Shown piece by piece: positions 1-64,000 of a stretch of DNA of 64,000 nucleotides. This DNA comes from Polyangiales bacterium (GTDB lineage: Bacteria > Myxococcota_A > Polyangia > Polyangiales > JADJQN01), in contig CAXNJO010000001.1 in assembly GCA_964202905.1 (NCBI GenBank), forward strand, positions 672,001 to 736,000. The letters are read 5' to 3'. A program made the translations under genes and the position numbers. The notes under the pieces were generated by a model that saw only the letters and a list, made by a program, of their open reading frames with translations, was not told where the DNA came from and did no database searches. How positions within the stretch are numbered: the stretch's first letter is position 1; every line of letters begins with the position of its first letter.

Positions 1-1178
1 GTAAAACGGGCCTCGCCCACCTCTTCGAGCACCTGATGTTCAACGAGACGGAGCACCTCGCCGCGGGCGAGTTCGACCGTCTCCTCGAATCCGCGGGCGG
101 CGAGACCAACGCCGCGACCTGGGTCGACTGGACCTACTACTACGAGAACGTCCCGAAGGACTCGCTCCCGCTCGTCGTACGCCTCGAGGCCGACCGCATG
201 GCGCACCTCGTGCTCCGCGATCCGCAGGTCTCGAGCGAGAAGGACGTCGTCACCAACGAGCGCGCCCTGCGCGTCGACGACGACATCGAGGGCTCCGCGA
301 ACGAGGCGCTCTACGCGCGCGCCTTCCGCGTGCACCCCTATCACTGGCCGACGATCGGCTGGCGAGACGACATCGCGGGCTTCACCACCGCCGACTGCCG
401 CGCCTTCTATCGGACGTACTACGCGCCGAACAACGCGACGATCGTCGTCGCCGGCGACGTCGACGAGGCCGCCGCGCTCCGCCTCGTCCGCGAGCACTAC
501 GGCACCCTCCGCGCCGCGCGCATCCCCGAGGAGTCGCACGTCACGGAGCCCGCGCAGCGCGCCGAGCGCCGCGTCACCCTGCGCCGCCCGACCCCGACGG
601 AGAAGCTCCAGCTCGGTTACCGCGCGCCGGCCTTCGCGGACTACGACCACGCGGTGCTCTCGGTGCTCAACGAGATCCTCCTCGGCGGCCGGTCTTCTCG
701 GCTCTTCCGCAAGCTCGTGAGCGACGGCGAGGTCGCGGCCGAGGCGCGCGGCGCGGTCGCGCCCTTCCGCGACGCAGGGCTCTACGAGCTCTGGGTCTCG
801 ATGCGCGAGGAACACGCCGCGTCCGAGGCCCTCGCGCTCATCGACGCCGCGCTCGCGCGCCTGCGCGAGGAGCCCGTCTCCACGGCCGAGCTCGACAAAG
901 CGAAGAACCGCCTCGAACTGGGCTTTCTGCAAGGCATGGAGACCGCGAGCGGCAAGGCCGAGCAACTCGGCTTCTACGAGACGGTCCTCGGCGATCCGGG
1001 GCGCGTCTTCGGCCGTCTCGAAGAATACCGGCGCGTCACCGCCGCCGACGTGCAGCGCGTCGCGCGTCACGTCCTCGACGTGCGTCGGCGCACCACGGTG
1101 TTCGTGCTGCCGGATGGCACCGCGTCCGATCCCGACGCCGCCGACACCGACGCCCCCGACGACGAAGGAGCGCCGTAG
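1..1178 (+). CDS. M16 family (pitrilysin/insulinase-like) zinc peptidase, catalytic subunit; 5' end lies outside the window
   Basis: The frame upstream of the ATG at 36 reads KTGLAHLFEHLMF, the inverted HxxEH zinc motif. It also has NAxTxxDxTxYY, HPY..PTIG and FYRTYYAPNNATIVVAGD motifs. Confidence 0.92.
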   Translation, partial: KTGLAHLFEHLMFNETEHLAAGEFDRLLESAGGETNAATWVDWTYYYENVPKDSLPLVVRLEADRMAHLVLRDPQVSSEKDVVTNERALRVDDDIEGSANEALYARAFRVHPYHWPTIGWRDDIAGFTTADCRAFYRTYYAPNNATIVVAGDVDEAAALRLVREHYGTLRAARIPEESHVTEPAQRAERRVTLRRPTPTEKLQLGYRAPAFADYDHAVLSVLNEILLGGRSSRLFRKLVSDGEVAAEARGAVAPFRDAGLYELWVSMREEHAASEALALIDAALARLREEPVSTAELDKAKNRLELGFLQGMETASGKAEQLGFYETVLGDPGRVFGRLEEYRRVTAADVQRVARHVLDVRRRTTVFVLPDGTASDPDAADTDAPDDEGAP

Positions 1179-1183
1179 ATCCC

Positions 1184-2608
1184 TTGGCCAGACGCACCAT
1201 CCGCAAGCTCGGTCAGAAGCTCGCCACCACGATCGGCGCCGCAGCCGCTGGCGCCTCCGCCGTCGCGCTCGTCGGTGCGAGCGCCGTGCTCGCCGACGTG
1301 CCGCGACGCGCTCGCTTCGCCATGGAGAACGGCGCCGTCGTCCTCGTCGAAGAGAGCCACCAGCTCCCGATGGTCGACTTCCAGTTCACGCTGCGCACGG
1401 GCAGCGCGCACGATCCGGCCGCGCGCGAGGGCGTCGCGCGCATGACCGCGCGCATGATCCGCATGGGCACGCGCCGCCTCCGCGCCGCGCAGGTCGAAGA
1501 GCGCATCGACGCGCTCGGCGGCACGCTCGGCATCGAGACGGCGCCCAGCTACACGCGCTTCAGCGGCTCGGTCATCAAGCGCAACGTCGGCCCCTTCCTC
1601 GCGCTGATCGGGCAGCTCCTCGCGGAGCCGGCCTTCCGCGCGGCCGACCTCGCGCAGGTGCAGCGCGAGACGCTCGCCGATCTCGTCGAGCTGCGCGACA
1701 ACGACCGCGGCCTCGCGTCGCGCGAGTTCCGTCGCGCCGTGTTCGGCGCGCATCCCTACGGACGCGCCCCGCTCGGCACCGCGGCGTCCGTCGCCGCGCT
1801 CGATCGCGCCTCGGTGCTCGCGCACTACGAGACGCACTACGTCTCCCAGAACGTCGTGCTCGGTTTTGCAGGCGACCTCGACGCGGACGAGGCGCGCGCG
1901 CTGGTGCGGGCGCACTTCGGCCGCCTGCGCACCGGCGCCGCCCCGTCTGCCGCGCTCCCAGCGCCGCGCATGGCGCGCGGCCGCCGCGTCGTGCTCGTCG
2001 ACAAGCCCGGCCGCACGCAGACGCAGGTCTTCATCGGCGGTCTCGGCACGCGCCCGCGCGACGCCGATCACTTCCCGCTCGTCGTCGCCAACACGGTCTT
2101 CGGCGGCACGTTCACCGCGCGCCTCATGCGCGAAATCCGCAGCGTCCGCGGCTGGAGCTACGGCGCCTCGAGCCGCCTCGTCGTCGATCGCCAGCGCGAC
2201 GCGTGGGTCATGTACACGTTCCCCGCCGCGGCGGACGCGGTGAACTGCGTGCGCCTCGAGCTCGAACTGTTCGAGACCCTCCTCCGTGATGGCATCACCA
2301 GCGAAGAGCTCCGCTTCGCGCAGGACTACCTCGCGAACAGCTATGCGTTCGAGGTCGACACCGCCAGCAAGCGCCTCGACCAACGCATCGACGTCGATCT
2401 GCTCGACCTGCCGCGCGACTACTTCGATCGCCACGTCGAGCGCGTGCGCGCGGTGACGCTCGCGGAGGCCAACGCGGCGCTCCGCGCGCGCCTCTCGAGC
2501 GAGGACCTCGCCATCGTGATGGTCGCGACCGCGAGCGAGGTCCGCGAAGGGCTCGCCGCGCTCGACGGCGTGAGCCGCGTCGACGTCGTGCCCTTCGACC
2601 GCGAGTAG
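1184..2608 (+). CDS. M16 family peptidase, non-catalytic partner subunit
   Basis: Has M16-type motifs (ENGAVVL, HPYGR, FAGDLD, SRL..IR..RGWSYG R/Y pair) but no HxxEH. It directly follows the catalytic subunit. Start codon uncertain. Confidence 0.88.
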   Translation: MARRTIRKLGQKLATTIGAAAAGASAVALVGASAVLADVPRRARFAMENGAVVLVEESHQLPMVDFQFTLRTGSAHDPAAREGVARMTARMIRMGTRRLRAAQVEERIDALGGTLGIETAPSYTRFSGSVIKRNVGPFLALIGQLLAEPAFRAADLAQVQRETLADLVELRDNDRGLASREFRRAVFGAHPYGRAPLGTAASVAALDRASVLAHYETHYVSQNVVLGFAGDLDADEARALVRAHFGRLRTGAAPSAALPAPRMARGRRVVLVDKPGRTQTQVFIGGLGTRPRDADHFPLVVANTVFGGTFTARLMREIRSVRGWSYGASSRLVVDRQRDAWVMYTFPAAADAVNCVRLELELFETLLRDGITSEELRFAQDYLANSYAFEVDTASKRLDQRIDVDLLDLPRDYFDRHVERVRAVTLAEANAALRARLSSEDLAIVMVATASEVREGLAALDGVSRVDVVPFDRE

Positions 2609-2634
2609 CCCCGCGCCCTTCGCCGCGCGCGGGG
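2609..2634. terminator. GC-rich hairpin between convergent genes, possible terminator
   Basis: CCCCGCGC...GCGCGGGG inverted repeat between the stops at 2608 and 2640. No clear U-tract. Confidence 0.3.
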
Positions 2635-2639
2635 ACGCC

Positions 2640-3470
2640 CTACTTTGCGGGCAGGAAGAAGTCTTCGATCAGCTCCGCGCCCGGCACGACGCTGTACTTC
2701 GCGAAGTCCGTCACGCCGCGCTCCCGGAGGAAGTCCTCGTCGATGAGGAAGCGTCCCGTCAGCTCGCGGCTCGGCGTCGTGAGGGCCTCGTAGGCCGCGT
2801 CGCCCATGATCTCCGGCGTGCGCGCGCCGCGGATCGTCGAGTCACCGCCGAGCAGGTTCTGCACGGCCGCCGTCGCGATCACCGTGCGCGGCCAGAGCGC
2901 ATTCACGGCGACGCCCCTGGCGCGGAACTCCCCCGCCATGCCGAGCACGCACAGGCTCATGCCGAACTTCGCCATCGTGTAGGCGACGTGCGGCGCGAAC
3001 CAGCGCTCCTCCATCGCGAGCGGCGGCGAGAGGTTGAGGATGTGCGGGTTGTCCGACTTCAGTAGGTGCGGGAGGCACGCCTGCGAGGTGAGGAAGGTGC
3101 CGCGCGCGTTGATGCCGTGCATCAGGTCGTAGCGCTTCATCGGCGTGTCGAGCGTGCCGCTCAGATTGATGGCGCTCGCGTTGTTCACGCAGACGTCGAT
3201 GCCGCCGAAGGTCTCGACCGCCTTCGCGACGGCGCCATACACCTGATCGTCGAAGCGGATGTCGCAGAGCAGCGGCAGCGCGCGGCCACCCGCCTCCTCG
3301 ATCTCCTTGGCCGCCGTGTAGATCGTGCCGGGCAACTTCGGGTGCGGCTCGGCGGTCTTCGCGGCGATGACGACGTTCGCCCCGTCCCGCGCCGCGCGCT
3401 TGGCGATCGCGAGCCCGATGCCCCGGCTCGCACCGGTGATGAACAGCGTCTTTCCCTGCAAACTCGGCAT
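2640..3470 (-). CDS. Short-chain dehydrogenase/reductase (HSDL2 / citronellol dehydrogenase-like)
   Basis: MPSLQGKTLFITGASRGIG Rossmann motif, NNASAI, YTMAK catalytic YxxxK and VNALWP. Likely start is the ATG at 3470, not 3824. Confidence 0.93.
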   Translation of the reverse strand: MPSLQGKTLFITGASRGIGLAIAKRAARDGANVVIAAKTAEPHPKLPGTIYTAAKEIEEAGGRALPLLCDIRFDDQVYGAVAKAVETFGGIDVCVNNASAINLSGTLDTPMKRYDLMHGINARGTFLTSQACLPHLLKSDNPHILNLSPPLAMEERWFAPHVAYTMAKFGMSLCVLGMAGEFRARGVAVNALWPRTVIATAAVQNLLGGDSTIRGARTPEIMGDAAYEALTTPSRELTGRFLIDEDFLRERGVTDFAKYSVVPGAELIEDFFLPAK

Positions 3471-4004
3471 GTCGAAACCTCCGGGGCAGCACCTTACACA
3501 CATGCCCTGCGCGAACGGGACGGATTTCGCGATCCGCGCGTCGCGGTCAGCGCGCTGCCGCGGGCCTGCCGCGTCACCGCGCCCCGAGTCGACCCAGCCG
3601 CCGCTCACTCGTCCCCAACCTCGCCGCACGCGCTTCCGGTCCGGTTCACGCGTGGCCCGTCGACGCCCATCCGATGCCCGGCCGTTACATTCGTGACAGT
3701 GGCAAGCCCCCGCAGCCCCCGATCCACGGGGAATATGCCGTTTGCCCCCGCGCGGCCCTGCACCACCCCTGTAACCGCGCCAACCTGTCACACCTGCTCC
3801 CCGGCCCGCCGGTGGGCTGATCACCCAGAATTTGGCCCGAACCCCAGCATGCGCGCAGCATGGCGCGCGCCTTGCTCACCGCTCGGCACCGGAGCGATCC
3901 CTCCACCCGCGCGCGCCGCGAAGCGAGCCGACATGCAAGTCGTTCCCAGCCCCCCCGCGCCGCGCCGAGGCGCCAGAATCCCATTCCCCCCGCGCCAAAA
4001 GGCG

Positions 4005-4034
4005 TTGACAAGCCCGTGACGTTCCGGCAACCCT
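4005..4034 (+). promoter_or_regulatory. Possible sigma70-type -35 element upstream of the barrel/metalloprotease operon
   Basis: Perfect TTGACA at 4005-4010, about 150 bp before the gene at 4159. No convincing -10 box. Confidence 0.3.
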
Positions 4035-4158
4035 CGCCAGCCCCCCTCTACGCTCCCGAGAACTCCGCGCGCGCGGTGGTTGTTCCCGGGTTCGTATCGG
4101 GTAGCGCAGGTCGCGGGGACGGCGCGCGTCGGCCCCCGCTCCGCACGGAGAGTGATTC

Positions 4159-5469
4159 GTGATGCCGTCCTCCTTCCGCTTTCTCCTCTGCGCAGCCCTG
4201 GCCTGCGCGGGCTTCCTCAGCCCGGGCTTCGCCGCTTCCCGCGCCCAGGCGCAGGACGCCGCGGACGCTGGCACCCCCGCCGCGCCCGAGGGTGACCAGG
4301 CCGCCACCGGCAGCGAAACCACGGAACCGAGCGTCGAAGCGCCGACGGCGACCGCGGTCGCAGCCCCGGCCACGACGACGGCCGCGCCGCCCGCCGAGGA
4401 AGCTGCGGCCCCCGACGACCCGGCCGCAGAAGAGGCCGCCCCCGCCGAAGAGGCGCCCCCCGCGCCGCCCAAGCGCTTCTGGCGGAACTCGCTGTTCCTC
4501 TTCACCCCGTCGGTCACGACGCACTCCTTCTCCGGCGACGCGCAGCTGACCTACAACCCGACGGTCTCGCTGAATTTCCGCCTCGTCCCGCGCTTCTACC
4601 TGACCGACACGCTGTTCCTCCGCGTTCGTCAGGACCTGAACGTCGAAGTCACGAACTCCGATTTCGACACGTACGCCCGCCAGCCCCTCCTGTCCGACAC
4701 CTTCATCGACCTGATGCGGCCGGCCCTCGTCAACGCGGGGGGCTTCGTGCTCACCGCCGGCCTCCGCGTCTCGCTCCCGGTCTCGATCGCGAGCCGCTAC
4801 AACAACCTCGTCCTCGGGACGGGCTTCCTCGCGAACGCCTCCTACCAGATCCCGAACGAGTCGTTGCACCTCAGCGTGCTGTTCGACCTGAGCTACACGC
4901 ACAACTGGCAGTCGACGAACACGCCGACGTTCTTCAACGACGCGAACAGCCGCGGCGACGGCGCGGCGACGATCTGCCCGGGCGGCGCGAACGGCTGCGC
5001 GGCCGGCGGTTTCACCAACGTGAGCGACGCCCTCCTCTTCGGCCCCACGCTGCTCTGGGTGCCCGACGGCGAGAAGCTCAACATCAGCGCGACCTACTAC
5101 TGGGCACCCCGGCTCGGGCTCCCGCTCGGGACGCAGTCGGTCGACACGGCGACGGGCAGCGTCGCGCTCACCGACTCGGCGACGCACTGGCGCGTGCTCC
5201 AGTACTTCGGCGTCTCGGTCGCGTACGACGTCCTCCCCTGGCTCAACCTCTCGGCCACGTACGGCACCTTCACCACCCAGCTCAGCTTCAACGGCAAGCT
5301 GCGCAACCCCGTCTGGGGACCGGATACGACGCTCTCCATGACCGCGGTCGTGACCCTCGACCAGCTCTACGACATCGTCGCGGGCGAGTCGACAGACCTC
5401 ACGCCTGAGCAGCTGCGCCGCATCCGCAACGGTCAGGCCGCTGCGCCCTCCACCGGGCGGGCATTCTGA
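4159..5469 (+). CDS. Secreted protein, probable outer-membrane beta-barrel with a Pro/Ala/Glu-rich N-terminal linker
   Basis: Signal peptide (…GFAASRAQA), a low-complexity linker, then alternating amphipathic strands (SLNFRLVPRFYL, LTAGLRVSLP, FGVSVAYDV, LNLSATYG) and a Cys pair in a loop. Confidence 0.65.
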   Translation: MMPSSFRFLLCAALACAGFLSPGFAASRAQAQDAADAGTPAAPEGDQAATGSETTEPSVEAPTATAVAAPATTTAAPPAEEAAAPDDPAAEEAAPAEEAPPAPPKRFWRNSLFLFTPSVTTHSFSGDAQLTYNPTVSLNFRLVPRFYLTDTLFLRVRQDLNVEVTNSDFDTYARQPLLSDTFIDLMRPALVNAGGFVLTAGLRVSLPVSIASRYNNLVLGTGFLANASYQIPNESLHLSVLFDLSYTHNWQSTNTPTFFNDANSRGDGAATICPGGANGCAAGGFTNVSDALLFGPTLLWVPDGEKLNISATYYWAPRLGLPLGTQSVDTATGSVALTDSATHWRVLQYFGVSVAYDVLPWLNLSATYGTFTTQLSFNGKLRNPVWGPDTTLSMTAVVTLDQLYDIVAGESTDLTPEQLRRIRNGQAAAPSTGRAF

Positions 5470-5564
5470 TCATGACTCTTTCGCCCACGCTCTCTCGCAA
5501 AGCTCGCCTATTCGCACAAGGTCGCCAGGCGGTCGCGCCCCTGGCTCCCTCGGAGGCTCTCGGT

Positions 5565-8500
5565 ATGAAGCGTTATTCGCGGTGGTCCCCGGTCGTCGGA
5601 ATGTTCTCCGGCCTGCTCGTCCTCGGCTCGCTCCTCGGCGCGGGCGCCGCCGTGAGCGGTTGCGCGGAGGAAGACCCGATCAACCGGGTCCAGACGATGG
5701 CCGTCGACAAGGGGCTCTTCACGGGCTCCTGGTACATGACGCAGACCGTCGTCGACGTGGACTACGAAGTCGCCGCGGCGGGCACCTTCCCGGGTGACTC
5801 GGCCTCCGACTTCGGCGGTTCCTTCTCGGGCGTGCCCCGCATCCGCTGGGTCATCGACGAGAACTTCCTCTACGCGTACCGCGACTACGAGATGATCATC
5901 GGCGGCGACGGAGAGCCGCGCGAGCCGGGCAGCTTCCTCGGCCAGCCGGTCGCGGCCTACCGCATCAGCAGCCACTTCGACATCAAGCGTCAGTACAACA
6001 CCACCACCGGTGAGGAACTGAACGTCATCGAAGAGAACACCGCCGACCGTCGCTGGTACGAGCGCGACTTCATGCGCGTCGACTGGTCGATGAACATGCT
6101 GCCGGGCTACTACGGCACCACGCAGAATCTCTACGAGATCCTCGGCCTCTACAAGCGCGAGCCGGTGCCCCTCACCGTGCAGCAGCAGAGCGACTTCCCC
6201 GACTCGTGGCGTCCCCGCTTCGACCGGATGCAGTGTGCCAACGAGTCCGACGCCAACTGCAAGCCGTACGAGCGCGACCTCGCGACGGACTACAAGCAGG
6301 GCGAACTCTACCACATGAGCTTCGTCAACCAGGAGTTGCTCTCCCCCGGCAACGTGACCGACCCGTTCTCAGGCCAGCCGGTCAATTTCTGTCTCTCGCC
6401 CTACAACGATGCTCCGGGCTGCACCGCAACCGCCGCGTACGTGCGCACGTCGTTCCTCAAGGTCTCCGACACCCGTCAGTACGAGGCGACCAACTGGAAC
6501 GACAATCGTTGGAGCCGCGCCGGCTACTTCCGCCTCGAGTCGCCGACCTGGGACCGCTCGACGGGCAGCCCGGATGACCCGGCGTGGTTCGGCACCGATT
6601 TCCTCAACTACGCGATCAACCGCCACAACATCTGGAAGCAGTGGTGGACGGAGGACGCCTCCGGCAACCGCACGCCGGTCCCGTACGCCAACCGCGACGT
6701 CCGCCAGATCGTTTGGTACACGACGCCGGAGCTTCCCGCGCACCTCGTGAAGCCCTCGTTCGACCTCATCGGTCAGTGGAACGAGATCCTCATGGAGACG
6801 GTCCGCGCGATGAGGGGGAATCAACTCCCCGTCTACAATCGCCGCGACTGCCAGACGACGGATCCGGACGGCGAGTGCTTCTGCCAGGTCGATCCCGTCG
6901 ACGGGACGACCATCCTCAATCCGACGTGCGAGGGTCGCTACGACCCCTTCCAGACGCCGGGCGAAAACCAGGCGCGCATCGCCTCCGGCACCGCTTACGA
7001 CTGTCATGTCGTCGTCCCGGCAGGCGCCGAGCCCGACATGACGAATCCCGACGTCGCGCGTACCCTGAGCGACCGCAGCTTCTACGGCTGGTACGGCGCG
7101 CAGATGGTCGGCAGCGAGTGCGTCAACACGCTCCGCATGAACACCTGCGACCGCGCCAAGATCGACGCGAACGGCGGCACGGTCGACGGCCTCGAGTGCG
7201 AGGAGCGCGGCGATGCCCGCTTCAAGTTCCTCAGCTACGTCGACCAGCCTGGTACGCCATTCCTCGGCATCGCGACGCTCCGCGGCGACCCTGTCACCGG
7301 CGAGACGCGCTTCGGCGATGCGAACATCGGTGGCCCTGCCCTCGACGGCTTCCGTACCTACGCGCTCCAGACCTACGACCTCCTCAACGGCAATTACACC
7401 GACCAAGAGTTCTTCACCGGTGAGGACGTCCGCGGCTACTTCGATGCGCTCAACCAGGTGCAGCTCCCGGCGCCCCCGCGTATCGACTTCAACGTCGGCC
7501 TGCGGAACCTCGACGGCACCGACTCGCTTCCGGCGGCCGCCCAGGGCGTTCGTGAGCGCATGGACTTCATCATGGCGAACCGCGCCGACCGCCTCGCCGG
7601 CCCCGAAGGCCGCGCGAACACGTTCACGGACCGCATCGCCAACCTCCGCAACACGGAGACCGAGCGCCGCCTCACGGCAAACTGGGACACGATGGCCCTC
7701 GCCGGGATCCGGCAGGTGCCCGCCGGTTACGGCACGGGAAACATCCCCGAGGGCGTGCTCGACCGCGCCTCGCCCTTCCGCATGAACGCCCCTGAAATGC
7801 TCGCTCGTTTCGACGCCCTCGAGACGAAGGTCGCGCGAGCGAGCATGCACATGCCGAACGAGTACGTGGACAACTCGGTCGCGTACTTCGTCCAGAAGCA
7901 CCTCACCTGGCCCCGCGCTCGGCTCGAGTTCGAGCTGAACCGCCTGCTTTACCGGCAGACGCAGGTCCACGAGATGGGCCACTGCATGGGCCTTCGCCAC
8001 GACTTCGGTGGCTCGGCGGACACCAAGAACTACGCGAACGACTACTACGTGATCGACGAGGCCTACCCGCTCCCGGACCCGCGTGACGCTGCTTTCGAGC
8101 GCGATGGCGTCCCCGGTTTCAGCGCGGCTGAGCAGCTCGCCTACGAGGACGCCTACAAGCAGGCCCGCGAGCGCCGCGAGCTGGCCGGCATCGATGGCTG
8201 GGCGAACTCGTCGATCATGGACTACACGGCGAACTGGTATCAACGCGTGCAGCCCTCGGGTCGGTACGACCATCACGCCGTCCGCATGGGCTACGGCGAC
8301 GTCGTCGAGCTCGGCGACAACTCGGACGGTGAGCTCGCCGAAAACGCGAACCCCGTCAACACGCCCCGCACCTTCTTCCGCTGGTACCAGGGTGGGGAGA
8401 CCTGCACCGTCGACACCGACTGTCCGTACGCGGTCGGCGGACCGCGCGCTGGTGAGCTCCTCGAGTCGAACACCGTCAACAGCATCACCCAGCGCTGCGT

Positions 8501-9974
8501 CGACGCGCCGCGCGGCGGCGGGAAGATGTGCTCCACGTTTGACGACGACACGCGGCCGACGGGGCCCGCCCCCCGTTGGCTTCCGCCCGACTACCGCTTC
8601 TGCTCGGACGAGCGCGCAGCGGGTGGCAGCAGCCGCCCGGGCACGATCGGCTGGTGCAACCGCTTCGACGAGGGCGACAGCTATCGCGAGATCGTCCAGA
8701 ACACCGTCGAGAACTACGAGCGGATGTATCTGTTCACGAACTTCCGCCGTTACCGCAGCGGGTTCAACATCGGCGGCTACCTGTTCGACCAGCTCATCGG
8801 CCGCCGCTTCGTCATCCTCCAGAACATCTACCAGAACCTGATCTACCAGTACGTCTCGGACCCTGCATTCCGCGGTGAAACCGGGGAGTTCGGCTTCTAC
8901 GACGAGTTCATGGCGACGGCGGACATCCTCAACTTCTACGCGCGCGTGCTCGGCCAGCCGAACCTCGGCGGCTACCAGTACAACGCGCGCTGGAAGTGGT
9001 TCGAGCGCGCGTCGGTGGACTGCCAGCGCACCGGGACTCAGCTCGAGGTCTGCCTCGGCAAGGGCCGCTACGCCGACTCGGTCTACCAGGGTGGTCTCTC
9101 GGGCATTCAGCGCGTGGAGCGCATCGGCACCTTCTACGACAAGCTCTTCACCATGCAGCTCATGACGCTGCGCGGGCAGCAGCCGGGCTACACGCGGGAC
9201 GTGCCGTTCTATACGAACTTCTACGACCTGTTCCCGAACGAGATGCAGCAGATCTGGAACGGCATGATCCGCGACGCACCCGAGGAGTACATGCCGCACG
9301 TCGAGTGCAGCACGTTCCCGAACTGCGGCGACGCGCGCATCATCTACAACAACTTCTATCGTGGGGACTGCTCGTCGGCTGATCCGGCGACCTGCCGCCC
9401 TGATCCGGTCGAGGTCACGTATGCCGGCAAGCCGCTGGTCAACGGCGGTGGCAGCATCGTCTTGCAGGTCTACGCCGCGATCTATGGCCTGACCGAGTTC
9501 CCGGTGTTCTTCGACACCACCTTCCAGAATCAGCTGTTCGTGTGCATCGAGGGCCAGGGCGATTGCTATCGCCCGACCGCGACGGACGTCGAGGGCGAGG
9601 ACTACGTCCGCTACACCAGCCCGCGCTTCGGCAAGAGCTACCTCGCTTGGGAGGTGAGCCCGGGAACGGGCGCGGTCGAGCAGCGTTCGATCGGCTTCCA
9701 GATGGTCGAAGAAGCGCGCGACCTCGAGTTCATCGTGCGCATGCTCGACAAGTACAACGGCCGCTCGGGCGGGATCCCCCTCGACCGCGCCAATCTCACG
9801 GCCGACGAACTCGCGCGCCTCGCGGCGCTCGGCTACGTCCTGCCGACGGGGTCGGCGGAGACCAACCGCGAGATCGACCGCCTCGACGGACGCCTCCGCG
9901 ACCTCGAGTCCTTCTTCGGCCAGCTGATCCAGCTCGAGCGTGAGATCGGCATCTCCGCGTACCTGCGGTTCTGA
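5565..9974 (+). CDS. Large Cys-rich lipoprotein zinc-dependent metalloprotease (metzincin-type), paralog 1
   Basis: GGAGG RBS before the ATG at 5565, lipobox AVSG-C, HEMGHCMGLRH (HExxHxxGxxH) near 7968, Met-turn SIMDY and many Cys pairs. Confidence 0.85.
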   Translation: MKRYSRWSPVVGMFSGLLVLGSLLGAGAAVSGCAEEDPINRVQTMAVDKGLFTGSWYMTQTVVDVDYEVAAAGTFPGDSASDFGGSFSGVPRIRWVIDENFLYAYRDYEMIIGGDGEPREPGSFLGQPVAAYRISSHFDIKRQYNTTTGEELNVIEENTADRRWYERDFMRVDWSMNMLPGYYGTTQNLYEILGLYKREPVPLTVQQQSDFPDSWRPRFDRMQCANESDANCKPYERDLATDYKQGELYHMSFVNQELLSPGNVTDPFSGQPVNFCLSPYNDAPGCTATAAYVRTSFLKVSDTRQYEATNWNDNRWSRAGYFRLESPTWDRSTGSPDDPAWFGTDFLNYAINRHNIWKQWWTEDASGNRTPVPYANRDVRQIVWYTTPELPAHLVKPSFDLIGQWNEILMETVRAMRGNQLPVYNRRDCQTTDPDGECFCQVDPVDGTTILNPTCEGRYDPFQTPGENQARIASGTAYDCHVVVPAGAEPDMTNPDVARTLSDRSFYGWYGAQMVGSECVNTLRMNTCDRAKIDANGGTVDGLECEERGDARFKFLSYVDQPGTPFLGIATLRGDPVTGETRFGDANIGGPALDGFRTYALQTYDLLNGNYTDQEFFTGEDVRGYFDALNQVQLPAPPRIDFNVGLRNLDGTDSLPAAAQGVRERMDFIMANRADRLAGPEGRANTFTDRIANLRNTETERRLTANWDTMALAGIRQVPAGYGTGNIPEGVLDRASPFRMNAPEMLARFDALETKVARASMHMPNEYVDNSVAYFVQKHLTWPRARLEFELNRLLYRQTQVHEMGHCMGLRHDFGGSADTKNYANDYYVIDEAYPLPDPRDAAFERDGVPGFSAAEQLAYEDAYKQARERRELAGIDGWANSSIMDYTANWYQRVQPSGRYDHHAVRMGYGDVVELGDNSDGELAENANPVNTPRTFFRWYQGGETCTVDTDCPYAVGGPRAGELLESNTVNSITQRCVDAPRGGGKMCSTFDDDTRPTGPAPRWLPPDYRFCSDERAAGGSSRPGTIGWCNRFDEGDSYREIVQNTVENYERMYLFTNFRRYRSGFNIGGYLFDQLIGRRFVILQNIYQNLIYQYVSDPAFRGETGEFGFYDEFMATADILNFYARVLGQPNLGGYQYNARWKWFERASVDCQRTGTQLEVCLGKGRYADSVYQGGLSGIQRVERIGTFYDKLFTMQLMTLRGQQPGYTRDVPFYTNFYDLFPNEMQQIWNGMIRDAPEEYMPHVECSTFPNCGDARIIYNNFYRGDCSSADPATCRPDPVEVTYAGKPLVNGGGSIVLQVYAAIYGLTEFPVFFDTTFQNQLFVCIEGQGDCYRPTATDVEGEDYVRYTSPRFGKSYLAWEVSPGTGAVEQRSIGFQMVEEARDLEFIVRMLDKYNGRSGGIPLDRANLTADELARLAALGYVLPTGSAETNREIDRLDGRLRDLESFFGQLIQLEREIGISAYLRF

Positions 9975-9985
9975 GGAGCACGGAC

Positions 9986-12900
9986 ATGACGAGCAAGGAA
10001 AGCAAGACCATGCGCTACGGAACCCACGCGGTCGGCCGCACCGTCAAGTCGGTCGCTCTCTTCGCCGCGCTCGCGGTCAGCCTGTTCGGTTGCGCTGAAG
10101 CGCAACCAACGGTCAACCGCGTGCAGACGAACGTCCTCGACAAATCCGTCCTCGACGGCGAGTGGTGGTACGCCACCACCATCATCGATGTCGACGCAGA
10201 CGAGGCCGTCATCCTCGGCGCCGGTGGCCTCGCGCCATTTGACGGCTCGATGTCGATGGTCGACTTTGGCGTCGATACGGGCAATTCGTTCAACATCGCC
10301 CGCATCCGCTGGGTGCTCGATGAGAACTTCCTCTACGCCTACCGCTCGTACGAGTTGATCGACGGCGGGAACGACAACGGCCGGAGCCCAGATTTCCGCG
10401 GGCAGCCGCTCGCCGCGTTCTCGGTTCAAGGCCACCTCGACGTCCGGCGCGACTACAATCCGGTCCACCGGCGAAGAGACCAACGTCATCGTGGAGAACG
10501 CCTCCGATCGACGCTGGTACGAGCGTGAGTTCGTGCGCGTCGACTGGTCACAAAACCTGATCAGCCCCTTCTACGCGAACTACGGCCCTGAGATCGCGGA
10601 GCTCTACAACATCCTCCAGCCCGAGCCGGTCCCCTTCGACTTCCAGACGGGCGCGCACGGCGAGATGTGCGGCGACGCGCCGTGCTTCCCGAAGAGCTAC
10701 GAGCCCCAGTTCGTCCGCGTGAAGGACGACAGCGGCTACCGCTTCGCAGACGAGTGGCCGGCTGCGTCGAGTGACACGATTCACTACATGTCGTTCGTCA
10801 ACCAGGAAGTCTGGTCACCGGGCGCAAATTGCCTCTTTTTCGGCGGCATCTGTTCGTCGGCAGCGGTGACGGTGCGCGCGTCGTTCCTTCGTGTGCCGCC
10901 CAACCATGAGTACGCCGCGGACGTGCAGACGCACGATGAGTTCGACCGCTTCGGGCTCTTCCGCTCGTATCAGCGCACGTACGTCCGCGGCGGCCAAGAC
11001 CGCAGCGTCGTGGCCGACCACTGCACGGAAGACGCAGACTGCGGCGCGGGCGGTTTCTGCGGCGCGTCGCACGTCTGTGAGGGCGGCCTGTCGCGGGACT
11101 ACGGCGAGACGGACTTCCTGACCTTCTACCGCCCACGGCACAACTTCTACTCGAACTCGCTCACGGAGGTCACGTGTCGCGCCGACTGGGAGTGTGACAA
11201 CCGCTACGGCGATGCTCCGGCCGGCGCACCTGGCGTCGGTTCGCAATGTGATCGCGCGTCGCGCCGCTGCTCCACGCCCGTCGCTGCGCGCGGTCTGCGT
11301 CCGGTGACCTACCATCTGAGCCCGGGTTTCCCGCGGCACCTGGCGCGCACCGCGTTTCAGATTCTCGGCGATTGGAACGAAGCCTTCATGCGCGGCCAGC
11401 GCGGCGCGACGGGCGTGCCGGGGATGGATGGCGCGGCGGTCCGCATCGACGCCCAGACCACCGACCCCACGCAGTACTGCTGGCAGAGCCCGGACGGCAC
11501 CCTCAAGGCGCCGGAGCTCGATTCTGACGGGAAGTGCGACTACAAGTACGACCCGTTCCAGACCCCTGCGGCGGCGACCGCAGCGGGCGTCGTCAACGCA
11601 TACGACTGCCACATCACGGGTCCTGCGGACGTTGCCCACCCGACCTCGTACGAGGACTACGGCGCGGACGCCTTCTCGTACTCGTTCTCCGGCAGCGAAT
11701 GCATGTTCTTCCTCAAGGCGAACTCGTGCGACATCACGCCGGGCGCGCCGTGTGAGGACCTCGGCGATATCCGCTACCAGTTCTTCAACTACATCCAGCA
11801 CGGCGCGGTCGGCTTCGGGGGCGTCTCGCTGCCGATGATGGACCCGCGTACGGGCGAGCTCATCACCTCGAACGCGAACATGGCGGGCGAATCGATCGAG
11901 TCGATCGCCACGACCGCTGCGCACTTCTTCCCGGTGCTTCGCGGTGAGACGCCGGAGGATGCGTACTTCTCGGGCGAGTATGTCCGCGGCTTCTACAGCC
12001 GCCTTGGCCAGACGGAAGTGCCCGCCGCGATCGCCAACTCGGGCACCGATGGCTACTCGAACCCGGACGGGACCCGTCCGGCCATCCCGCTCGACCTGCA
12101 CGACGCGATCGTCGATCGCTTCGCGCAGCTCTCGCCGCGGCTCGAGCAGCTTCGCGGGACCGAAGGGCGCGCGCTCATCCGGTCGGACCGGATGCGGGCG
12201 CTGGCGGGGACCGACATCGAGCGCCGCTTTGCAGCCGCGATGGGCCTCGAGGCGGTGAACGCGCGCGTCGGCATGGAGAACCTCGACGCATCCCTCTCGG
12301 GCCAGTCGGCAGACACCATCGCGACGCAGCCTTCCATCCTCGCGCGCACGTCGCCGTTCCGTGGCAATCCGCTCGGCATGGCTGACCGCGATCGTCTCCG
12401 CGCGGAGTTCGAGTCGCGTCGCAACATCGACCCGCGGGCCGATGAGCGCGCAGCGCTCTACAACGCGACGAATTGGCAGTACTGGGCGAACGCCTTCGCG
12501 AAGGTCGCCGACGCGGCGACGCGCAACAAGGAGGCTTCGGTGCGCATGCAGCAGGCCTTCCTGCGCGGCGTCATGTACCACGAGATGGGCCACTCGGTCG
12601 GTCTGCGGCACAACTTCGCAGGCACGTTCGACCGCAACAACTACTACGACGGCTACTACAACATCGCCCGCGAGATCCCCCTGCCGTTCTACGGCGACTA
12701 CGACCTCGCCGAGCTTGGTGGTAACCGCGACGGTGAGCTCAACGGGCAGGAGCTCAACAACTATCAGCGCGACCTTCGGACTGCGCGGCAGGAGCGTGGC
12801 GCGCGCGGCATCGGCAACACGATGTCGGGTTCCATCATGGACTACCATGGCGACCTCTCGGACCTTTCGGGGATCGGGCGCTACGACATCGCCGCGACGA

Positions 12901-14522
12901 TGTGGAGCTACTTCAACGTCGTCGAGGCGTACACCGAGGACCCGGAGCTCGAGAGCCCCGAGCGCAACCTCGACGGGCTCGTCGAGGCCGACCGTGCGGG
13001 ACGGACGCTGCTTCCGACCTACCGCGGCGGCGACAGCTGTGACGTCGACACCGACTGTCCGTACTCCCCCGGTCGCCTCTCGACCGCCGCGCCCTTCGCG
13101 CAGAAGTGCATCAAGAACCCGCGATACGCGCCCGTCCCCGAGCGCTGCGAGGGTGACCGGAACTGCCTGTGCTCCACGTTCGACGAGGATTTCAAGGACT
13201 ACGTCGTCTCCGGCACGCCGGCGCTCTACCCGGTGAAGTACCTCTTCTGCACCGACGACCGCACCAACGACATCTCGTGGTGCAACCGCTTTGACGCCGG
13301 CGAGTCTTTCCAGGAGTCGGTCGACAACTACCGCCGCACCTGGGAGGAGTCCTACCCCCGCGCTTACTACCGCAATTACCGCGCGGGCGGTGCCCGCGGT
13401 CGTGCGACATACGGCGCCATCCAGGACGCGGCGAAGATCTACCAGCACCTGTTCTTCCGCTACTTCTTCGAGCCGGAGTTCCGCTCGCAGAGCGGCCCGC
13501 TCGGGCTCGACGACCAGTACACCGCGTCGATCGACACGATGAACTGGCTCGCGGAGATCATCTCGCTGCCCGACGTCGGCGCCTACGAGCTCGACACGGC
13601 CGCGAACATTTACCGGCGCGTCAGCGAGAACCCGGACGCGCCGGGAGCCGATTTCGGCCTGCGCCCCGGCACCGGTTACCACATGTGGTCGGCCTACCAG
13701 ACTGGTCAGAACGGCTTCTTCCGCATGGAGCGGGCGGGCACGTTCAACGACAAGCTCTTCGCGATGTACGCCCTCGCGCTGCGTGACTGGAACCTCTCCT
13801 TCACGGTGGACGAGCGCTACTTCATCAACTTCTATGACCTGTTCCCGCTCGAGATGACTGAGTTCTTCGGCGCGTACATCCAGGACGACACCCGCGGTTA
13901 TGCGCCGCGTGTCCGGATGTCTTCGGCGGGTCCGGTCGTCCAGCACCTGAACTGGTGGCGTGGCAATTCGAACTGCGGGCCCTCGGGCGTCGAGCCATGC
14001 CGTGGCACGATCGACACCGTCTATCCGGAGCCGGCGCTTGATGGCACGAGCACGGAGCTTCTGCGCGACTGGGCGGCGATCCTCTCGCTCGCGCAGTTCC
14101 CGGTGTTCTACGACACGTCCTTCGAGCAGCGGCTCATGGTCTACAAGATCGGTTCGGGCGACGGCGCGGACATCCCCGCCACGCGCCCGGACGGAACCCC
14201 GACCTGTGGGTTCGGTGAGCCCGGTTGCACGCAGCCGGACTACATCGAGTACGAGTCGGATCGTCTCCACACCACGTACGTCGCGGTCGTCATCCGGCCC
14301 CGCTACGACTACAACCTGCCCGAGGAGGAGCTCGGACTCCGCCTGCTCGCCCGCATCCGCGGTCTGCAGGACGAGGCGCGCGCCCTCGAGGCGCTCCCGT
14401 CGCCGACCGCGGCGGAGCTCGCGCGGTCGCGTGCGCTGCGCACCCAGCTGGCGCAGGAGGACTCGTTCCTCGAGTACCTGATCGACGTTCAGCGCTCGTA
14501 CGGCATCAGCTCGTACCTCTGA
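9986..14522 (+). CDS. Large Cys-rich lipoprotein zinc-dependent metalloprotease, paralog 2 (one +1 frameshift at ~10466, probably a sequencing error)
   Basis: Lipobox SLFG-C. ORFs 9986-10528 and 10491-14522 join if one C at 10465/10466 is removed, giving DYNPVTGEETNVIVEN (paralog 1: QYNTTTGEELNVIEEN). HEMGHSVGLRH near 12579 and SIMDY. Confidence 0.85.
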
Positions 14523-14529
14523 GCGACGC

Positions 14530-14598
14530 GCGGCCGTTCGGCCGCTGCCCACCCCCGCACGCCCCCGGCGCCTTTCGGCTCCGGGGGCGTCGGCTTTT
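14530..14598 (+). terminator. Tandem hairpins after the metalloprotease operon, probable intrinsic terminator
   Basis: GCGGCC-GTTC-GGCCGC at 14530-14545 and GCCCCCGG…CCGGGGGC at 14561-14588, followed by GGCTTTT. Confidence 0.5.
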
Positions 14599-14961
14599 GG
14601 GGGCCTCGAGGTGGGCGGTGCCCCTGATGGGAGCGGGATGTCGGGGGTTGGCGGCGAGGGCTGGGGGGAGCGTCGCTGTCGGGATTCGCGGGTTGGAAGG
14701 TGGCAGGGCGTTTGCGGGTAGAGTGGACTCTGAGACACGCCTCCCGGCCTGTCGCTGAGCGCGCTTTACCGCTCCACTCGCCCTGTCGCGGACTTTACAA
14801 AGGCCAATTGACGCAGCGCGGTGCGACTTGACGCGTTGACAGCTGTAAAGATGGATGGCCGTGCGCGGGTGTCGGTGGTAACTTCGCCGCCGTTCGGCGC
14901 GGCGGCGCGCCGTTGGAACGCACGCCTTCGGAGCGTGCCGCCAGAGGAGGCTGCTGTGGCC

Positions 14962-16032
14962 ATGCTCACCCGCGACGACGCCGGTTCCACCGACCTGCTG
15001 CGGCTGTACCGGCAGATGTTCTTGATCCGTCGCTTCGAGGAGGAGGCGGCGCGCTCCTACGCGCAGGGGAAGATCGGCGGCTTCCTCCACCTCTACATCG
15101 GGCAGGAGGCGGTGGCCGTCGGGGTGAACGCCCTGATGGAGCCGGATGATTACTTCGTCACGACGTACCGCGATCACGGCGTCGCGCTCGCACGGGGCAT
15201 GACGGCGCGGGCCTGCATGGCCGAGCTCTACGGCAAGGTCACGGGCTGCTCGAAGGGCATGGGCGGCTCGATGCACATGTTCGATCGCGAGCACAATTTT
15301 CTCGGCGGGCACGGCATCGTCGGGGCGCATGTCGCGCTCGCGGCGGGGGCGGCGTGGGCGAGCAAGTACCGGGGTGACGGGCGGGTGACGCTCTGCTTCT
15401 TCGGCGATGGCGCGACGAACATCGGCGGCTTCCACGAGGGCGTGTCGCTCGCGGCGCTTTGGAAGCTGCCGATCGTGTTCGTCTGTGAGAACAACGAGTA
15501 TTCGATGGGCACGCCGGCCGAGCGCACGCTGCCGCAGCGTGACGTCTCGAAGAAGGGCGCGGCCTACGACATCCCGGGGCTGCGCTTCCGTGGGCAGGAT
15601 GTCGTCGAGGTGATGGAGCGGATGCGCGAGCCGATCGCGCGCGCCCGCCGCGGAGAGGGCCCGACGATGGTCGAGGTGCAGACGTACCGCTATCGCGGGC
15701 ACTCGATGAGCGACCCGGGGAAGTACCGCACCGCGGAGGAGGTCGAGGAGCGCAAGAAGGCGGACCCGGTCCGACTGGGGCGCATCCATGTGCTCGGGGC
15801 GGGCGCGACGGAAGAGGCGCTCGCCGCGCTCGATGCGTCGGTCGAGGCGGAGGTCGCCGATGCGTTGACGTTCGCGGACGAGAGCGCGCAGCCCGACGAG
15901 GCGCTGCTGCATTCGCTCGTGCTGGCGCCGAATGGAGACGGCGATCATCCACCGCCGCTTGGCTCCTATCCCGCCGAGCAACATGCGGGCGCCGCGGTCG
16001 ACGCCGACAAGGTGGCGGTGCGCCATGCGTGA
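14962..16032 (+). CDS. pdhA: Pyruvate dehydrogenase E1 alpha subunit
   Basis: GKIGGFLHLYIGQEA, GGSMHMF, TPP motif GDGA…CENN and TYRYRGHSMSDP. GAGGAGG RBS. Confidence 0.96.
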   Translation: MLTRDDAGSTDLLRLYRQMFLIRRFEEEAARSYAQGKIGGFLHLYIGQEAVAVGVNALMEPDDYFVTTYRDHGVALARGMTARACMAELYGKVTGCSKGMGGSMHMFDREHNFLGGHGIVGAHVALAAGAAWASKYRGDGRVTLCFFGDGATNIGGFHEGVSLAALWKLPIVFVCENNEYSMGTPAERTLPQRDVSKKGAAYDIPGLRFRGQDVVEVMERMREPIARARRGEGPTMVEVQTYRYRGHSMSDPGKYRTAEEVEERKKADPVRLGRIHVLGAGATEEALAALDASVEAEVADALTFADESAQPDEALLHSLVLAPNGDGDHPPPLGSYPAEQHAGAAVDADKVAVRHA

Positions 16033-17011
16033 GATTCGCTATCGCGAGGCCGTGCGTGAGGCGCTCGCCGAAGAGCTCGCGCGGGATCCGCGCGTGTTCG
16101 TCATGGGCGAGGAGGTCGGGTACTACAACGGCGCGTACAAGGTTACCGAGGGGCTGCTCGCGCGCTTCGGTCCGCAACGCGTCGTCGACACGCCGATCGC
16201 GGAGGCCGGCTTTGCGGGGATCGGCGTGGGCGCGGCGATGGTGGGGCTGCGGCCCGTCATCGAGTTCATGACGTGGAACTTCAGCGCTGTCGCGTTCGAC
16301 CAGATCCTCAACAACGCGGCGAAGCTCTATCAGATGAGCGGCGGACAGTACAAAGTGCCCGTCGTCTTCCGCGGTCCGAACGGCGCGGCGCGACAGGTCG
16401 CAGCGCAGCACTCGCACAGCATGGACCCGTTCTACGTGAACATCCCCGGCCTCTACGTGGTCGCGCCGGGGACGCCGCGTGACGCGAAAGGCCTGCTGAA
16501 AACCGCGATCCGGGACGACAGTCCCGTCGTCTTCCTCGAGGGCGAGACGCTCTACGGCGTCAAGGGCGAGGTGCCCGAGGTGGATGCCGACGAGTGCATC
16601 CCGCTCGGCAAGGCGCGTGTCGCGCGCGAGGGGACGGATGTGACGATCGTCGCGTGGGGGCGGCCGCTGCACACCGCGCTCGACGCGGCGCGGGTCCTCG
16701 AGGAGTCGGGCGTCTCGTGCGAGGTCGTCGACCCGCGCACGTTGAGGCCGCTCGATCACGAGACGATCGTCGCGAGCGTGAAGAAGACCAACCGTTGCGT
16801 CGTGGTGCACGAGCACTGGGAGCATGGCGGGACGGGCGCACAGATCGTGGACGTCGTGCAGCGCGAGGCGTTCGACTGGCTCGATGCCCCCGTGCTGCGC
16901 GTGCACAACCAGGATGTGCCGATGCCCTACGCGGTGAACCTCGAGAACGTGGTGCTGCCGACGGTCGAGCGCGTGGTCGCGGCCGTCGAGCGCGTCACCT
17001 ACAAGCGCTGA
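16025..17011 (+). CDS. pdhB: Pyruvate dehydrogenase E1 beta subunit
   Basis: MREIRYREA, VFVMGEEV, DTPIAE, EFMTWNF and QHSH. Start overlaps the end of pdhA. Confidence 0.96.
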   Translation: MREIRYREAVREALAEELARDPRVFVMGEEVGYYNGAYKVTEGLLARFGPQRVVDTPIAEAGFAGIGVGAAMVGLRPVIEFMTWNFSAVAFDQILNNAAKLYQMSGGQYKVPVVFRGPNGAARQVAAQHSHSMDPFYVNIPGLYVVAPGTPRDAKGLLKTAIRDDSPVVFLEGETLYGVKGEVPEVDADECIPLGKARVAREGTDVTIVAWGRPLHTALDAARVLEESGVSCEVVDPRTLRPLDHETIVASVKKTNRCVVVHEHWEHGGTGAQIVDVVQREAFDWLDAPVLRVHNQDVPMPYAVNLENVVLPTVERVVAAVERVTYKR

Positions 17012-17022
17012 GGAGAGCGAGC

Positions 17023-18339
17023 ATGGCGAAGATCATCGGGCTCCCGAAGCTCTCTCCGACGATGGACGAGGGCGTGCTCGCCCGCTGGGCGAAGAAGGTC
17101 GGCGACGACGTCGCGGTCGACGACATCCTCGCGGAGGTCGAGACGGACAAGGCGACGATGGAGTTCCGCTCCTTCGATCGTGGTGTCGTGCTTGCGCTGC
17201 TCGCGGCGGAGGGTGAGTCGCTGAAGCCGGACGCGCCGGTGTTGGTGATCGGCCAGCGCGGGGAGGACGTGAGCGCGCTGGTCGCGAAGGCGAAGGGCGG
17301 GGCCGTGGCTGCGGCCCCGGTCGCGCCGGCCGCAGACTCCTCCGCGGTGGCGTCTGCCGCGGTGTCGTCGGGCGTCGCGGCGTCGGCCGCGTTGTCAGCG
17401 GCCGCGGCGCCGGCCATCGCCACGCCTGCGGACGAGGCCCCGGCTAGCGGTCGGGTGATGGCGTCGCCCGTCGTGCGGAAGCTCGCCCGCGAACACGAGC
17501 TCGACCTGCGCGCCGTGCGCGGGAGCGGCCCGCATGGGCGAATCGTGAAGCGCGACGTGGATGTGCTGGTGTCCGCGGGGGGCGCCTCGGTGGGCGGCAC
17601 GTCGGTCGCGCCGCCGCAGGGATTTGCCGCGATATCCGGTGGCGTGCGCCCTGCGCCGCGCATCGAGAAGCTCTCGCAGATGCGCAAGACGATCGCGCGT
17701 CGGCTCACGGAGTCGAAGCAGACCGTCCCGCACTTCTATTTGACGATCGACCTCGACGCGGAGCCGCTGCTCGCCGCGCGCGCGCAGCTGGTCCTCGCGC
17801 TCGAGAAACAGAAGGAGAAGGTCAGCGTCAACGACCTGCTCATCAAGGCGTGCGCGACGGCGTTGCGGCTCGTGCCCGAGTGCAACGCGAGCTTCATGGG
17901 CGACGCGATCCACTATCACCAGCGCGTCGACGTCTCGGTCGCCGTCGCGGTCGCCGAGGGTCTGGTGACGCCCGTGGTGCGCGATGCGGACCGCAAGGGC
18001 GTGCTCGAGATCGCGCGCGAGGTGCGCGAGCTCGCGGCGCGGGCGCGGGACAAGAAGCTGCGTCCCGAGGAGATGATGGACGGCACCTTCAGCCTCTCGA
18101 ACCTCGGCATGTACGACATCGAGAGCTTCGGTGCGGTCATCAACCCGCCCGAGGGCGCGATCCTCGCGGTCGGTGCCGTGCGGGACGAGGCCATCGTCCG
18201 TGATGGTGTGGTCGTCCCGGGCAAGCGCATGCGCGTGACGCTCTCGTGCGACCACCGCGTGGTCGATGGCGCGGTCGGCGCGCGCTGGCTGCAGGCGCTC
18301 CGCGGCGTCGTCGAGCGACCCGTGACGATGTTGCTCTGA
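17023..18339 (+). CDS. pdhC: Pyruvate dehydrogenase E2, dihydrolipoamide acetyltransferase (single lipoyl domain)
   Basis: LSPTMDEG…VETDKA lipoyl domain, ASPVVRKLA…GSGPHGRI E3-binding domain and catalytic DHRVVDG. Confidence 0.95.
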   Translation: MAKIIGLPKLSPTMDEGVLARWAKKVGDDVAVDDILAEVETDKATMEFRSFDRGVVLALLAAEGESLKPDAPVLVIGQRGEDVSALVAKAKGGAVAAAPVAPAADSSAVASAAVSSGVAASAALSAAAAPAIATPADEAPASGRVMASPVVRKLAREHELDLRAVRGSGPHGRIVKRDVDVLVSAGGASVGGTSVAPPQGFAAISGGVRPAPRIEKLSQMRKTIARRLTESKQTVPHFYLTIDLDAEPLLAARAQLVLALEKQKEKVSVNDLLIKACATALRLVPECNASFMGDAIHYHQRVDVSVAVAVAEGLVTPVVRDADRKGVLEIAREVRELAARARDKKLRPEEMMDGTFSLSNLGMYDIESFGAVINPPEGAILAVGAVRDEAIVRDGVVVPGKRMRVTLSCDHRVVDGAVGARWLQALRGVVERPVTMLL

Positions 18340-18396
18340 GGCGTTTCGCGCCTGCCGTGCGGGGCGGGCGCCGTGCGTGGGTCGCAGCGCGGCGCC

Positions 18397-18783
18397 TCAG
18401 GGCGCGGGGCGCGGGGGGAGCGCGAGGCCCTCGAGGGGCGGGCGCAGGCGCTCGTGGCGGCGGGCGCGGAGCGTCTCGATCACGGCGCGGAGGGTCGGGT
18501 CGTCGGCGCGCCGGGCGTCGAGGCGGGTGCCCTTCTGCGCGTTGCAGCGCGTGCAGGCGATCGCGAGGTTCTCGAGATCGTCGGTGCCGCCGTGCGTGCG
18601 GGGGACGATGTGCTCGAGGCTCGCGCCGCCGAGCGGTTTGCCGCGCCGCGACACGCTGACGCGCGTGCGGCAGTGGATGCACTTGCCGGTGAGCGCGGGT
18701 TCGCCGCCGAGCAGCGTCGGCTCGAAGGTGGCGTCGGTGGCGGCGCACCAGAGCAGGAGCTGGTGCGTCGAGAGTGGCCTCAT
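18397..18783 (-). CDS. Small HNH endonuclease
   Basis: CIHC … EHIVPRTHGGTDDLENLAIACTRCNAQKG. Confidence 0.85.
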   Translation of the reverse strand: MRPLSTHQLLLWCAATDATFEPTLLGGEPALTGKCIHCRTRVSVSRRGKPLGGASLEHIVPRTHGGTDDLENLAIACTRCNAQKGTRLDARRADDPTLRAVIETLRARRHERLRPPLEGLALPPRPAP

Positions 18784-18820
18784 GGCGCGGGCCCCTCGAC
18801 ACCGTCGAGGGGGGTAGCCC

Positions 18821-20146
18821 TCAACGGCGGCGTCGCGCCGGCGCGGTTTCTGTCGCGGGTGCGGCCTCAGGGGCCGGGGCAGCCGGGGCGGCCTGCGCAG
18901 CGGGGGCGGGCGCGGCTTCGGGCGCGGGGGGGTACGCCTCGGGCTGCGCCTCGAGCGCCTGACGGAGCGCATCGACGGCCTGACGCGCTTCGTCCGCGGC
19001 GGCGCGTGCGTCTTCCGCGGCGGCGCGCGCGTCGGCGGCGGCCGCGCTCTCGACGGAGGCGGCGAGGTCGCTGCCGAACCAATCGCTGCGGACCGCGAAG
19101 CCGAGCGAGAAGGCGTTGGTGAGCGCGGTGTTGCGGCCCCAGAGCGTGCGGCCGTACCCCACGTTCATCTCGACGGTGTCGGTGATCTTCACGATCATGC
19201 CGGCGTTCACGTCGATGGCGTCGCGCTCGAGGCGCACCTCGCGGAGGTAGAGGTTCGCGAGGCCCGCGTAGTCTTGCGCGGGGAGGTTCGGGTCGATCGC
19301 GGCGACCGAGATGCCGATGACGTCGCCGCGCTCGGCCGACCAGGTGAGCTGGCCGCCCACGTAGAAGAGCAGGCTCCGGCCGATGAGCTGACCGAGGCTC
19401 AGGCGGCCGACGAGCTGGTCCGCGGCCTTGCCGAAGCGCAGGTTGTAGCCCGCGTCGAGGCGCACGAAGGTGCGCGTCGGAAACGCGTAGCCGAGCAGCA
19501 CGTTGAGCCCGACGTCGAGCTGGCCATCGCCGAGCGTGACGTCGTCCTGCACGTTCGACGGGCGCGCGTAGGTGCCCGCGTTGTCGATGAAATCCTGGAT
19601 GCTGTTGGGGCGCGCGCCGAAGGTGCCGACCGGCGCGTCGTAGCCCGTGGGCGCCTTGATGCGCAGCTCGGTGGCGAGCGCGAGGGGCTGCAGCAGCCAG
19701 CGATAGCGCGTCGCGAACTGGATGTCGCCGATGCCGCTCCGCGTGCGCGCGAGCTGGATGATGTTCTGCTGGTAGTAGTCGAGCTCGGCGCCCGGGGTCA
19801 TCGCGACCGGGTCGTTGGGCAGGAGGATGACGGAGTCCGAGCCGTAGGAGACGAGCTTCAGCGGGAGGCTCACGTCGAGCTCGAGGCGGTCGGTCAGGCC
19901 CACGCGCGCCTGCACCGTGAACGTGGAGGCTTCGTAGCGCCCCGCGAGCGGGAAGTTGCGCGCGTCGCGGAACATCGCGTCGTCGCGCGAGAACCACTCC
20001 TGCGTCGCGAGCTGGTACGAGTAGCCTGCGGCCACCACGCCCGTACCGCGCGGCAACGTCCAGGGGGAGGCAGAGGCGAGCGAGGCTGTGCAGAGGACGA
20101 GCGCGGCCGGGAGCCACGCGAGCCAAGAGCGGGGAATGCGGTGCAT
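18821..20146 (-). CDS. Secreted probable outer-membrane beta-barrel (MetA-pathway/transporter-like) with a C-terminal coiled-coil and Pro/Ala tail
   Basis: Signal peptide MHRIPR…ASLASA, strand motifs VGLTDRLELDVSLP, GIGDIQFATRYR, LGDGQLDVGL and NVGYGRTLWG. Confidence 0.6.
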   Translation of the reverse strand: MHRIPRSWLAWLPAALVLCTASLASASPWTLPRGTGVVAAGYSYQLATQEWFSRDDAMFRDARNFPLAGRYEASTFTVQARVGLTDRLELDVSLPLKLVSYGSDSVILLPNDPVAMTPGAELDYYQQNIIQLARTRSGIGDIQFATRYRWLLQPLALATELRIKAPTGYDAPVGTFGARPNSIQDFIDNAGTYARPSNVQDDVTLGDGQLDVGLNVLLGYAFPTRTFVRLDAGYNLRFGKAADQLVGRLSLGQLIGRSLLFYVGGQLTWSAERGDVIGISVAAIDPNLPAQDYAGLANLYLREVRLERDAIDVNAGMIVKITDTVEMNVGYGRTLWGRNTALTNAFSLGFAVRSDWFGSDLAASVESAAAADARAAAEDARAAADEARQAVDALRQALEAQPEAYPPAPEAAPAPAAQAAPAAPAPEAAPATETAPARRRR

Positions 20147-20255
20147 GGGTCGGGTCCGGGGCGGCGGGTCGCGGTTTAAGGGAGGGTCGGGGCGGCGGCG
20201 GGGGAAGAGGCGCGCCGCGCGCGGGGGCGTGACGTCGGGGCCTGCCGCTAGAACG

Positions 20256-22013
<1,758 letters not shown>

Positions 22014-22255
22014 GATTCCGCACTCCGACTGCCGGTCTCACCACGAAACACGTGCGACGGGTGGGAGCCTACCGCGCCCCGGGGTCGTTGGGTCATCTCT
22101 TCGTCCGTGACGACTCCGATGCGCGTCGACCGGGCGGCGCCGCGGAGAGGCGCGCCCGGGGTCGTTGCAACCCACGGATCGCGCCCGTATCGTTCCGCGC
22201 TCCCGCTCATCCCGTTATTTCGGCGATCGCCGCCCTCCGTCGAGGAGCCCCAGCC

Positions 22256-23074
22256 GTGCGCGTCAACCTCCGGAAGGTGCTCTTCATCCTTCCCAACCTC
22301 TTCACGCTCTCGAGCATCTTCTGCGGCTTCTACGCGGCGGTGCTCTGCCTCGGCGCGGGCGACGGGAGCCTCCCGACGGCGGACGACTTCCACCGCGCCG
22401 CGCTGCTCATCGTGTTCGCGATGTTCTTCGACGCGATGGACGGCCGCGTCGCGCGCCTGACGAAGACGCAGAGCGCCTTCGGCGTGCAGATTGACTCGCT
22501 CGCCGATCTGTCGTCGTTCGGCGTCGCGCCCGCGCTGCTCGTGTACCGCTGGTCGCTCGCGCCGCTCGGCGGGCTCGGTGTCGCGGCGGCGTTCGGCTTC
22601 CTCGCGTGCGCGGCCATCCGCCTCGCGCGCTTCAACGTGCTCGCGATGACGGAGTCGGGCGCGCCGAAGAAGGCGTCCGCCTTCTTCGCGGGTCTGCCGA
22701 CGCCGGGCGCCGCGGGGATCGTCGTCTCGCTGATCGTCGCCGACCACGCGCGCGCCGGGGCGCTGCCGGGCCCGGGCAGCCCGGGGCTGATGCTCGCCGT
22801 GGTGATCGTCGTCTCGCTGCTCATGGTCAGCAGCCTGCCGTTCCGCTCGTTCAAGGATGTGAAGGCGGGCCCGCCGGCGTTCCTGTTCGCGGGCGCGACG
22901 CTCGCCTCGACGGTCGCGGTCGGCGTGCTCGTGCACCCGGCCTTCGCCCTCGCCTGGCTGCTCGGCGGCTACGTCATGCTCGCGCTGGTCGAGGGCACGC
23001 TGCAGCTCTCGCGTCGCGTCTCCCGCCGTGACGCCCGCCGTGCCCGCGTCTTCGCGCGTCGCGACGCGGAGTAA
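22256..23074 (+). CDS. pssA: CDP-diacylglycerol--serine O-phosphatidyltransferase
   Basis: LPNLFT, DAMDGRVAR…S.FG.QIDSLAD.SSFGVAP (CDP-alcohol motif), RLARFN and F.GLP.P. GAGGAG RBS before the GTG at 22256. Confidence 0.92.
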   Translation: MRVNLRKVLFILPNLFTLSSIFCGFYAAVLCLGAGDGSLPTADDFHRAALLIVFAMFFDAMDGRVARLTKTQSAFGVQIDSLADLSSFGVAPALLVYRWSLAPLGGLGVAAAFGFLACAAIRLARFNVLAMTESGAPKKASAFFAGLPTPGAAGIVVSLIVADHARAGALPGPGSPGLMLAVVIVVSLLMVSSLPFRSFKDVKAGPPAFLFAGATLASTVAVGVLVHPAFALAWLLGGYVMLALVEGTLQLSRRVSRRDARRARVFARRDAE

Positions 23075-23078
23075 CGCA

Positions 23079-23663
23079 GTGTCCGCGCCCCGTGCCACGC
23101 CGCGCCTCGCGCGCATCGGCCTGCTCGCCGCGCTCGCGTGCGCGCCCGCATGCGGCGACGACGGGGGACCGACGCCCGACGCGCTGCTCGCGAAGAGCTG
23201 CGCGGGCGAGCGGCTCGATGTGTGCGAGCCGTACGCCTACGCGGTCGCGACGGGCGGCAGCCTCACGCCCGAGCGGCTGCGCGTCGGGGATCTGCTCGCC
23301 GACGGGCGCATGCAGGCGACGTATCGGAGCTGCGGCGCGTCGGCGCCCGCGCGGCACCGCATCCGCGTCGACGCGGTGACGACGGTGGTCGCGCCCGACG
23401 CGGGGCCGAGCGAGCGCGCGTTCTTTCTGCTCGAGACGGAGGACACCGACGGCGACGGCGCGGTCGACGTGACCGTGCCCAACCCGTTCGACACGGGCTT
23501 CCCCGCGTCCACGCGCCTCACGCTGCGTTTCACGCCCCGCGTCGACGTGCCCGTCACGCTGCCCGACGGCACGGTCACCACGCGATCGTGCGAGGGCGCC
23601 GTGTTCTCGGTGCCGTACACGACCGGCGAGCGTTACCGCGTCGTGCGCGACGGCGGGGTCTGA
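23079..23663 (+). CDS. Putative lipoprotein
   Basis: Signal with LACAPA-C-GDDG, a DTDGDG Ca-binding-like motif and several Cys. Confidence 0.65.
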   Translation: MSAPRATPRLARIGLLAALACAPACGDDGGPTPDALLAKSCAGERLDVCEPYAYAVATGGSLTPERLRVGDLLADGRMQATYRSCGASAPARHRIRVDAVTTVVAPDAGPSERAFFLLETEDTDGDGAVDVTVPNPFDTGFPASTRLTLRFTPRVDVPVTLPDGTVTTRSCEGAVFSVPYTTGERYRVVRDGGV

Positions 23664-23712
23664 GCGGGGCCGTCGAGCGCGGCGTGCTCCGGCGCCGTGA
23701 CTGAACCGTCAT

Positions 23713-25404
23713 TCAGTCGCGCGCGGCGCGGCGCGCGTGCGCGGGGTTCTCGTAGACGGTGACGATCGGCACGCCGTCGTAGGTCAGCACGTGCACTGGC
23801 GCGACGGCGCCGAAGGCGATCCACGCCTGCATCTCGACCTCGGCGAAGTGCTTCTCGTGGTGCACGAGCACGAAGTCGGCGCGCGCGAGGTCGGGCGTCG
23901 CGCGGATGTTCTCGGGGAGCAGGCCGTCACGCTGGAGCATGCGCCACGCGCCCCAGGTGGTGTCGCAGATCCACACGGTGCCGCCCTCGGGCATCCGCTC
24001 ACGCAGCCACGGGACGAGGCTGCCCGTCGTGAAGCCCCAGAACTGGCGGTTCATCCCGTGCGTCGCGGCGCCGGGCACGCCGCCCGCGAGCATCCCGTAG
24101 TGGGAGAGGCCGAAGGGGTGGCTGTGTGCGGTCTCCGCGAAGGCGGGCGCGAGCAGCAGCAGGCCGAGCGCGACGCGCAGCGCGTGGCGCTGCCACGGGG
24201 TGCGACGTCGTGCGACCACGACCAGCGCGCGCGCCGTGTACGCGAAGCCCACACCCGCGAAGAGCGCGAGGAAGGGATAGGCGGGGAACCAGTGCTTGGT
24301 ACCACCGAAGATGGGGGTCGACGGCAGCGCGATCACGACGAGCGGCTGCAGCAGCGCGCCGACGAAGAGGACATCCGTCGCGCGGCGATCGGCGCGGGCC
24401 TCCGCGAAGAGCGGCAGGCGTACGGAGAGCGCGCGCGGCAGCAGCGTGCGCGCGCGGCGCACGAGCGCGCCGAGCGCGAGCACCAGTGTCGTGACGGGCA
24501 CGGTGAAGGCCGTCATCACGAACGGGTAGCCGATGGGGAAGGGCGGCCGGTAGTGGTTCCGGCCGAAGTACTCCATGTTGTAGTACTCGTGGTGCAGGTG
24601 GAACGCGGCGTATTCCTGAAAACGCTGCGCGGTCTGGTGCCAGAGCCACGGCCAACTCCCCACGAAGATCGCCGGCCCGAGCACCGCCATCGCGAGCAGC
24701 CACCACGGCACGAGCGACACCGCGCGCGCGTGCCCGCGGCGCCGCGCCTGCAGCTCGCCCACGACGCACCACACCCAGTGGATGAGCAACACGCCCGGCA
24801 GCAGCCACGCGTTGTGCTTCGTCGCGAGCGCGAGCCCGTACGCGAGGCCCGCGGCGAGGGCCCAGCGCGGCTGCGTGAGCGAGCGCCAGTACGCGTAGGT
24901 GACGAGCGTCAGGAAGAACGTGATCGGGACGTCGAAGCAGTCGAGGTGCGCGTGATAGAAGACGCGCGGCAGCAGCGCGAGCGCGCCCGCCGCGAAGAGC
25001 CCCGCCGTGCGCCCGACGCTGCGCGCGCCGAAGACGTAGACGAGCCAGAGCAGCAGCCCCGCCGTCAGCATCCCGGGGAAGCGGAACGCCAGCGAGTCGC
25101 TCGGGAAGACGTGCCACGTCTGCTGCGCGAGCCACGACAGCGCGAACGCCGTCTTCATCAGCGCGGGGTGCTCGTGGTTGTAGGACCAGCCGCGGTCGAT
25201 GGCCTCGGGGAGCATCGCGGCTGCTGGCTCACGCGCGAGCTGCTCGAGCCAGCGCGCGTAGGACTCGGCGGCGTCGACGTAGAAGGCTTCGTCGCGGGCC
25301 ATCGCGAGATCCCCCGCGGTCGCGACGAGCACCGCGACGTACGCGGCGCAGAGCGCGAGCCCGAGCGCGTGATCGCGCCAGCCGACGGGGCGCTGCGCGA
25401 TCAT
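23713..25404 (-). CDS. GT-C fold glycosyltransferase (ArnT/PMT, GT39/83-like)
   Basis: MIAQRP start. RDE..Y after TM1, EHPALMK, LAFRFPG, D.P..FF and GLALATKHN in a polytopic protein. Confidence 0.85.
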   Translation of the reverse strand: MIAQRPVGWRDHALGLALCAAYVAVLVATAGDLAMARDEAFYVDAAESYARWLEQLAREPAAAMLPEAIDRGWSYNHEHPALMKTAFALSWLAQQTWHVFPSDSLAFRFPGMLTAGLLLWLVYVFGARSVGRTAGLFAAGALALLPRVFYHAHLDCFDVPITFFLTLVTYAYWRSLTQPRWALAAGLAYGLALATKHNAWLLPGVLLIHWVWCVVGELQARRRGHARAVSLVPWWLLAMAVLGPAIFVGSWPWLWHQTAQRFQEYAAFHLHHEYYNMEYFGRNHYRPPFPIGYPFVMTAFTVPVTTLVLALGALVRRARTLLPRALSVRLPLFAEARADRRATDVLFVGALLQPLVVIALPSTPIFGGTKHWFPAYPFLALFAGVGFAYTARALVVVARRRTPWQRHALRVALGLLLLAPAFAETAHSHPFGLSHYGMLAGGVPGAATHGMNRQFWGFTTGSLVPWLRERMPEGGTVWICDTTWGAWRMLQRDGLLPENIRATPDLARADFVLVHHEKHFAEVEMQAWIAFGAVAPVHVLTYDGVPIVTVYENPAHARRAARD

Positions 25405-26471
25405 GGGGCGCTCCGCGGGCGGCGTGGGCCCTCTTGCGTCTGCGCGGCCCAGCAGAAGGTGCGCAGGTGCGGGTTCTCGGCGCTCACCTCGATCGCGACG
25501 TCGCCGCGCGTGCCGGGCTGCGTGGCCGTCGTGACCTCCATGCGCTTCCAGCCGTCGAGATCGCGGTGCGTCATGCGCCCCGCGACGCGCCCATCGACCT
25601 TCACGACGACGTCGATCGGGCCGTGTTCGCCCATGCGCTCGTGCTCCGAATACGGGCCTCCGTAGAGGACGAGGCGCGTGCCGAGCGGCACGTCGCGGAA
25701 CGTCGCGCGGATGGGCTCGCGGCCCTGCGGGTGCTGATACACGCAGTGACGCGCTTCGAGCGCGAGGTCCTCCTGCACGGTCGCCGCGACCCAGAGCCAC
25801 GGCCGCCGCGGATCGCAGACGAAGCGCTCCGCCGGCGTCGCCGCGCCGCCGCCGAGCCCACCCGCCTGCACGACACCGCCACGCCAGGGGCAGGGCAGCG
25901 CGGCCTCGCTCTCGACGCGCTCGACCACGGCCTCGCGGACGTGGGCGACGAGGTCGTGTCGCACGGGGGAGGCGCCGAGATCCCAGCGCAGCACGCGGAC
26001 CCGCCCGAAAACCCTTTGAAAATCGGGCTCTCTCGCGGGTGCTCCGCGCGGGCGCTCGCCGCGGATCGAGAGCGCCCACAGCCGCGTGAAGGCGTCCGTG
26101 TCGCTGTGCCCCGCCTGCGCGAGCGTGATGCGGTCGCCGAGCACGAGGCGCAGCAGCGGATCCGTCCATGCGGGCGCCGACACCACGAGATCACCCGGCT
26201 GCTCCGCGCGCCGCACGAAGTCGGCCGCGGCGCGCCAGTCCTCGAGCGGCGGGACGCGTGACACCGTGAGCGTGAGCGAGGTGAGCTCGACGGCCGCGAG
26301 CAGCGGCAGGAGCAGCCAATAGTGTTTGAGCCGCGCGCGCCACACGCCCGCGCGCGAGGCCTCTTCCGGCGTGACGGGCCGCGAGCGTGGCGGCGTGTCC
26401 GGTCCGGGGGCGCGCGCAGCGGTGGGCGCCGTGCTCGGCGATGCGCCCGGGGTCGTCGGGTCGGTGGTCAC
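25401..26471 (-). CDS. Membrane-anchored periplasmic/extracellular protein of unknown function, translationally coupled to the GT-C gene
   Basis: One TM (HYWLLLPLLAAVELTSL), DWRAAADFVR…PGDLVV, and a Cys-containing beta-sandwich-like C-terminus. Its TGA overlaps the ATG of the next gene. Start is approximate. Confidence 0.65.
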   Translation of the reverse strand: MTTDPTTPGASPSTAPTAARAPGPDTPPRSRPVTPEEASRAGVWRARLKHYWLLLPLLAAVELTSLTLTVSRVPPLEDWRAAADFVRRAEQPGDLVVSAPAWTDPLLRLVLGDRITLAQAGHSDTDAFTRLWALSIRGERPRGAPAREPDFQRVFGRVRVLRWDLGASPVRHDLVAHVREAVVERVESEAALPCPWRGGVVQAGGLGGGAATPAERFVCDPRRPWLWVAATVQEDLALEARHCVYQHPQGREPIRATFRDVPLGTRLVLYGGPYSEHERMGEHGPIDVVVKVDGRVAGRMTHRDLDGWKRMEVTTATQPGTRGDVAIEVSAENPHLRTFCWAAQTQEGPRRPRSAP

Positions 26472-26556
26472 GCGGACGGGCGATGGTAGAGGCGCGCTCC
26501 GCGCTGTCAAACGCGCGGCGCGGCTCTCTTGCCGCGCGCGACGGCGGGCGGCTACG

Positions 26557-27891
26557 ATGGCCGAGATGCACTTTCTTTCGTCGCTACGCCGGGATCCGTC
26601 CGCTTGCCTCGCGCGCTCGCTGCTGGCCGGGTCGCTGCTCGCCGGTTCCTTCGGGCTCGGGGCCTGCGGCGACGACGACACGCGCCCCCCGGCGCCGCCC
26701 CCACGCGACATGGACATCACGTTCGACGCCGGTGACGGGGGCATGCTGGACGGGGACGTCGGCGACGCGGGCGGCGGCGACGGCGGCACGGTGGCGGACG
26801 GCGGCACGGGCGCCTGCCGCGTCGAGGGCGACATCCTCACGCTCGCGACGGATGTCGTCGATCGGAGCGTGCGCGCCCCGGACGTCGCGGTGAGCGGCTC
26901 GACCTTCGCGATCGTGTGGACCGACGCGCGCAGCGGCGTCGCGGACGCGTTCGTGTACGCGTGGCCGGCCGCGGCCGCGTCGGGCACCGAGGTGCGCCTG
27001 ACCGACGACTTCTCGCCGACGCGCGACGTGCGCATCGCAGGACGCACGGATGGCTTCGCGGTGGGCTGGATCGACAACAGCCTCGGCTCGTTCGAGTTGC
27101 TCGCGCGGTCGCTCAGCGCGGAGGGCGCGATCGACGACCCGATCCAGCGGATCACCAACAACATGCAGCGCGAGGACTCGCCCTCGCTCGCGCAGCTCGC
27201 CGATGGCTCGGCGATGGTGGCCTGGCTCGAGTCCGACGGACTCGGCAGCCCGGCGACGTCGCGTGCGGTGCCGCTCGACGTCGTGGCCCGCGCGGTCGGG
27301 ACCCCGGCCATGCCCGTCGTGCCCCCGAGCCTGCCTGCGGATCCGCGGCTCGGGCGCCTCGGAGACGGTGCGGCGCTCGGCTGGACGGAAGCCGGCACCG
27401 TGTACGTCCAGCCGCTCACGCCGACGGGCGCGGCCCGCGGTGCGGCGACGACGATCAACACCGAGGGGAACGCGAGCACCTCGCCGTCGCTCGCGCTCGG
27501 CGACACGGGCGGCGGTGTCGCGTTCGGCGTGCTCGTCGCGGGCGCGCGCCAGGAGATCCGCATGCGCACGGTCGACGCGTCGGGGGTGCCCGATGGCCCG
27601 GAGGCCATCCTCACGCCGCCGCCGAGTCGCGGCACCGACCCCAAGATCGCCACGTTCGCCACCGGCTACGCCGTCGCGTACCGCACCAACGAGGGCAGCG
27701 GCAGCATCCGCCTCGCGTTCGCGACCGCCCTCGGTGAGTTGTCGAGCACCCTCGAGGTGGCCACCACGGCGTCGTCGCTCGGGAGCGGGCCCGGGCTCGC
27801 GGTCGCCCCGGACGGCCGCATGGTGCTCGCCTGGCTCGAGACCGACACCGTGACCGCGACCGTGCGCGCGGCGAAGGTGGTCTGCGAATGA
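26557..27891 (+). CDS. Lipoprotein with a D/G-rich linker and a probable beta-propeller
   Basis: Lipobox GLGA-C-GDDD and about 7 repeats of P.(L/V)A….(F/Y).(V/I)(A/V)W/Y, typical of propeller blades. Confidence 0.7.
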   Translation: MAEMHFLSSLRRDPSACLARSLLAGSLLAGSFGLGACGDDDTRPPAPPPRDMDITFDAGDGGMLDGDVGDAGGGDGGTVADGGTGACRVEGDILTLATDVVDRSVRAPDVAVSGSTFAIVWTDARSGVADAFVYAWPAAAASGTEVRLTDDFSPTRDVRIAGRTDGFAVGWIDNSLGSFELLARSLSAEGAIDDPIQRITNNMQREDSPSLAQLADGSAMVAWLESDGLGSPATSRAVPLDVVARAVGTPAMPVVPPSLPADPRLGRLGDGAALGWTEAGTVYVQPLTPTGAARGAATTINTEGNASTSPSLALGDTGGGVAFGVLVAGARQEIRMRTVDASGVPDGPEAILTPPPSRGTDPKIATFATGYAVAYRTNEGSGSIRLAFATALGELSSTLEVATTASSLGSGPGLAVAPDGRMVLAWLETDTVTATVRAAKVVCE

Positions 27892-29045
27892 CGCCGAATC
27901 GAGGCGCACTCTTGCGCGTCGCGTCGCTCGTCGTGGTCGCTCTTCTCGTCGGGGCGTGCGGCGACGACGGGCGACCGCCGACCCCACCGCCGGTGGATTT
28001 CGGCCTCGACGCATCGCGTGACGCCGGCGCATCCGACGCCGCGTCGTCCGACGGCGACGTTCCGCTGCCCGACGGCGAGCTCCTCGACGCCGCCCCACCG
28101 CCTGACGGCGAGGCGCCCGCGGACGCCGCCCCGCTGCTCGACGGCGAGGTACCCCCCGACGGCGAGGTGCCCCCCGACGCCGACGCGATCTTCGACGCGG
28201 GCGCGGAGTCCGATGGCGAGGTGCCTTTCGACGCCGATCTGTTGACCGACTTCGGCCCGCCCGGCTTGCCCGAGGGAGGGCCCCCGAGCACGTGCTTCGA
28301 CGACGGTGGCGTGTTCGACTCGTGTCGCTGCGAGCGGTTCGGTCCGGCGTGCGGCGCCTCGTCCGATCCGTCTTGCGCCGGCGGAGAGGCGTGTGTCGAC
28401 ACGGGTTGCGGCTTCGCGACCTGCCTGCCGACCGGCAGCACCTGCGTGGGCGACGCCGACTGCACGCCCGGCGCGACGTGCGTGGCGGGCAGCGGCGGGC
28501 TCGGCCGCTGCGCGCCGAGCACGCCGGATTGCGTCGACTCCCGGGATTGCCCGCTCGGCTACGCCTGCGAGCTCTCGCCCTCCGGCCGCTCTTGCGTGAA
28601 TCGCCGCATCCGCTGTGGTCCCGTGCAGCCTTGTCCGAACGGCTTCGAGTGCAGGCCCGCCGAAGGCATGGTCTTCGTCTGCGCCCCGGTGCACCGGCGG
28701 TGCAGCGACCCCGGCGCGTGTCCGGCCCGTCGCTGCCTCGACGTCGATCTCGACGGGCGAACGGAGTGCACCCACACCGGCGAATGTGTCAGCAACCTCT
28801 TGTGCGCCGACGACCTCGTGTGTGGCTTCGACCCGGACCGCGTCGCCATGGTCTGCGGACGGTTCGGTCCGTGTGAGCGCGAGTCGGACTGCGTCGCGGG
28901 CTTCACGTGCCTCGACGTCTGGGGCGATGGAATCAAGCAGTGCGAGCCCGAGGGCGGCTCCTGCGCGGCCGGTACCTGCCCCGCCCGGCAGGTCTGCGGG
29001 AGCCTCCTCTCGGGGGGGCCCCCACAGTGCCTCTCGTTTCTGTGA
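27888..29045 (+). CDS. Cys-rich lipoprotein (Pro/Asp linker plus C..D.DC..G..C repeats)
   Basis: Lipobox LVGA-C-GDDG, PDGE repeats and a Cys-dense C-terminal half. ATGA overlap with the upstream gene. Confidence 0.75.
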   Translation: MTPNRGALLRVASLVVVALLVGACGDDGRPPTPPPVDFGLDASRDAGASDAASSDGDVPLPDGELLDAAPPPDGEAPADAAPLLDGEVPPDGEVPPDADAIFDAGAESDGEVPFDADLLTDFGPPGLPEGGPPSTCFDDGGVFDSCRCERFGPACGASSDPSCAGGEACVDTGCGFATCLPTGSTCVGDADCTPGATCVAGSGGLGRCAPSTPDCVDSRDCPLGYACELSPSGRSCVNRRIRCGPVQPCPNGFECRPAEGMVFVCAPVHRRCSDPGACPARRCLDVDLDGRTECTHTGECVSNLLCADDLVCGFDPDRVAMVCGRFGPCERESDCVAGFTCLDVWGDGIKQCEPEGGSCAAGTCPARQVCGSLLSGGPPQCLSFL

Positions 29046-29176
29046 CCCCGCACTTTTTTCACAACCCCGCAACGATGCACCGCTGAGGTCTGCGTCGTTC
29101 GGTTGATTCTTCTTTGATTTCGATAGCATCAGCCCCGGCCCGAGGGTTGCACAGCCACCGCCCCGCGAGGACTCTC

Positions 29177-32100
29177 ATGCGCACACGCTGGCTCATCCTG
29201 CTCACGCTCACGGCGACCGCACTGACCGCGTGTTCCGAAGAGGACACCCCGGGTGCGGCGTCGTCGGCGCTCGACGGTGGCGTGATCCCGCCCTGCACGG
29301 ACGGCGACGGCGACGGCTTCGGCCTCGGCTGCGCGGCGGGTCTCGACTGCGACGACGCCGACCCGTCGAGCACCAACGAGTGTCGCAATTGTGCCTCACC
29401 CGAGACGGGCTGCGCGTGCGACGGCAGCGTCCTCGAGGAGACCTGCTACCTCGACCCGGTCGACGTCGGCGGGCGCTCGATGTGCCACTCGGGCACCCGC
29501 TTCTGCCGCGACGGAGCGTGGACCTCGTGCCTCCAGCTCGAGCGCTACGAGCTCTCGGGCAACCTGGCCGGCGCGGCCAGCGCCGCGCTCGTCACGGGCC
29601 CCGTCCCCTGCAACCCCTGCAACCCGTCCTGCTACTCGACGACGGATACCCCCGGTCCGTCCGACGTGACCACCGGCGGCACCGGCGTCGTCTACACCGC
29701 CACCCCCGGCGGTGTGACGCTCCCGATGGGCGGAACCACGACCGGCACGCTGCCCGACGCGGACGGCGATGGCGTCCCCGACCTCTACGACTCGGCCCCA
29801 ACGAACCCGGCGATCACCGGCTTCGAGGGCGGCTTCTTCCACGTGCTGCCCTACGGCGGCGCCGCGGTCGATCCCCTCTACCTCATGGTGCGCGTCCGGA
29901 CGGCGGACGTGTACTTCCTCATGGACACCACCGGGTCCATGGGGGGTGAGATCGACAACCTCAAGGCGACGCTCAACACCACGATCATCCCGTCGATCCG
30001 CACGACGATCCCGGATGCGTGGTTCGGCGTCGGTCGCCACGACGACTACCCTGTCAACGGTTACGGCGCGGAGTACTACTGCGACCCTTGGGGTTGCGCC
30101 TACATCGGCGACACGGTCTATCAGAACCTGGCCAACATCACCGACACGGCGACGGGGGGCGGCGCGACGACGGTCACCAACGCGGTGAACGCGCTCTACA
30201 CGCGCTGGGGCAACGACCTGCCGGAGTCGCAGATCCCCGCGCTCTACGCGATCGCGACGGGCTCGGCGCTCGGCCCTTATCTCCCGGGTTCGACGTGCGC
30301 GGGCAGCCGCTTCGGCTACCCGTGTTTTCGCCCCGGCACCGTGCCGATCATCATCCTCTTCACGGACGCGCCCTTCCACAACGGCCCGCCCGTCACAGGA
30401 ACGGCGACGACGGGCTTCGCCACCGGCACCGCGACGAACGGCGCCGCGCTCGAGATGGGCACCGCCACGCCCGACCCGCGGGTGAACGGGACCGCCAGCG
30501 CCTCGGCCAGCGTCACGGGCACCGCTTCGCTCGACCCGCGCGAGCCTGGCACGGCCACGCCGGCCCCGCGCACGAGCGGCACGGCCACCGCCTCGCGTGA
30601 GACCGGCACCGCGACGAACTACGCGCGCACGACGGGCACCGCGACGAACCAGGTGCCGCTCACGGGCACGCCGACGGCCTTCCCGGGCACCGCGGGCACG
30701 GCGACGGCGTCGGTCACGACGGGCACCGCGACCAACTACCCGCGCATCAGCGGTCTCGCGACGGCCGAGCCGGTCGTCAACGGCACCGCGACGCTGTACG
30801 CGCGGACGACGGGCACCGCGGACAACGCGCGCGTGACGGGCACGGCGACGCAGTATGTGCGGACGACGGGCACCGCGACGAACCAGGTGCCGCTCACGGG
30901 CACGCCGACGGCCTTCCCGGGCACCGCGGGCACGGCGACGGCGTCGGTCACGACGGGCACCGCGACCAACTACCCGCGCATCAGCGGTCTCGCGACGACC
31001 GAGCCGGTCGTCAACGGCACGGCGACGCAGTACGCGCGGACGACGGGCACGGCGGACAACGCGCGCGTGACGGGCACGGCGACGCAGTATGTGCGGACGA
31101 CGGGCACCGCGACGAACCAGGTGCCGCTCACGGGCACGCCGACGGCCTTCCCGGGCACCGCGGGCACGGCGACGGCGTCCGTCACGACGGGCACCGCGAC
31201 CAACTACCCGCGCATCAGCGGTCTCGCGACCGCCGAGCCGATCGTGACGGGCACGGCGACGCAGTACGCGCGGACGACGGGCACCGCGGACAGCCCGCGC
31301 GTGACGGGCACGGCGACGCAGTACGTGAGGACGACCAGCCTCGCCTCCAACCAGCCCGTCGTCACCGGCACGCCCAGCCCGTACCCTGCCACGCTCGGCA
31401 CCGCGTCGAACTCCGTCACCACCGGCACGGCGGTCGCGTCGCCGCGCATCACGGGCATCGCCAGCAACGAGCCCCGCGTGACGGGCACGCCCACGGCCTA
31501 CCCGCGCACCTTCGGGACGGCGACGAACTCGATCCACACGGGCACGGCCTCCGCCTACCCGCGTACGACGAGCACGGCCTCGAACTACCGCGAGACGGGC
31601 ACGGCGACGGCCTATCCGCTCACGACGAGCACGGCGTCGAATCTGGTTCCCGTCGTCACCGGTACGGCGACCCTGGCCGTGGTCACCGGGACGGCGACCG
31701 CTCGATCCACTTTCGTCCGGAACGGGCTGAACGACACGTCGCCGGACTGGGCGTGGACTACCAACCAGTTCGTCGGTGACGTCATTCAGGTGTTTGCGGG
31801 TACGGGCAGGGGCGAGAACCGGGTCATCTCGTCGCACGCCGACAGGTCGTTCACGATGTCGAGCAACTGGCGGAACCGTCCAACGACGGGCAGCTTTTAT
31901 CGCGTCGTTCCGAAGGCGGCTGACGACAATCTCTACGACCTCGCCAAGGTTTGGACGACCAATCAGTTCGTCGGGTACACGGTCACGATCACGAGCGGCA
32001 CGGGCATCGGGCAGACGCGTCTGATCACGGCGAACAACGTGAAGAGCCTCACGGTCTCGCCTGCGTGGACGACGACGCCGAGCACGACCAGCGGCTATGC

Positions 32101-35100
32101 GATCTATCCGAACAACACGCTCAACGACACGACTCCAAGCTGGTCCGGCACCATCACCGGCGCGCGCGTGCGTATCCGGAGTGGCACGGGTGCCGGGCAG
32201 GAGAGCACGGTCACGGCCAACACGGCGACCCAGCTCACCGTGTCGCCGGCATGGACGACCCCACCGAACGCGACGAGCGTCTACGAGGTGATCGCGGCCT
32301 CGGAGCTTAACAAACTCTACGACACCACCAAGACGTGGGCGGTCAACCAGTTCACGACGTTCACCTATGTCGTGCGGATCACCGGTGGTCGCGGTTCGGG
32401 GCAGTCGGCCACGGTGACCGCCAACTCCGCCAACGTCCTGACCGTCTCGCCCGCGTGGCCGATCCTCCCGGATACGACCAGCACCTACGAGATCGCCGAG
32501 GCGCTCTTCAACGACAAGCTCTATGACCTGACTCCGAGCTGGACGGGCAGCGTCGGCGGCGCGCGCGTGCGCATCCTGAGCGGCACCGGGGCGGGCCAGG
32601 AGCGCAACATCACGGCAAGCGCTGCGACTCGCCTCACCGTCTCGCTCGCTTGGACGACCCTCCCGGACGCGACGAGCGTCTACGAGGTGATCGCGGCGGC
32701 CGATCTCAACAAGCTCTACGACACGACGCGCAGCTGGACGCTCAATCAGTTCATGGGCTTCACCGTCACCATCACCGGCGGTCGTGGTGCCGGCCAATTC
32801 GCCGCCGTCTCCTCGAACACGGCGACCGTGCTCACGGTCGCGGCCGCGTGGGCGACCCTGCCGGACGCGACGAGCACGTACGACATCCGCGAGGCGGCCT
32901 TCAACACGCGGCTCTACGACACGACCACGCCCGGTTGGACGGGGACCGTGACGGGCTCGACGGTGTTCATCACCTCGGGAACGGGGGCCGGCCAGAACCG
33001 CGTGATCTCGTCCAACACGCCGACGGTGTTGAACGTCACCCCCGCTTGGGTGACGCAGCCGGACGCGACGAGCAACTACGAGGTCGTCGCCGCCGCGGAC
33101 GTCGTCCGCCTCTACGACACGACGAAGAGTTGGGTGGTCAACCAGTTCATGACTGGCTATGTGGTGAACATCCTCTCGGGTGCAGGCGTGGGCCAGATCC
33201 GCGCGATCTCGAGCAACACCGCGAACGTCCTCACGGTCTCGGCGTGCGTGGGGCGACGATGCCCAACAACACGAGCACCTACGAGATCCGCGAGACGGTC
33301 AGCAACGACAAACTCTACGACACCTCGCCGAGCTGGGCGCCGGCGGACGTGCTCACGGGTCGGACGATCTTCCTGACCTCGGGCATCGGGCTCGGGCCAG
33401 TCGCGCGTCATCAGCGCGAACAACGCGAACAAGATCACCGTCTCGCCGGCGTGGGGCACGCTGCCGGATGCGACGACCGGGTACGCGATCGTCGCAGCGG
33501 CCGACCTCGCCAAGATGTACGTGCCCGTGCGTCCGTGGACGCCGGGCCAGTTCGTCGGCTTCACGCTCACCCTCACGGGCGGACCCGGCGCGGGGCAGTC
33601 GCGCCCGATCACGGCCAACTCGACGACGGACGTCACCGTCATGTCGGCTTGGATGACGCTGCCCGACGCCACGACGACCTACGAGATCCGTGAGACGGTC
33701 ATCAACAACCAGCTCTACGACATGACGCCTGCGTGGGCGGGAAGCGTGAACGGCTACACGCTGTTCCTCACGGCGGGCACGGGCGCCAGCCAGACCCGGA
33801 CGGTGACGGCGACGGCGCCGACGCGGCTCACCGTGAGCAGCCCGTGGGCCACGCAGCCCGATGCGACGACGCAGTACCGCCTGGTCGCGCCGGCGGTCTT
33901 CACGACGGTCACGGACACGACCAAGTCGTGGATCATGAACGAGTTCGCGACGGCGTTCACCTTCCGCATCGTCTCCGGCACGGGCGTTGGTCAGACGAGC
34001 GTGATCACCAGCAACACGAGCAACTCGCTGACGCTCGCGACGGCGCTGACGACGCTCCCGGACGCCACGACCGTCTACGAGATCCGCGAAACCGTCATCA
34101 ACGACAAGCTCTACGACACGACGCCGAGCTGGTCGGGGAGCGTGGTGGGCTCGACGGTGTTGCTGACGGGCGGGACGGGCGCGGGCCAGCTCCGCACGAT
34201 CTCTGCGAACACGACGACGAAGCTGACGGTGTCGGCGGTTTGGACGACGAACCCGGACGCGACGACGCAGTACGAGGTCATCCCGGCTGCGGAGCTGACG
34301 AAGCTCTACGACACGTCCAAGTCGTGGGCGATGAACCAGTTCACGCCCGGGTACATCGTGAGCATCCTGACGGGCGCGGGCGCGGGCCAGACGCGCAACG
34401 TCGTGTCGAACACGAACAACGTCGTCACGGTGGATGCGCCGTGGATGACGCTGCCGAACACGACGAGCACGTACGAGATCCGCGAAGCGGTGATCAACAA
34501 CAAGCTGTACGACGCGACGGTGCCGGGCTGGGTGACGGGCCTCGCGCTGAATGGCTCGACGGTGCTCCTGACGGGCGGCAGGGGCGCGGGCCAGTCGAAT
34601 ACGATCATGGCGAACACGGCGACGAAGCTGACGCTCAACAGCGCGTGGGCGCCGGAGCCGGATGCGACGACGACGTACGAGGTCGTGGCGCCGGCGGAGT
34701 TCACGAAGCTCTACGACACGACGAAGAGTTGGGTGGTCAACCAGTTCATGACTGGCTATGTGGTGAACATCCTGACGGGCGCGGGTGCGGGCCAGACGCG
34801 CCCCATCGTGTCGAACACGAACAACGTGCTGACGGTGTCTGCGCCGTGGTCACCGCTGCCGAACGCGACGAGCACGTACGTGATCCGCGAAGCGGTCACG
34901 AACGACAAGCTCTTCGACACGACGGTGCCGAGCTGGGCGCCTGCGGCCGCGTGCTGAACGGGCTCGACGGTGTTCATCACGGCAGGGCACGGGCGCGGGC
35001 CAGTCGCAGCACGATCACGGCGAACACGGCGACGCGCCTCACGGTCAACAGCGCGTGGGGCACGCAGCCGGACGGGACGAGCCAGTACGAGATCGTCGCG

Positions 35101-38100
35101 GCGGGCGAGTTCACGAAGCTGTACGACACGACGCGTTCGTGGACGCCCGGCCAGTTCGCGGGCTTCACGGTGACGATTATTGGGGGCGCGGGCGCGGGCC
35201 AGGTTCGCCCGGTGACGGGGAACGGCGCGACGGACCTGACGGTGTCTGGGGCGTGGATGACGCTGCCGAACAGCACGAGCACGTACGAGATCCGCGAGAC
35301 GGTGATCAACGACAAGCTCTACGACACCACAGTGCCGGCGTGGTCGGGGGTCGTGAGTGGGTTGACGCTGGTGCTGACGGGCGGGACGGGCGCGGGTCAG
35401 ATCCGCACGATCTCTGCGAACACGGCGACGAAGCTGACGGTGTCGGCGGTGTGGACGACGCAGCCGGACGCGACGACGCAGTACCTGGTTTTCGCGGGCA
35501 CGGAGCTGAGCCGTCTGTACGACACGACCAAGAGCTGGGTCGTGGGCGAGTTCATGGGCTTTGAGCTGAGCATCACGGCGGGTCCGGGAGCCGGTCAGAC
35601 GCGGACGGTGTCTTCGAACACGTTGAATTCGCTCACGATCTCGGCGCCGTGGATGACACTGCCCAGCACGGCGAGCACTTATGTGCTGCGTGAGGTGGTG
35701 GTCAACAACAAGCTCTACGACACGACGGTGCCTGCGTGGTCGGGGAGCGTGATGGGCTCGACGGTGTTGCTGACGGGCGGGACGGGCGCGGGCCAGCTCC
35801 GCACGATCTCGACGAACACGGCGACGAAGCTGACGGTGTCGGCGGTGTGGACGACGAACCCGGACGCGACGACGCAGTACGAGGTCATCCCGGCGGCGGA
35901 GCTGACGAAGCTCTACGACACGACCAAGTCGTGGGCGATGAACCAGTTCACGCCCGGGTACATCGTGAGCATCCTGACGGGCGCGGGCGCGGGCCAGACG
36001 CGCAACGTCGTGTCGAACACGAACAACGTCGTCACGGTGGATGCGCCGTGGATGACGCTGCCGAACACGACGAGCACGTACGAGATCCGCGAAGCGGTGA
36101 TCAACAACAAGCTGTACGACGCGACGGTGCCGGGCTGGGTGACGGGCCTCGCGCTGAATGGCTCGACGGTGCTCCTGACGGGCGGCAGGGGCGCGGGCCA
36201 GTCGAATACGATCATGGCGAACACGGCGACGAAGCTGACGCTCAACAGCGCGTGGGCCGCCGGAGCCGGATGCGACGACGACGTACGAGGTCGTGGCGCC
36301 GGCGGAGTTCACGAAGCTCTACGACACGACGAAGAGTTGGGTGGTCAACCAGTTCATGACTGGCTATGTGGTGAACATCCTGACGGGCGCGGGTGCGGGC
36401 CAGACGCGCCCCATCGTGTCGAACACGAACAACGTGCTGACGGTGTCTGCGCCGTGGTCACCGCTGCCGAACGCGACGAGCACGTACGTGATCCGCGAAG
36501 CGGTCGTGAGCGACAAGCTGTTCGACACGACGGTGCCGGGCTGGGTAACGGGCCCCGCGTTGAACGGCTCGACGGTGTTCATCACGGCAGGGACGGGCGC
36601 GGGTCAGTCGCGCACGATCACGGCGAACACGGCGACGCGCCTCACGGTCAACAGCGCGTGGGGCACGCAGCCGGACGGGACGAGCCAGTACGAGATCGTC
36701 GCGGCGGGCGAGTTCACGAAGCTGTACGACACGACGCGTTCGTGGACGCCCGGCCAGTTCGCGGGCTTCACGGTGACGATTATTGGGGGCGCGGGCGCGG
36801 GCCAGGTTCGCCCGGTGACGGGGAACGGCGCGACGGACCTGACGGTGTCTGGGGCGTGGATGACGCTGCCGAACAGCACGAGCACGTACGAGATCCGCGA
36901 GACGGTGATCAACGACAAGCTCTACGACACCACAGTGCCGGCGTGGTCGGGGGTCGTGAGTGGGTTGACGCTGGTGCTGACGGGCGGGACGGGCGCGGGT
37001 CAGATCCGCACGATCTCTGACGAACACGGCGACGAAGCTGACGGTGTCGGCGGTGTGGACGACGCAGCCGGACGCGACGACGCAGTATGTGGTCCTCGCC
37101 AGCACCGAGCTGAGCCGTCTCTACGACACGACCAAGAGCTGGGTCGTGGGCGAGTTCATGGGCTTTGAGCTGAGCATCACGGCGGGTCCGGGAGCCGGTC
37201 AGACGCGGACGGTGTCTTCGAACACGTTGAATTCGCTCACGATCTCGGCGCCGTGGATGACACTGCCCAGCACGGCGAGCACTTATGTGCTGCGTGAGGT
37301 GGTGGTCAACAACAAGCTCTACGACACGACGGTGCCTGCGTGGTCGGGGAGCGTGATGGGCTCGACGGTGTTGCTGACGGGCGGGACGGGCGCGGGCCAG
37401 CTCCGCACGATCTCTGACGAACACGGCGACGAAGCTGACGGTGTCGGCGGTTTGGACGACGAACCCGGACGCGACGACGCAGTACGAGGTCATCCCGGCT
37501 GCGGAGCTGACGAAGCTCTACGACACGACCAAGTCGTGGGCGATGAACCAGTTCACGCCCGGGTACATCGTGAGCATCCTGACGGGCGCGGGCGCGGGCC
37601 AGACGCGCAACGTCGTGTCGAACACGAACAACGTCGTCACGGTGGATGCGCCGTGGATGACGCTGCCGAACACGACGAGCACGTACGAGATCCGCGAAGC
37701 GGTGATCAACAACAAGCTGTACGACGCGACGGTGCCGGGCTGGGTGACGGGCCTCGCGCTGAATGGCTCGACGGTGCTCCTGACGGGCGGCAGGGGCGCG
37801 GGCCAGTCGAATACGATCATGGCGAACACGGCGACGAAGCTGACGCTCAACAGCGCGTGGGCCATCGAGCCGGACGCGACGACGACGTACGAGGTCGTGG
37901 CGCCGGCGGAGTTCACGAAGCTCTACGACACGACGAAGAGTTGGGTGGTCAACCAGTTCATGACTGGCTATGTGGTGAACATCCTGACGGGCGCGGGTGC
38001 GGGCCAGACGCGCCCCATCGTGTCGAACACGAACAACGTGCTGACGGTGTCTGCGCCGTGGTCACCGCTGCCGAACGCGACGAGCACGTACGTGATCCGC

Positions 38101-41100
38101 GAAGCGGTCGTGAGCGACAAGCTGTTCGACACGACGGTGCCGGGCTGGGTAACGGGCCCCGCGTTGAACGGCTCGACGGTGTTCATCACGGCAGGGACGG
38201 GCGCGGGTCAGTCGCGCACGATCACGGCGAACACGGCGACGCGCCTCACGGTCAACAGCGCGTGGGGCACGCAGCCGGACGGGACGAGCCAGTACGAGAT
38301 CGTCGCGGCGGGCGAGTTCACGAAGCTGTACGACACGACGCGTTCGTGGACGCCCGGCCAGTTCGCGGGCTTCACGGTGACGATTATTGGGGGCGCGGGC
38401 GCGGGCCAGGTTCGCCCGGTGACGGGGAACGGCGCGACGGACCTGACGGTGTCTGGGGCGTGGATGACGCTGCCGAACAGCACGAGCACGTACGAGATCC
38501 GCGAGACGGTGATCAACGACAAGCTCTACGACACCACAGTGCCGGCGTGGTCGGGGGTCGTGAGTGGGTTGACGCTGGTGCTGACGGGCGGGACGGGCGC
38601 GGGTCAGATCCGCACGATCTCTGACGAACACGGCGACGAAGCTGACGGTGTCGGCGGTGTGGACGACGCAGCCGGACGCGACGACGCAGTACCTGGTCCT
38701 CGCCAGCACCGAGCTGAGCCGTCTCTACGACACGACCAAGAGCTGGGTCGTGGGCGAGTTCATGGGCTTTGAGCTGAGCATCACGGCGGGTCCGGGAGCC
38801 GGTCAGACGCGGACGGTGTCTTCGAACACGTTGAATTCGCTCACGATCTCGGCGCCGTGGATGACACTGCCCAGCACGGCGAGCACTTATGTGCTGCGTG
38901 AGGTGGTGGTCAACAACAAGCTCTACGACACGACGGTGCCTGCGTGGTCGGGGAGCGTGGCGGGTTCGACGGTGTTGCTGACGGGCGGGACGGGCGCGGG
39001 CCAGCTCCGCACGATCTCTGACGAACACGGCGACGAAGCTGACGGTGTCGGCGGTGTGGACGACGAACCCGGACGCGACGACGCAGTACGAGGTCATCCC
39101 GGCTGCGGAGCTGACGAAGCTCTACGACACGACCAAGTCGTGGGCGATGAACCAGTTCACGCCCGGGTACATCGTGAGCATCCTGACGGGCGCGGGCGCG
39201 GGCCAGACGCGCAACGTCGTGTCGAACACGAACAACGTCGTCACGGTGGATGCGCCGTGGATGACGCTGCCGAACACGACGAGCACGTACGAGATCCGCG
39301 AAGCGGTGATCAACAACAAGCTGTACGACGCGACGGTGCCGGGCTGGGTGACGGGCCTCGCGCTGAATGGCTCGACGGTGCTCCTGACGGGCGGCAGGGG
39401 CGCGGGCCAGTCGAATACGATCATGGCGAACACGGCGACGAAGCTGACGCTCAACAGCGCGTGGGCCATCGAGCCGGACGCGACGACGACGTACGAGGTC
39501 GTGGCGCCGGCGGAGTTCACGAAGCTCTACGACACGACGAAGAGTTGGGTGGTCAACCAGTTCATGACTGGCTATGTGGTGAACATCCTGACGGGCGCGG
39601 GTGCGGGCCAGACGCGCCCCATCGTGTCGAACACGAACAACGTGCTGACGGTGTCTGCGCCGTGGTCACCGCTGCCGAACGCGACGAGCACGTACGAGAT
39701 CCGCGAGACCGTCGTGAGCGACAAGCTCTACGACACGACAGCGCCGAGCTGGGTAATGGGCACCGCGTCGTACGGCTCGACCGTGTTCATCACCGCGGGG
39801 ACGGGCGCGGGGCAGTCGCGCGTCGATCACGGCGAACACCGCGACCCGCCTGACGCTCGCCTCGAGCTGGGTGACGCTGCCCGACGCGACGAGCCAGTAC
39901 CGGATCGCCGGGGCCGCCGATGTGCTGCGCCTCCTCGATGCGGGCGCGGGATGGACGGTGGATCGGTTCGTCGGATACACGGTCGAGATCCTCTCCGGCG
40001 CGGGCGCGGGTCAGACGCGCGTGATCAGCTCGAACACCGTCGACGTCCTCACGGTCACCACCGCCTGGACGACGCTGCCGGACGCGACGAGCAACTACCA
40101 GATCCGCGAGACCAACCTCGCCGACAAGCTCTTCGACACGACGAAGAGCTGGACGACGAACGTCTACGCGGGCACGACGGTCACCATCACGGGCGGGACG
40201 GGCGTCGGCCAGGTCCGCACGGTGGTGAGCAACACGAACAACCGCCTCACCGTCACGCCCGCGTGGGCCACGCTGCCCGGCGCGACGACCACGTACCGGG
40301 TCGGGACTGGCGCCGTCGGCGAGCTCAACAAGCTCTACGACTTCACGCAGGCGTGGGTCCCCGGGAGCCTCGTGGGCTTCACGGTCCGGATCACCGGCGG
40401 TCTCGGCTCGGGTCAGACCCGCACGATCTCCGCCAACGACGCGACCAGCGTCACCGTCTCGGTGAACTGGGTCACCGTGCCGAACACGACGAGCACGTAT
40501 GAGATCACGGGTCTCAACAACGTGCTCTACGACCTCGACCTCCCGACGCCCTGGGCGACCAACCAGTTCGCCGGTTACAAACTCTTCATCAGCTCGGGGC
40601 GCGGCGCGGGTCAGACGCGCACGGTCTCCGGCAACGCCGCGCGCACCCTCACCGTCTCGGCGGCGTGGGCGACGATCCCCGACACCACGAGCGTCTACCA
40701 GCTCTCGAACGAGGACTACTACACCCCGTACTTCGCGGGTGGCCACGTGCCTCCGACCTACACGCAGACCGTGGCCGCGCTGAACGCGCGCGGCATCAAG
40801 GTCATCGTCGTCGATTCGAGCGGCGGCTACGCCCCCGCGCTCCGAGACGCGCGGGAGATCGCCACGGCGACCGGCGCCCTCGGGCCGACGGGCGCGCCGC
40901 TCGTCTACAGCATCAGCCCCTCCGGAACGGGTCTCGGGACGGCGGTCGCGAGCGCGGTCGCCGACCTCGCGAGCTACTCGCGTCTGGACATCACCGCGCG
41001 CGCCAACGACAACCCGGCGACGCCGTTCGACGAGCGCACGCTCGTGGCGTCGATCCTCGCGGTGGCGGGCTCGTACGCGCCCGGTCGCTGCACGGGGATC

Positions 41101-41649
41101 ACCGGCGGCGTGCAGTTCAACCAGTGCCTGCCGGGCACCGGCGTGACCTTCCAGGTCAACTTCACGGGCGTCGTCATGCCGACCAGCGTGCCGCAGCGCT
41201 TCGATTTCACGATCGACACGCTCGGCAACGGCAGCCAGATCATATCGACGACGCCCGTCACGATCATCATCCCGCCGACCTCGCCCGCGTATCCGCCCAG
41301 CGGCACGTACACGCGCGACTTCGACGCCACGATGCGCTGCGCCGGCACGGAGGTTCCGCGCTGGGGCAACCTGTCGTGGACGGCGACGCTCCCCACGGGC
41401 ACCAGCATCTCCTGGACGCTGCGCTCGGCGACGACGACGGCGGCCCTCGCCGCGGCGACGCCGGTGACCTTCTCGACGCCGACCTTGAGCAGCCCGCAGA
41501 ACGCCGGCAGCCAGCTGATCGCCGGCGGGGTTCCCGCGACCCTGCCCCACATGCGCGTGACCGCGACGCTGAACTCCAACGCGGCGCGCAGCGCGGCGCC
41601 GACCCTCTCGAGCTTCAACCTGCTCTACGACTGCGTGGCGGGCGAGTAG
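29177..41649 (+). CDS. Giant VWA-domain lipoprotein adhesin (~4,150 aa) with a 45-strand + 45-module repeat insertion; split into several ORFs by single-base insertions
   Basis: Lipobox LTA-C-SEED, CTDGDGDGFG…DCDD and DADGDGVPD Ca/metal-binding motifs, MIDAS-like YFLMDTTGSM, and ILFTDAPFH. Repeat arrays span 30392-40710. The VWA resumes at PPTYTQTVAALNARGIKVIVV, followed by C-terminal beta domains. Frame changes at ~33245, ~33390, ~34950-35010, ~36258, 37013, 37410, 38617, 39014 and 39825. Confidence 0.85.
30625..31335 (+). repeat. Three near-identical tandem 234-bp (78-aa) units, each made of 8 TGTAT-type strands
   Basis: RTTGTATNQVPLTGTPTAFPGTAGTATASVTTGTATNYPRISGLATAEPVVNGTAT.YARTTGTADNARVTGTATQYV occurs three times. 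The antisense ORFs 30736-30969 and 30970-31203 confirm the 234-bp period. Confidence 0.95.
34100..39720 (+). repeat. About 3.5 near-identical tandem ~1602-bp (534-aa) units, each made of 8 ~66-aa modules
   Basis: The marker AAGAGTTGGGTGGTCAACCAG occurs at 34724, 36332, 37936 and 39540 (spacing 1608/1604/1604, i.e. 1602 plus extra bases). Confidence 0.93.
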
Positions 41650-41665
41650 CGCGCGGCGGGACGCG

Positions 41666-43042
41666 ATGAGCGAGACCGCCACGTACACCGCGCGGCCCCG
41701 GGCGCCCGGACCCTCCGGGCGCTACGGGCTGCGCAACGTCGCGCGGTTCGTGCGCGACCCGCTCTCGTTCCTGCGCGGGCTCTCGACGCGGTACGGCGAC
41801 GTCGTGCAGCTGAAGCTGCTCGGCAAGCCGTACTTCGTGCTCAGCCACCCGGACGACATCGAGGCGGTCCTCGTGCAGCACGCGCGCTCGATGGGGCGCG
41901 ACGAGTACGTCGAGGTGCTCAAGAACGCGCTCGGGCTCGGACTGCTCACGAGCGACGGCGAGCTCTGGAAGCGGCAGCGCAAGCTGATGTCGCAGGCCTT
42001 CGCGCCGCGCCGCATCGCGGCGTACGCCGACGCGATGGCGCGCGTCACGGACGCGGGGCTCACGCGCTGGCGGGATGGCGCGGTCGTGAACCTCCACGCG
42101 GAGATGTCGCGGCTCACGATGGAGGTCGTCGCCGAGGTGCTCTTCGGCGCGGGACTTCGGGCCGACGACGTCGCGCTCGTCGGGCACGCGATGGAGGAGG
42201 TCAACGCCTTCTTCGCGAACAGCCCCGAGGCGCTGTTGAAGATCCCCACGCGCGTGCCGACGCCGCGCAACCGCCGCTTCGTGAAGGCCGTCGCGGCGCT
42301 CGACACGCTGCTCTTCCGCATCCTCGCCGAGCGCCGCGCCGGGCCCGCGCGCGACGACCTGCTCGGCACGCTGCTCGCCGCGCAGGACGACGACGGCGCG
42401 CGCATGAGCGATCAGCAGCTGCGCGACGAGGCGATCACGCTCTTTCTCGCGGGGCACGAGACGACGGCGCTCGCGCTCGCGCACACGCTCTACCTCCTCG
42501 CGCGGCACCCCGAGATCGAGAAGAAACTCCACGCCGAGCTGCGCGCGGTGCTCGGCGATCGCCTGCCGACGGCCGCGGACGTGCGCGCGCTGCCCTACAC
42601 GGAGTGCGTGCTCAAGGAGGCGATGCGCCTCTATCCGCCCGCGTGGACGACGGGGCGCGAGGTGCTCGAGCCGATCGAGGTGCGCGGCGTGTCCATGCCG
42701 AAGGGCGCGCAGATCTTCTTGAGTCAGTGGGTCGTACACCACGATGCGCGATGGTTTCCGGATCCGGAGCGCTTCGACCCCGAGCGCTTCACACCCGAGC
42801 GCGCGAAGGCGCTGCCGCGCTACGCGTACTTCCCCTTCGGCGGCGGGCCGCGCATCTGCATCGGCAATCATTTCGCGATGATGGAGGCGACGCTGATGCT
42901 CGCGCTCATCGTCGGGCGCTGGCAGCTCGCGCTCGAGCCCGGACAGAAGCTCGAGCTCGCGCCTTCGGTGACGCTGCGGCAGCGCGGGCCGGGCCTGCGC
43001 GTGCGGCTGCGTTCGCGTCCGCGTGAGAGCGTGTCGGCATGA
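41666..43042 (+). CDS. Cytochrome P450
   Basis: AGHETT I-helix, EAMR (ExxR), PERF and FGGGPRICIG heme-Cys. Confidence 0.96.
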   Translation: MSETATYTARPRAPGPSGRYGLRNVARFVRDPLSFLRGLSTRYGDVVQLKLLGKPYFVLSHPDDIEAVLVQHARSMGRDEYVEVLKNALGLGLLTSDGELWKRQRKLMSQAFAPRRIAAYADAMARVTDAGLTRWRDGAVVNLHAEMSRLTMEVVAEVLFGAGLRADDVALVGHAMEEVNAFFANSPEALLKIPTRVPTPRNRRFVKAVAALDTLLFRILAERRAGPARDDLLGTLLAAQDDDGARMSDQQLRDEAITLFLAGHETTALALAHTLYLLARHPEIEKKLHAELRAVLGDRLPTAADVRALPYTECVLKEAMRLYPPAWTTGREVLEPIEVRGVSMPKGAQIFLSQWVVHHDARWFPDPERFDPERFTPERAKALPRYAYFPFGGGPRICIGNHFAMMEATLMLALIVGRWQLALEPGQKLELAPSVTLRQRGPGLRVRLRSRPRESVSA

Positions 43043-44472
43043 CCCGCGCCGCGAGCCCCGCGGCCGTCGAGCGTGCCTTGATCGAGATGGACGCTGCGTT
43101 GCCGAGCGGCGCGGTGCTGCGCGACGCCGACGTGCTCGCCGCGTACGCGCACGACGAGAGCGAGACGACGCCGTGCACGCCGGACGCCGTCGTGCGTGCG
43201 GGGAGCACGGCGGAGGTCGCGGCGGTGCTGCGCGCCGCGCACGCGCACGGCGTCCCCGTCACGCCGCGTGCGGGCGGCACGGGCCGTGTCGGCGGCGCGG
43301 TGCCGGTCGCGGGCGGGATCGTGCTCAGCGTCGAGCGCATGCGCGACGTGAAGGGCGTCGAGCGCGACGAGCTGCTCGCGGTCGCGGGGCCGGGCGTGGT
43401 GTTGCAGACGCTCCACGAGACGGTCGAGCGCGAGGGGCTCTTCTATCCGCCGGACCCCTCGTCGCTCGCCTCGTGTCGGCTCGGCGGCAACGTCGCGGCC
43501 AACGCGGGCGGGCCGCGCGCCTTCAAATACGGCACGACGCGCGACTTCGTGCTCGGCCTGGAGGCCGTCACCGCGGACGGCACCGTGCTCCAGCTCGGGC
43601 GCCGCACGCGCAAGGGCGTGACGGGCTACGACCTCACCGGGCTCGTCGTCGGCAGCGAGGGCACGCTCGCCGTTGTCACCGAGGTCACGCTGCGTCTCGT
43701 GCCGCTGCCCGAGCGTGTCGCGACGCTGCTCGTGCTCCTGCGCGACGTGCACGCCGCCGCGCGCGCGGTGAGCGCGATCGTGGCGCGGCGCGTGGTTCCG
43801 CGCTGCCTCGAGCTGCTCGACGCGGCGACGCTCGAGATCCTGCGCCCGGCGACCTCGCTGCCGCTCGATCCGCGCGCGGGGGCGCTGCTCCTCGTCGAGC
43901 TCGACGGCGGCGACGCGACGCTCGACGCCGAGCTCGCCACGATCTCGGCCGCGCTCGACGATCTTGGCGTGCTCGACGTGCTCGTCGCGAAGAGCGAGGC
44001 CGACCGCGCGCGGCTCTGGGCAGCGCGCCGCGACCTCAGCTACGCGACGCGCCGCATGGCCCGCTTCAAGCTCAGCGAGGACATCGTCGTGCCGCGCACG
44101 CGGCTGCCCGCGCTGCTCGAGGCCGTCGCGCAGATCGCCGAGCGCGAGCGGCTGCGCATGCCGGCCTATGGCCACGCGGGCGACGGCAACCTGCACGTCG
44201 CGCTGCTCTGGGACGCGCCCGAGGATCGGCCGCGCGTCGACCGCGCGATCGAGTCGCTGTTCCGCGCGACGGTCGCGCTCGGCGGCACGCTGAGCGGCGA
44301 GCACGGGATCGGCGTGCTGAAGGCGCCGTACCTCGGCCTCGAGCAGAGCGACGCGCTCATCGCGTTGCAGGAGCGGGTGAAGGCGACCTTCGACCCGCGC
44401 GGGATCCTCAACCCGGGCAAGGTCTTCCCCGCGCAGGCGGCGCGCTTCCCGCACACGCACGGCGGCTGCTGA
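43039..44472 (+). CDS. FAD-linked oxidase (GlcD / D-lactate dehydrogenase family)
   Basis: PDPSS, GGNVAANAGG..AFKYG, GYDLT..VGSEGTL, GHAGDGNLH, SGEHGIG and DPRGILNPGK. Confidence 0.92.
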   Translation: MTRAASPAAVERALIEMDAALPSGAVLRDADVLAAYAHDESETTPCTPDAVVRAGSTAEVAAVLRAAHAHGVPVTPRAGGTGRVGGAVPVAGGIVLSVERMRDVKGVERDELLAVAGPGVVLQTLHETVEREGLFYPPDPSSLASCRLGGNVAANAGGPRAFKYGTTRDFVLGLEAVTADGTVLQLGRRTRKGVTGYDLTGLVVGSEGTLAVVTEVTLRLVPLPERVATLLVLLRDVHAAARAVSAIVARRVVPRCLELLDAATLEILRPATSLPLDPRAGALLLVELDGGDATLDAELATISAALDDLGVLDVLVAKSEADRARLWAARRDLSYATRRMARFKLSEDIVVPRTRLPALLEAVAQIAERERLRMPAYGHAGDGNLHVALLWDAPEDRPRVDRAIESLFRATVALGGTLSGEHGIGVLKAPYLGLEQSDALIALQERVKATFDPRGILNPGKVFPAQAARFPHTHGGC

Positions 44473-44520
44473 CGCCGCCCGCCGGCGGTGAACCGCGGCG
44501 CGCACCGTGCGTCCTGGGGG

Positions 44521-44640
44521 TGTTGCAACGACGTTTCAGCAGTGCCGCGCGCGCGCCCGCATGCGCCGACAAAACAAGGTGAAACGATCGAACCAGCGTT
44601 TCAGCGGCGTTTCAGCGGCGTTGCAGCGACGTGGCCGCGA
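44521..44640. repeat. Degenerate 11-bp tandem repeat (CGTTTCAGCGG) between convergent genes
   Basis: Units at 44521, 44532, 44597, 44608, 44619 and 44630. Confidence 0.55.
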
Positions 44641-44647
44641 AGCGCCG

Positions 44648-46222
44648 TCAGGGCGCGACGTCGAGGCGGCGCCAGACGCTCCAGCGGGGGCCGCGGAAGA
44701 CGGGCTCGTAGAGCGTGCGGTCGGCGCCGACGCGCCCCGCGGGGCCGCGCACGAGCACGTACTCGTACCAGGCGAGGTCGCGGCGCGGGTCGACGCGCTC
44801 GGGTGTCCACTCCCAGCGCGGCTCGACACGCGGTGGCCGCCGATCTTCGCGGAAGCGGAACGGCGACTGCGGGAAGTCGGCGAACGTGAACATCACCGCG
44901 CCGCCCTTGTCGGCCTGGTACCAGGCGACGTAGTGGAGGAACGCGGCGAACTTCGTGTGTCGAGAGTGCTTGTCGACGATGAGCCCGGCGACGCGACGCG
45001 CGGGCGGGATCGCGGCGAGCGCGTCGTCGAACTCACCGACCTCCTCGCGCTCGAAGGCCGTGAAGCGCTCGCCCGCCTCCACGAAGCTGAGCACCGACAC
45101 GAGGGTGAGCGCGGCCGCGAGCAGCACACCCGCGGCGCGTCTCGGCGCGGGCAACACGGGCACGGCGAAGAGCAGCGCGAGGAGCGGGAAGCGCGCGCTG
45201 ATCGGCCAGATCCAGTCGTAGCCGGTGGGCGTCACGACGTAGAGCGCGAGGGCGAGCGGCGAGAGCACGGCGAGGCGTCGCGTGAGCGCGCCGCGCAGCG
45301 CGTCCTCGGCGGTGGGCGTGGGCTCGCCTGCGGCGGGTCGCGCGCCGAGCCCCACCGCGAACACGGCGAGCGCGAGCGTCGCGACGAAGAGCTGCGCGTC
45401 GCGCTCGCCCTGGAAGACGTCGGTGACCCAGCCGGGCAGATCGCGGAGCGCCTCGGAGGCCGTCGCGAAGGTGGGTTGCGGGCCCGCGTCGGGCTGGCCG
45501 AGCGCGGCCGTCGTCGTGGCCTGGCCCGCGGGCGAGCGCTGCGCCCAGACGAGCCCTGCGAGCCCTGCGGGCACGAGCGGCGCGAGGCGGAGCACCGACG
45601 CGCGGAGGCCGCCGCCGAGCGCGATCAGGGCCGCGCCGAGGCCGAGGAACGCGAACGGCACGACGTGCGTGTAGAAGATGACGAGCGCGATCGCGGCGAG
45701 CGCGAGGGCCCGGCCGCCCGTCGTGCGCTCACGCAGGCGCACGGCGAGGGCGAGGCCTGCGAGCGCGAGCGGGATCGCGGCGAGGAAGTTGAAGAAGCCG
45801 AGGATCAGGTGCGCGTTGTAGGCGAGCGGCAGCGCGAAGAGCGCGAGCTTCTCGTCGCGTCCGAGCGCGCGGAGCAGGGCGCGGAGCGCGAGCGGTGTGC
45901 CGGCGACGGCCGCGGTCACGAGCACGAGGTTCGCGTGCCGCACGCCGAGCGGGTACGCGAGCAGATCGGCCGTGAGGTAGTACGCGAGGTACTGCGTGCG
46001 CGAGAGCGTCAGCTCGAAGTACGGCGCGAGGCCGAAGGCCGGGTCGTGGAGCGAGTGCAGCACGCGGATGGCCGCGAGGTGCTGCGGGAGGTCCTCGATG
46101 GGCGGGTAGCGGACGAGCCAGAGCGGCACGACCGAGCCCGTGACGAGCGCGAGAAACACGAGCTCGAACGGCCACGCGGCGCGGCCGGCCAGTCTGCGGA
46201 GCTGAGCGGCGGCGCGTTTCAC
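44648..46222 (-). CDS. Polytopic membrane protein, probable GT-C-like glycosyltransferase
   Basis: P..DLPQHLA luminal motif after TM1, GFFNF, HVVPF and ARF. About 11 TMs plus a soluble C-terminal domain. Confidence 0.6.
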   Translation of the reverse strand: MKRAAAQLRRLAGRAAWPFELVFLALVTGSVVPLWLVRYPPIEDLPQHLAAIRVLHSLHDPAFGLAPYFELTLSRTQYLAYYLTADLLAYPLGVRHANLVLVTAAVAGTPLALRALLRALGRDEKLALFALPLAYNAHLILGFFNFLAAIPLALAGLALAVRLRERTTGGRALALAAIALVIFYTHVVPFAFLGLGAALIALGGGLRASVLRLAPLVPAGLAGLVWAQRSPAGQATTTAALGQPDAGPQPTFATASEALRDLPGWVTDVFQGERDAQLFVATLALAVFAVGLGARPAAGEPTPTAEDALRGALTRRLAVLSPLALALYVVTPTGYDWIWPISARFPLLALLFAVPVLPAPRRAAGVLLAAALTLVSVLSFVEAGERFTAFEREEVGEFDDALAAIPPARRVAGLIVDKHSRHTKFAAFLHYVAWYQADKGGAVMFTFADFPQSPFRFREDRRPPRVEPRWEWTPERVDPRRDLAWYEYVLVRGPAGRVGADRTLYEPVFRGPRWSVWRRLDVAP

Positions 46223-46330
46223 GGGGCCGCGAGCATAGCAGCCGCGCGTCGTGGTCCGCTGCGGGCGCCGGTCTGCGGCGTGGGCCGTGCGTCGCCGCGT
46301 GTGGTCCCTCGCGCGCCGCGGGCGCCGTCG

Positions 46331-47209
46331 CTACTCGAGCGCGTGCCCCGTCGCGAGCCGCGCCGCGCGCAGGTGGTTGCGGAAGCGCAGGCTCCCCGTG
46401 CGCGCGAGCGTCTCGCCGTAGAGCTCTTCGGCGCGCTGCAGATCGCCCGCGAGCCACGTGAGGCCCGCGCGCGCCTCGCCGCTGCGCACGCCGCCCGCGG
46501 CCGCGTACGCGTCGAGCGCGGCGGCGCGCTCCGCGGGGGCGGCAGTGTCGGCGCCGAGCGCGAGCCAGCCGTGGAACGCGCGGCGCTCGACGGGCGCGAG
46601 CTGCCACGTCGCGGCGAGCTGGCAGACGGAGTTCCAGCGCGCCTTGTACAGCGTGCGCAGCACGAAGCGCGGCGCGCGCAGCCGGCCGGCGCGCGTGACG
46701 CCGTAGCGCTCGACGGTGCGCGGAAAGCTGCCGACCACACGGTCGCGCGCCTCGCCGCGCGCGCGCGTCGCGAGCACCCGCTCGAAGTCCGCGACGGCCC
46801 GGGCCCGGAGCGCGAGCACGCCCGCTTCGCCGTGCGCGCGCTCGACGCCGAGCGCGGCGTTCCCGAGGCGCACGAAGCGCTCGCGGGCGTCGTTCGGCGT
46901 CTCGCCGGTGCCGACCTCCGCGAGGCCCTGCGCCGCGACGAGCTCCGTCAGCGCGCCGGCGGTCGCGTCCGTGGGCGCGCGGGATGCGGCGCGCGCGTCA
47001 TCGGCCTGCACGCGCGCGATCTGCGCAGGGTCGAGCACGAGCCCCGGCAGCTCACGCGGCTCGACCGCGCGGGGCAGTGCGAGGAGGGTGCCCGCGGCGC
47101 CGACGGCGGCGGCGAAGAGGATGACGCCGAGGCGCGTCGGCGAGAGGCGGCGCGGTGTGGCCGCAGCCGCCGCAGCCGGCGGGGCCGTCTTGACTTGGTG
47201 GGGGGTCAA
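46331..47209 (-). CDS. Hypothetical membrane-anchored helical protein
   Basis: One N-terminal TM (LGVILFAAAVGAAGTLLAL) followed by an Ala-rich helical, TPR-like region. Confidence 0.55.
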   Translation of the reverse strand: MTPHQVKTAPPAAAAAATPRRLSPTRLGVILFAAAVGAAGTLLALPRAVEPRELPGLVLDPAQIARVQADDARAASRAPTDATAGALTELVAAQGLAEVGTGETPNDARERFVRLGNAALGVERAHGEAGVLALRARAVADFERVLATRARGEARDRVVGSFPRTVERYGVTRAGRLRAPRFVLRTLYKARWNSVCQLAATWQLAPVERRAFHGWLALGADTAAPAERAAALDAYAAAGGVRSGEARAGLTWLAGDLQRAEELYGETLARTGSLRFRNHLRAARLATGHALE

Positions 47210-47247
47210 AGGTAGACGCCGGGTCCCTTCCGAGCGGAGCGTACACC

Positions 47248-47562
47248 GTGACTGGTCAGCGCGTACACGAGCGGTTCCCCATCCGAATCCCCGTGACGGT
47301 CGTCCACGAAGGGCGGTCCTTCGAGGCCGAGACCCGCAACCTCAGCCTCGGCGGCGCGTTCGTGGCGCTCGCGAGCGACGTCCCCTTCGGCGCCATCGTG
47401 CGCGCGCGGCTCCGTGTGCCCGCGTCGTCCGAACTCATCGACGTCGAGTCGACCGTGCGCTGGAAGCAGGCGGATGGACTCGGTCTCCAGTTCGGCAGCC
47501 TGCGCGCGCTCGAGACCTGGGCGCTCAACCAGCTCTTCAAGGCGCACGCCGCGGGCGGCTGA
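47248..47562 (+). CDS. Stand-alone PilZ domain (c-di-GMP receptor) protein
   Basis: QRVHER (RxxxR), NLSLGGAF (D/NxSxxG) and VRW…GLGLQF. Confidence 0.85.
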   Translation: MTGQRVHERFPIRIPVTVVHEGRSFEAETRNLSLGGAFVALASDVPFGAIVRARLRVPASSELIDVESTVRWKQADGLGLQFGSLRALETWALNQLFKAHAAGG

Positions 47563-47580
47563 GCGGCCTCGCCGCCTGCG

Positions 47581-47810
47581 CGTGAAACACGGTGTCGCCC
47601 GCGCGTGAAACACCGTGTCCCCCACGCGTGAAACACGGTGTCGCCTGCGCGTGAAACACCGTGTCGCCCGCGCGTGAAACATCGTGTCGCCCGCGCGTGA
47701 AACATCGTGTCGCCGCGGCGTGAAACACGGTGTCGCGGCGGCGTGACACGCGCTGCCGTGGTGGCGTGAAACGGGTGTCGCGGGGTCGTGAAACGCGGTG
47801 TCCGATCGGC
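47581..47810. repeat. Intergenic tandem array of about 10 x 23-bp units, consensus CGTGAAACACGGTGTCGCCCGCG
   Basis: Directly visible. The first 7 units are well conserved and the last 3 degenerate. Confidence 0.92.
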
Positions 47811-47815
47811 GCGCC

Positions 47816-50107
47816 TCAGTCGCCGACCTGCAGGCCGAGCGTGACGCCGAGCATGCCGCCGTCGTCGAAGTACGCGCCCTGCAGACCGATCGAGAGGCGC
47901 TCGGTCGGGCGCACCTCGCCGGTCACGTAGAAGCCCACGCGGTCGTCGATCCAGCGGCCGGTCGCGGGGTAGGTGACGACGCCGAGCCCGTAGCGGAACT
48001 GCACGTCCTCCATGTGCCGGACCATCGCGCCGTGCGCCGCGAGCATCCCGACGAGGCCGAGGCGGAAGGTCGTCGGGCCGAGCAGCGCGCCCGCGTCGAG
48101 GTAGCCCACCTCGAGGCCGAGCACCGGGAAGCCCGCGCGCAGGTGCCCGCCGACGCGCACGCGCAGGCGCTCCTCGACGACGCGCGGCAGGCCGTCGACG
48201 CGCGTCGCGGTCGAGAGCAGATCGCCGTAGAGCGCGAGGCCCGCGGCGAAGCGCGGCTCCTCGAGCTCGACCCAGGCCGTCGCGAAGCCGCCGCGCTCGT
48301 CGAGGTGCGTTCGGAGCGGCTCACCGACCACCGCGCGCGTCGTCGCCGCGATGAGCGCGCCTGCGCTCGCGCCGACCCCGAGTGTCCACGGGCCGCCGCC
48401 GAGCGGGCGCCGCGCGGCGTAGCGGAGCCAGCCGCCGAAGCCCTGCCGATCGAAGAGCGTGCTCGCGCCGCCGCAGCCGTCGATGACGACGTAGGACGTC
48501 GCGCCGCCCGCGAGCGCGAGGCCGACCCAGTGGCGGAAGTCGTGCCGCTCGGCGGCGTCGCGCGCGTCGGCGGGTGCCTCGAGTTCGCGCGGGAGCGTGT
48601 CCGTCGCGGGGGCGTCGGGGAGGGCGGGGAGCGACTCGGTGGCCGGGGCGTCGGGGATCGGCGGGAGCGTGCTCGCCGCGTGATCGTCGGGGGCCGGCCC
48701 GCTCGCGGGGGGCGGATCGGTGGGCGTGGCGAGCCCGAGGGCGCGGCGGCGCGCGCGCAGCGCCGCGAGCGGATCGCCGAGCGTACCGAGGCGCACGAGC
48801 AGCGCGCGGCGGTGATCGACCTCGTAGACCCAGCTGCGGCGCTCGTCGCGGCGCGGGGTCGCGCGCGGTCCATCGGCGCGCGCACCGTCGGGCTCGAAGG
48901 CGCGCGCGAGCACTGCGCCGAGCGGGATCGCGGCGAGCGCGAGCGCGACGAGCGGGGCGCCGAGCGCGGACAGTGCGCGCAGCGCCGCGGCGCGTGGAAA
49001 CGGGCGGATTCGCGTCGGACAGGGGCGCGTCGGCGACGCCGAGATGGGATGTGAAGAGGGGATGTCCGGCGAGGAGGGGATGGGCCGCGATGTGGGGATT
49101 CGCGGCCAGAATCCGATTGGGAGCGAAGAGGGCATCGGCAGCGCAGGCGCCGCGGCGAGCAGCGTCAGCACGTGGAGCTGGTGGAGAAACGGTGTCTGCG
49201 CGCCGTCCACGAGGACGCCTGCGAGCCACGCAGCGCCGAACACCGCCCAGCCCGCGCGCGTCGCGTCGTGCGCTGGGGTGACCGGCACCGCGTGCGGCGT
49301 GGCCGCGTCGTGCGAGGCCGCGTCGTGCGAGGCCGCGTCGTGCGTGGCCGTGCCGTCGTGCGCCGCGCGTCGGGCGCGTCGCTCGAGCACGAGGGCCGCG
49401 CCGAGCAGACCGAGCGCGCCGAGCGCGAACGCGCCCTGCAGCCGATCGAGCCCGGCGACCGCGCCGAGCTTCGCCCACCAGACGTTGATCATCGCGCGTG
49501 TGCCGTCGATCCCCGCGCGCACCGCGAGGTCGAAGGCGCCGGTCAGCGCGAGCACCGCGCCCTCCGAGCGCAGGCGCCGCGCGAGGGCGCCGAGCAGCGG
49601 TATCCAGAGCAGGAGGGCGAGCGACTCGTAGAGCGGAGAGGGGTGCACGCCGAGGCTCGTCGGCGCGTCCGAAGCGATGTGCCCGAGCGCGAGGTGCAGC
49701 GCGAAGGCGGCGGTGCCCGCCTCGTGGTGCACGGCCCAGGGCAGCGCGGTGGGCGTGCCGAAGCAGCAGCCCGCGACGAGGCAGCCGATGCGTCCCACGG
49801 CGACGATCAGGGTGAGCCCGAGCGCGAGCGCGACGAGCGGCGGGCGTCGCAACCCGAGCGCGCGCTGGGCCACGAGCCACGCGCCGACTCCCCCCGCGAG
49901 CGCGCCGATCACGCTCGGCAGGAGCGCGGCGCCGACCGAGGCGCCCGCGCCGAGCGCTGCCGTCGTGAGCAGCGCGTGGCGCCAACGCCAGCCGCGGCGC
50001 AGCCCCGCGCCGAACAGCGCGGCGACGAGCAGCGCCACCGGGAGCCGCCCGAAGATCGTCCACGCGTCGGGGTGCAGCGCGCTGCGCGCGAGGTCGGACC
50101 AGCTCAT
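47816..50107 (-). CDS. Lgt-like (prolipoprotein diacylglyceryl transferase family) membrane domain fused to a C-terminal beta-rich, barrel-like domain
   Basis: GRIGCLVAGCCFG.PT.LPW and HPSPLYES Lgt-family motifs, a Pro-rich linker, and C-terminal alternating strands ending GVTLGLQVGD. Start is MSWSD after an AAAGGAG RBS. Confidence 0.65.
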   Translation of the reverse strand: MSWSDLARSALHPDAWTIFGRLPVALLVAALFGAGLRRGWRWRHALLTTAALGAGASVGAALLPSVIGALAGGVGAWLVAQRALGLRRPPLVALALGLTLIVAVGRIGCLVAGCCFGTPTALPWAVHHEAGTAAFALHLALGHIASDAPTSLGVHPSPLYESLALLLWIPLLGALARRLRSEGAVLALTGAFDLAVRAGIDGTRAMINVWWAKLGAVAGLDRLQGAFALGALGLLGAALVLERRARRAAHDGTATHDAASHDAASHDAATPHAVPVTPAHDATRAGWAVFGAAWLAGVLVDGAQTPFLHQLHVLTLLAAAPALPMPSSLPIGFWPRIPTSRPIPSSPDIPSSHPISASPTRPCPTRIRPFPRAAALRALSALGAPLVALALAAIPLGAVLARAFEPDGARADGPRATPRRDERRSWVYEVDHRRALLVRLGTLGDPLAALRARRRALGLATPTDPPPASGPAPDDHAASTLPPIPDAPATESLPALPDAPATDTLPRELEAPADARDAAERHDFRHWVGLALAGGATSYVVIDGCGGASTLFDRQGFGGWLRYAARRPLGGGPWTLGVGASAGALIAATTRAVVGEPLRTHLDERGGFATAWVELEEPRFAAGLALYGDLLSTATRVDGLPRVVEERLRVRVGGHLRAGFPVLGLEVGYLDAGALLGPTTFRLGLVGMLAAHGAMVRHMEDVQFRYGLGVVTYPATGRWIDDRVGFYVTGEVRPTERLSIGLQGAYFDDGGMLGVTLGLQVGD

Positions 50108-50276
50108 CGCAGCTCCTTTTGGCTCACGGCGAGGATACGTCCAACGCAGCCGCGCCTGCGCCGACATCCACGCTCGGACTGCCGCCGATCGTGCGTCGAC
50201 GAGGGTGGGCAGTGTCTCGCAAGATGATGATCCAACGCGGTTTTTCGGCGGCCTGCGCGGGATGCATGGGAGTCCG

Positions 50277-52935
50277 TCAGGGGTGCGCCGAGAAGCCGCC
50301 GTCGATCCCGACGAGGCCCGCGCCGCGCACGGTGATCGTCACGTCCACCGCGCGTCCGGCCGCGTGCGGCGTCGCGATCGTGCGGTGTTCGACGCGCGTG
50401 CTCGACGCGCTCGGTACGTCGAACGTGTCGTGTCGCGCGCCGTCGATCGCGACCTCCACCGTGACGCCGCCGCGCTGACCGTCGGGCACGGCCCAGTCGA
50501 GGGTGAGCGTCGGGCCGCCCGCCACGCGTCTCCAGGTGGCGCTGCGCGGCTGACGTGCGCCCGTCGGCGCGAGCAGGAAGAGCGGCACGCGCGCGCCGCC
50601 GACGCGCGGTGGATCGCTGGTCGCGAGTCCGCTCAGGGCCTGCGTGCCGACGTCGAGGTGGCTGCACTCCCACGAGAGGTGCTCCCACGCGAGGAAGTCG
50701 CACGGCACGTCGCCCGCGCGCACGTCGGCGAGGCGCACGCCGCGCGGCGTCGCGAAGCGGAGGGGCGCGTCCGATTCGGTGTGCAGGCGCACCGCGCCCG
50801 CGACGAGGAGCGCCGTGACGAGCGCGGCGCCGAGGGCGAGCGCACGTCGCGGACGCAGCGCCGCGAGGCCGCGCGCGAGGGCCGAGAGCGTGGCCGCGGC
50901 GGGCAGCGCGAGGGCGAGCGCGACGAGCGGCGAGGCGGCGAGCGTGGGCGCCGCGGAGGTCGAGGCGGCGAGCGCCTGTGCGGGCCGTGTGAGCGCACCC
51001 GCGACGACGAGCGCCGTGAGCGCGAGCATGGCCGCGCCCGTGCGCGCCTCGCGGCGGAGCGCGACGACGAGGCCGGGCAGCGCGAGCACGAGGAGCGGCA
51101 CGAGCGCGCGCGTCGGACCGGGCTGCGCGATGAGCGCGCGCCCGAACCCTGCGGCGCGCGCCGCGGCGTCGAGGGCGGTGTCGCTGGTCGCGGGGCGGGG
51201 CACGTCGGCGCCGACGACGAGCGCGATCGCTCCGAGCGCCGCGAGCGCCGCGCCGCCGTGGGCCCAGCCCTCGCGCGCGCCCTGCGCCGGCGCGCGGTGC
51301 GAGCGCGACGAGCGCGACGGCGACGGCCGCGCAGAGCGCCGCGGCGAGGCCTGCGCCGCCTGCGCCGTGCGGGTCCCCGCGCAGGTGCACGAGCGCGTCG
51401 CGCATCCCCGGCAGCGCGAGCGGGATGAGCGCGGCGGTGGCCGCGGCCGCGGGCTCCGCGACCTTCGCGAGCGCGGCGGACGTCGCGGCGGCGAGCAGCG
51501 CCGCGAGCACGAAGCGCGCGCCCACATCGCCCTCGAGCATGGGCATCCCGTGCGCCCCGGCGCGCGTCAGCGCGAGCCAGCCGAGCGCGAGCGCGAACAC
51601 GGATGCGGGCACGGCGAGCCCGCGCGCGTGCCTCGGGGCGTGCAGCGATCGCACGAACGCCTGAAAAAACAAGGCGATGCGGCCATCGGCGCCCCGCGCG
51701 AATCCGTCGCGCAGGCCCCGCGCGAGCGTGCGCGCCGCGCCCGGGAGCCGCGCGCCGAACGCGCTCGCGAGCTCCAGCGACACCGCGAGCGCGGGCGCGA
51801 GGAAGCCGAGCGCGAGCCAGTGAAAGCGATCGCCCTCGAACACGTACTTCGCGAAGACGAGCAGGCTCGCGGCGGAGAGACCGAGGGCCGACGCGGCGTA
51901 CGCGGGCCGACGCGCGCAGAGCACGAGCAGGCCCGGCGCGGCGAGCGCGAACACCGCCGCGCGCTGCCGCAGCCCGTAGCCGCCGCGCCACGTGCGCCGC
52001 AATCCATCGCCGAGCGGGTGCGCGAAGGAGCCCGCGTTGTCGACGATCTGCGGCACGCCGTGCACGACCGCGAGGATGCGGTTGTAGCCCGTGAGCCAGG
52101 GCCGCCCGAACATCGCCCAGTTCACGAGCGCGCCCGCGACGAGCACGGCCGTGCCCCCGGCGAGCGCGCCCCCGAGCGCCCGCCACGCGAGCGCCCGCCA
52201 CGCGAAGGCCCCGCGCGCGTGCAGACGCGGGGAGGCGAGCAGCACCGCGCCGACGGGCGGCAGCAGCATCAGCGCCGTCGGCCGCATGAGCACCACGGCC
52301 CCGAGCAGCAGGCCGGCGGCGAACCCGCGCGTCTCCACGGCGCATGCCATCGCAGAGAGTCCCATCGCGAGGAGCAGCGGATCGACCTGATAGTCGTACA
52401 TCGTCTCGCGCGCCCCGGTCAGCCAGAGCAGCGCGAGCGCGGCGAGGGCGCTCGGTGCGGGCCCCGCGAAGGCGCGCGCGAAGCGGTACGCGAAGAGCCC
52501 CGCCGTGCCGTAGACGAGCGCGTTGAAGACGAGCGTGCCGAGCAGCCCGAGCGCCGCGAGCAGCGGCAGCGTCAGCAGCGGGAGGATCCACGTGTGCTTC
52601 GGGTAGAACTCGCCGCGCGCGCCGAGGGCGATGTTGCTCCAGCCCACGTCGAGCTCGCGGTTCCAGCCGAGCGTCCCCGAGTACCAGCTCCGCGCGAACG
52701 GCTGCTCGAGGCTCCCGCGCTCGAGCAGCGTCGTGCCGATGTTCACGTAGAAGCGCCCGTCGCGCTGGATCCACGTGCTCGGCACGTACAGCGCGGCCGC
52801 CTCGCACGCGACGAGCAGGCAGGCGAAGAGCCCGATCGCCCACGCGGCGCGCCGATCGTCCGCGCGGTGCGGGGAGGCACCCGGGGAGCGCGACGCAGCG
52901 GGGGACGGGACGGGCCGGAAGCGCGAGCGGAACAT
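50277..52935 (-). CDS. Large polytopic GT-C-like membrane protein with a C-terminal soluble domain (frameshift at ~51300)
   Basis: RDGRFY after TM1, YPKH..LP..TLP, and RPT/N…FGRP..TGY. ORF 50104-52935 is sensible up to ~51300 and ORF 50277-51527 continues it with TMs and a CDFLAW…WEC domain. Confidence 0.6.
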
Positions 52936-53033
52936 CGTCTCCGGGGACGCCGTGCTCCTGCAGGCGCGAGCGACGGGTCACGCTAGGCTGCGCCTCGCGG
53001 CCCTGTCAAGCAGCGCACACGCCCGCTCCACCC

Positions 53034-53735
53034 ATGCCCGCCGACACGCTCACCCCCACCGTCCGTGTTCGCTATTTCGCCGCCGCGCGGGATCTCGCCG
53101 GCTGCGCCGAAGAGCCCTTCGTGCTCGACCCCGACACGCGCACCGCGGGCGCGCTGCTCGCGCACGTCTATGCGCGCCACCCCGCGCTCGCCCCGCACGC
53201 CGCGAAGCTGCGCGTCGCGCTCGACGGCGAGCTTTGTGACCTCGACGCGCCCCTCGCTGCCGGCAGCGAACTCGTCTTGCTCCCGCCTGTCGCGGGCGGG
53301 GCTCCCGCCTCCGCGCGCGTCCGTCGCGCTGAACTCAGCACAGCGCCGCTCTCCCTCGACCTCTGCGTGCGCGACGTCTCGCACCCGGCCGCAGGCGGAA
53401 TCGCCACCTTTCTCGGCGTCGTGCGCGACCACGCCGATGGCCTCGCCGTCACGCGCCTCGACTACGAAGCCTGGACGGAGCGCGCCGCCCCCATGCTCCG
53501 CCGCGTCCTCGAGACCGTCGCCGAATCGCATCCCGGCGCCTGGCTCTCGGCGCAGCACCGCACGGGCTCGCTCACCATCGGCGACACCGCCGTCGTCGTC
53601 GCCGCCTCCGCCCCGCATCGCGCAGAAGCCTTTGCCGCCTGCCGCGCCGCCATCGATCTGCTCAAGGCCACGGTGCCCATCTGGAAACGCGAGTGGACGC
53701 CCGATGGCGAAGCCCGTTGGGTCGGGTGGGAGTGA
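53034..53735 (+). CDS. moaE: Molybdopterin synthase MoaD-MoaE fusion (MoaX-type)
   Basis: VRYFAAARD…LPPVAGG (MoaD) followed by GGIATFLGVVR, LDYEA, HRTG, SAPHR.EAF and K..VPIWKRE (MoaE). Confidence 0.93.
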   Translation: MPADTLTPTVRVRYFAAARDLAGCAEEPFVLDPDTRTAGALLAHVYARHPALAPHAAKLRVALDGELCDLDAPLAAGSELVLLPPVAGGAPASARVRRAELSTAPLSLDLCVRDVSHPAAGGIATFLGVVRDHADGLAVTRLDYEAWTERAAPMLRRVLETVAESHPGAWLSAQHRTGSLTIGDTAVVVAASAPHRAEAFAACRAAIDLLKATVPIWKREWTPDGEARWVGWE

Positions 53736-54139
53736 CGACACACCGCCTCTTCGTGCTCGACGGTGGCGGCGCGCTCGTGTCGGCGCTGCTGCTCGGTGTG
53801 GTGCTGCCGCCGCACGCGGACTGGTTTGGCGCGGCACCCTGGGCGCTGCGCGTGCTCGCGGCGTACGCGCTCGTTCTCGTCGTCGTGGACGGGATTGGTG
53901 TATTCGGCCGCGTGGTGGACACGACGCGCGCGCTGCGCGTCATCGCATGCGGGAACGTCGGATATCTGCTCTTCACGGGAGCCGTGCTGGCGAGCGATGG
54001 CGTCCCGCTCAGCGCCTGGGGCGTGCTGTACCTCGCAGGGGAAGCGGCCATCGTCGGCGCGCTCGTCGTGTTCCAACTGCGTGCAGCGCATGGGGAGTCG
54101 CCTCCCGTCGCCGCGAATCACGGCGGAGTGCAACGCTGA
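53732..54139 (+). CDS. Small four-TM membrane protein
   Basis: LFVLDGGGALVSALLLG…GNVGY…YLAGE. GTGA overlap with the moaDE stop. Confidence 0.65.
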   Translation: MTTHRLFVLDGGGALVSALLLGVVLPPHADWFGAAPWALRVLAAYALVLVVVDGIGVFGRVVDTTRALRVIACGNVGYLLFTGAVLASDGVPLSAWGVLYLAGEAAIVGALVVFQLRAAHGESPPVAANHGGVQR

Positions 54140-54266
54140 TAGAGGGACATAGTTCGTCCCTCCTGCGACGCATTCTCTCCCTCGTCCAAAGCATTGCTGC
54201 GCACGTGATCGGCAGTCGGTCGCGGCGCGATGCGTGGGTGACGCGCATGGCGCGAGGAGGGTTGCG

Positions 54267-54758
54267 ATGAGCGAGGAATCGAGCGGTTCGCGCGCGGTCG
54301 AAGGGCCGGGAGCCCCAGAGGTGGACTGCGCGTGTACGTATTGCTGTGCGTACTACGCGGAGGCGGAGATCGTCGAGTTCATCTCGGAGGGCGGTGAGCC
54401 GCTCTGTCCGCGCTGCGGGATCGACAGCGTGATTCGCGCACGGGAGCGCGGGGGCGTGCTGCCCGACGAGGCGGAGCTGCGCCGGCATCGGGCAGCGGGA
54501 TTCTGCATCCCTGAAGACGAGCCGATCGTGCCGATCGTCCGCATCCGCTGGAACAAGGTCTTCGCGTCGATGGACGCGCGCGCCGCGGGCGGGATGGGCG
54601 AGATCGACGAGGAGACCTGCCGCATGGCGATGGCCGAGATGTCCTCGATGGTCGGCGACGACTCGGACGACGGTGGCGAGGGCGCTGACGAGGGGGTTGC
54701 TGGCGACGACGGCGTGGCCGCTCTCGACTCCACCGACGCGGGGGGTGCGCATGAATGA
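54267..54758 (+). CDS. Small putative zinc-finger protein with an acidic tail
   Basis: CACTYC…LCPRCGIDSVI and a GAGGAGG RBS. Confidence 0.6.
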   Translation: MSEESSGSRAVEGPGAPEVDCACTYCCAYYAEAEIVEFISEGGEPLCPRCGIDSVIRARERGGVLPDEAELRRHRAAGFCIPEDEPIVPIVRIRWNKVFASMDARAAGGMGEIDEETCRMAMAEMSSMVGDDSDDGGEGADEGVAGDDGVAALDSTDAGGAHE

Positions 54759-55296
54759 GCGCGTGTCGGAGGAGTTTCCGGATTGGGACGACTTGCGCGC
54801 GTGGGTGGGCATCGACCCGAAGCGCGTGATCTACCGGAGCGATCACCTCGCCGGGCTCGGGCCGGATGCGCGGATGATCGTCGCGCTGCACGTGTGTGTC
54901 GGTCATCTGCGCTCGGATGGCGGGCAGTTCTTCCTCACGAATGGCGTGCTCGCGGACTGGTGTGCGCCGCTCGCTGCGGGGCTGCGTCGGCTCGGGACGC
55001 CGCGCGCCCGCGCCTATGCGAAGGCGCTCGCGCGCATGGTGGCCATCGCGGAGAAGGCGCGCGTGCTCGAGACGCAGATCAGCCGCGACCTGCCGGAGGA
55101 CGAGGACCCGGCGATGCTGGCGCTCAACGAGTTTGGAGGCGAGCTCGGCTGGATCGCCCATCGGATCGACGATCTCGACGAGGCGCTGCGCTGGGATGTC
55201 GTGAATCGGCTCGATGGGAAGCGCCCGCGCCCGAGCAAGCGTCCGTGGCCGAAGGTCCCGCGCCCGAGCAAGGCCGTGCGGCGCGCGTGGGGATGA
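54751..55296 (+). CDS. Hypothetical protein (possibly DUF4375/DMP19-like)
   Basis: Overlaps the upstream stop. SDGGQFFLTN resembles the NGG..QFF.N motif. Confidence 0.45.
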   Translation: MNERVSEEFPDWDDLRAWVGIDPKRVIYRSDHLAGLGPDARMIVALHVCVGHLRSDGGQFFLTNGVLADWCAPLAAGLRRLGTPRARAYAKALARMVAIAEKARVLETQISRDLPEDEDPAMLALNEFGGELGWIAHRIDDLDEALRWDVVNRLDGKRPRPSKRPWPKVPRPSKAVRRAWG

Positions 55297-55341
55297 GCGC
55301 GGTCGTGCGCTGAGGCGGTGCGCAGCGGTGCGCCGTGGGGC

Positions 55342-55944
55342 TCAGGGGCGCGTCGCGGTCGCGAGGAAGATCGTGTAGGGGCGGGTCTCCTTCACGAGGG
55401 GACACGCCGTCTCGATCGCGATCTCGGTGAAGCCCGCGTCCGCCATCGACGCTGCGAGCCGCGCGCGGTCGAAGCCGTGGTGGTACACGCCCTCGGTGCC
55501 GGGCGGGTGGAAGTCGCCGGCCTCGCGGTCGAGGTCCGCGAGCGCGAGGCGGCCGCCGGGCTCGAGGTGCGCGAAGAGCGCGCGCAGCAGCGCGTCGGTG
55601 TCGGCGACGTGGTGGAGCGCCATCGCGCTGACGACGCGCGTCACGCGGCGATCGAGCGGGGTCGTGAGCAGGTCCTGGCAGATCGGCTCGACCTTGCCGT
55701 GCAGCGCGGGTTTGGCGGCGAGCTGCGCGAGCATCGCGGGGGAGACGTCGACCGCGAGGACGGTGGCGACCCCCGGCGCGAGGCGCTCGGAGAGCAGGCC
55801 CGTCCCGGCGCCGAAGTCGAGGACGACGTCGTCGGGGCCGAAGCGGACACGCGCGAGGAGCGCGGTGGTGACGCCCTCGGAGATCTGCTGCGGGAGCGGG
55901 CGGGCGTCCCAATCGGTGGCTTTCTCGGCGAAGAGATCGGTCAT
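55342..55944 (-). CDS. Class I SAM-dependent methyltransferase
   Basis: VLDFGAGTG, AVDVSPAML, SAMALHHV and LEPGGRL. Confidence 0.9.
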   Translation of the reverse strand: MTDLFAEKATDWDARPLPQQISEGVTTALLARVRFGPDDVVLDFGAGTGLLSERLAPGVATVLAVDVSPAMLAQLAAKPALHGKVEPICQDLLTTPLDRRVTRVVSAMALHHVADTDALLRALFAHLEPGGRLALADLDREAGDFHPPGTEGVYHHGFDRARLAASMADAGFTEIAIETACPLVKETRPYTIFLATATRP

Positions 55945-55979
55945 GAGAGGGTTTCTCCGGGTGGATTCAGAATCGGATT

Positions 55980-56155
55980 CTCGCGGCGCGCGAATGGCAT
56001 GCTCACAATGCGTGACTGGCACGCTCACGGCGCGTGAAAAGCGCGCTCACGGCGCGCGAATGGCATGCTCACGGCGCGTGACTGGCACGCTCACGGCGCG
56101 TGAAAAGCGCGCTCACGGCGCGCGAATGGCATGCTCACCGCGCGTGAATCTCGTG
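55980..56155. repeat. Intergenic array of 8 x 22-bp units with a 66-bp higher-order period and palindromic core TCACG-GCG-CGTGA
   Basis: Units cycle through CTCACGGCGCGCGAATGGCATG, CTCACGGCGCGTGACTGGCACG and CTCACGGCGCGTGAAAAGCGCG. Confidence 0.9.
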
Positions 56156-56244
56156 TATTCACGGCTGGACTCTCAGGATGTTGGTGGGTCGATGGCGCCG
56201 TTGCGGGAGGTGCGGCACGCGCTCTTCGCGTGTGGATCGCGAGC

Positions 56245-57555
56245 TCAACGCGCGGCGCTGCGGCCCGTGAGCCAGCCGGTGGTCGTCGCGCAGCCGAGGC
56301 CGGTGCCGTCGTGCGCCGGGTCGTGGCCGGCGAGGAGCGCGCCGCAGGCGTAGAGATCGGGGGCGCGCGGGGTGCCGTCACGGTCGAGCGCGCGGTAGGC
56401 GTCGTCGGTGGCGACGCCGGCGCGGGAGGCGGGGGACGCGCGGAAGGGGCTCGTGCCGAAGAGGGCGGCGGTGTCGCGGCCGGCGCTGCTCGAGGCGAGC
56501 GCGAGGACGCGTCCGTCGACGTGGACGGGGAGGCCGGCGAGGGGCTCGAGGAGCTCTCCGCCGCGGACGACCAGGCCGCCGCTCGTGTGCTTGCCCGTCG
56601 CGAGGATGATGGCCTTGCCGCGCAGCGTCTCACCGTCCTCGAGGGTGATGGTGGTGCCCTGCGGACGCGCGTCGATCGCGCGGACCCGCGCGGCGCGGCG
56701 CGCGCAGCCGCTCTCGCGCAGCGCGGCGTCGATGCGGCGCGCGAGGCGCAGGCCCTGCGGCCCGGCGAGCGGCGCGACGACCTCACCGACGGGGACGCCG
56801 ACGAGCGCGCGCAGCGCGGGGGCGACGTCGTCACGCAGCAGGCCGAGCAGCGGCGGCAGGAGGAGCGCCGTGTCCCCGCGCCCTGCGAGCGCGCGCCCGA
56901 GGGCCTCGGCGAGCCGGGCGAGGCCCGCTTCGCCGTCGGCCGCGGTGGCGCGCTCGTGCGGGTGCGGGAGCGTGTCGCTGGGCGCGGCCGTGATCGGGAT
57001 GGGCCGTGCCTCGAAGCGCCGCGCGTCGCCCGCGTGGGCCGCGAGATCCGCGAGCGAGGCCGCGACGAAGGCGCTCTCTCCGGCGCGTGGCCCGGGGAAG
57101 ACGCCGACCGCGATGCAACCGGATTGCATCTCGTCGATCGCGAGCACGGCGTGCTGCGCGGTGCCGGCACGGCGCGGGAGACCGAGATCCGTCGCGAGCA
57201 GGAGCCCCGGGCCGTCGAGGTCGAGGGGCCGGTAGATCGCGAGCGCACCGAGCACGCGGGCGTGGGCCGCGCGCACGGCCTCGACGAGGCCCGCGCCGAG
57301 CTTCGCGTAGGGGTGGTGTGCGTCGTCGCGGGCCCGCGCGACGAGGGCCTCCGCGAGCGTGCGCGCCGGGCGGAAGACCTGCTCGGGCGAGGCTGCGGGA
57401 TCCGTCGCGACGTCCCACGCGCCGCCCGCGAGCACGCTGGCCCCGGCGTGCGCGTCGAGCACCGTGACGCGCGCGCCCGCGTCCCGCGCCCCGAGCGCGG
57501 CGGCGAGGCCGGCGACGCCCGCGCCGATCACGATCACGTCGTCGGCGCGGCTCAT
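56245..57555 (-). CDS. glpB: Anaerobic glycerol-3-phosphate dehydrogenase subunit B-like flavoprotein
   Basis: DVIVIGAGVAG, PQGLRL, ILATGK..SGGL, EPL.GLPV, LYACGALL…G.GLG.A. ATGA-coupled to glpA. Confidence 0.75.
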   Translation of the reverse strand: MSRADDVIVIGAGVAGLAAALGARDAGARVTVLDAHAGASVLAGGAWDVATDPAASPEQVFRPARTLAEALVARARDDAHHPYAKLGAGLVEAVRAAHARVLGALAIYRPLDLDGPGLLLATDLGLPRRAGTAQHAVLAIDEMQSGCIAVGVFPGPRAGESAFVAASLADLAAHAGDARRFEARPIPITAAPSDTLPHPHERATAADGEAGLARLAEALGRALAGRGDTALLLPPLLGLLRDDVAPALRALVGVPVGEVVAPLAGPQGLRLARRIDAALRESGCARRAARVRAIDARPQGTTITLEDGETLRGKAIILATGKHTSGGLVVRGGELLEPLAGLPVHVDGRVLALASSSAGRDTAALFGTSPFRASPASRAGVATDDAYRALDRDGTPRAPDLYACGALLAGHDPAHDGTGLGCATTTGWLTGRSAAR

Positions 57556-59264
57556 TCCTTGCGACCGCCTGCGGGCACGCGCTGGCCCTCGAAGCCGAGG
57601 CCACCGGCGCCGAAGCGCGCGGCGAGCAGCTCCTCCTGCTGGGCCTGCGCGCCATCGATCGCCATCGCGCGGCCCTCGTAGCGCTCGACGAGGAAGCGCG
57701 CCGCGAGCAGGTGCGCCTCGCGCGGTGCGTAGCCGTGCTCCTCGGCGACGATCTGCGCGCCGCGGTGCGCGCAGCGCATGCCGCCGCACGCGCCGAGCCC
57801 GAGCCGCGTGCGGCGGGCGACGTCCTCGAGGGTGCGCGCGCCTTCCGCGCGGCAGGCGTGGCGCACCTCGCACTCGAGCACGGGCTCGCAGGGGCAGACG
57901 ACGGCGTGCGGATCGCCTTGTTTTCCCTGGGTCGCGAGCACGTCGCTCGCGCGCGTGCCGTGGCGGTAGACGAGCCTGCGCACCGCGGGCTCGGGCACGT
58001 CGAAGCGCGCGGCGACGGGGCGCGCGTCGGCGACGGCGTCGCCGCCCGGCAGCGGCGCGGTGTGCGTGGTGCACGCCGCCGAGACGCCGAGCTCGCGCGC
58101 GACGACGTCGGTCATCTCCTCGGCGAAGATGCGGAAGCTCGCGAGCTTGCCGCCGATCATCGAGTAGAGGCCGGGCATGGCGTCCTTGGCGCCGTGGTCG
58201 ACGATCTCGTGCTCGCGCGAGAGGGCGTCTTCCGCCGGGCCCCAGGCGTAGAGCGTGGGGCGCGCGCCGACGGTGGTGCCGATGATGCGCGCGTCACGGA
58301 TCGACGGCAGCACGCGCGCGACGCCCGACACGAGGTAGCGCACCTCGTCGGTGGTCGCGCGCATGTCGTCGAGATCGCCGAAGTAGTCGTCGTCCGTGGT
58401 GCCGATCCACGAGAGATTGCCCCACGGCATCACGAAGATCTGGCGGCCGTCGATCGCGTGCGAGACGACCGCGTAGTTGGAGACGCGGCGGTCGTAGCAG
58501 ACGTGGATCCCCTTGCCGGGGCGCACTTTCGTCGAGGTCTTGCCGCCGAGCCCGGCGGTGATCGGCGCCCACGCGCCGGTCGCGTTGACGACGATGCGCG
58601 CGGTCGTCGTCTCGCGGCGGCCGGTGAGCACGTCGCGCGTGACGACGCCGCGCACGCGGCCGGGCGCGCCGTCCGGGCCGGCGTCGCGGACGAGCCCCTC
58701 GACGGCGGTGTGCACGTGCAGGGCCGCGCCGTGCTCGCGCGCGTCGAGGGCGTTGAGCACGCAGAGGCGGTGGCCGTCGGTGCCCCACTCGTCGAAGGTG
58801 ATCGCGCCCGCGAGCTCGGAGGTGAGGCCCGGCTCGAGGCGGCGCACCTCCGCGGCCGTGAGGCGCGTGTGCGGCTTGCCGTGCTTGAGCGGCTGGAAGC
58901 GGTCGTAATAGCTGAAATACGCGTCGACCGCGGCCAGCATCACGGCGGCCTTGCGGGACTCGGCGGGGATCGGGAACAGGAAGGGGATGCGGAAGAGCAG
59001 GTTGGGCGCGATCGCCTGGATGTAGCCGCTGTCGCGGCAGGACTGCTCGGTGACGTCGGGGTGATCGGTGAGGTAGCGGACCCCGCCGTGGATCATCCCG
59101 CTGTTGTTGCCGCTCGCGCCGAAGGCGAGGTCGTTCTTCTCGAAGAGGGCGACGCGCAGGCCGCGCAGCGCGCAATCGCGCGCGACCCCGGTGCCGTTGA
59201 TGCCCCCGCCGATGACGATGACGTCGAACATCGGCCGGTCGTCGTCGCGCGTGATCGTCGCCAT
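57552..59264 (-). CDS. glpA: Glycerol-3-phosphate dehydrogenase subunit A (FAD) with a C-terminal BFD-like [2Fe-2S] domain
   Basis: DVIVIGGGINGTG.ARD…GASG..SGMIHGG.RYL, VNATGAW, GTTD, GGKL and CPCE…RRTRLGLGACGG.RC. Confidence 0.88.
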   Translation of the reverse strand: MATITRDDDRPMFDVIVIGGGINGTGVARDCALRGLRVALFEKNDLAFGASGNNSGMIHGGVRYLTDHPDVTEQSCRDSGYIQAIAPNLLFRIPFLFPIPAESRKAAVMLAAVDAYFSYYDRFQPLKHGKPHTRLTAAEVRRLEPGLTSELAGAITFDEWGTDGHRLCVLNALDAREHGAALHVHTAVEGLVRDAGPDGAPGRVRGVVTRDVLTGRRETTTARIVVNATGAWAPITAGLGGKTSTKVRPGKGIHVCYDRRVSNYAVVSHAIDGRQIFVMPWGNLSWIGTTDDDYFGDLDDMRATTDEVRYLVSGVARVLPSIRDARIIGTTVGARPTLYAWGPAEDALSREHEIVDHGAKDAMPGLYSMIGGKLASFRIFAEEMTDVVARELGVSAACTTHTAPLPGGDAVADARPVAARFDVPEPAVRRLVYRHGTRASDVLATQGKQGDPHAVVCPCEPVLECEVRHACRAEGARTLEDVARRTRLGLGACGGMRCAHRGAQIVAEEHGYAPREAHLLAARFLVERYEGRAMAIDGAQAQQEELLAARFGAGGLGFEGQRVPAGGRKE

Positions 59265-59329
59265 GCCCGCAGCGGCCGAATATGGGCCGCTGCGGGGCGA
59301 AGGCAACGCGTGTCGTGGTCGGGTCGCCG

Positions 59330-62300
59330 TCAGGCGCGGCGGCGCGCCGCGCGGCGGCGGAGGGCGAGCGCGAGCAGGCCGAGCGCGGCGAGCGCGGCGC
59401 CGCCTGCACCGGGCGAAGCGCCGTGTCCGGCCGCGCGGCAGGAGCAGCCCTCGGCGGTGCCGTCGACGGGCGGGACCGGGGTGCCCGCCTCGTCGCCGAG
59501 GTCCGCGCCGCCGAGATCCGCGCGACCGGCGTCCGCGCCCGCGTCGGTGTCTGCGCCCGCGTCGGTGTCGACGCCCGCGTCGGTGTCTGCGCCCGCGTCG
59601 GTGTCCGCGCCCGCGTCGGTGTCCGTGCCTGCGTCGAGTGTCGGCGCCCGCGTCGGGGTCGCTGCCCGCGTCCGGCACGCCCGCGTCCGGCACGCCCGCG
59701 TCCGGCATCGGGCGCGGCTCGCACGCGCTCACCGTGAGGTCGCAGCGGCGGTCGGCGGCGCAGTCCACGTCGTCCGTGCAACCGCAGAGGCCGTTGCCGA
59801 GGCAGGCCGCGCCGCGCCCGCCCGCGTCGCAGCGGCCGAGGTCGGTGGGTGCGCACTCGGCGCACGTGTTGCCCGCGCCCACGCAGGCCACGCGGCCATC
59901 CACGCGCCCGGCGCACGCGCCGTCGTCGCGGCACTCGGCGCAGACGCCGGCCGCGCCCGCGGACACGCAGAAGGGCTGCGCGGCGGAGCGGGCCGCGCAG
60001 GCCGCGTCGTTCTCGCACGTGGTGGTGCAGACGCCCACGGTCACCGCGTCGGGCGAGGTGCAGAACAGCGCCGCGGGGCAGCCGTGGCGCTCCGCGCCGA
60101 AGCAGCCGTCGATGCAGCGCCCCGTGGAGGCGTCGCAGATCCGGCCGCTCGTGGCGTCGCCGCACTCGGCGTCGGTCGCGCAGCCGCAGAAGGTGGCCGT
60201 GACGCGCGTGCGGCAGCCGACGCCATCGGCCGCGCCCGCGCAGAGCGCGTCGCCGCCGTTGTCGGCGGTGCCGTCGCAGTCGTCGTCCACGCCGTTGCAG
60301 GACTCGGGCACCGGCGCACCGGGCACGGCGCTGCACGCGGTCGCGGCGCCGTCGCCCGTGCAGACGCGCGTGCCGGACGCGAGGCACGCGCCGACGCCCG
60401 CCTCGCAGACCGCGCCGAGGTCGGCGAAGTCCTCGTCCACCACGCCGTCGCAGTCGTCGTCGAGCGTGTTGCAGCGCTCGGTCGTCGGCGAAACTTCACC
60501 ATCACAGAAGAGGGTCCCTGCGCGGCAGGCGCGCACGCCACGCTGGCAGATGCCGGTGTCGAGGCCGCAGGCGCCGCCCGTGTCGCTCAGATCGTCGTCG
60601 ATGGTGCCGTTGCAGTCGTCGTCCGCGCCGTTGCAGACCTCGGGTGTCGGTCCGACGCTGCTGCCGCAGATCAGCGCGCCAGCGACGCATTCGGTGGTCC
60701 CGAGGGTGCACGCCCCGGTCTCAGTGCCGCACGGGATGCCCGCGTCGGTGGACGCGTCGTCGACGGCGCCGTCGCAGTCGTCGTCGGCGCCGTTGCAGAG
60801 CTCGGTCGTGGGCGCGATCTCGCCATCGCAGACGACCGCGCCCGTGCGGCAGACACGGACACCGCCCTGGCAGGCGCCGGTGTCGGTGCCGCAGCTGCCG
60901 CCGACGTCCGTGGGCGCGTCGTCGACGGCGCCGTCGCAGTCGTCGTCGTCGCCGTTGCAGACTTCGGTCGTCGGGCCAGTGGCGCCGGTGCAGACGAGCG
61001 CGCCGCCGACGCAGGCGTTTGTGCCGGTGGCGCAGGCGCCGGTGTCGGTGCCGCAGGAGCCGCCCGCGTCGGTGGGCGCGTCGTCGACGGTGCCGTCGCA
61101 GTCGTCGTCGGCGCCGTTGCAGAACTCGGTCGTCGGCGCGGTGTCACCCTCGCAGGAGATGGTGCCGCCAAGGCACACGCGCACGCCCGTGGTGCAGGCG
61201 CCGATGTCGGAGCCGCAGGTGCCGCCTGCGTCGCTGGGCGCGTCGTCGACGGTGCCGTCGCAGTCGTCGTCGAGGCCGTTGCAGAGCTCGGCCGTGGCGA
61301 GAGAGGTGTTCGTGCAGCGGTTGTCGAGACCGCAGGTGTCGGCGGTGCAGGTGTTGCCGTCGTTGCAGTCGGCGTCGACGTTGCAGCAGCCCGCGATGGG
61401 CGCGTTCGCGCAGGTGCCGGAGGGCTCGGTGCACGCGTCCGCTGTGCAGACGTCGCCGTCGTCACACGACACGGCGGTGCCTGCGGTGCACACGCCCGTG
61501 AGGCACGTCTCCGCCCCGTTGCACGCGGTGCCGTCGGCGCACGCGGTGCCGTTCGCGACGACGCCGTCGGCGGGGCAAGCCGCCGCGCTGCCGGTGCACG
61601 ACTCGGCGACGTCGCACGCGCCGCTCGCGACGCGGCATTCGGTGCCTGCGGCGACGAAGGCGTCGGCCGGGCACGTCTTCGCGACGCCGTCGCACGACTC
61701 GGCGACGTCGCAGATCCCCGCGACCGCGCGGCAAACGCTGGTCGGGCCCGCGACGCGATCCACGCACACGCCCGCTCCGTCGCAGGTGTCGGGCGCATCG
61801 CAGAGGCCGCTCGTCGCGGCGCCGCACGTCGTCCCGACCGCGGGCAGCGCGCACGCCGCGTCGCAGCCGCACGCCGTCGTGCCGTTCGTGGCGCCGTCGT
61901 CGCACGTCTCACCGTCGTCGAGCGTTCCGTCGCCGCAGCGGTTGAAGGTCGAGCGCAGCACGAGGTCGTCGAGCGCGAGCTCGTCGCGGTTCCCCGTGCT
62001 GCCCGGCACGTCGTCCGTCGACCAGCGCAGGAAGAGGAACTGGCCCGCAGGGACGGCCGCGGGGAGCGTCACGCGCCGCGTGACAGACGACGAAGCCGAG
62101 CGCGTCCGCCGCGGCGCCCGACGCGTAGCTCGCGGCCGGGACGGGCGTGAAGGTCGTGCCGTCGGCGGACCACGCGAGATCGAGCGCCGTCGCCACGGCG
62201 TTGTCGTTGCGGGCCCAGATCGTGTACGAGAGGTCGGCGCTGACGAGCCGCCCGCCGGTCGTGTTCTGCAGGCGGAGGGTCAGCGTGCCAGGCGTCAGGT

Positions 62301-63411
62301 CGGGGCCTGTGGGCTGGAGGCCGAGCGTCGTCGCGCCGCTCGCGACCGCGAAGTTGTAGAGGCCGCCGGTCGTGATCGCGATGGCGCTGCTGCCGCGCGC
62401 GAAATCGCCGGCCGTCTGCGTGCCCCCGAAGGCGAGCGTCCCGTCGCTCAGGCCCGTCACGGCCCAGTTGCGCGAGTCGAGCTGCGTGGCCGTCGGTGTC
62501 GGCGACAAGCCCGCCCCCGCGAAGCCGCGGAACTCGATCACCGTCTTCTGTCCCGCGATCGCGGCGGGCGCCGCGTACGTCTGGAAGGTCGCGAAGTCGG
62601 TCGCGCCGAGGGTGAAGGGGTTGGCGCCGATGTTGGACGGCGCGGTGCCCGCGGCAACGCCCTGGAACTCGTTGGAACGGAAGGCGTTCGCTGCGTTGAT
62701 GAGCGTCGCGACGTAGTCGATGGCCGTGCCGGGCGCTGTGCCGAGGTCGGCGAGCGAGAGGCCGTCCACCTCCCGGTTGCAGGCCGCGCCGAACATCGCG
62801 CCGGGCGCGCGCGAGAGGCCCCGCACGAAGCCGAGCGCGCCGCCCTCGACGAGCGCGAAGACGCTCGCGGAGTCGTCGCGGAGCACGATGGCGAAGTCGG
62901 CCGTGAAGCCCGGCGCGAAGGTGAGCGGCGCCGTCCCGCCGCCCGTCCCGCGACCCGAGACGGCCGCGCGCCCGCCGTCGCCCGTGTCCGTGAGACCGCC
63001 CGTGCCCGTGACGCCGCCGGGGCGCGAGTCGACGTAGATCACGACGCTGTCGTCGACACCGAGGACGCAGGATTCACCCCCTCCAGAGGTGGTGTCCTCG
63101 ATCGCGATCGCGAGGTTGCCGGCCGCGTCGGAGTCGAGGTGCAGCCGCGTGCCCGCGCCGAGCTTGCCCCCGAAGCTCGTGTTGATACCCGTGGTCGATC
63201 CTGCGTATTCGGTGGCACCGATCGCGCCGTCGCGGACGGCGAGGCCTGCGCCGACGTCCGTGATCGCGCGGACCTGCGCGGCCGCGTGCGACGCGAGCGC
63301 GCCTGAGAGCAGGAGCGCGAGGCCGAGCGCGGACGCACCGCGCAGGGCGGGCGTCGATGAGGCGGTACGGGCGGACGAAGGGACATCGGAGCGCGGCGTG
63401 GCGTCGTGCAT
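59330..63411 (-). CDS. Large Cys-rich surface protein with MopE-like metal-binding repeats and a MYXO-CTERM sorting signal (frameshifts at ~62085 and ~59637)
   Basis: Signal peptide (…ASHAAA-Q), N-terminal beta domains, CGDG.LD.GETCDDG, disintegrin-like CDVAESC repeats, seven E.CN..DDDC(D/N)G repeats, a DAG linker, and the tail GCSCR…AALAALGLLALALRRR after frame repair. Confidence 0.82.
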
Positions 63412-63544
63412 GGTGGCTGGGCGACACGCTATCGGCTGCGGGCGCCGGCGGCAATGGCGACGTCGCGGCGCGCGCATGTGCGATTCGCGGGGGGCGGTTC
63501 GTCGCGCAACGAGCCCGACACGCCGCGGCGCAATGAATCGCCGT

Positions 63545-64000
63545 TCAGTCTTCGGGCAACCGCGTCGCCTCGCGCGGCAGCGTCGCGAGGTCGAAGCGCG
63601 GGACGAGCGCGCGTGGGGAGAGTGATTCGCCGGGCGCGGCGAGGCCGAGCGTCTCTGCGAGGCGGCTGATGATCGCCGCGGGCGTGTGGCCCGCATCGCG
63701 GAGTGAGGCGAGCGAGGTCGAGCCGTGCCGCTTGCCGAGGCGCTGGCCGTCCGCGGCGAGCACGAGCGGGACGTGCAGCCATGCGGGTGGTGTGCCGCCG
63801 AGCGCTTCGGCGAGCGCGATCTGACGCGGCACCGAGGCGCGCAGATCGTCGCCGCGCACGACCTCGGTGATGCCCATCGCGAGGTCGTCGACGACGACGG
63901 CGAGCTGGTAGCTGAAGGTGCCGTCGCCGCGCGCGACGACGAAATCGCCGCCCCCGAGCGTGCCCGGCGCGCACGGCCCCGCGAGCGCGTCGTCGAAGCC
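63545..64000 (-). CDS. gluQ: Glutamyl-Q tRNA(Asp) synthetase, 3' part (gene starts beyond the window)
   Basis: GDFVVARGDGTFSYQLAVVVDD.AMGITEVVRGDDL, HVPLV and RLGKRHG (KMSKS-like). It lacks an anticodon-binding domain. Confidence 0.88.
   Translation of the reverse strand, partial: GFDDALAGPCAPGTLGGGDFVVARGDGTFSYQLAVVVDDLAMGITEVVRGDDLRASVPRQIALAEALGGTPPAWLHVPLVLAADGQRLGKRHGSTSLASLRDAGHTPAAIISRLAETLGLAAPGESLSPRALVPRFDLATLPREATRLPED

What the first reader, a model, noticed from the sequence alone, without database searches (positions are those of the whole stretch)
30392..40710. 45 leading 'TGTAT' strands match 45 trailing beta modules: a candidate 45-deep nested ('Russian doll') rod adhesin
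Seen: after FHNGPP the giant gene encodes a run of ~10-aa units with the core (T/S/N)G(T/L/I)A(T/S) at 30392-31703; I count 45. A run of ~63-68-aa modules follows (LYDTT.SW….F.G..V.I..G.GAGQ.R.I..NT…LTV..AW.T.PDATS.Y.I, 31727-40710); after frame repair I also count 45. The last strand runs straight into the first module (VVTGTATARSTFVRNGLNDTSPDW), which looks like one complete domain whose first strand is TGTAT. Both arrays alternate A/B types and both are irregular at their outer ends. Inference: each domain is inserted into the loop after strand 1 of the previous one, so strand i completes module 46-i. The chain would run out as one extended strand and return through the modules, giving a double-chained, mechanically clamped rod. 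About 437 extended residues at ~0.33 nm each give an upper length of roughly 140 nm. Nested domains are known at small depth (flagellin, contractile tail-sheath proteins), but I know of no described case this deep.
Basis: partly seen in the sequence, partly recalled or inferred. Interest (0 to 1): 0.93.

Follow-up and report, generated by a model that had tools for sequence, protein, structure and literature searches.

The report
Forty-five-deep nested protein rod gene
A lake-water bacterium carries a giant surface-protein gene that seems to encode a hairpin-shaped rod: about 45 short strands run out and 45 small barrel domains run back, each strand clipped onto one barrel, which is far deeper nesting than in any protein described so far.

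Summary
One lipoprotein gene (29177-41649, +) carries 44-46 ten-residue 'xGTAT' units (30395-31717), followed directly by 45 modules of about 66 aa (31718-40716). Both arrays alternate two types and share a recent eight-unit super-repeat. The nine frame breaks look like assembly errors: independent contigs lack the three extra bases at the two breaks I could test.

The modules are KOW/SH3-like five-stranded barrels from a large family with no Pfam model (12,581 proteins). In relatives, a GTAT-type strand sits directly before the module. Only 1 of the 45 modules here keeps one.

The strands-plus-modules block is inserted in a loop of an integrin-beta-like I domain, so its two ends must meet. 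A complex prediction places strands 42-45 antiparallel on modules 5-2, in the predicted register (ipSAE 0.62, best control 0.00). Small relatives show matching strand and module numbers (2/2, 3/3, 4/4, 9/9; one 8/6).

Against: AlphaFold2 on the contiguous centre left the strands at pLDDT 54-59, and the modules fold without them.

Verdict: a nested out-and-back rod is likely (about 0.7). An adhesin role is inferred only. The deepest nesting I found in print has six levels.

The parts
29177..41649 (+). Whole gene, about 4,150 codons once the frame breaks are read through. It encodes a lipoprotein with an integrin-beta-like head that carries the strand and module arrays as one insertion.
   Evidence: ORF pieces and frames. 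Start and motif coordinates.
29177..29233 (+). Signal peptide with lipobox L-T-A-C (Cys19).
   Evidence: Read directly from the translation. No signal-peptide predictor was run.
29234..29860 (+). Cysteine-rich N-terminal region with a thrombospondin-type-3-like DADGDGVPD motif (29756-29782).
   Evidence: Pfam TSP_3 E 0.048, below cut-off. The region is conserved in host-family homologues.
29861..30391 (+). First part of the hybrid-like domain plus the N-half of the betaI (VWA-like) domain. It includes the MIDAS-like VYFLMDTTGSM (29909-29941) and strand beta4 IIILFTDAPFHNGPP (30347-30391).
   Evidence: Pfam VWA_4 E 0.0022 and Integrin_beta E 0.037, both below cut-off. The model of the homologue P0153 aligns to integrin beta I domains at Z 23.6. 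The start coordinate is approximate, by homology.
30392..31717 (+). Leading strand array: 44-46 units of about 10 aa with the core (T/S/N)G(T/L/I)A(T/S). Odd units are 'Y-type' (TGTATxYxRT) and even units are 'N-type'.
   Evidence: Regex count; TRF 234-bp period x3.2 at 95%; alignment A5; 4-8 synonymous versus 4-7 non-synonymous codon differences between copies, none in the GTAT core.
30602..31333 (+). Recent 8-strand super-repeat (strands 9-33). An older, diverged copy follows at 31334-31567 (strands 34-41).
31685..31921 (+). Hairpin tip: strand 46 is contiguous with module 1, the most divergent module. Together they make one canonical lead-plus-barrel domain.
   Evidence: the only module with its own GxA[TSE] lead.
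31718..40716 (+). Trailing array of 45 KOW/SH3-like barrel modules of 63-68 aa each, alternating A type (W..NQF.G) and B type (PSW.G).
   Evidence: HMM count; alignment A1; AF2 gives five strands per module at pLDDT 80-94; Foldseek best match is the SPT5 tandem KOW domains, E 4.5e-4.
34100..39716 (+). Recent 8-module super-repeat (modules 13-40, period 1,604 bp, 93-100% identity).
33245..39867 (+). Frame switches in modules 8, 9, 17, 23, 27, 29, 35, 37 and 41. Relative to read-derived contigs the extra bases are at 33245, 33255 and 33388. Relative to intact sister copies they are at 34942, 34944, 34960, 34988, 35008, 36257, 37020, 37415, 38624, 39019, and about 39822 and 39867.
   Evidence: Sister-copy alignments; contigs of runs X1 and X2 leave out the three bases in modules 8 and 9; three-frame view.
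40717..41649 (+). C-half of the betaI domain (PPTYTQT 40750-40770; alpha4-beta5 ...ALNARGIKVIVVDSSGG, to 40827), then the rest of the hybrid-like domain and C-terminal beta domains, then the stop codon.
   Evidence: 69% identical to P0153 in alignment A7. The P0153 model shows helix-strand alternation after the insert, and the integrin alignment spans the insert.

Best explanation
The gene encodes a membrane-anchored lipoprotein whose head resembles the integrin beta headpiece: a betaI/VWA-like domain set in a hybrid-like domain.

From the loop after strand beta4 of the betaI domain (..TDAPFHNGPP) the chain leaves as about 45 consecutive 10-residue segments. It turns at the tip, where strand 46 and module 1 form one ordinary domain. 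It then returns through 45 KOW/SH3-like barrels to re-enter the betaI domain at ..PPTYTQT.

Each outgoing segment lies as an extra beta-strand against strands beta1 and beta5 of one returning barrel, so strand s pairs with module 47-s. Topologically, each domain is inserted between the lead strand and the body of the one outside it.

The result would be a two-chain hairpin rod. If it is straight, its length is of the order of 0.1-0.15 micrometre (45 x about 3 nm), projecting from the metal-site face of the head.

What is shown, by sequence or prediction: the two arrays and their counts, the barrel fold, the insertion site, and the predicted strand-barrel interface and its register.

What is inferred: rigidity, length, surface exposure, any adhesive or spacing role, and growth of the arrays by separate block duplications kept in balance by selection.
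For: Counts: 44-46 strands versus 45 modules, with an eight-unit recent super-repeat in both arrays.

Lead strand: the GTAT-type lead is the normal N-terminal extension of this module family. 195 of 402 modules in 146 other proteins have it, against 310 of 7,300 random windows. Here 44 of 45 modules lack it.

Insertion site: in the same host family the site holds 6-7 residues in five uninserted homologues and 1-4 PPC domains in others. The AF2 model of homologue P0153 (pLDDT 85.6) aligns to the integrin beta6 betaI domain (5ffg_B) at Z 23.6, rmsd 2.7 A, 214 of 248 residues, over model range 241-618. That range spans the insert at about 395-540.

Complex prediction: ipSAE 0.61, 0.62 and 0.62, with the best of 3 controls at 0.00. 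This mark was reached by 116 of 157 solved complexes and 2 of 215 mismatched pairs; those counts hold only roughly because I supplied my own alignments. The runs agree in at least 92% of contacts and the partner's pLDDT is at least 84. About 200 contacts cover partner residues 1-38 and the beta1 and beta5 strands of all four modules. Strand 45 touches beta5 of module 2, and strand 44 touches beta1 and beta5 of module 3, so the orientation is antiparallel. The modules' own pLDDT is 90 with the strands and 78-82 with unrelated partners.

Relatives with the same layout: lead units/modules are 4/4 and 2/2 (P0003), 9/9 and 2/2 (P0270), 4/4 (P0273), 3/3 (P0046 group) and 2/2 (P0272). Lead-region length versus module number gives r 0.96 over 9 arrays, at 7.7-12.5 aa per module; the window has 9.8.

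Other nesting sites in the same family also balance: P0026 2/2 and 3/3, P0019 4/4, P0036 2/2, P0018 3/3.

Selection: the strand copies differ by 4-8 synonymous and 4-7 non-synonymous codons, and none of these changes falls in the GTAT core.
Against: AF2 on the contiguous centre (strands 43-46 plus modules 1-4) left the strands at pLDDT 54-59. Strands 45 and 46 were coil, while the modules folded as complete five-stranded barrels at pLDDT 80-94. The MSA had no rows covering the strand columns, and no coordinates were available to inspect.

About half of the family's modules (207 of 402) show no recognisable lead, so the strand is not needed for folding.

One relative is out of balance: P0271 has about 8 lead units for 6 modules.

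In the window the recent-repeat zones hold 24-25 strands but 28 modules. The equal totals therefore do not follow simply from matched block duplications.

The counts rest on an assembly with known indel errors in near-identical 1.6-kb repeats.

No other protein with a comparable strand array was found, and none of the 119 host homologues carries the module.

All the structural evidence is in silico. The complex prediction used alignments of paralogous repeats that I built myself.
Confidence: 0.7

Rival explanations
1. Return tether. The Thr/Gly-rich array is an extended, flexible and perhaps glycosylated linker. It only has to be as long as the chain of autonomous barrels, because both ends are fixed in the same loop. 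Length matches for geometric reasons, without strand-by-strand beta pairing.
For: AF2 gives the contiguous strands pLDDT 54-59 and folds the modules fully without them. In the closest host homologues, the leading linker before PPC domains also lengthens with domain number: 47, 35 and 30 aa for two domains, 57 and 60 for three, 74 for four. 207 of 402 family modules have no recognisable lead.
Against: The repeat core is the same GTAT motif that forms the lead of canonical domains. That core is invariant between copies while the flanking residues vary. The strands alternate two types in step with the two module types. The complex prediction gives a confident interface in a specific register, with controls at 0.00.
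Confidence: 0.17
2. Artefact or dead gene. The copy numbers come from mis-assembly of near-identical repeats, or the gene is a decaying pseudogene, so 45 = 45 means nothing.
For: Nine frame switches. The 1.6-kb blocks are 98-100% identical. The same extra base recurs in sister copies: 37020 and 38624, 37415 and 39019. The genome is a 19-contig metagenome-type assembly, and the runs that hold it are lake-water metagenomes.
Against: Contigs from runs X1 (0 mismatches) and X2 lack exactly the three extra bases that cause the two frame switches in modules 8 and 9. All the other breaks are single-base insertions relative to intact sister copies, and every shifted frame still reads as a perfect module with no stop codon. 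Other ORFs of 1,343-1,506 aa in the window are unbroken. The totals match despite unequal block structure, and relatives show the same balance.
Confidence: 0.08
3. The strand array folds on its own, for example as a beta-solenoid, a polyproline-like stalk or a collagen-like stalk, in series with a beads-on-a-string module array.
For: It is a regular 10-residue repeat rich in Thr, Gly and Pro. AF2 shows two short strands at residues 9-13 and 16-19 of the strand region, which could be a local hairpin.
Against: A serial stalk would put the two ends of the insertion roughly 100 nm or more apart, yet both must join the same betaI loop. No family or fold match was found for the array. Its confidence is low when folded contiguously and high only against the modules. 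The array was not folded by itself.
Confidence: 0.03

Closest known systems
Si3 insertion of cyanobacterial RNA polymerase beta' (nested sandwich-barrel hybrid motifs)
   Same: Copies of one small beta domain are inserted one inside the next. A 2026 survey of 2.7 million domains calls it a six-level recursive insertion of 8-10 domains and uses it as its example of deep nesting (PMC13114784; I read passages only).
   Different: Six levels against about 45. The domain family differs (SBHM versus KOW/SH3-like barrel). There is no separate array of single strands. It sits in a polymerase trigger loop, not in a surface lipoprotein.
Streptococcal antigen I/II adhesins (stalk formed by the A and P regions)
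   Same: Out-and-back architecture. An N-terminal repeat region pairs with a later repeat region to form a long stalk (PMC6586375, passage in the Results; the matching of repeat numbers is recalled, not checked).
   Different: That stalk pairs an alpha-helix with a polyproline-II helix and carries a distinct V domain at the tip. Here beta-strand segments would pair with barrel domains, there is no distinct tip domain, and the stalk is an insertion in another domain.
Integrin beta headpiece (betaI domain inserted in the hybrid domain)
   Same: The host domain of the homologue P0153 aligns at Z 22-24 with beta3, beta6, beta7 and beta8 headpieces, covering both the betaI and hybrid parts. It has a TDAxxH-type motif after beta4 and a MIDAS-like DxTxS (the integrin motifs are recalled).
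   Different: It is bacterial (Myxococcota-type relatives), no alpha subunit is known, and Pfam Integrin_beta scores only below its cut-off. It carries a huge extra insertion that integrins lack.
KOW domains of Spt5/NusG and Pfam PF09356 (Phage_BR0599)
   Same: A five-stranded SH3-like barrel. The best Foldseek matches are the SPT5 tandem KOW domains (E 4.5e-4). A KOW-like G.GAGQ stretch matches uL24m (E 0.28). PF09356 hits the relatives P0003, P0007 and P0115 (E 8e-6 to 3e-11).
   Different: No Pfam, NCBIfam or PHROG family reaches significance on the window's own modules. The lead strand and the self-nesting are not features of KOW domains.
Flagellin and contractile-sheath hairpin domain organisation; 'periscope' repeat stalks of Gram-positive surface proteins
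   Same: Flagellin-type proteins have an out-and-back chain path with distal domains nested in proximal ones. Periscope proteins are rods whose length is set by repeat number (both recalled, no call).
   Different: Flagellin-type nesting is only a few levels deep and uses unlike domains. Periscope stalks are single-pass tandem arrays with no returning chain.

Membership tests
KOW / SH3-like small beta-barrel (fold level) | Five-stranded barrel of about 60 aa | tested here: met
   DSSP on the AF2 model gives five strands per module in all four modules, at pLDDT 80-94.
KOW / SH3-like small beta-barrel (fold level) | Structural match to solved KOW domains | tested here: met
   Foldseek top 24 rows are SPT5 (DSIF) chains, best E 4.5e-4; KOW6-KOW7 and KOW2-KOW3 entries are also listed. 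TM-scores are low because the query is a four-domain chain.
KOW / SH3-like small beta-barrel (fold level) | Sequence membership of Pfam KOW | tested here: not met
   No Pfam family at E <= 0.1 on seven modules. There is only a 29-residue match to uL24m at E 0.28.
Pfam PF09356 Phage_BR0599 | Profile match above the gathering score | tested here: not met
   Not found on the window's modules. Found above the cut-off on the relatives P0003, P0007 and P0115, so the family is related but the window's modules do not qualify as members.
Integrin-beta-like betaI (VWA) domain, as host | Rossmann-like alpha/beta fold matching betaI across both halves | tested here: met
   Tested on the homologue P0153, which is 60-69% identical to the window's flanks: 5ffg_B Z 23.6, rmsd 2.7 A, 214 of 248 residues, model range 241-618. 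The window's own halves could not be folded together.
Integrin-beta-like betaI (VWA) domain, as host | MIDAS motif DxSxS | tested here: inconclusive
   The window has D-T-T-G-S (29909-29941), with Thr in place of the first Ser. Metal binding was not tested.
Integrin-beta-like betaI (VWA) domain, as host | Pfam Integrin_beta or VWA above cut-off | tested here: not met
   VWA_4 18 bits (cut-off 27) and Integrin_beta 14.2 bits (cut-off 24.8) on the window. P0153 scores 19.9 bits.
Recursive (nested) domain insertion | A domain's sequence is interrupted by another complete domain, repeatedly | tested here: met
   At sequence level, 45 lead motifs are separated from 44 lead-less bodies. The predicted pairing follows the nested register. 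There is no experimental structure.
Out-and-back paired-repeat stalk (antigen I/II type) | An N-terminal repeat region binds a later repeat region, antiparallel | tested here: met
   By prediction only: ipSAE 0.62 versus a best control of 0.00, with strand 45 on module 2 through to strand 42 on module 5.
Out-and-back paired-repeat stalk (antigen I/II type) | Alpha-helix plus polyproline-II helix pairing, V domain at the tip, LPXTG anchor | tested here: not met
   Here the parts are beta segments and barrels, there is no distinct tip domain, and the anchor is a lipobox rather than LPXTG.
Bacterial lipoprotein | Signal peptide ending in a lipobox Cys | tested here: met
   MRTRWLILLTLTATALTAC, read from the translation. 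No dedicated predictor was available.
Adhesin | Demonstrated binding to a surface or ligand | not testable with these tools
   Inferred only from the integrin-like head, the lipid anchor and the rod.

The most novel reading that the evidence does not exclude
This is a new class of repeat-protein architecture: a 'mirror-repeat' hairpin rod. An array of single beta-strands and an array of barrel domains from the same domain family are read in opposite directions and zip together one to one, giving about 45 levels of domain-in-domain nesting. That is several times the deepest nesting I found in print (six levels). The rod's length would be set by paired copy-number changes in two separate tandem arrays of one gene, and it grows out of the ligand-binding face of a bacterial integrin-beta-like head. 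The KOW-like module family behind it (more than 12,000 proteins, with no family model) would be a general self-nesting building block that inserts into itself at four or more different positions.
Probability: 0.6. Interest if true: 0.92.

Novelty: new variant of a known kind. Interest (0 to 1): 0.85.

Why it matters
If the architecture is real, three things follow.

First, it would show that recursive domain insertion can be iterated tens of times. That would give a genetically length-programmable, double-chained protein rod of about 0.1 micrometre built from 66-residue parts. Such a rod is of interest for protein folding: how does a chain find 45 long-range partners in order? It is also of interest for mechanics and for the design of nanoscale spacers.

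Second, it would pose a clear evolutionary problem. Two separate tandem arrays in one gene must keep the same copy number.

Third, it draws attention to two things that lack description. One is a widespread self-nesting KOW-like module family with no family model. The other is a myxobacterial protein family whose head closely resembles the integrin beta headpiece and which uses one loop as a docking site for varied inserts.

Tried and rejected
AF2 of the contiguous centre gave low confidence for the strands. No coordinates or PAE were available, so it can neither show nor exclude pairing.

Alignment A2, with strand rows and three homologues, was misaligned and I dropped it.

A search with the strand array found only the window's own protein (lengths 769-2,449 aa only, and only 8,000 candidates scored).

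The module was not found in 40 relatives of the same order. It matched in 7 of 400 other genomes of the phylum at E <= 1e-8. This is no evidence on its origin.

Pfam, NCBIfam and PHROGs gave nothing significant on the strands, the modules or the C-terminal part.

A PDB sequence search with a host-family profile hit only a TSP3-like stretch and a second VWA domain.

The precomputed Pfam VWA hits in uninserted homologues turned out to belong to a second, C-terminal VWA domain and not to the host domain. I therefore replaced that argument with the fold comparison.

Host-family linker scaling holds only in the closest subfamily. P0246, P0258 and P0259 (two PPC domains, lead 17-19 aa) and P0184, P0189, P0190 and P0203 (lead 18-22 aa) do not follow it.

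The profile of identity to the unit eight places away fits mirror pairing (r 0.80) better than unshifted parallel pairing (r 0.50-0.57). A parallel pairing with a free offset of +4 does as well (r 0.80), so the test is not decisive.

The regex count of trailing 'closer' strands is noisy. I give those balances as counted by eye.

The first regression included a faulty row for the N-truncated P0272 and four near-identical orthologues. I redid it.

Literature searches for nested, recursive or Russian-doll domain insertion found no description of this module or of nesting deeper than six levels. The library holds only open-access papers and preprints.

Read laying covered only 32900-33900. The other seven frame breaks lie in long repeats and were not tested.

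Earlier-findings look-ups by place and by sequence returned nothing.

Full report
**What is there**

The window is 66-78% G+C. One gene on the + strand starts at ATG 29177 (MRTRWLILLTLTATALTAC, with a lipobox Cys) and ends at the stop 41647-41649. As assembled, it is read in ten frame segments.

After ..IIILFTDAPFHNGPP (ending at 30391) comes a run of short units. A loose regex finds 46 cores between 30395 and 31717. The first two units are only 4-5 residues and the other 44 are 9-14 residues, making 442 residues in all.

An HMM built from the first modules gives 51 hits. Joining the halves across the frame breaks reduces these to 45 modules, 31718-40716. The last strand is contiguous with module 1.

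Tandem Repeats Finder reports a 234-bp period (eight strands) with 3.2 copies at 95% identity. Modules 13-40 form an eight-module, 1,604-bp super-repeat at 93-100% identity. Both arrays alternate two types.

The module occurs nowhere else in this 5.68-Mb, 19-contig genome.

**The frame breaks**

All breaks lie in modules 8, 9, 17, 23, 27, 29, 35, 37 and 41. Compared with intact sister copies, they are single-base insertions. Each shifted frame still reads as a perfect module with no stop codon.

The stretch 32900-33900 is held by lake-water and freshwater metagenome runs. Contigs from runs X1 (no mismatches) and X2 leave out one base each at 33245, 33255 and 33388. These are exactly the extra bases that cause the two frame switches in modules 8 and 9.

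Other ORFs of 1,343-1,506 aa in the window are unbroken. I therefore read the breaks as consensus errors in a repeat-rich region, not as gene decay. Only two of the nine sites could be tested, and copy numbers in 98-100% identical repeats remain an assembly claim.

**What the module is**

No Pfam, NCBIfam or PHROG family matches the strands or the modules. A profile of 23 intact modules, searched against 1.84 billion representative proteins, finds 12,581 proteins at E <= 0.001 and 3,808 at E <= 1e-10, typically with 2-13 copies each.

AlphaFold2 folds each module as a five-stranded barrel at pLDDT 80-94. Foldseek's best matches are the tandem KOW domains of SPT5 (E 4.5e-4) and a phage baseplate chain. 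Some relatives match Pfam Phage_BR0599.

In relatives, the canonical domain begins with a 'GTAT(S)G(S/T)' strand directly before the 'TTLxDTxKxW' start of the module. Among 146 non-window proteins, 195 of 402 N-complete modules have GxA[TSE] within 12 residues upstream. Only 310 of 7,300 random windows do. In the window's gene only module 1 has such a lead (1 of 45). The other leads are exactly what the N-terminal array is made of.

**Where the block sits**

The N-terminal 405 residues have 223 homologues in the length range searched. Those that carry names are from Sandaracinaceae, Polyangiales or Myxococcales metagenome bins. None of the 119 I fetched contains the module.

HMMs for the flanking halves place the insertion at the same point in every homologue. 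Five have only 6-7 residues there, 71 have one PPC domain, and others have 2-4 PPC domains or other inserts.

An AF2 model of the homologue P0153 (73-row alignment, pLDDT 85.6) shows strand-helix alternation on both sides of its PPC domain. It aligns to integrin beta headpieces at Z 22-24. For example, 5ffg_B (the beta6 betaI domain) gives Z 23.6, rmsd 2.7 A and 214 of 248 residues over model range 241-618, which spans the insert. Longer alignments (215-713) also cover the hybrid domain.

The window's flanks are 62% and 69% identical to P0153. By homology, the strands-plus-modules block is therefore an insertion in the loop after beta4 of a betaI/VWA-like domain, and its two ends must lie close together. 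A single-pass rod is geometrically excluded. An out-and-back path is required.

My earlier argument from the Pfam VWA hits in uninserted homologues was wrong. Those hits belong to a second VWA domain.

**Do the strands pair with the modules?**

I gave modules 2-5 (31922-32704, 9-row alignment) and strands 42-45 (31568-31684, 13-row alignment) to the complex predictor as two chains. This leaves out the connecting tip.

The score was ipSAE 0.61, 0.62 and 0.62, with the best of 3 controls at 0.00. That mark was reached by 116 of 157 solved complexes and 2 of 215 mismatched pairs; these counts hold only roughly because my own alignments were used. The runs agree in at least 92% of contacts, and the partner's pLDDT is at least 84.

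The interface uses partner residues 1-38 and the beta1 and beta5 strands of all four modules. The lowest-error pairs put strand 45 on the GYAI strand of module 2, and strand 44 on beta1 and the beta5 Tyr of module 3. This is the antiparallel register the nested model predicts. The modules' own pLDDT was 90 with the strands and 78-82 with unrelated partners.

Against this, AF2 on the contiguous centre (strands 43-46 plus modules 1-4) gave the strand region pLDDT 54-59, with strands 45 and 46 as coil. That alignment had no rows in the strand columns, and I could not inspect coordinates. The two predictions differ in confidence but do not contradict each other on placement.

**Do numbers match elsewhere?**

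In the P0003 family, the same layout (leads first, then lead-less modules) is inserted in another host domain. Counting from the sequences printed, complete proteins give these lead units/modules:

- P0003: 4/4 and 2/2
- P0270: 9/9 and 2/2
- P0273: 4/4
- the P0046 group of four near-identical proteins: 3/3
- P0272: 2/2
- P0271: 2/2 and about 8/6, a mismatch

Lead-region length follows module number with r 0.96 over nine arrays, at 7.7-12.5 residues per module. The window has 9.8.

The family also nests at other positions:

- After beta1: P0026 has 2 and 3 'lead+beta1' units followed by 2 and 3 bodies.
- In the GxG loop: P0094 and P0111.
- Before the trailing strand, with the missing strands supplied later: P0019 4/4, P0036 2/2 and P0018 3/3, with P0015 and P0056 at 4/4 by eye and the N-truncated P0120 at 2/3.

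In the closest host homologues, the linker before the PPC domains also lengthens with domain number. More distant homologues do not show this.

**Internal structure of the two arrays**

The strand copies differ by 4-8 synonymous and 4-7 non-synonymous codons, and none of the changes falls in the GTAT core. This argues against a free linker.

An older, diverged eight-unit copy lies after the recent repeats in the strand array (strands 34-41). In the module array, the more diverged units lie before the recent repeats (modules 5-12). A mirror relation would give this layout. However, the identity-profile test does not separate mirror pairing from a shifted parallel one.

The recent-repeat zones hold 24-25 strands and 28 modules. 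The equal totals are therefore not a trivial by-product of matched blocks. Either selection balances the arrays or the match is partly luck.

**Reading and limits**

The best explanation, at about 0.7, is a nested hairpin rod. About 45 ten-residue segments run out from the betaI loop. The chain turns at the strand 46/module 1 domain and returns through 45 KOW-like barrels, each holding one outgoing segment as an added edge strand.

The strand augments a barrel that can fold without it, so 'completes' is too strong.

Length (45 x about 3 nm), stiffness, surface exposure and an adhesive role are inferences. Nothing in the neighbourhood helps: the neighbours are a P450, an FAD oxidase, Met-zincin-like proteins and others.

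**Comparison with what is known**

A 2026 survey of domain insertions uses the six-level nested hybrid motifs of cyanobacterial RNA polymerase Si3 as its example of deep recursion (PMC13114784; I read passages only).

Antigen I/II adhesins form an out-and-back stalk from an alpha-helical and a polyproline-II region (PMC6586375, one passage).

My searches found no description of this module family or of nesting beyond six levels (open-access library only).

Two earlier notes of this scan describe nested or hairpin-stalk proteins in other genomes. I did not check them.

I rate this a new variant of a known kind, namely recursive domain insertion or a paired-repeat stalk. It has an unprecedented depth and a distinct 'strand array plus module array' layout.

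Noticed in passing
window 29177-30391 and 40717-41649; homologues P0151-P0269: The host protein family, from Myxococcota-type metagenome bins, has a head that matches the integrin beta headpiece (betaI plus hybrid domain) at Z 22-24. It uses one loop after beta4 as a docking site for varied inserts: nothing, 1-4 PPC domains, PA14-containing inserts, or the 45-deep array here.
   Followed up: partly
P0269 (1,855 aa): This host-family member has 12 PPC-like hits inside a 1,038-residue insert at the same site. It is another large expansion at this loop.
   Followed up: no
P0007, P0014, P0022, P0048: The same KOW-like modules, partly nested, are inserted inside a protein-arginine deiminase (PAD) catalytic domain. 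Pfam PAD matches two stretches flanking the modules in P0007.
   Followed up: no
module family, 12,581 proteins: This is a widespread, multi-copy small-barrel module with no Pfam or NCBIfam model of its own. It includes a family of about 950-aa proteins with seven copies and no signal peptide (P0040, P0043 and others).
   Followed up: partly
window 33245-39867: The assembly carries single-base insertion errors concentrated in this repeat array, and the same extra base recurs in sister copies. Gene callers split the gene into at least five ORFs (P0001, P0002, P0006 and P0008 are its pieces in public protein sets).
   Followed up: partly
window 5472-9974 and 10491-14522 (+): Two adjacent large genes (1,500 and 1,343 aa) each have a short match to DUF4953 (Met-zincin) just above the Pfam cut-off.
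   Followed up: no
window 57552-62072 (-): A 1,506-aa ORF combines Cys-rich MopE-like and disintegrin-like motifs at the N-terminus with a complete FAD-dependent glycerol-3-phosphate-oxidase-type DAO plus DAO_C part. This is an unusual fusion if it is a single gene.
   Followed up: no
window 27888-29045 (+): Directly upstream lies a 385-aa Cys-rich putative lipoprotein with no family match. Whether it works with the giant gene is unknown.
   Followed up: no
window 47816-50167 (-): A 783-aa ORF has a prolipoprotein diacylglyceryl transferase (Lgt) domain at residues 88-226 only. That is much longer than usual Lgt enzymes.
   Followed up: no

Follow-up and report, generated by a model that had tools for sequence, protein, structure and literature searches.

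CglD of Myxococcus xanthus is a surface lipoprotein of 1,130 amino acids. It has a calcium-binding region with DxDxDG motifs and, at its C-terminus, a VWA domain of the integrin beta-I-like type with a MIDAS (bioRxiv 10.1101/2023.10.19.562135; accessible text). Si3 of the cyanobacterial RNA polymerase is a cytoplasmic arm of 150 Å, with eight SBHM domains nested at six levels, and six levels is also the extreme case highlighted in the accessible text on a survey of 2.7 million domains (PMC10895346, PMC13114784). In streptococcal antigen I/II (A3-P1), a helix is wound with a polyproline helix and a globular head sits at the tip (PMC9789152; accessible text).

We analysed a stretch of 64,000 nucleotides (the window, to which all positions refer) from a lake myxobacterium. 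It encodes a giant surface-type lipoprotein with a split integrin-like domain. The first-pass annotation had compared this protein to CglD, and the comparison is apt: judging from the accessible text on CglD, both are in the same beta-integrin-like class, and they share the lipoprotein form, the DxDxDG region (for the giant protein, TSP_3 is below the cut-off), and the beta-I VWA (bioRxiv 10.1101/2023.10.19.562135). However, the word "insertion" is absent from that text, while the giant protein has 3,435 amino acids within its VWA. By class and motifs, a CglD-like assignment is partly supported.

We consider it likely that the insert consists of 45 barrels nested in one another, which would form an out-and-back stalk with the VWA at its base. 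As in Si3, this would be an elongated arm in a functional loop that is made by recursive domain-in-domain insertion, but with 45 inferred levels, another fold, and variable depth. As in antigen I/II, the stalk would be formed from two unlike repeat arrays that run out and back, but here folded domains would be completed across the arrays, and the VWA would be at the base. (Both comparisons are with the accessible parts of those papers.) The openly accessible main texts on nested or matryoshka adhesin stalks and on giant myxobacterial VWA adhesins do not describe this architecture.

The host protein and its split VWA domain

The gene and the parts of the protein that surround the insert are:

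29177..41649, + strand: giant gene, about 4,150 amino acids if translated across its nine frame breaks
29177..29233, + strand: signal peptide and lipobox end (LTAC, Cys19), read by eye from the sequence
29234..29833, + strand: Cys-rich N-terminal region with DxDxDG (calcium-binding-like) motifs, from the sequence; TSP_3 E = 0.022, below the cut-off
29834..29905, + strand: N-terminal strand of a presumed hybrid (beta-sandwich) domain, from conservation in paralogues; matches to integrin beta-1 begin here
29906..30391, + strand: N-terminal half of the VWA (integrin beta-I-like), from profile and paralogue matches; motifs DTTGS (29924-29938), GNDLPE (30209-30226), and TD (30362-30367)
40708..40965, + strand: C-terminal half of the VWA (helix, strand, helix, strand, last helix), from paralogue alignment
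40966..41271, + strand: C-terminal part of the presumed hybrid domain, from paralogue alignment
41272..41646, + strand: extra C-terminal beta-rich domain, common to the subfamily; no Pfam family above the cut-off

The earlier proposal of a VWA domain split by an insertion of roughly 3,400 amino acids holds, with the insert at 30392-40707 (about 3,435 amino acids). The motifs that it quoted are all in place on the + strand: DVYFLMDTTGSM from 29906, GNDLPESQ at 30209, FTDAPFHNGPP ending at 30391, and PPTYTQTVAALNARGIKVIVVDS from 40750. Alignment with intact paralogues from the same genome also bore out the claim that both segments form one VWA, as the halves cover adjoining, non-overlapping parts: they match residues 7-220 (43% identity) and 231-415 (37% identity) of one intact paralogue. 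By these alignments, the integrin-like VWA is one domain that is split by the insert. The break is in the loop after the TD strand, as had been suggested, with the TD motif lying 8 residues ahead of the insert. On either side of the insert, the chain is in the same domain, which supports the proposed out-and-back topology. Because the lipobox precedes the VWA (Cys19, read by eye, is about 220 residues upstream) and both flanks are in one domain, the VWA is placed near the lipid anchor, again as proposed. The flanks of the VWA are beta-rich and are conserved in paralogues, and 29834..29905 and 40966..41271 would together belong to an integrin-type hybrid domain.

A VWA half has 12 matches within the host genome. 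Searching the PDB with the sequence of the N-terminal half gave nothing useful. With a family profile, all 49 matches (E up to 1) were integrin beta chains, although these matches are weak (best E = 0.014) and are confined to profile positions 6-77; by these weak E-values, integrin beta chains are the nearest counterparts of this VWA among solved VWA proteins. In the profile search, the MIDAS DxS/TxS motif (DTTGS) is aligned to beta-3. The sequence also contains GNDLPE (NDxPE) and TD, which we take to be the later acidic ligands of a MIDAS-type VWA. Among 44 family members, Pfam reports Integrin_beta in 12 and vWA_SIBA-E in 17. From these comparisons, the VWA is classified as integrin beta I-like (PF00362-type). 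In contrast to an integrin beta subunit, which has a C-terminal transmembrane helix and a cytoplasmic tail, the giant protein ends in a soluble beta domain and has an N-terminal lipid anchor (from the lipobox), and we name no candidate alpha partner. The insert-bearing loop presumably corresponds to the loop by which an integrin beta subunit contacts its alpha partner.

No single ORF spans the gene in the contig of GCA_964202905.1, as the frame shifts at nine places (about 33250, 33390, 34950-35010, 36262, 37018, 37416, 38620, 39020, and 39823). These breaks might indicate an assembly artefact or a decaying pseudogene, and no read or contig that we checked from the public runs bridges the whole gene. 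The contigs of run X1 are themselves not free of error, since bases are missing from them at 29827 and 30154, two places with an intact frame. Nevertheless, we find this explanation very improbable: all nine changes fit extra bases; the same "ctctgacgaac" junction is found in four repeat copies; and among the contigs listed from public runs X1 to X4, the extra base is absent at four of the nine places (the extra bases near 34950-35010 are missing in runs X2 and X4, and the one at 37018 is missing in run X2). In run X1, the contig over the 8-barrel repeat block has a depth of 17.8, versus about 6 in unique parts, or about threefold. Furthermore, close relatives with giant inserts at the equal place have unbroken ORFs (P0268, 2,996 amino acids; L089, 1,140; L090, 877). 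The frame breaks are most likely assembly errors.

The outgoing arm and the returning barrels

The insert is made of 45 "GTAT" units of about ten residues followed by 45 barrels of about 66 residues:

30392..31726, + strand: outgoing arm of 45 Thr-rich GTAT units of 9-14 amino acids (444 in all), each presumed to supply one barrel with its first strand
30594..31335, + strand: 234-bp (8-unit) repeat, 3.2 copies, units 8-32 of the arm
31685..31930, + strand: turn or tip, where unit 45 directly abuts barrel 1; divergent
31727..40707, + strand: returning array of 45 barrels of 61-69 amino acids, lacking the first strand; barrel fold of phage hub/Dit proteins and EF-Tu domain II
34109..39725, + strand: about 1,604-bp (8-barrel) repeat, 3.5 copies, barrels 13-40

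As read from the sequence, the arrays are equal (45:45) and follow an A1-B1-...-B2-A2 order. Both contain three copies of the 8-unit block, with 16 units added to each. The first-pass annotation did not identify the insert's content, which we read as 45 strands and 45 incomplete nested barrels. The barrel at the tip has 8 arginines, versus 1-5 in the other 44 barrels; its net charge of +2 is unexceptional, and the arginine count alone stands out. Comparing the tip to the Atlas yielded unnamed clusters only. PF09356 (BR0599) reaches E = 5e-10 in Pfam when summed over the repeats, but no single stretch passes. Weak matches to the barrel repeat turned up in 3 of the 200 further genomes searched within the order (best E = 1e-6) and in 1 of 400 from the phylum.

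The GTAT-type strand is the first strand of the barrel. In two unrelated proteins (L034 and L035), it sits immediately before its own barrel, and the motif is carried by 151 of 276 linkers of 12-30 amino acids versus 9 of 115 linkers of 1-10. Adding the strand completes a six-stranded barrel and improves the match to solved structures: for 8gtc_P, Z = 9.2 (rmsd 3.0, 82 residues aligned) with the strand and 7.0 (rmsd 3.5, 70 aligned) without it; for 8vjh_D, 8.8 versus 5.8; and for 8rk3_g, 8.2 versus 5.9. These phage hub/Dit barrels (also 4jmq_A; PF09356) have the same six-stranded fold, but unlike the insert, they are single contiguous domains without nesting. (Spt5 KOW repeats and phage proteins, considered as relatives of a six-barrel model, were low-TM Foldseek matches only and were set aside.)

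Proposed nesting and its alternatives

We propose that the first hairpin of every barrel holds the next barrel, so that 45 first strands would run out and 45 five-stranded remainders would run back, with unit k completing barrel 46-k. When we compared the unit-similarity matrices of the two arrays, the mirror order with zero shift fit best (r = 0.554, best of 42 mappings); the best parallel mapping reached r = 0.474, so the margin is modest, and the top of 5,000 permutations was 0.24. The mirror symmetry of the near-identical blocks is inexact: units 8-32 predict barrels 14-38, and we see 13-40. An AlphaFold2 model of the homologue P0123 suggests two-level nesting: one barrel-sized match covers residues 485-631 (Z = 5.4 and rmsd 2.7 over 66 aligned residues; end points only), starting with the outer strand and finishing where the outer barrel does, as expected of a nested fold. 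In the same model, neither the host barrels nor the outer strands of its four-deep array are placed. In the turn region of the window, AlphaFold2 gave barrels with pLDDT of about 80-92 and an unplaced arm of about 30. (The alignments for these two models had just 9 and 12 rows.) When units 12-16 were modelled with barrels 30-34, ipSAE was 0.47, versus 0.00 for the best of 3 controls, with runs sharing at least 96% of contacts and a partner pLDDT of at least 74. However, among solved complexes, 18 of 157 pass at 0.60 or below, as do both of the mismatches that pass (2 of 215), so this support is weak. Of 9 other arrays that are complete, 5 gave equal automatic counts of arm units and domains, and the remaining 4 differed by one. 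These arrays were chosen by eye among the top matches and four are from one family; the P0151/P0235/P0201/P0186 family was excluded because its units are uncountable. Mirror pairing probably extends along the entire stalk.

Alternatively, the loop might run out and back, but with barrels that fold independently in a normal tandem string and an arm that serves as a Thr-rich tether (flexible or glycosylated) or forms its own beta-solenoid. The arm's composition (28% Thr) and its low pLDDT are consistent with this, as is the confident modelling of the barrels without it. But a tether does not account for the exact 45:45 count, the 16 units added in both arrays, or a motif identical to the first strand of contiguous barrels; along with the near-equal counts in other hosts and the weak complex pass, these make it an unlikely reading.

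A different idea, which builds on the force-sensing hinge of the first-pass annotation and is compatible with the nested fold, is that the stalk is a lever and that pulling on it would strain the loop beside the MIDAS acid and switch the affinity of the VWA, as in integrins. The MIDAS-type residues are kept and the insert is just 8 residues past the TD motif, and the accessible text on CglD reports traction and mechanosensory roles (bioRxiv 10.1101/2023.10.19.562135). However, the loop is variable and 10 other family ORFs hold inserts in different loops, so these loops look like tolerant attachment sites. Also, integrin allostery works via the last helix and the hybrid domain, not via the insert-bearing loop. 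We regard this putative hinge as doubtful.

Returning to the nested stalk, the host would be a lipoprotein of the outer membrane, in the beta-integrin-like (CglD-like) family of myxobacteria, with its VWA head near the cell surface and the stalk emerging from the loop after the MIDAS TD strand. Two linkers would tie neighbouring barrels into a two-stranded rod that ends in the divergent, Arg-rich barrel. At about ten residues per unit, the rod would be roughly 110-150 nm long. The most likely job of the stalk would be to cross the surface layer and touch prey, neighbours, or the substratum; the VWA would meanwhile bind a ligand or partner at the base. Its length could be tuned by adding equal numbers of units to both arrays (16 each here).

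The same loop across the family

Throughout the family, the insert-bearing loop is a hot spot for insertions. Its length is 14-18 amino acids in 29 of 46 ORFs of intact relatives that come from other genomes (17 were unparsed by the pattern). Of 46 family ORFs, 8 have a loop of 15-18 amino acids, 5 have one of 30, and 15 have one that holds a single PPC domain; another 10 have inserts in other loops. In close relatives, with hosts that are 61-75% identical, this loop is filled by an unrelated insert, made of PPC domains that number 1, 3, or 15. In these, a Pro-rich arm lies ahead of the domains and lengthens with their number (about 10-15, 40, or 236 amino acids, respectively), which adds to the case for nesting. 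Neither the hot spot nor this second, unrelated nested repeat was in the first-pass annotation. We found no second VWA with a barrel insert among the family members searched, which is weak evidence because repeats assemble poorly.

A broader scheme combines tension on the 45-level nested stalk controlling the metal site with a stalk that is an exchangeable cassette: unrelated folds (the phage-type barrel and the PPC sandwich) would obey the same first-strand nesting rule, sister lineages would have swapped them, and paired duplications, in arrays that are kilobases apart, would lengthen the stalk. We put this forward as a speculative possibility.

Nested insertion is already known, with six levels as the highlighted extreme in the accessible text. 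If our reading is true, a natural case with 45 levels would make recursion a general route to long, doubly tethered protein rods, and a possible design template for extendable protein spacers. Such proteins escape both domain annotation (Pfam finds 0 families in the first 1,420 amino acids) and short-read assembly. The family provides a natural length series in one loop, from 15 to about 3,450 amino acids and with two unrelated repeat folds. Its small members (1, 3, or 4 levels; among them L089 with 3 PPC domains, P0148 with 3 barrels, and P0123 with arrays of 4 and 2) make it possible to test in what order the levels fold, how strong they are mechanically, how paired repeats expand, and whether the stalk is coupled to the integrin-type metal site.

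A VWA domain divided by a giant insert

The gene starts at 29177 on the + strand, with what by eye are a signal peptide and a lipobox, and stops at 41649. The assembly shows no single ORF for it: there are nine frame changes, and reading through them with X at the junctions gives a protein of about 4,150 amino acids. We take the nine frame breaks as probable assembly errors. Extra bases are consistent with every break, and one break junction is repeated in four repeat copies. The DNA is present in lake or freshwater sequencing runs from two studies, and in contigs from public runs the extra base is absent at 4 of the 9 break sites among the matches listed (repeat contigs may derive from another copy). 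Contigs from one such run (X1) have deletions of their own where the frame of the gene is intact. In one contig, depth was 17.8 across the large repeat versus about 6 in unique parts, which fits three copies of this repeat. The genome is 5.68 Mb, with about 73% GC.

The first-pass annotation proposed that a single VWA domain is split by an insert. Its motifs were all found in place on the + strand, and the proposal is borne out: the two halves correspond to residues 7-220 (43%) and 231-415 (37%) of an intact paralogue (L003), with no overlap. The insert is about 3,435 amino acids (30392-40707). The same genome has 12 matches to the N-terminal half of the VWA domain and 11 to the C-terminal part, with several pairs adjacent in one ORF. 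Among 46 ORFs related to the paralogue, whose record titles name Polyangiales, Sandaracinaceae or Myxococcota, the corresponding loop has 14-18 amino acids in 29 (the other 17 were unparsed).

When a profile of 44 intact members was compared to the PDB, all 49 matches were integrin beta chains (best E = 0.014). The Pfam assignments among these members were vWA_SIBA-E (17), VWA_4 (15), and Integrin_beta (12), and in the Atlas a member from the same genus falls among Myxococcota VWA clusters. The gliding protein CglD, which a preprint describes as a beta-integrin-like surface lipoprotein (bioRxiv 10.1101/2023.10.19.562135), is of the same class. The genome encodes about a dozen family members, and three beta-integrin-like lipoprotein genes lie in tandem at G000:C3:516447-522554.

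Immediately upstream of the gene and on the same strand are two lipoprotein-like ORFs (26326-29045, +) with no Pfam matches, the second of them Cys-rich; these are possible partners. A cytochrome P450 and an FAD-linked oxidase lie close behind the gene (41666-44472, +), and a P450 is also downstream of a close relative (L088). Elsewhere in the window are two large adjoining proteins (1,500 and 1,343 amino acids; 5472-14522, +), whose sole match is a short Met-zincin (DUF4953), and an M16 peptidase pair (36-2608).

Two arrays and a missing first strand

Because both flanks of the insert lie in one domain, the chain must return. The insert consists of two arrays:

30392-31726, + strand: arm of 45 GTAT units, 444 amino acids
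31727-40707, + strand: array of 45 domains, 61-69 amino acids each

Within the arm, units 8-32 make up a 234-bp repeat (3.2 copies); the domain array has a longer one, of about 1,604 bp (3.5 copies), over domains 13-40. The period is eight units in both cases, which means that each array grew by 16. When the similarity matrices of the units and domains were compared, the best fit paired unit k with domain 46-k (r = 0.554, versus 0.474 for the best parallel mapping and a permutation maximum of 0.24). The edges of the repeat blocks miss the mirror position by one unit toward the tip and by two to three units toward the base. Both arrays could grow in a single step through a double crossover in which the larger core of a sister copy takes the place of the inner core. 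In the amplified barrel block (34109-39725), 73-76% of four-fold sites are G, compared with 43-59% elsewhere in the gene; this explains the flip in GC skew of the block.

AlphaFold2 modeled the domains in the form of small barrels (pLDDT about 80-92), with the arm left unplaced. The barrels resemble those of phage hub, Dit, and EF-Tu domain II types, and each is without its own first strand. In unrelated proteins, a GTAT-like strand directly precedes the same domain; across the fetched proteins, a GTAT-like motif is present in 151 of 276 long linkers versus 9 of 115 short ones. Against the same solved chains, barrels with the strand scored Z = 9.2, 8.8, and 8.2, versus 7.0, 5.8, and 5.9 without it. 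In the model of a homologue (P0123), the innermost strand is incorporated in its own barrel. A structural match to this model spans residues 485-631 (end points only; 66 aligned, rmsd 2.7), an extent that would fit completion of the outer barrel by the outer strand. When units 12-16 were modeled together with barrels 30-34, the complex had a score of 0.47, versus 0.00 for the best control, with contact agreement of at least 96% and partner pLDDT of at least 74 (individual contacts not listed). Passing scores of 0.60 or less came from 18 of 157 solved complexes and also from both passing mismatches of 215, so the support from this score is weak.

Arrays of barrels with a preceding arm also interrupt unrelated proteins. 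In a lipoprotein family from Gemmatimonadota, the insert has 9, 4, 3, or 2 levels, or the site is empty; further interrupted hosts are P0137 and P0146. In nine complete arrays, PPC arrays (described below) included, automatic counts of arm units and domains were equal in five and off by one in four; these arrays were chosen by eye, and four of them share a family. The P0127 sequence is truncated, and members of the P0151 family were omitted as uncountable. Recursion through the first hairpin would be the simplest fold that meets all of the counts, and we consider it quite probable that the insert is nested, with unit k completing barrel 46-k.

Other arrangements of the barrel were also seen. 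In P0134, P0135, P0140, P0184, and P0125, the barrels come first and are followed by a run of "P..GT.Y.I" strands (by eye), so that the barrel appears nested by its last strand. In a large family of proteins with several barrels (P0004-P0120; 860-1,190 amino acids), one barrel is seemingly inserted in another's middle hairpin, and multiheme cytochrome-like proteins (L034, L035; CxxCH by eye) have two barrels as inserts.

Other inserts in the same loop

We compared 46 family ORFs, which came from the window, P0268, three metagenome loci, and 40 fetched regions (picked mostly because they scored high or were long). The loop after the TD strand has 15-18 amino acids in 8 of them, 30 in 5, and 65 in 1; it holds one domain of the unrelated PPC type in 15; and it reaches 290, 329, 457, 2,299, and 3,455 amino acids in one ORF each. 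Two ORFs are truncated, and 10 have short loops with inserts elsewhere. To judge from these sequences, the loop is an insertion hot spot. In L161, one PPC domain lies inside another in this loop, and in L166 two are in tandem. The inserts in other VWA loops (L129, L130, L131, L134, L136, L138, L139, L142, L146, and L148) are runs of PPC domains, Cys-rich segments, and what we take, by eye, to be a PA14-like domain.

The closest relatives of the window's protein are P0268 and L088 (host 72-75% identical) and L089 and L090 (61-69%). The five proteins form a supported clade (98/98) in a midpoint-rooted tree from which ten rows bearing other inserts were excluded. P0268, L088, L089, and L090 have 15, at least 13, 3, and 1 PPC domains (PF04151), respectively, and Pro-rich arms precede these (236 amino acids in P0268, 40 in L089, and about 10-15 in L090). 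The arms are built of LPxT-like units, the motif that opens single-PPC inserts. The barrel insert has its start some ten residues further N-terminal in the loop (by eye). By parsimony, we infer that it took the place of a PPC insert or went into a loop that had been emptied.

A proposed stalk, its possible tip, and known designs

With about 10 residues per unit and 3.3 Å per extended residue, the rod would be at most about 150 nm long. In the window's array, no domain has as many Arg residues as the innermost one (8, versus 1-5 in the others), and the innermost domain also ranks first in P0268 (12) and L088 (14), which hints that it may be a contact tip. The first-pass annotation had raised the idea that the VWA may be an integrin-like force-sensing hinge. 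We think this improbable, as the loop tolerates many different inserts, which argues for a passive site of attachment. We favor a reach-extending adhesin, with less certainty than we attach to the nested architecture.

Cyanobacterial Si3, with eight domains and six levels, is a known case of recursive insertion (PMC10895346, PMC13114784), and antigen I/II has a stalk with an out-and-back course (PMC9789152). In the literature searched, no account of nested stalks turned up for beta-integrin-like lipoproteins. We conclude that the observation is real, and we see in it a new and extreme form of a design that is known but uncommon.
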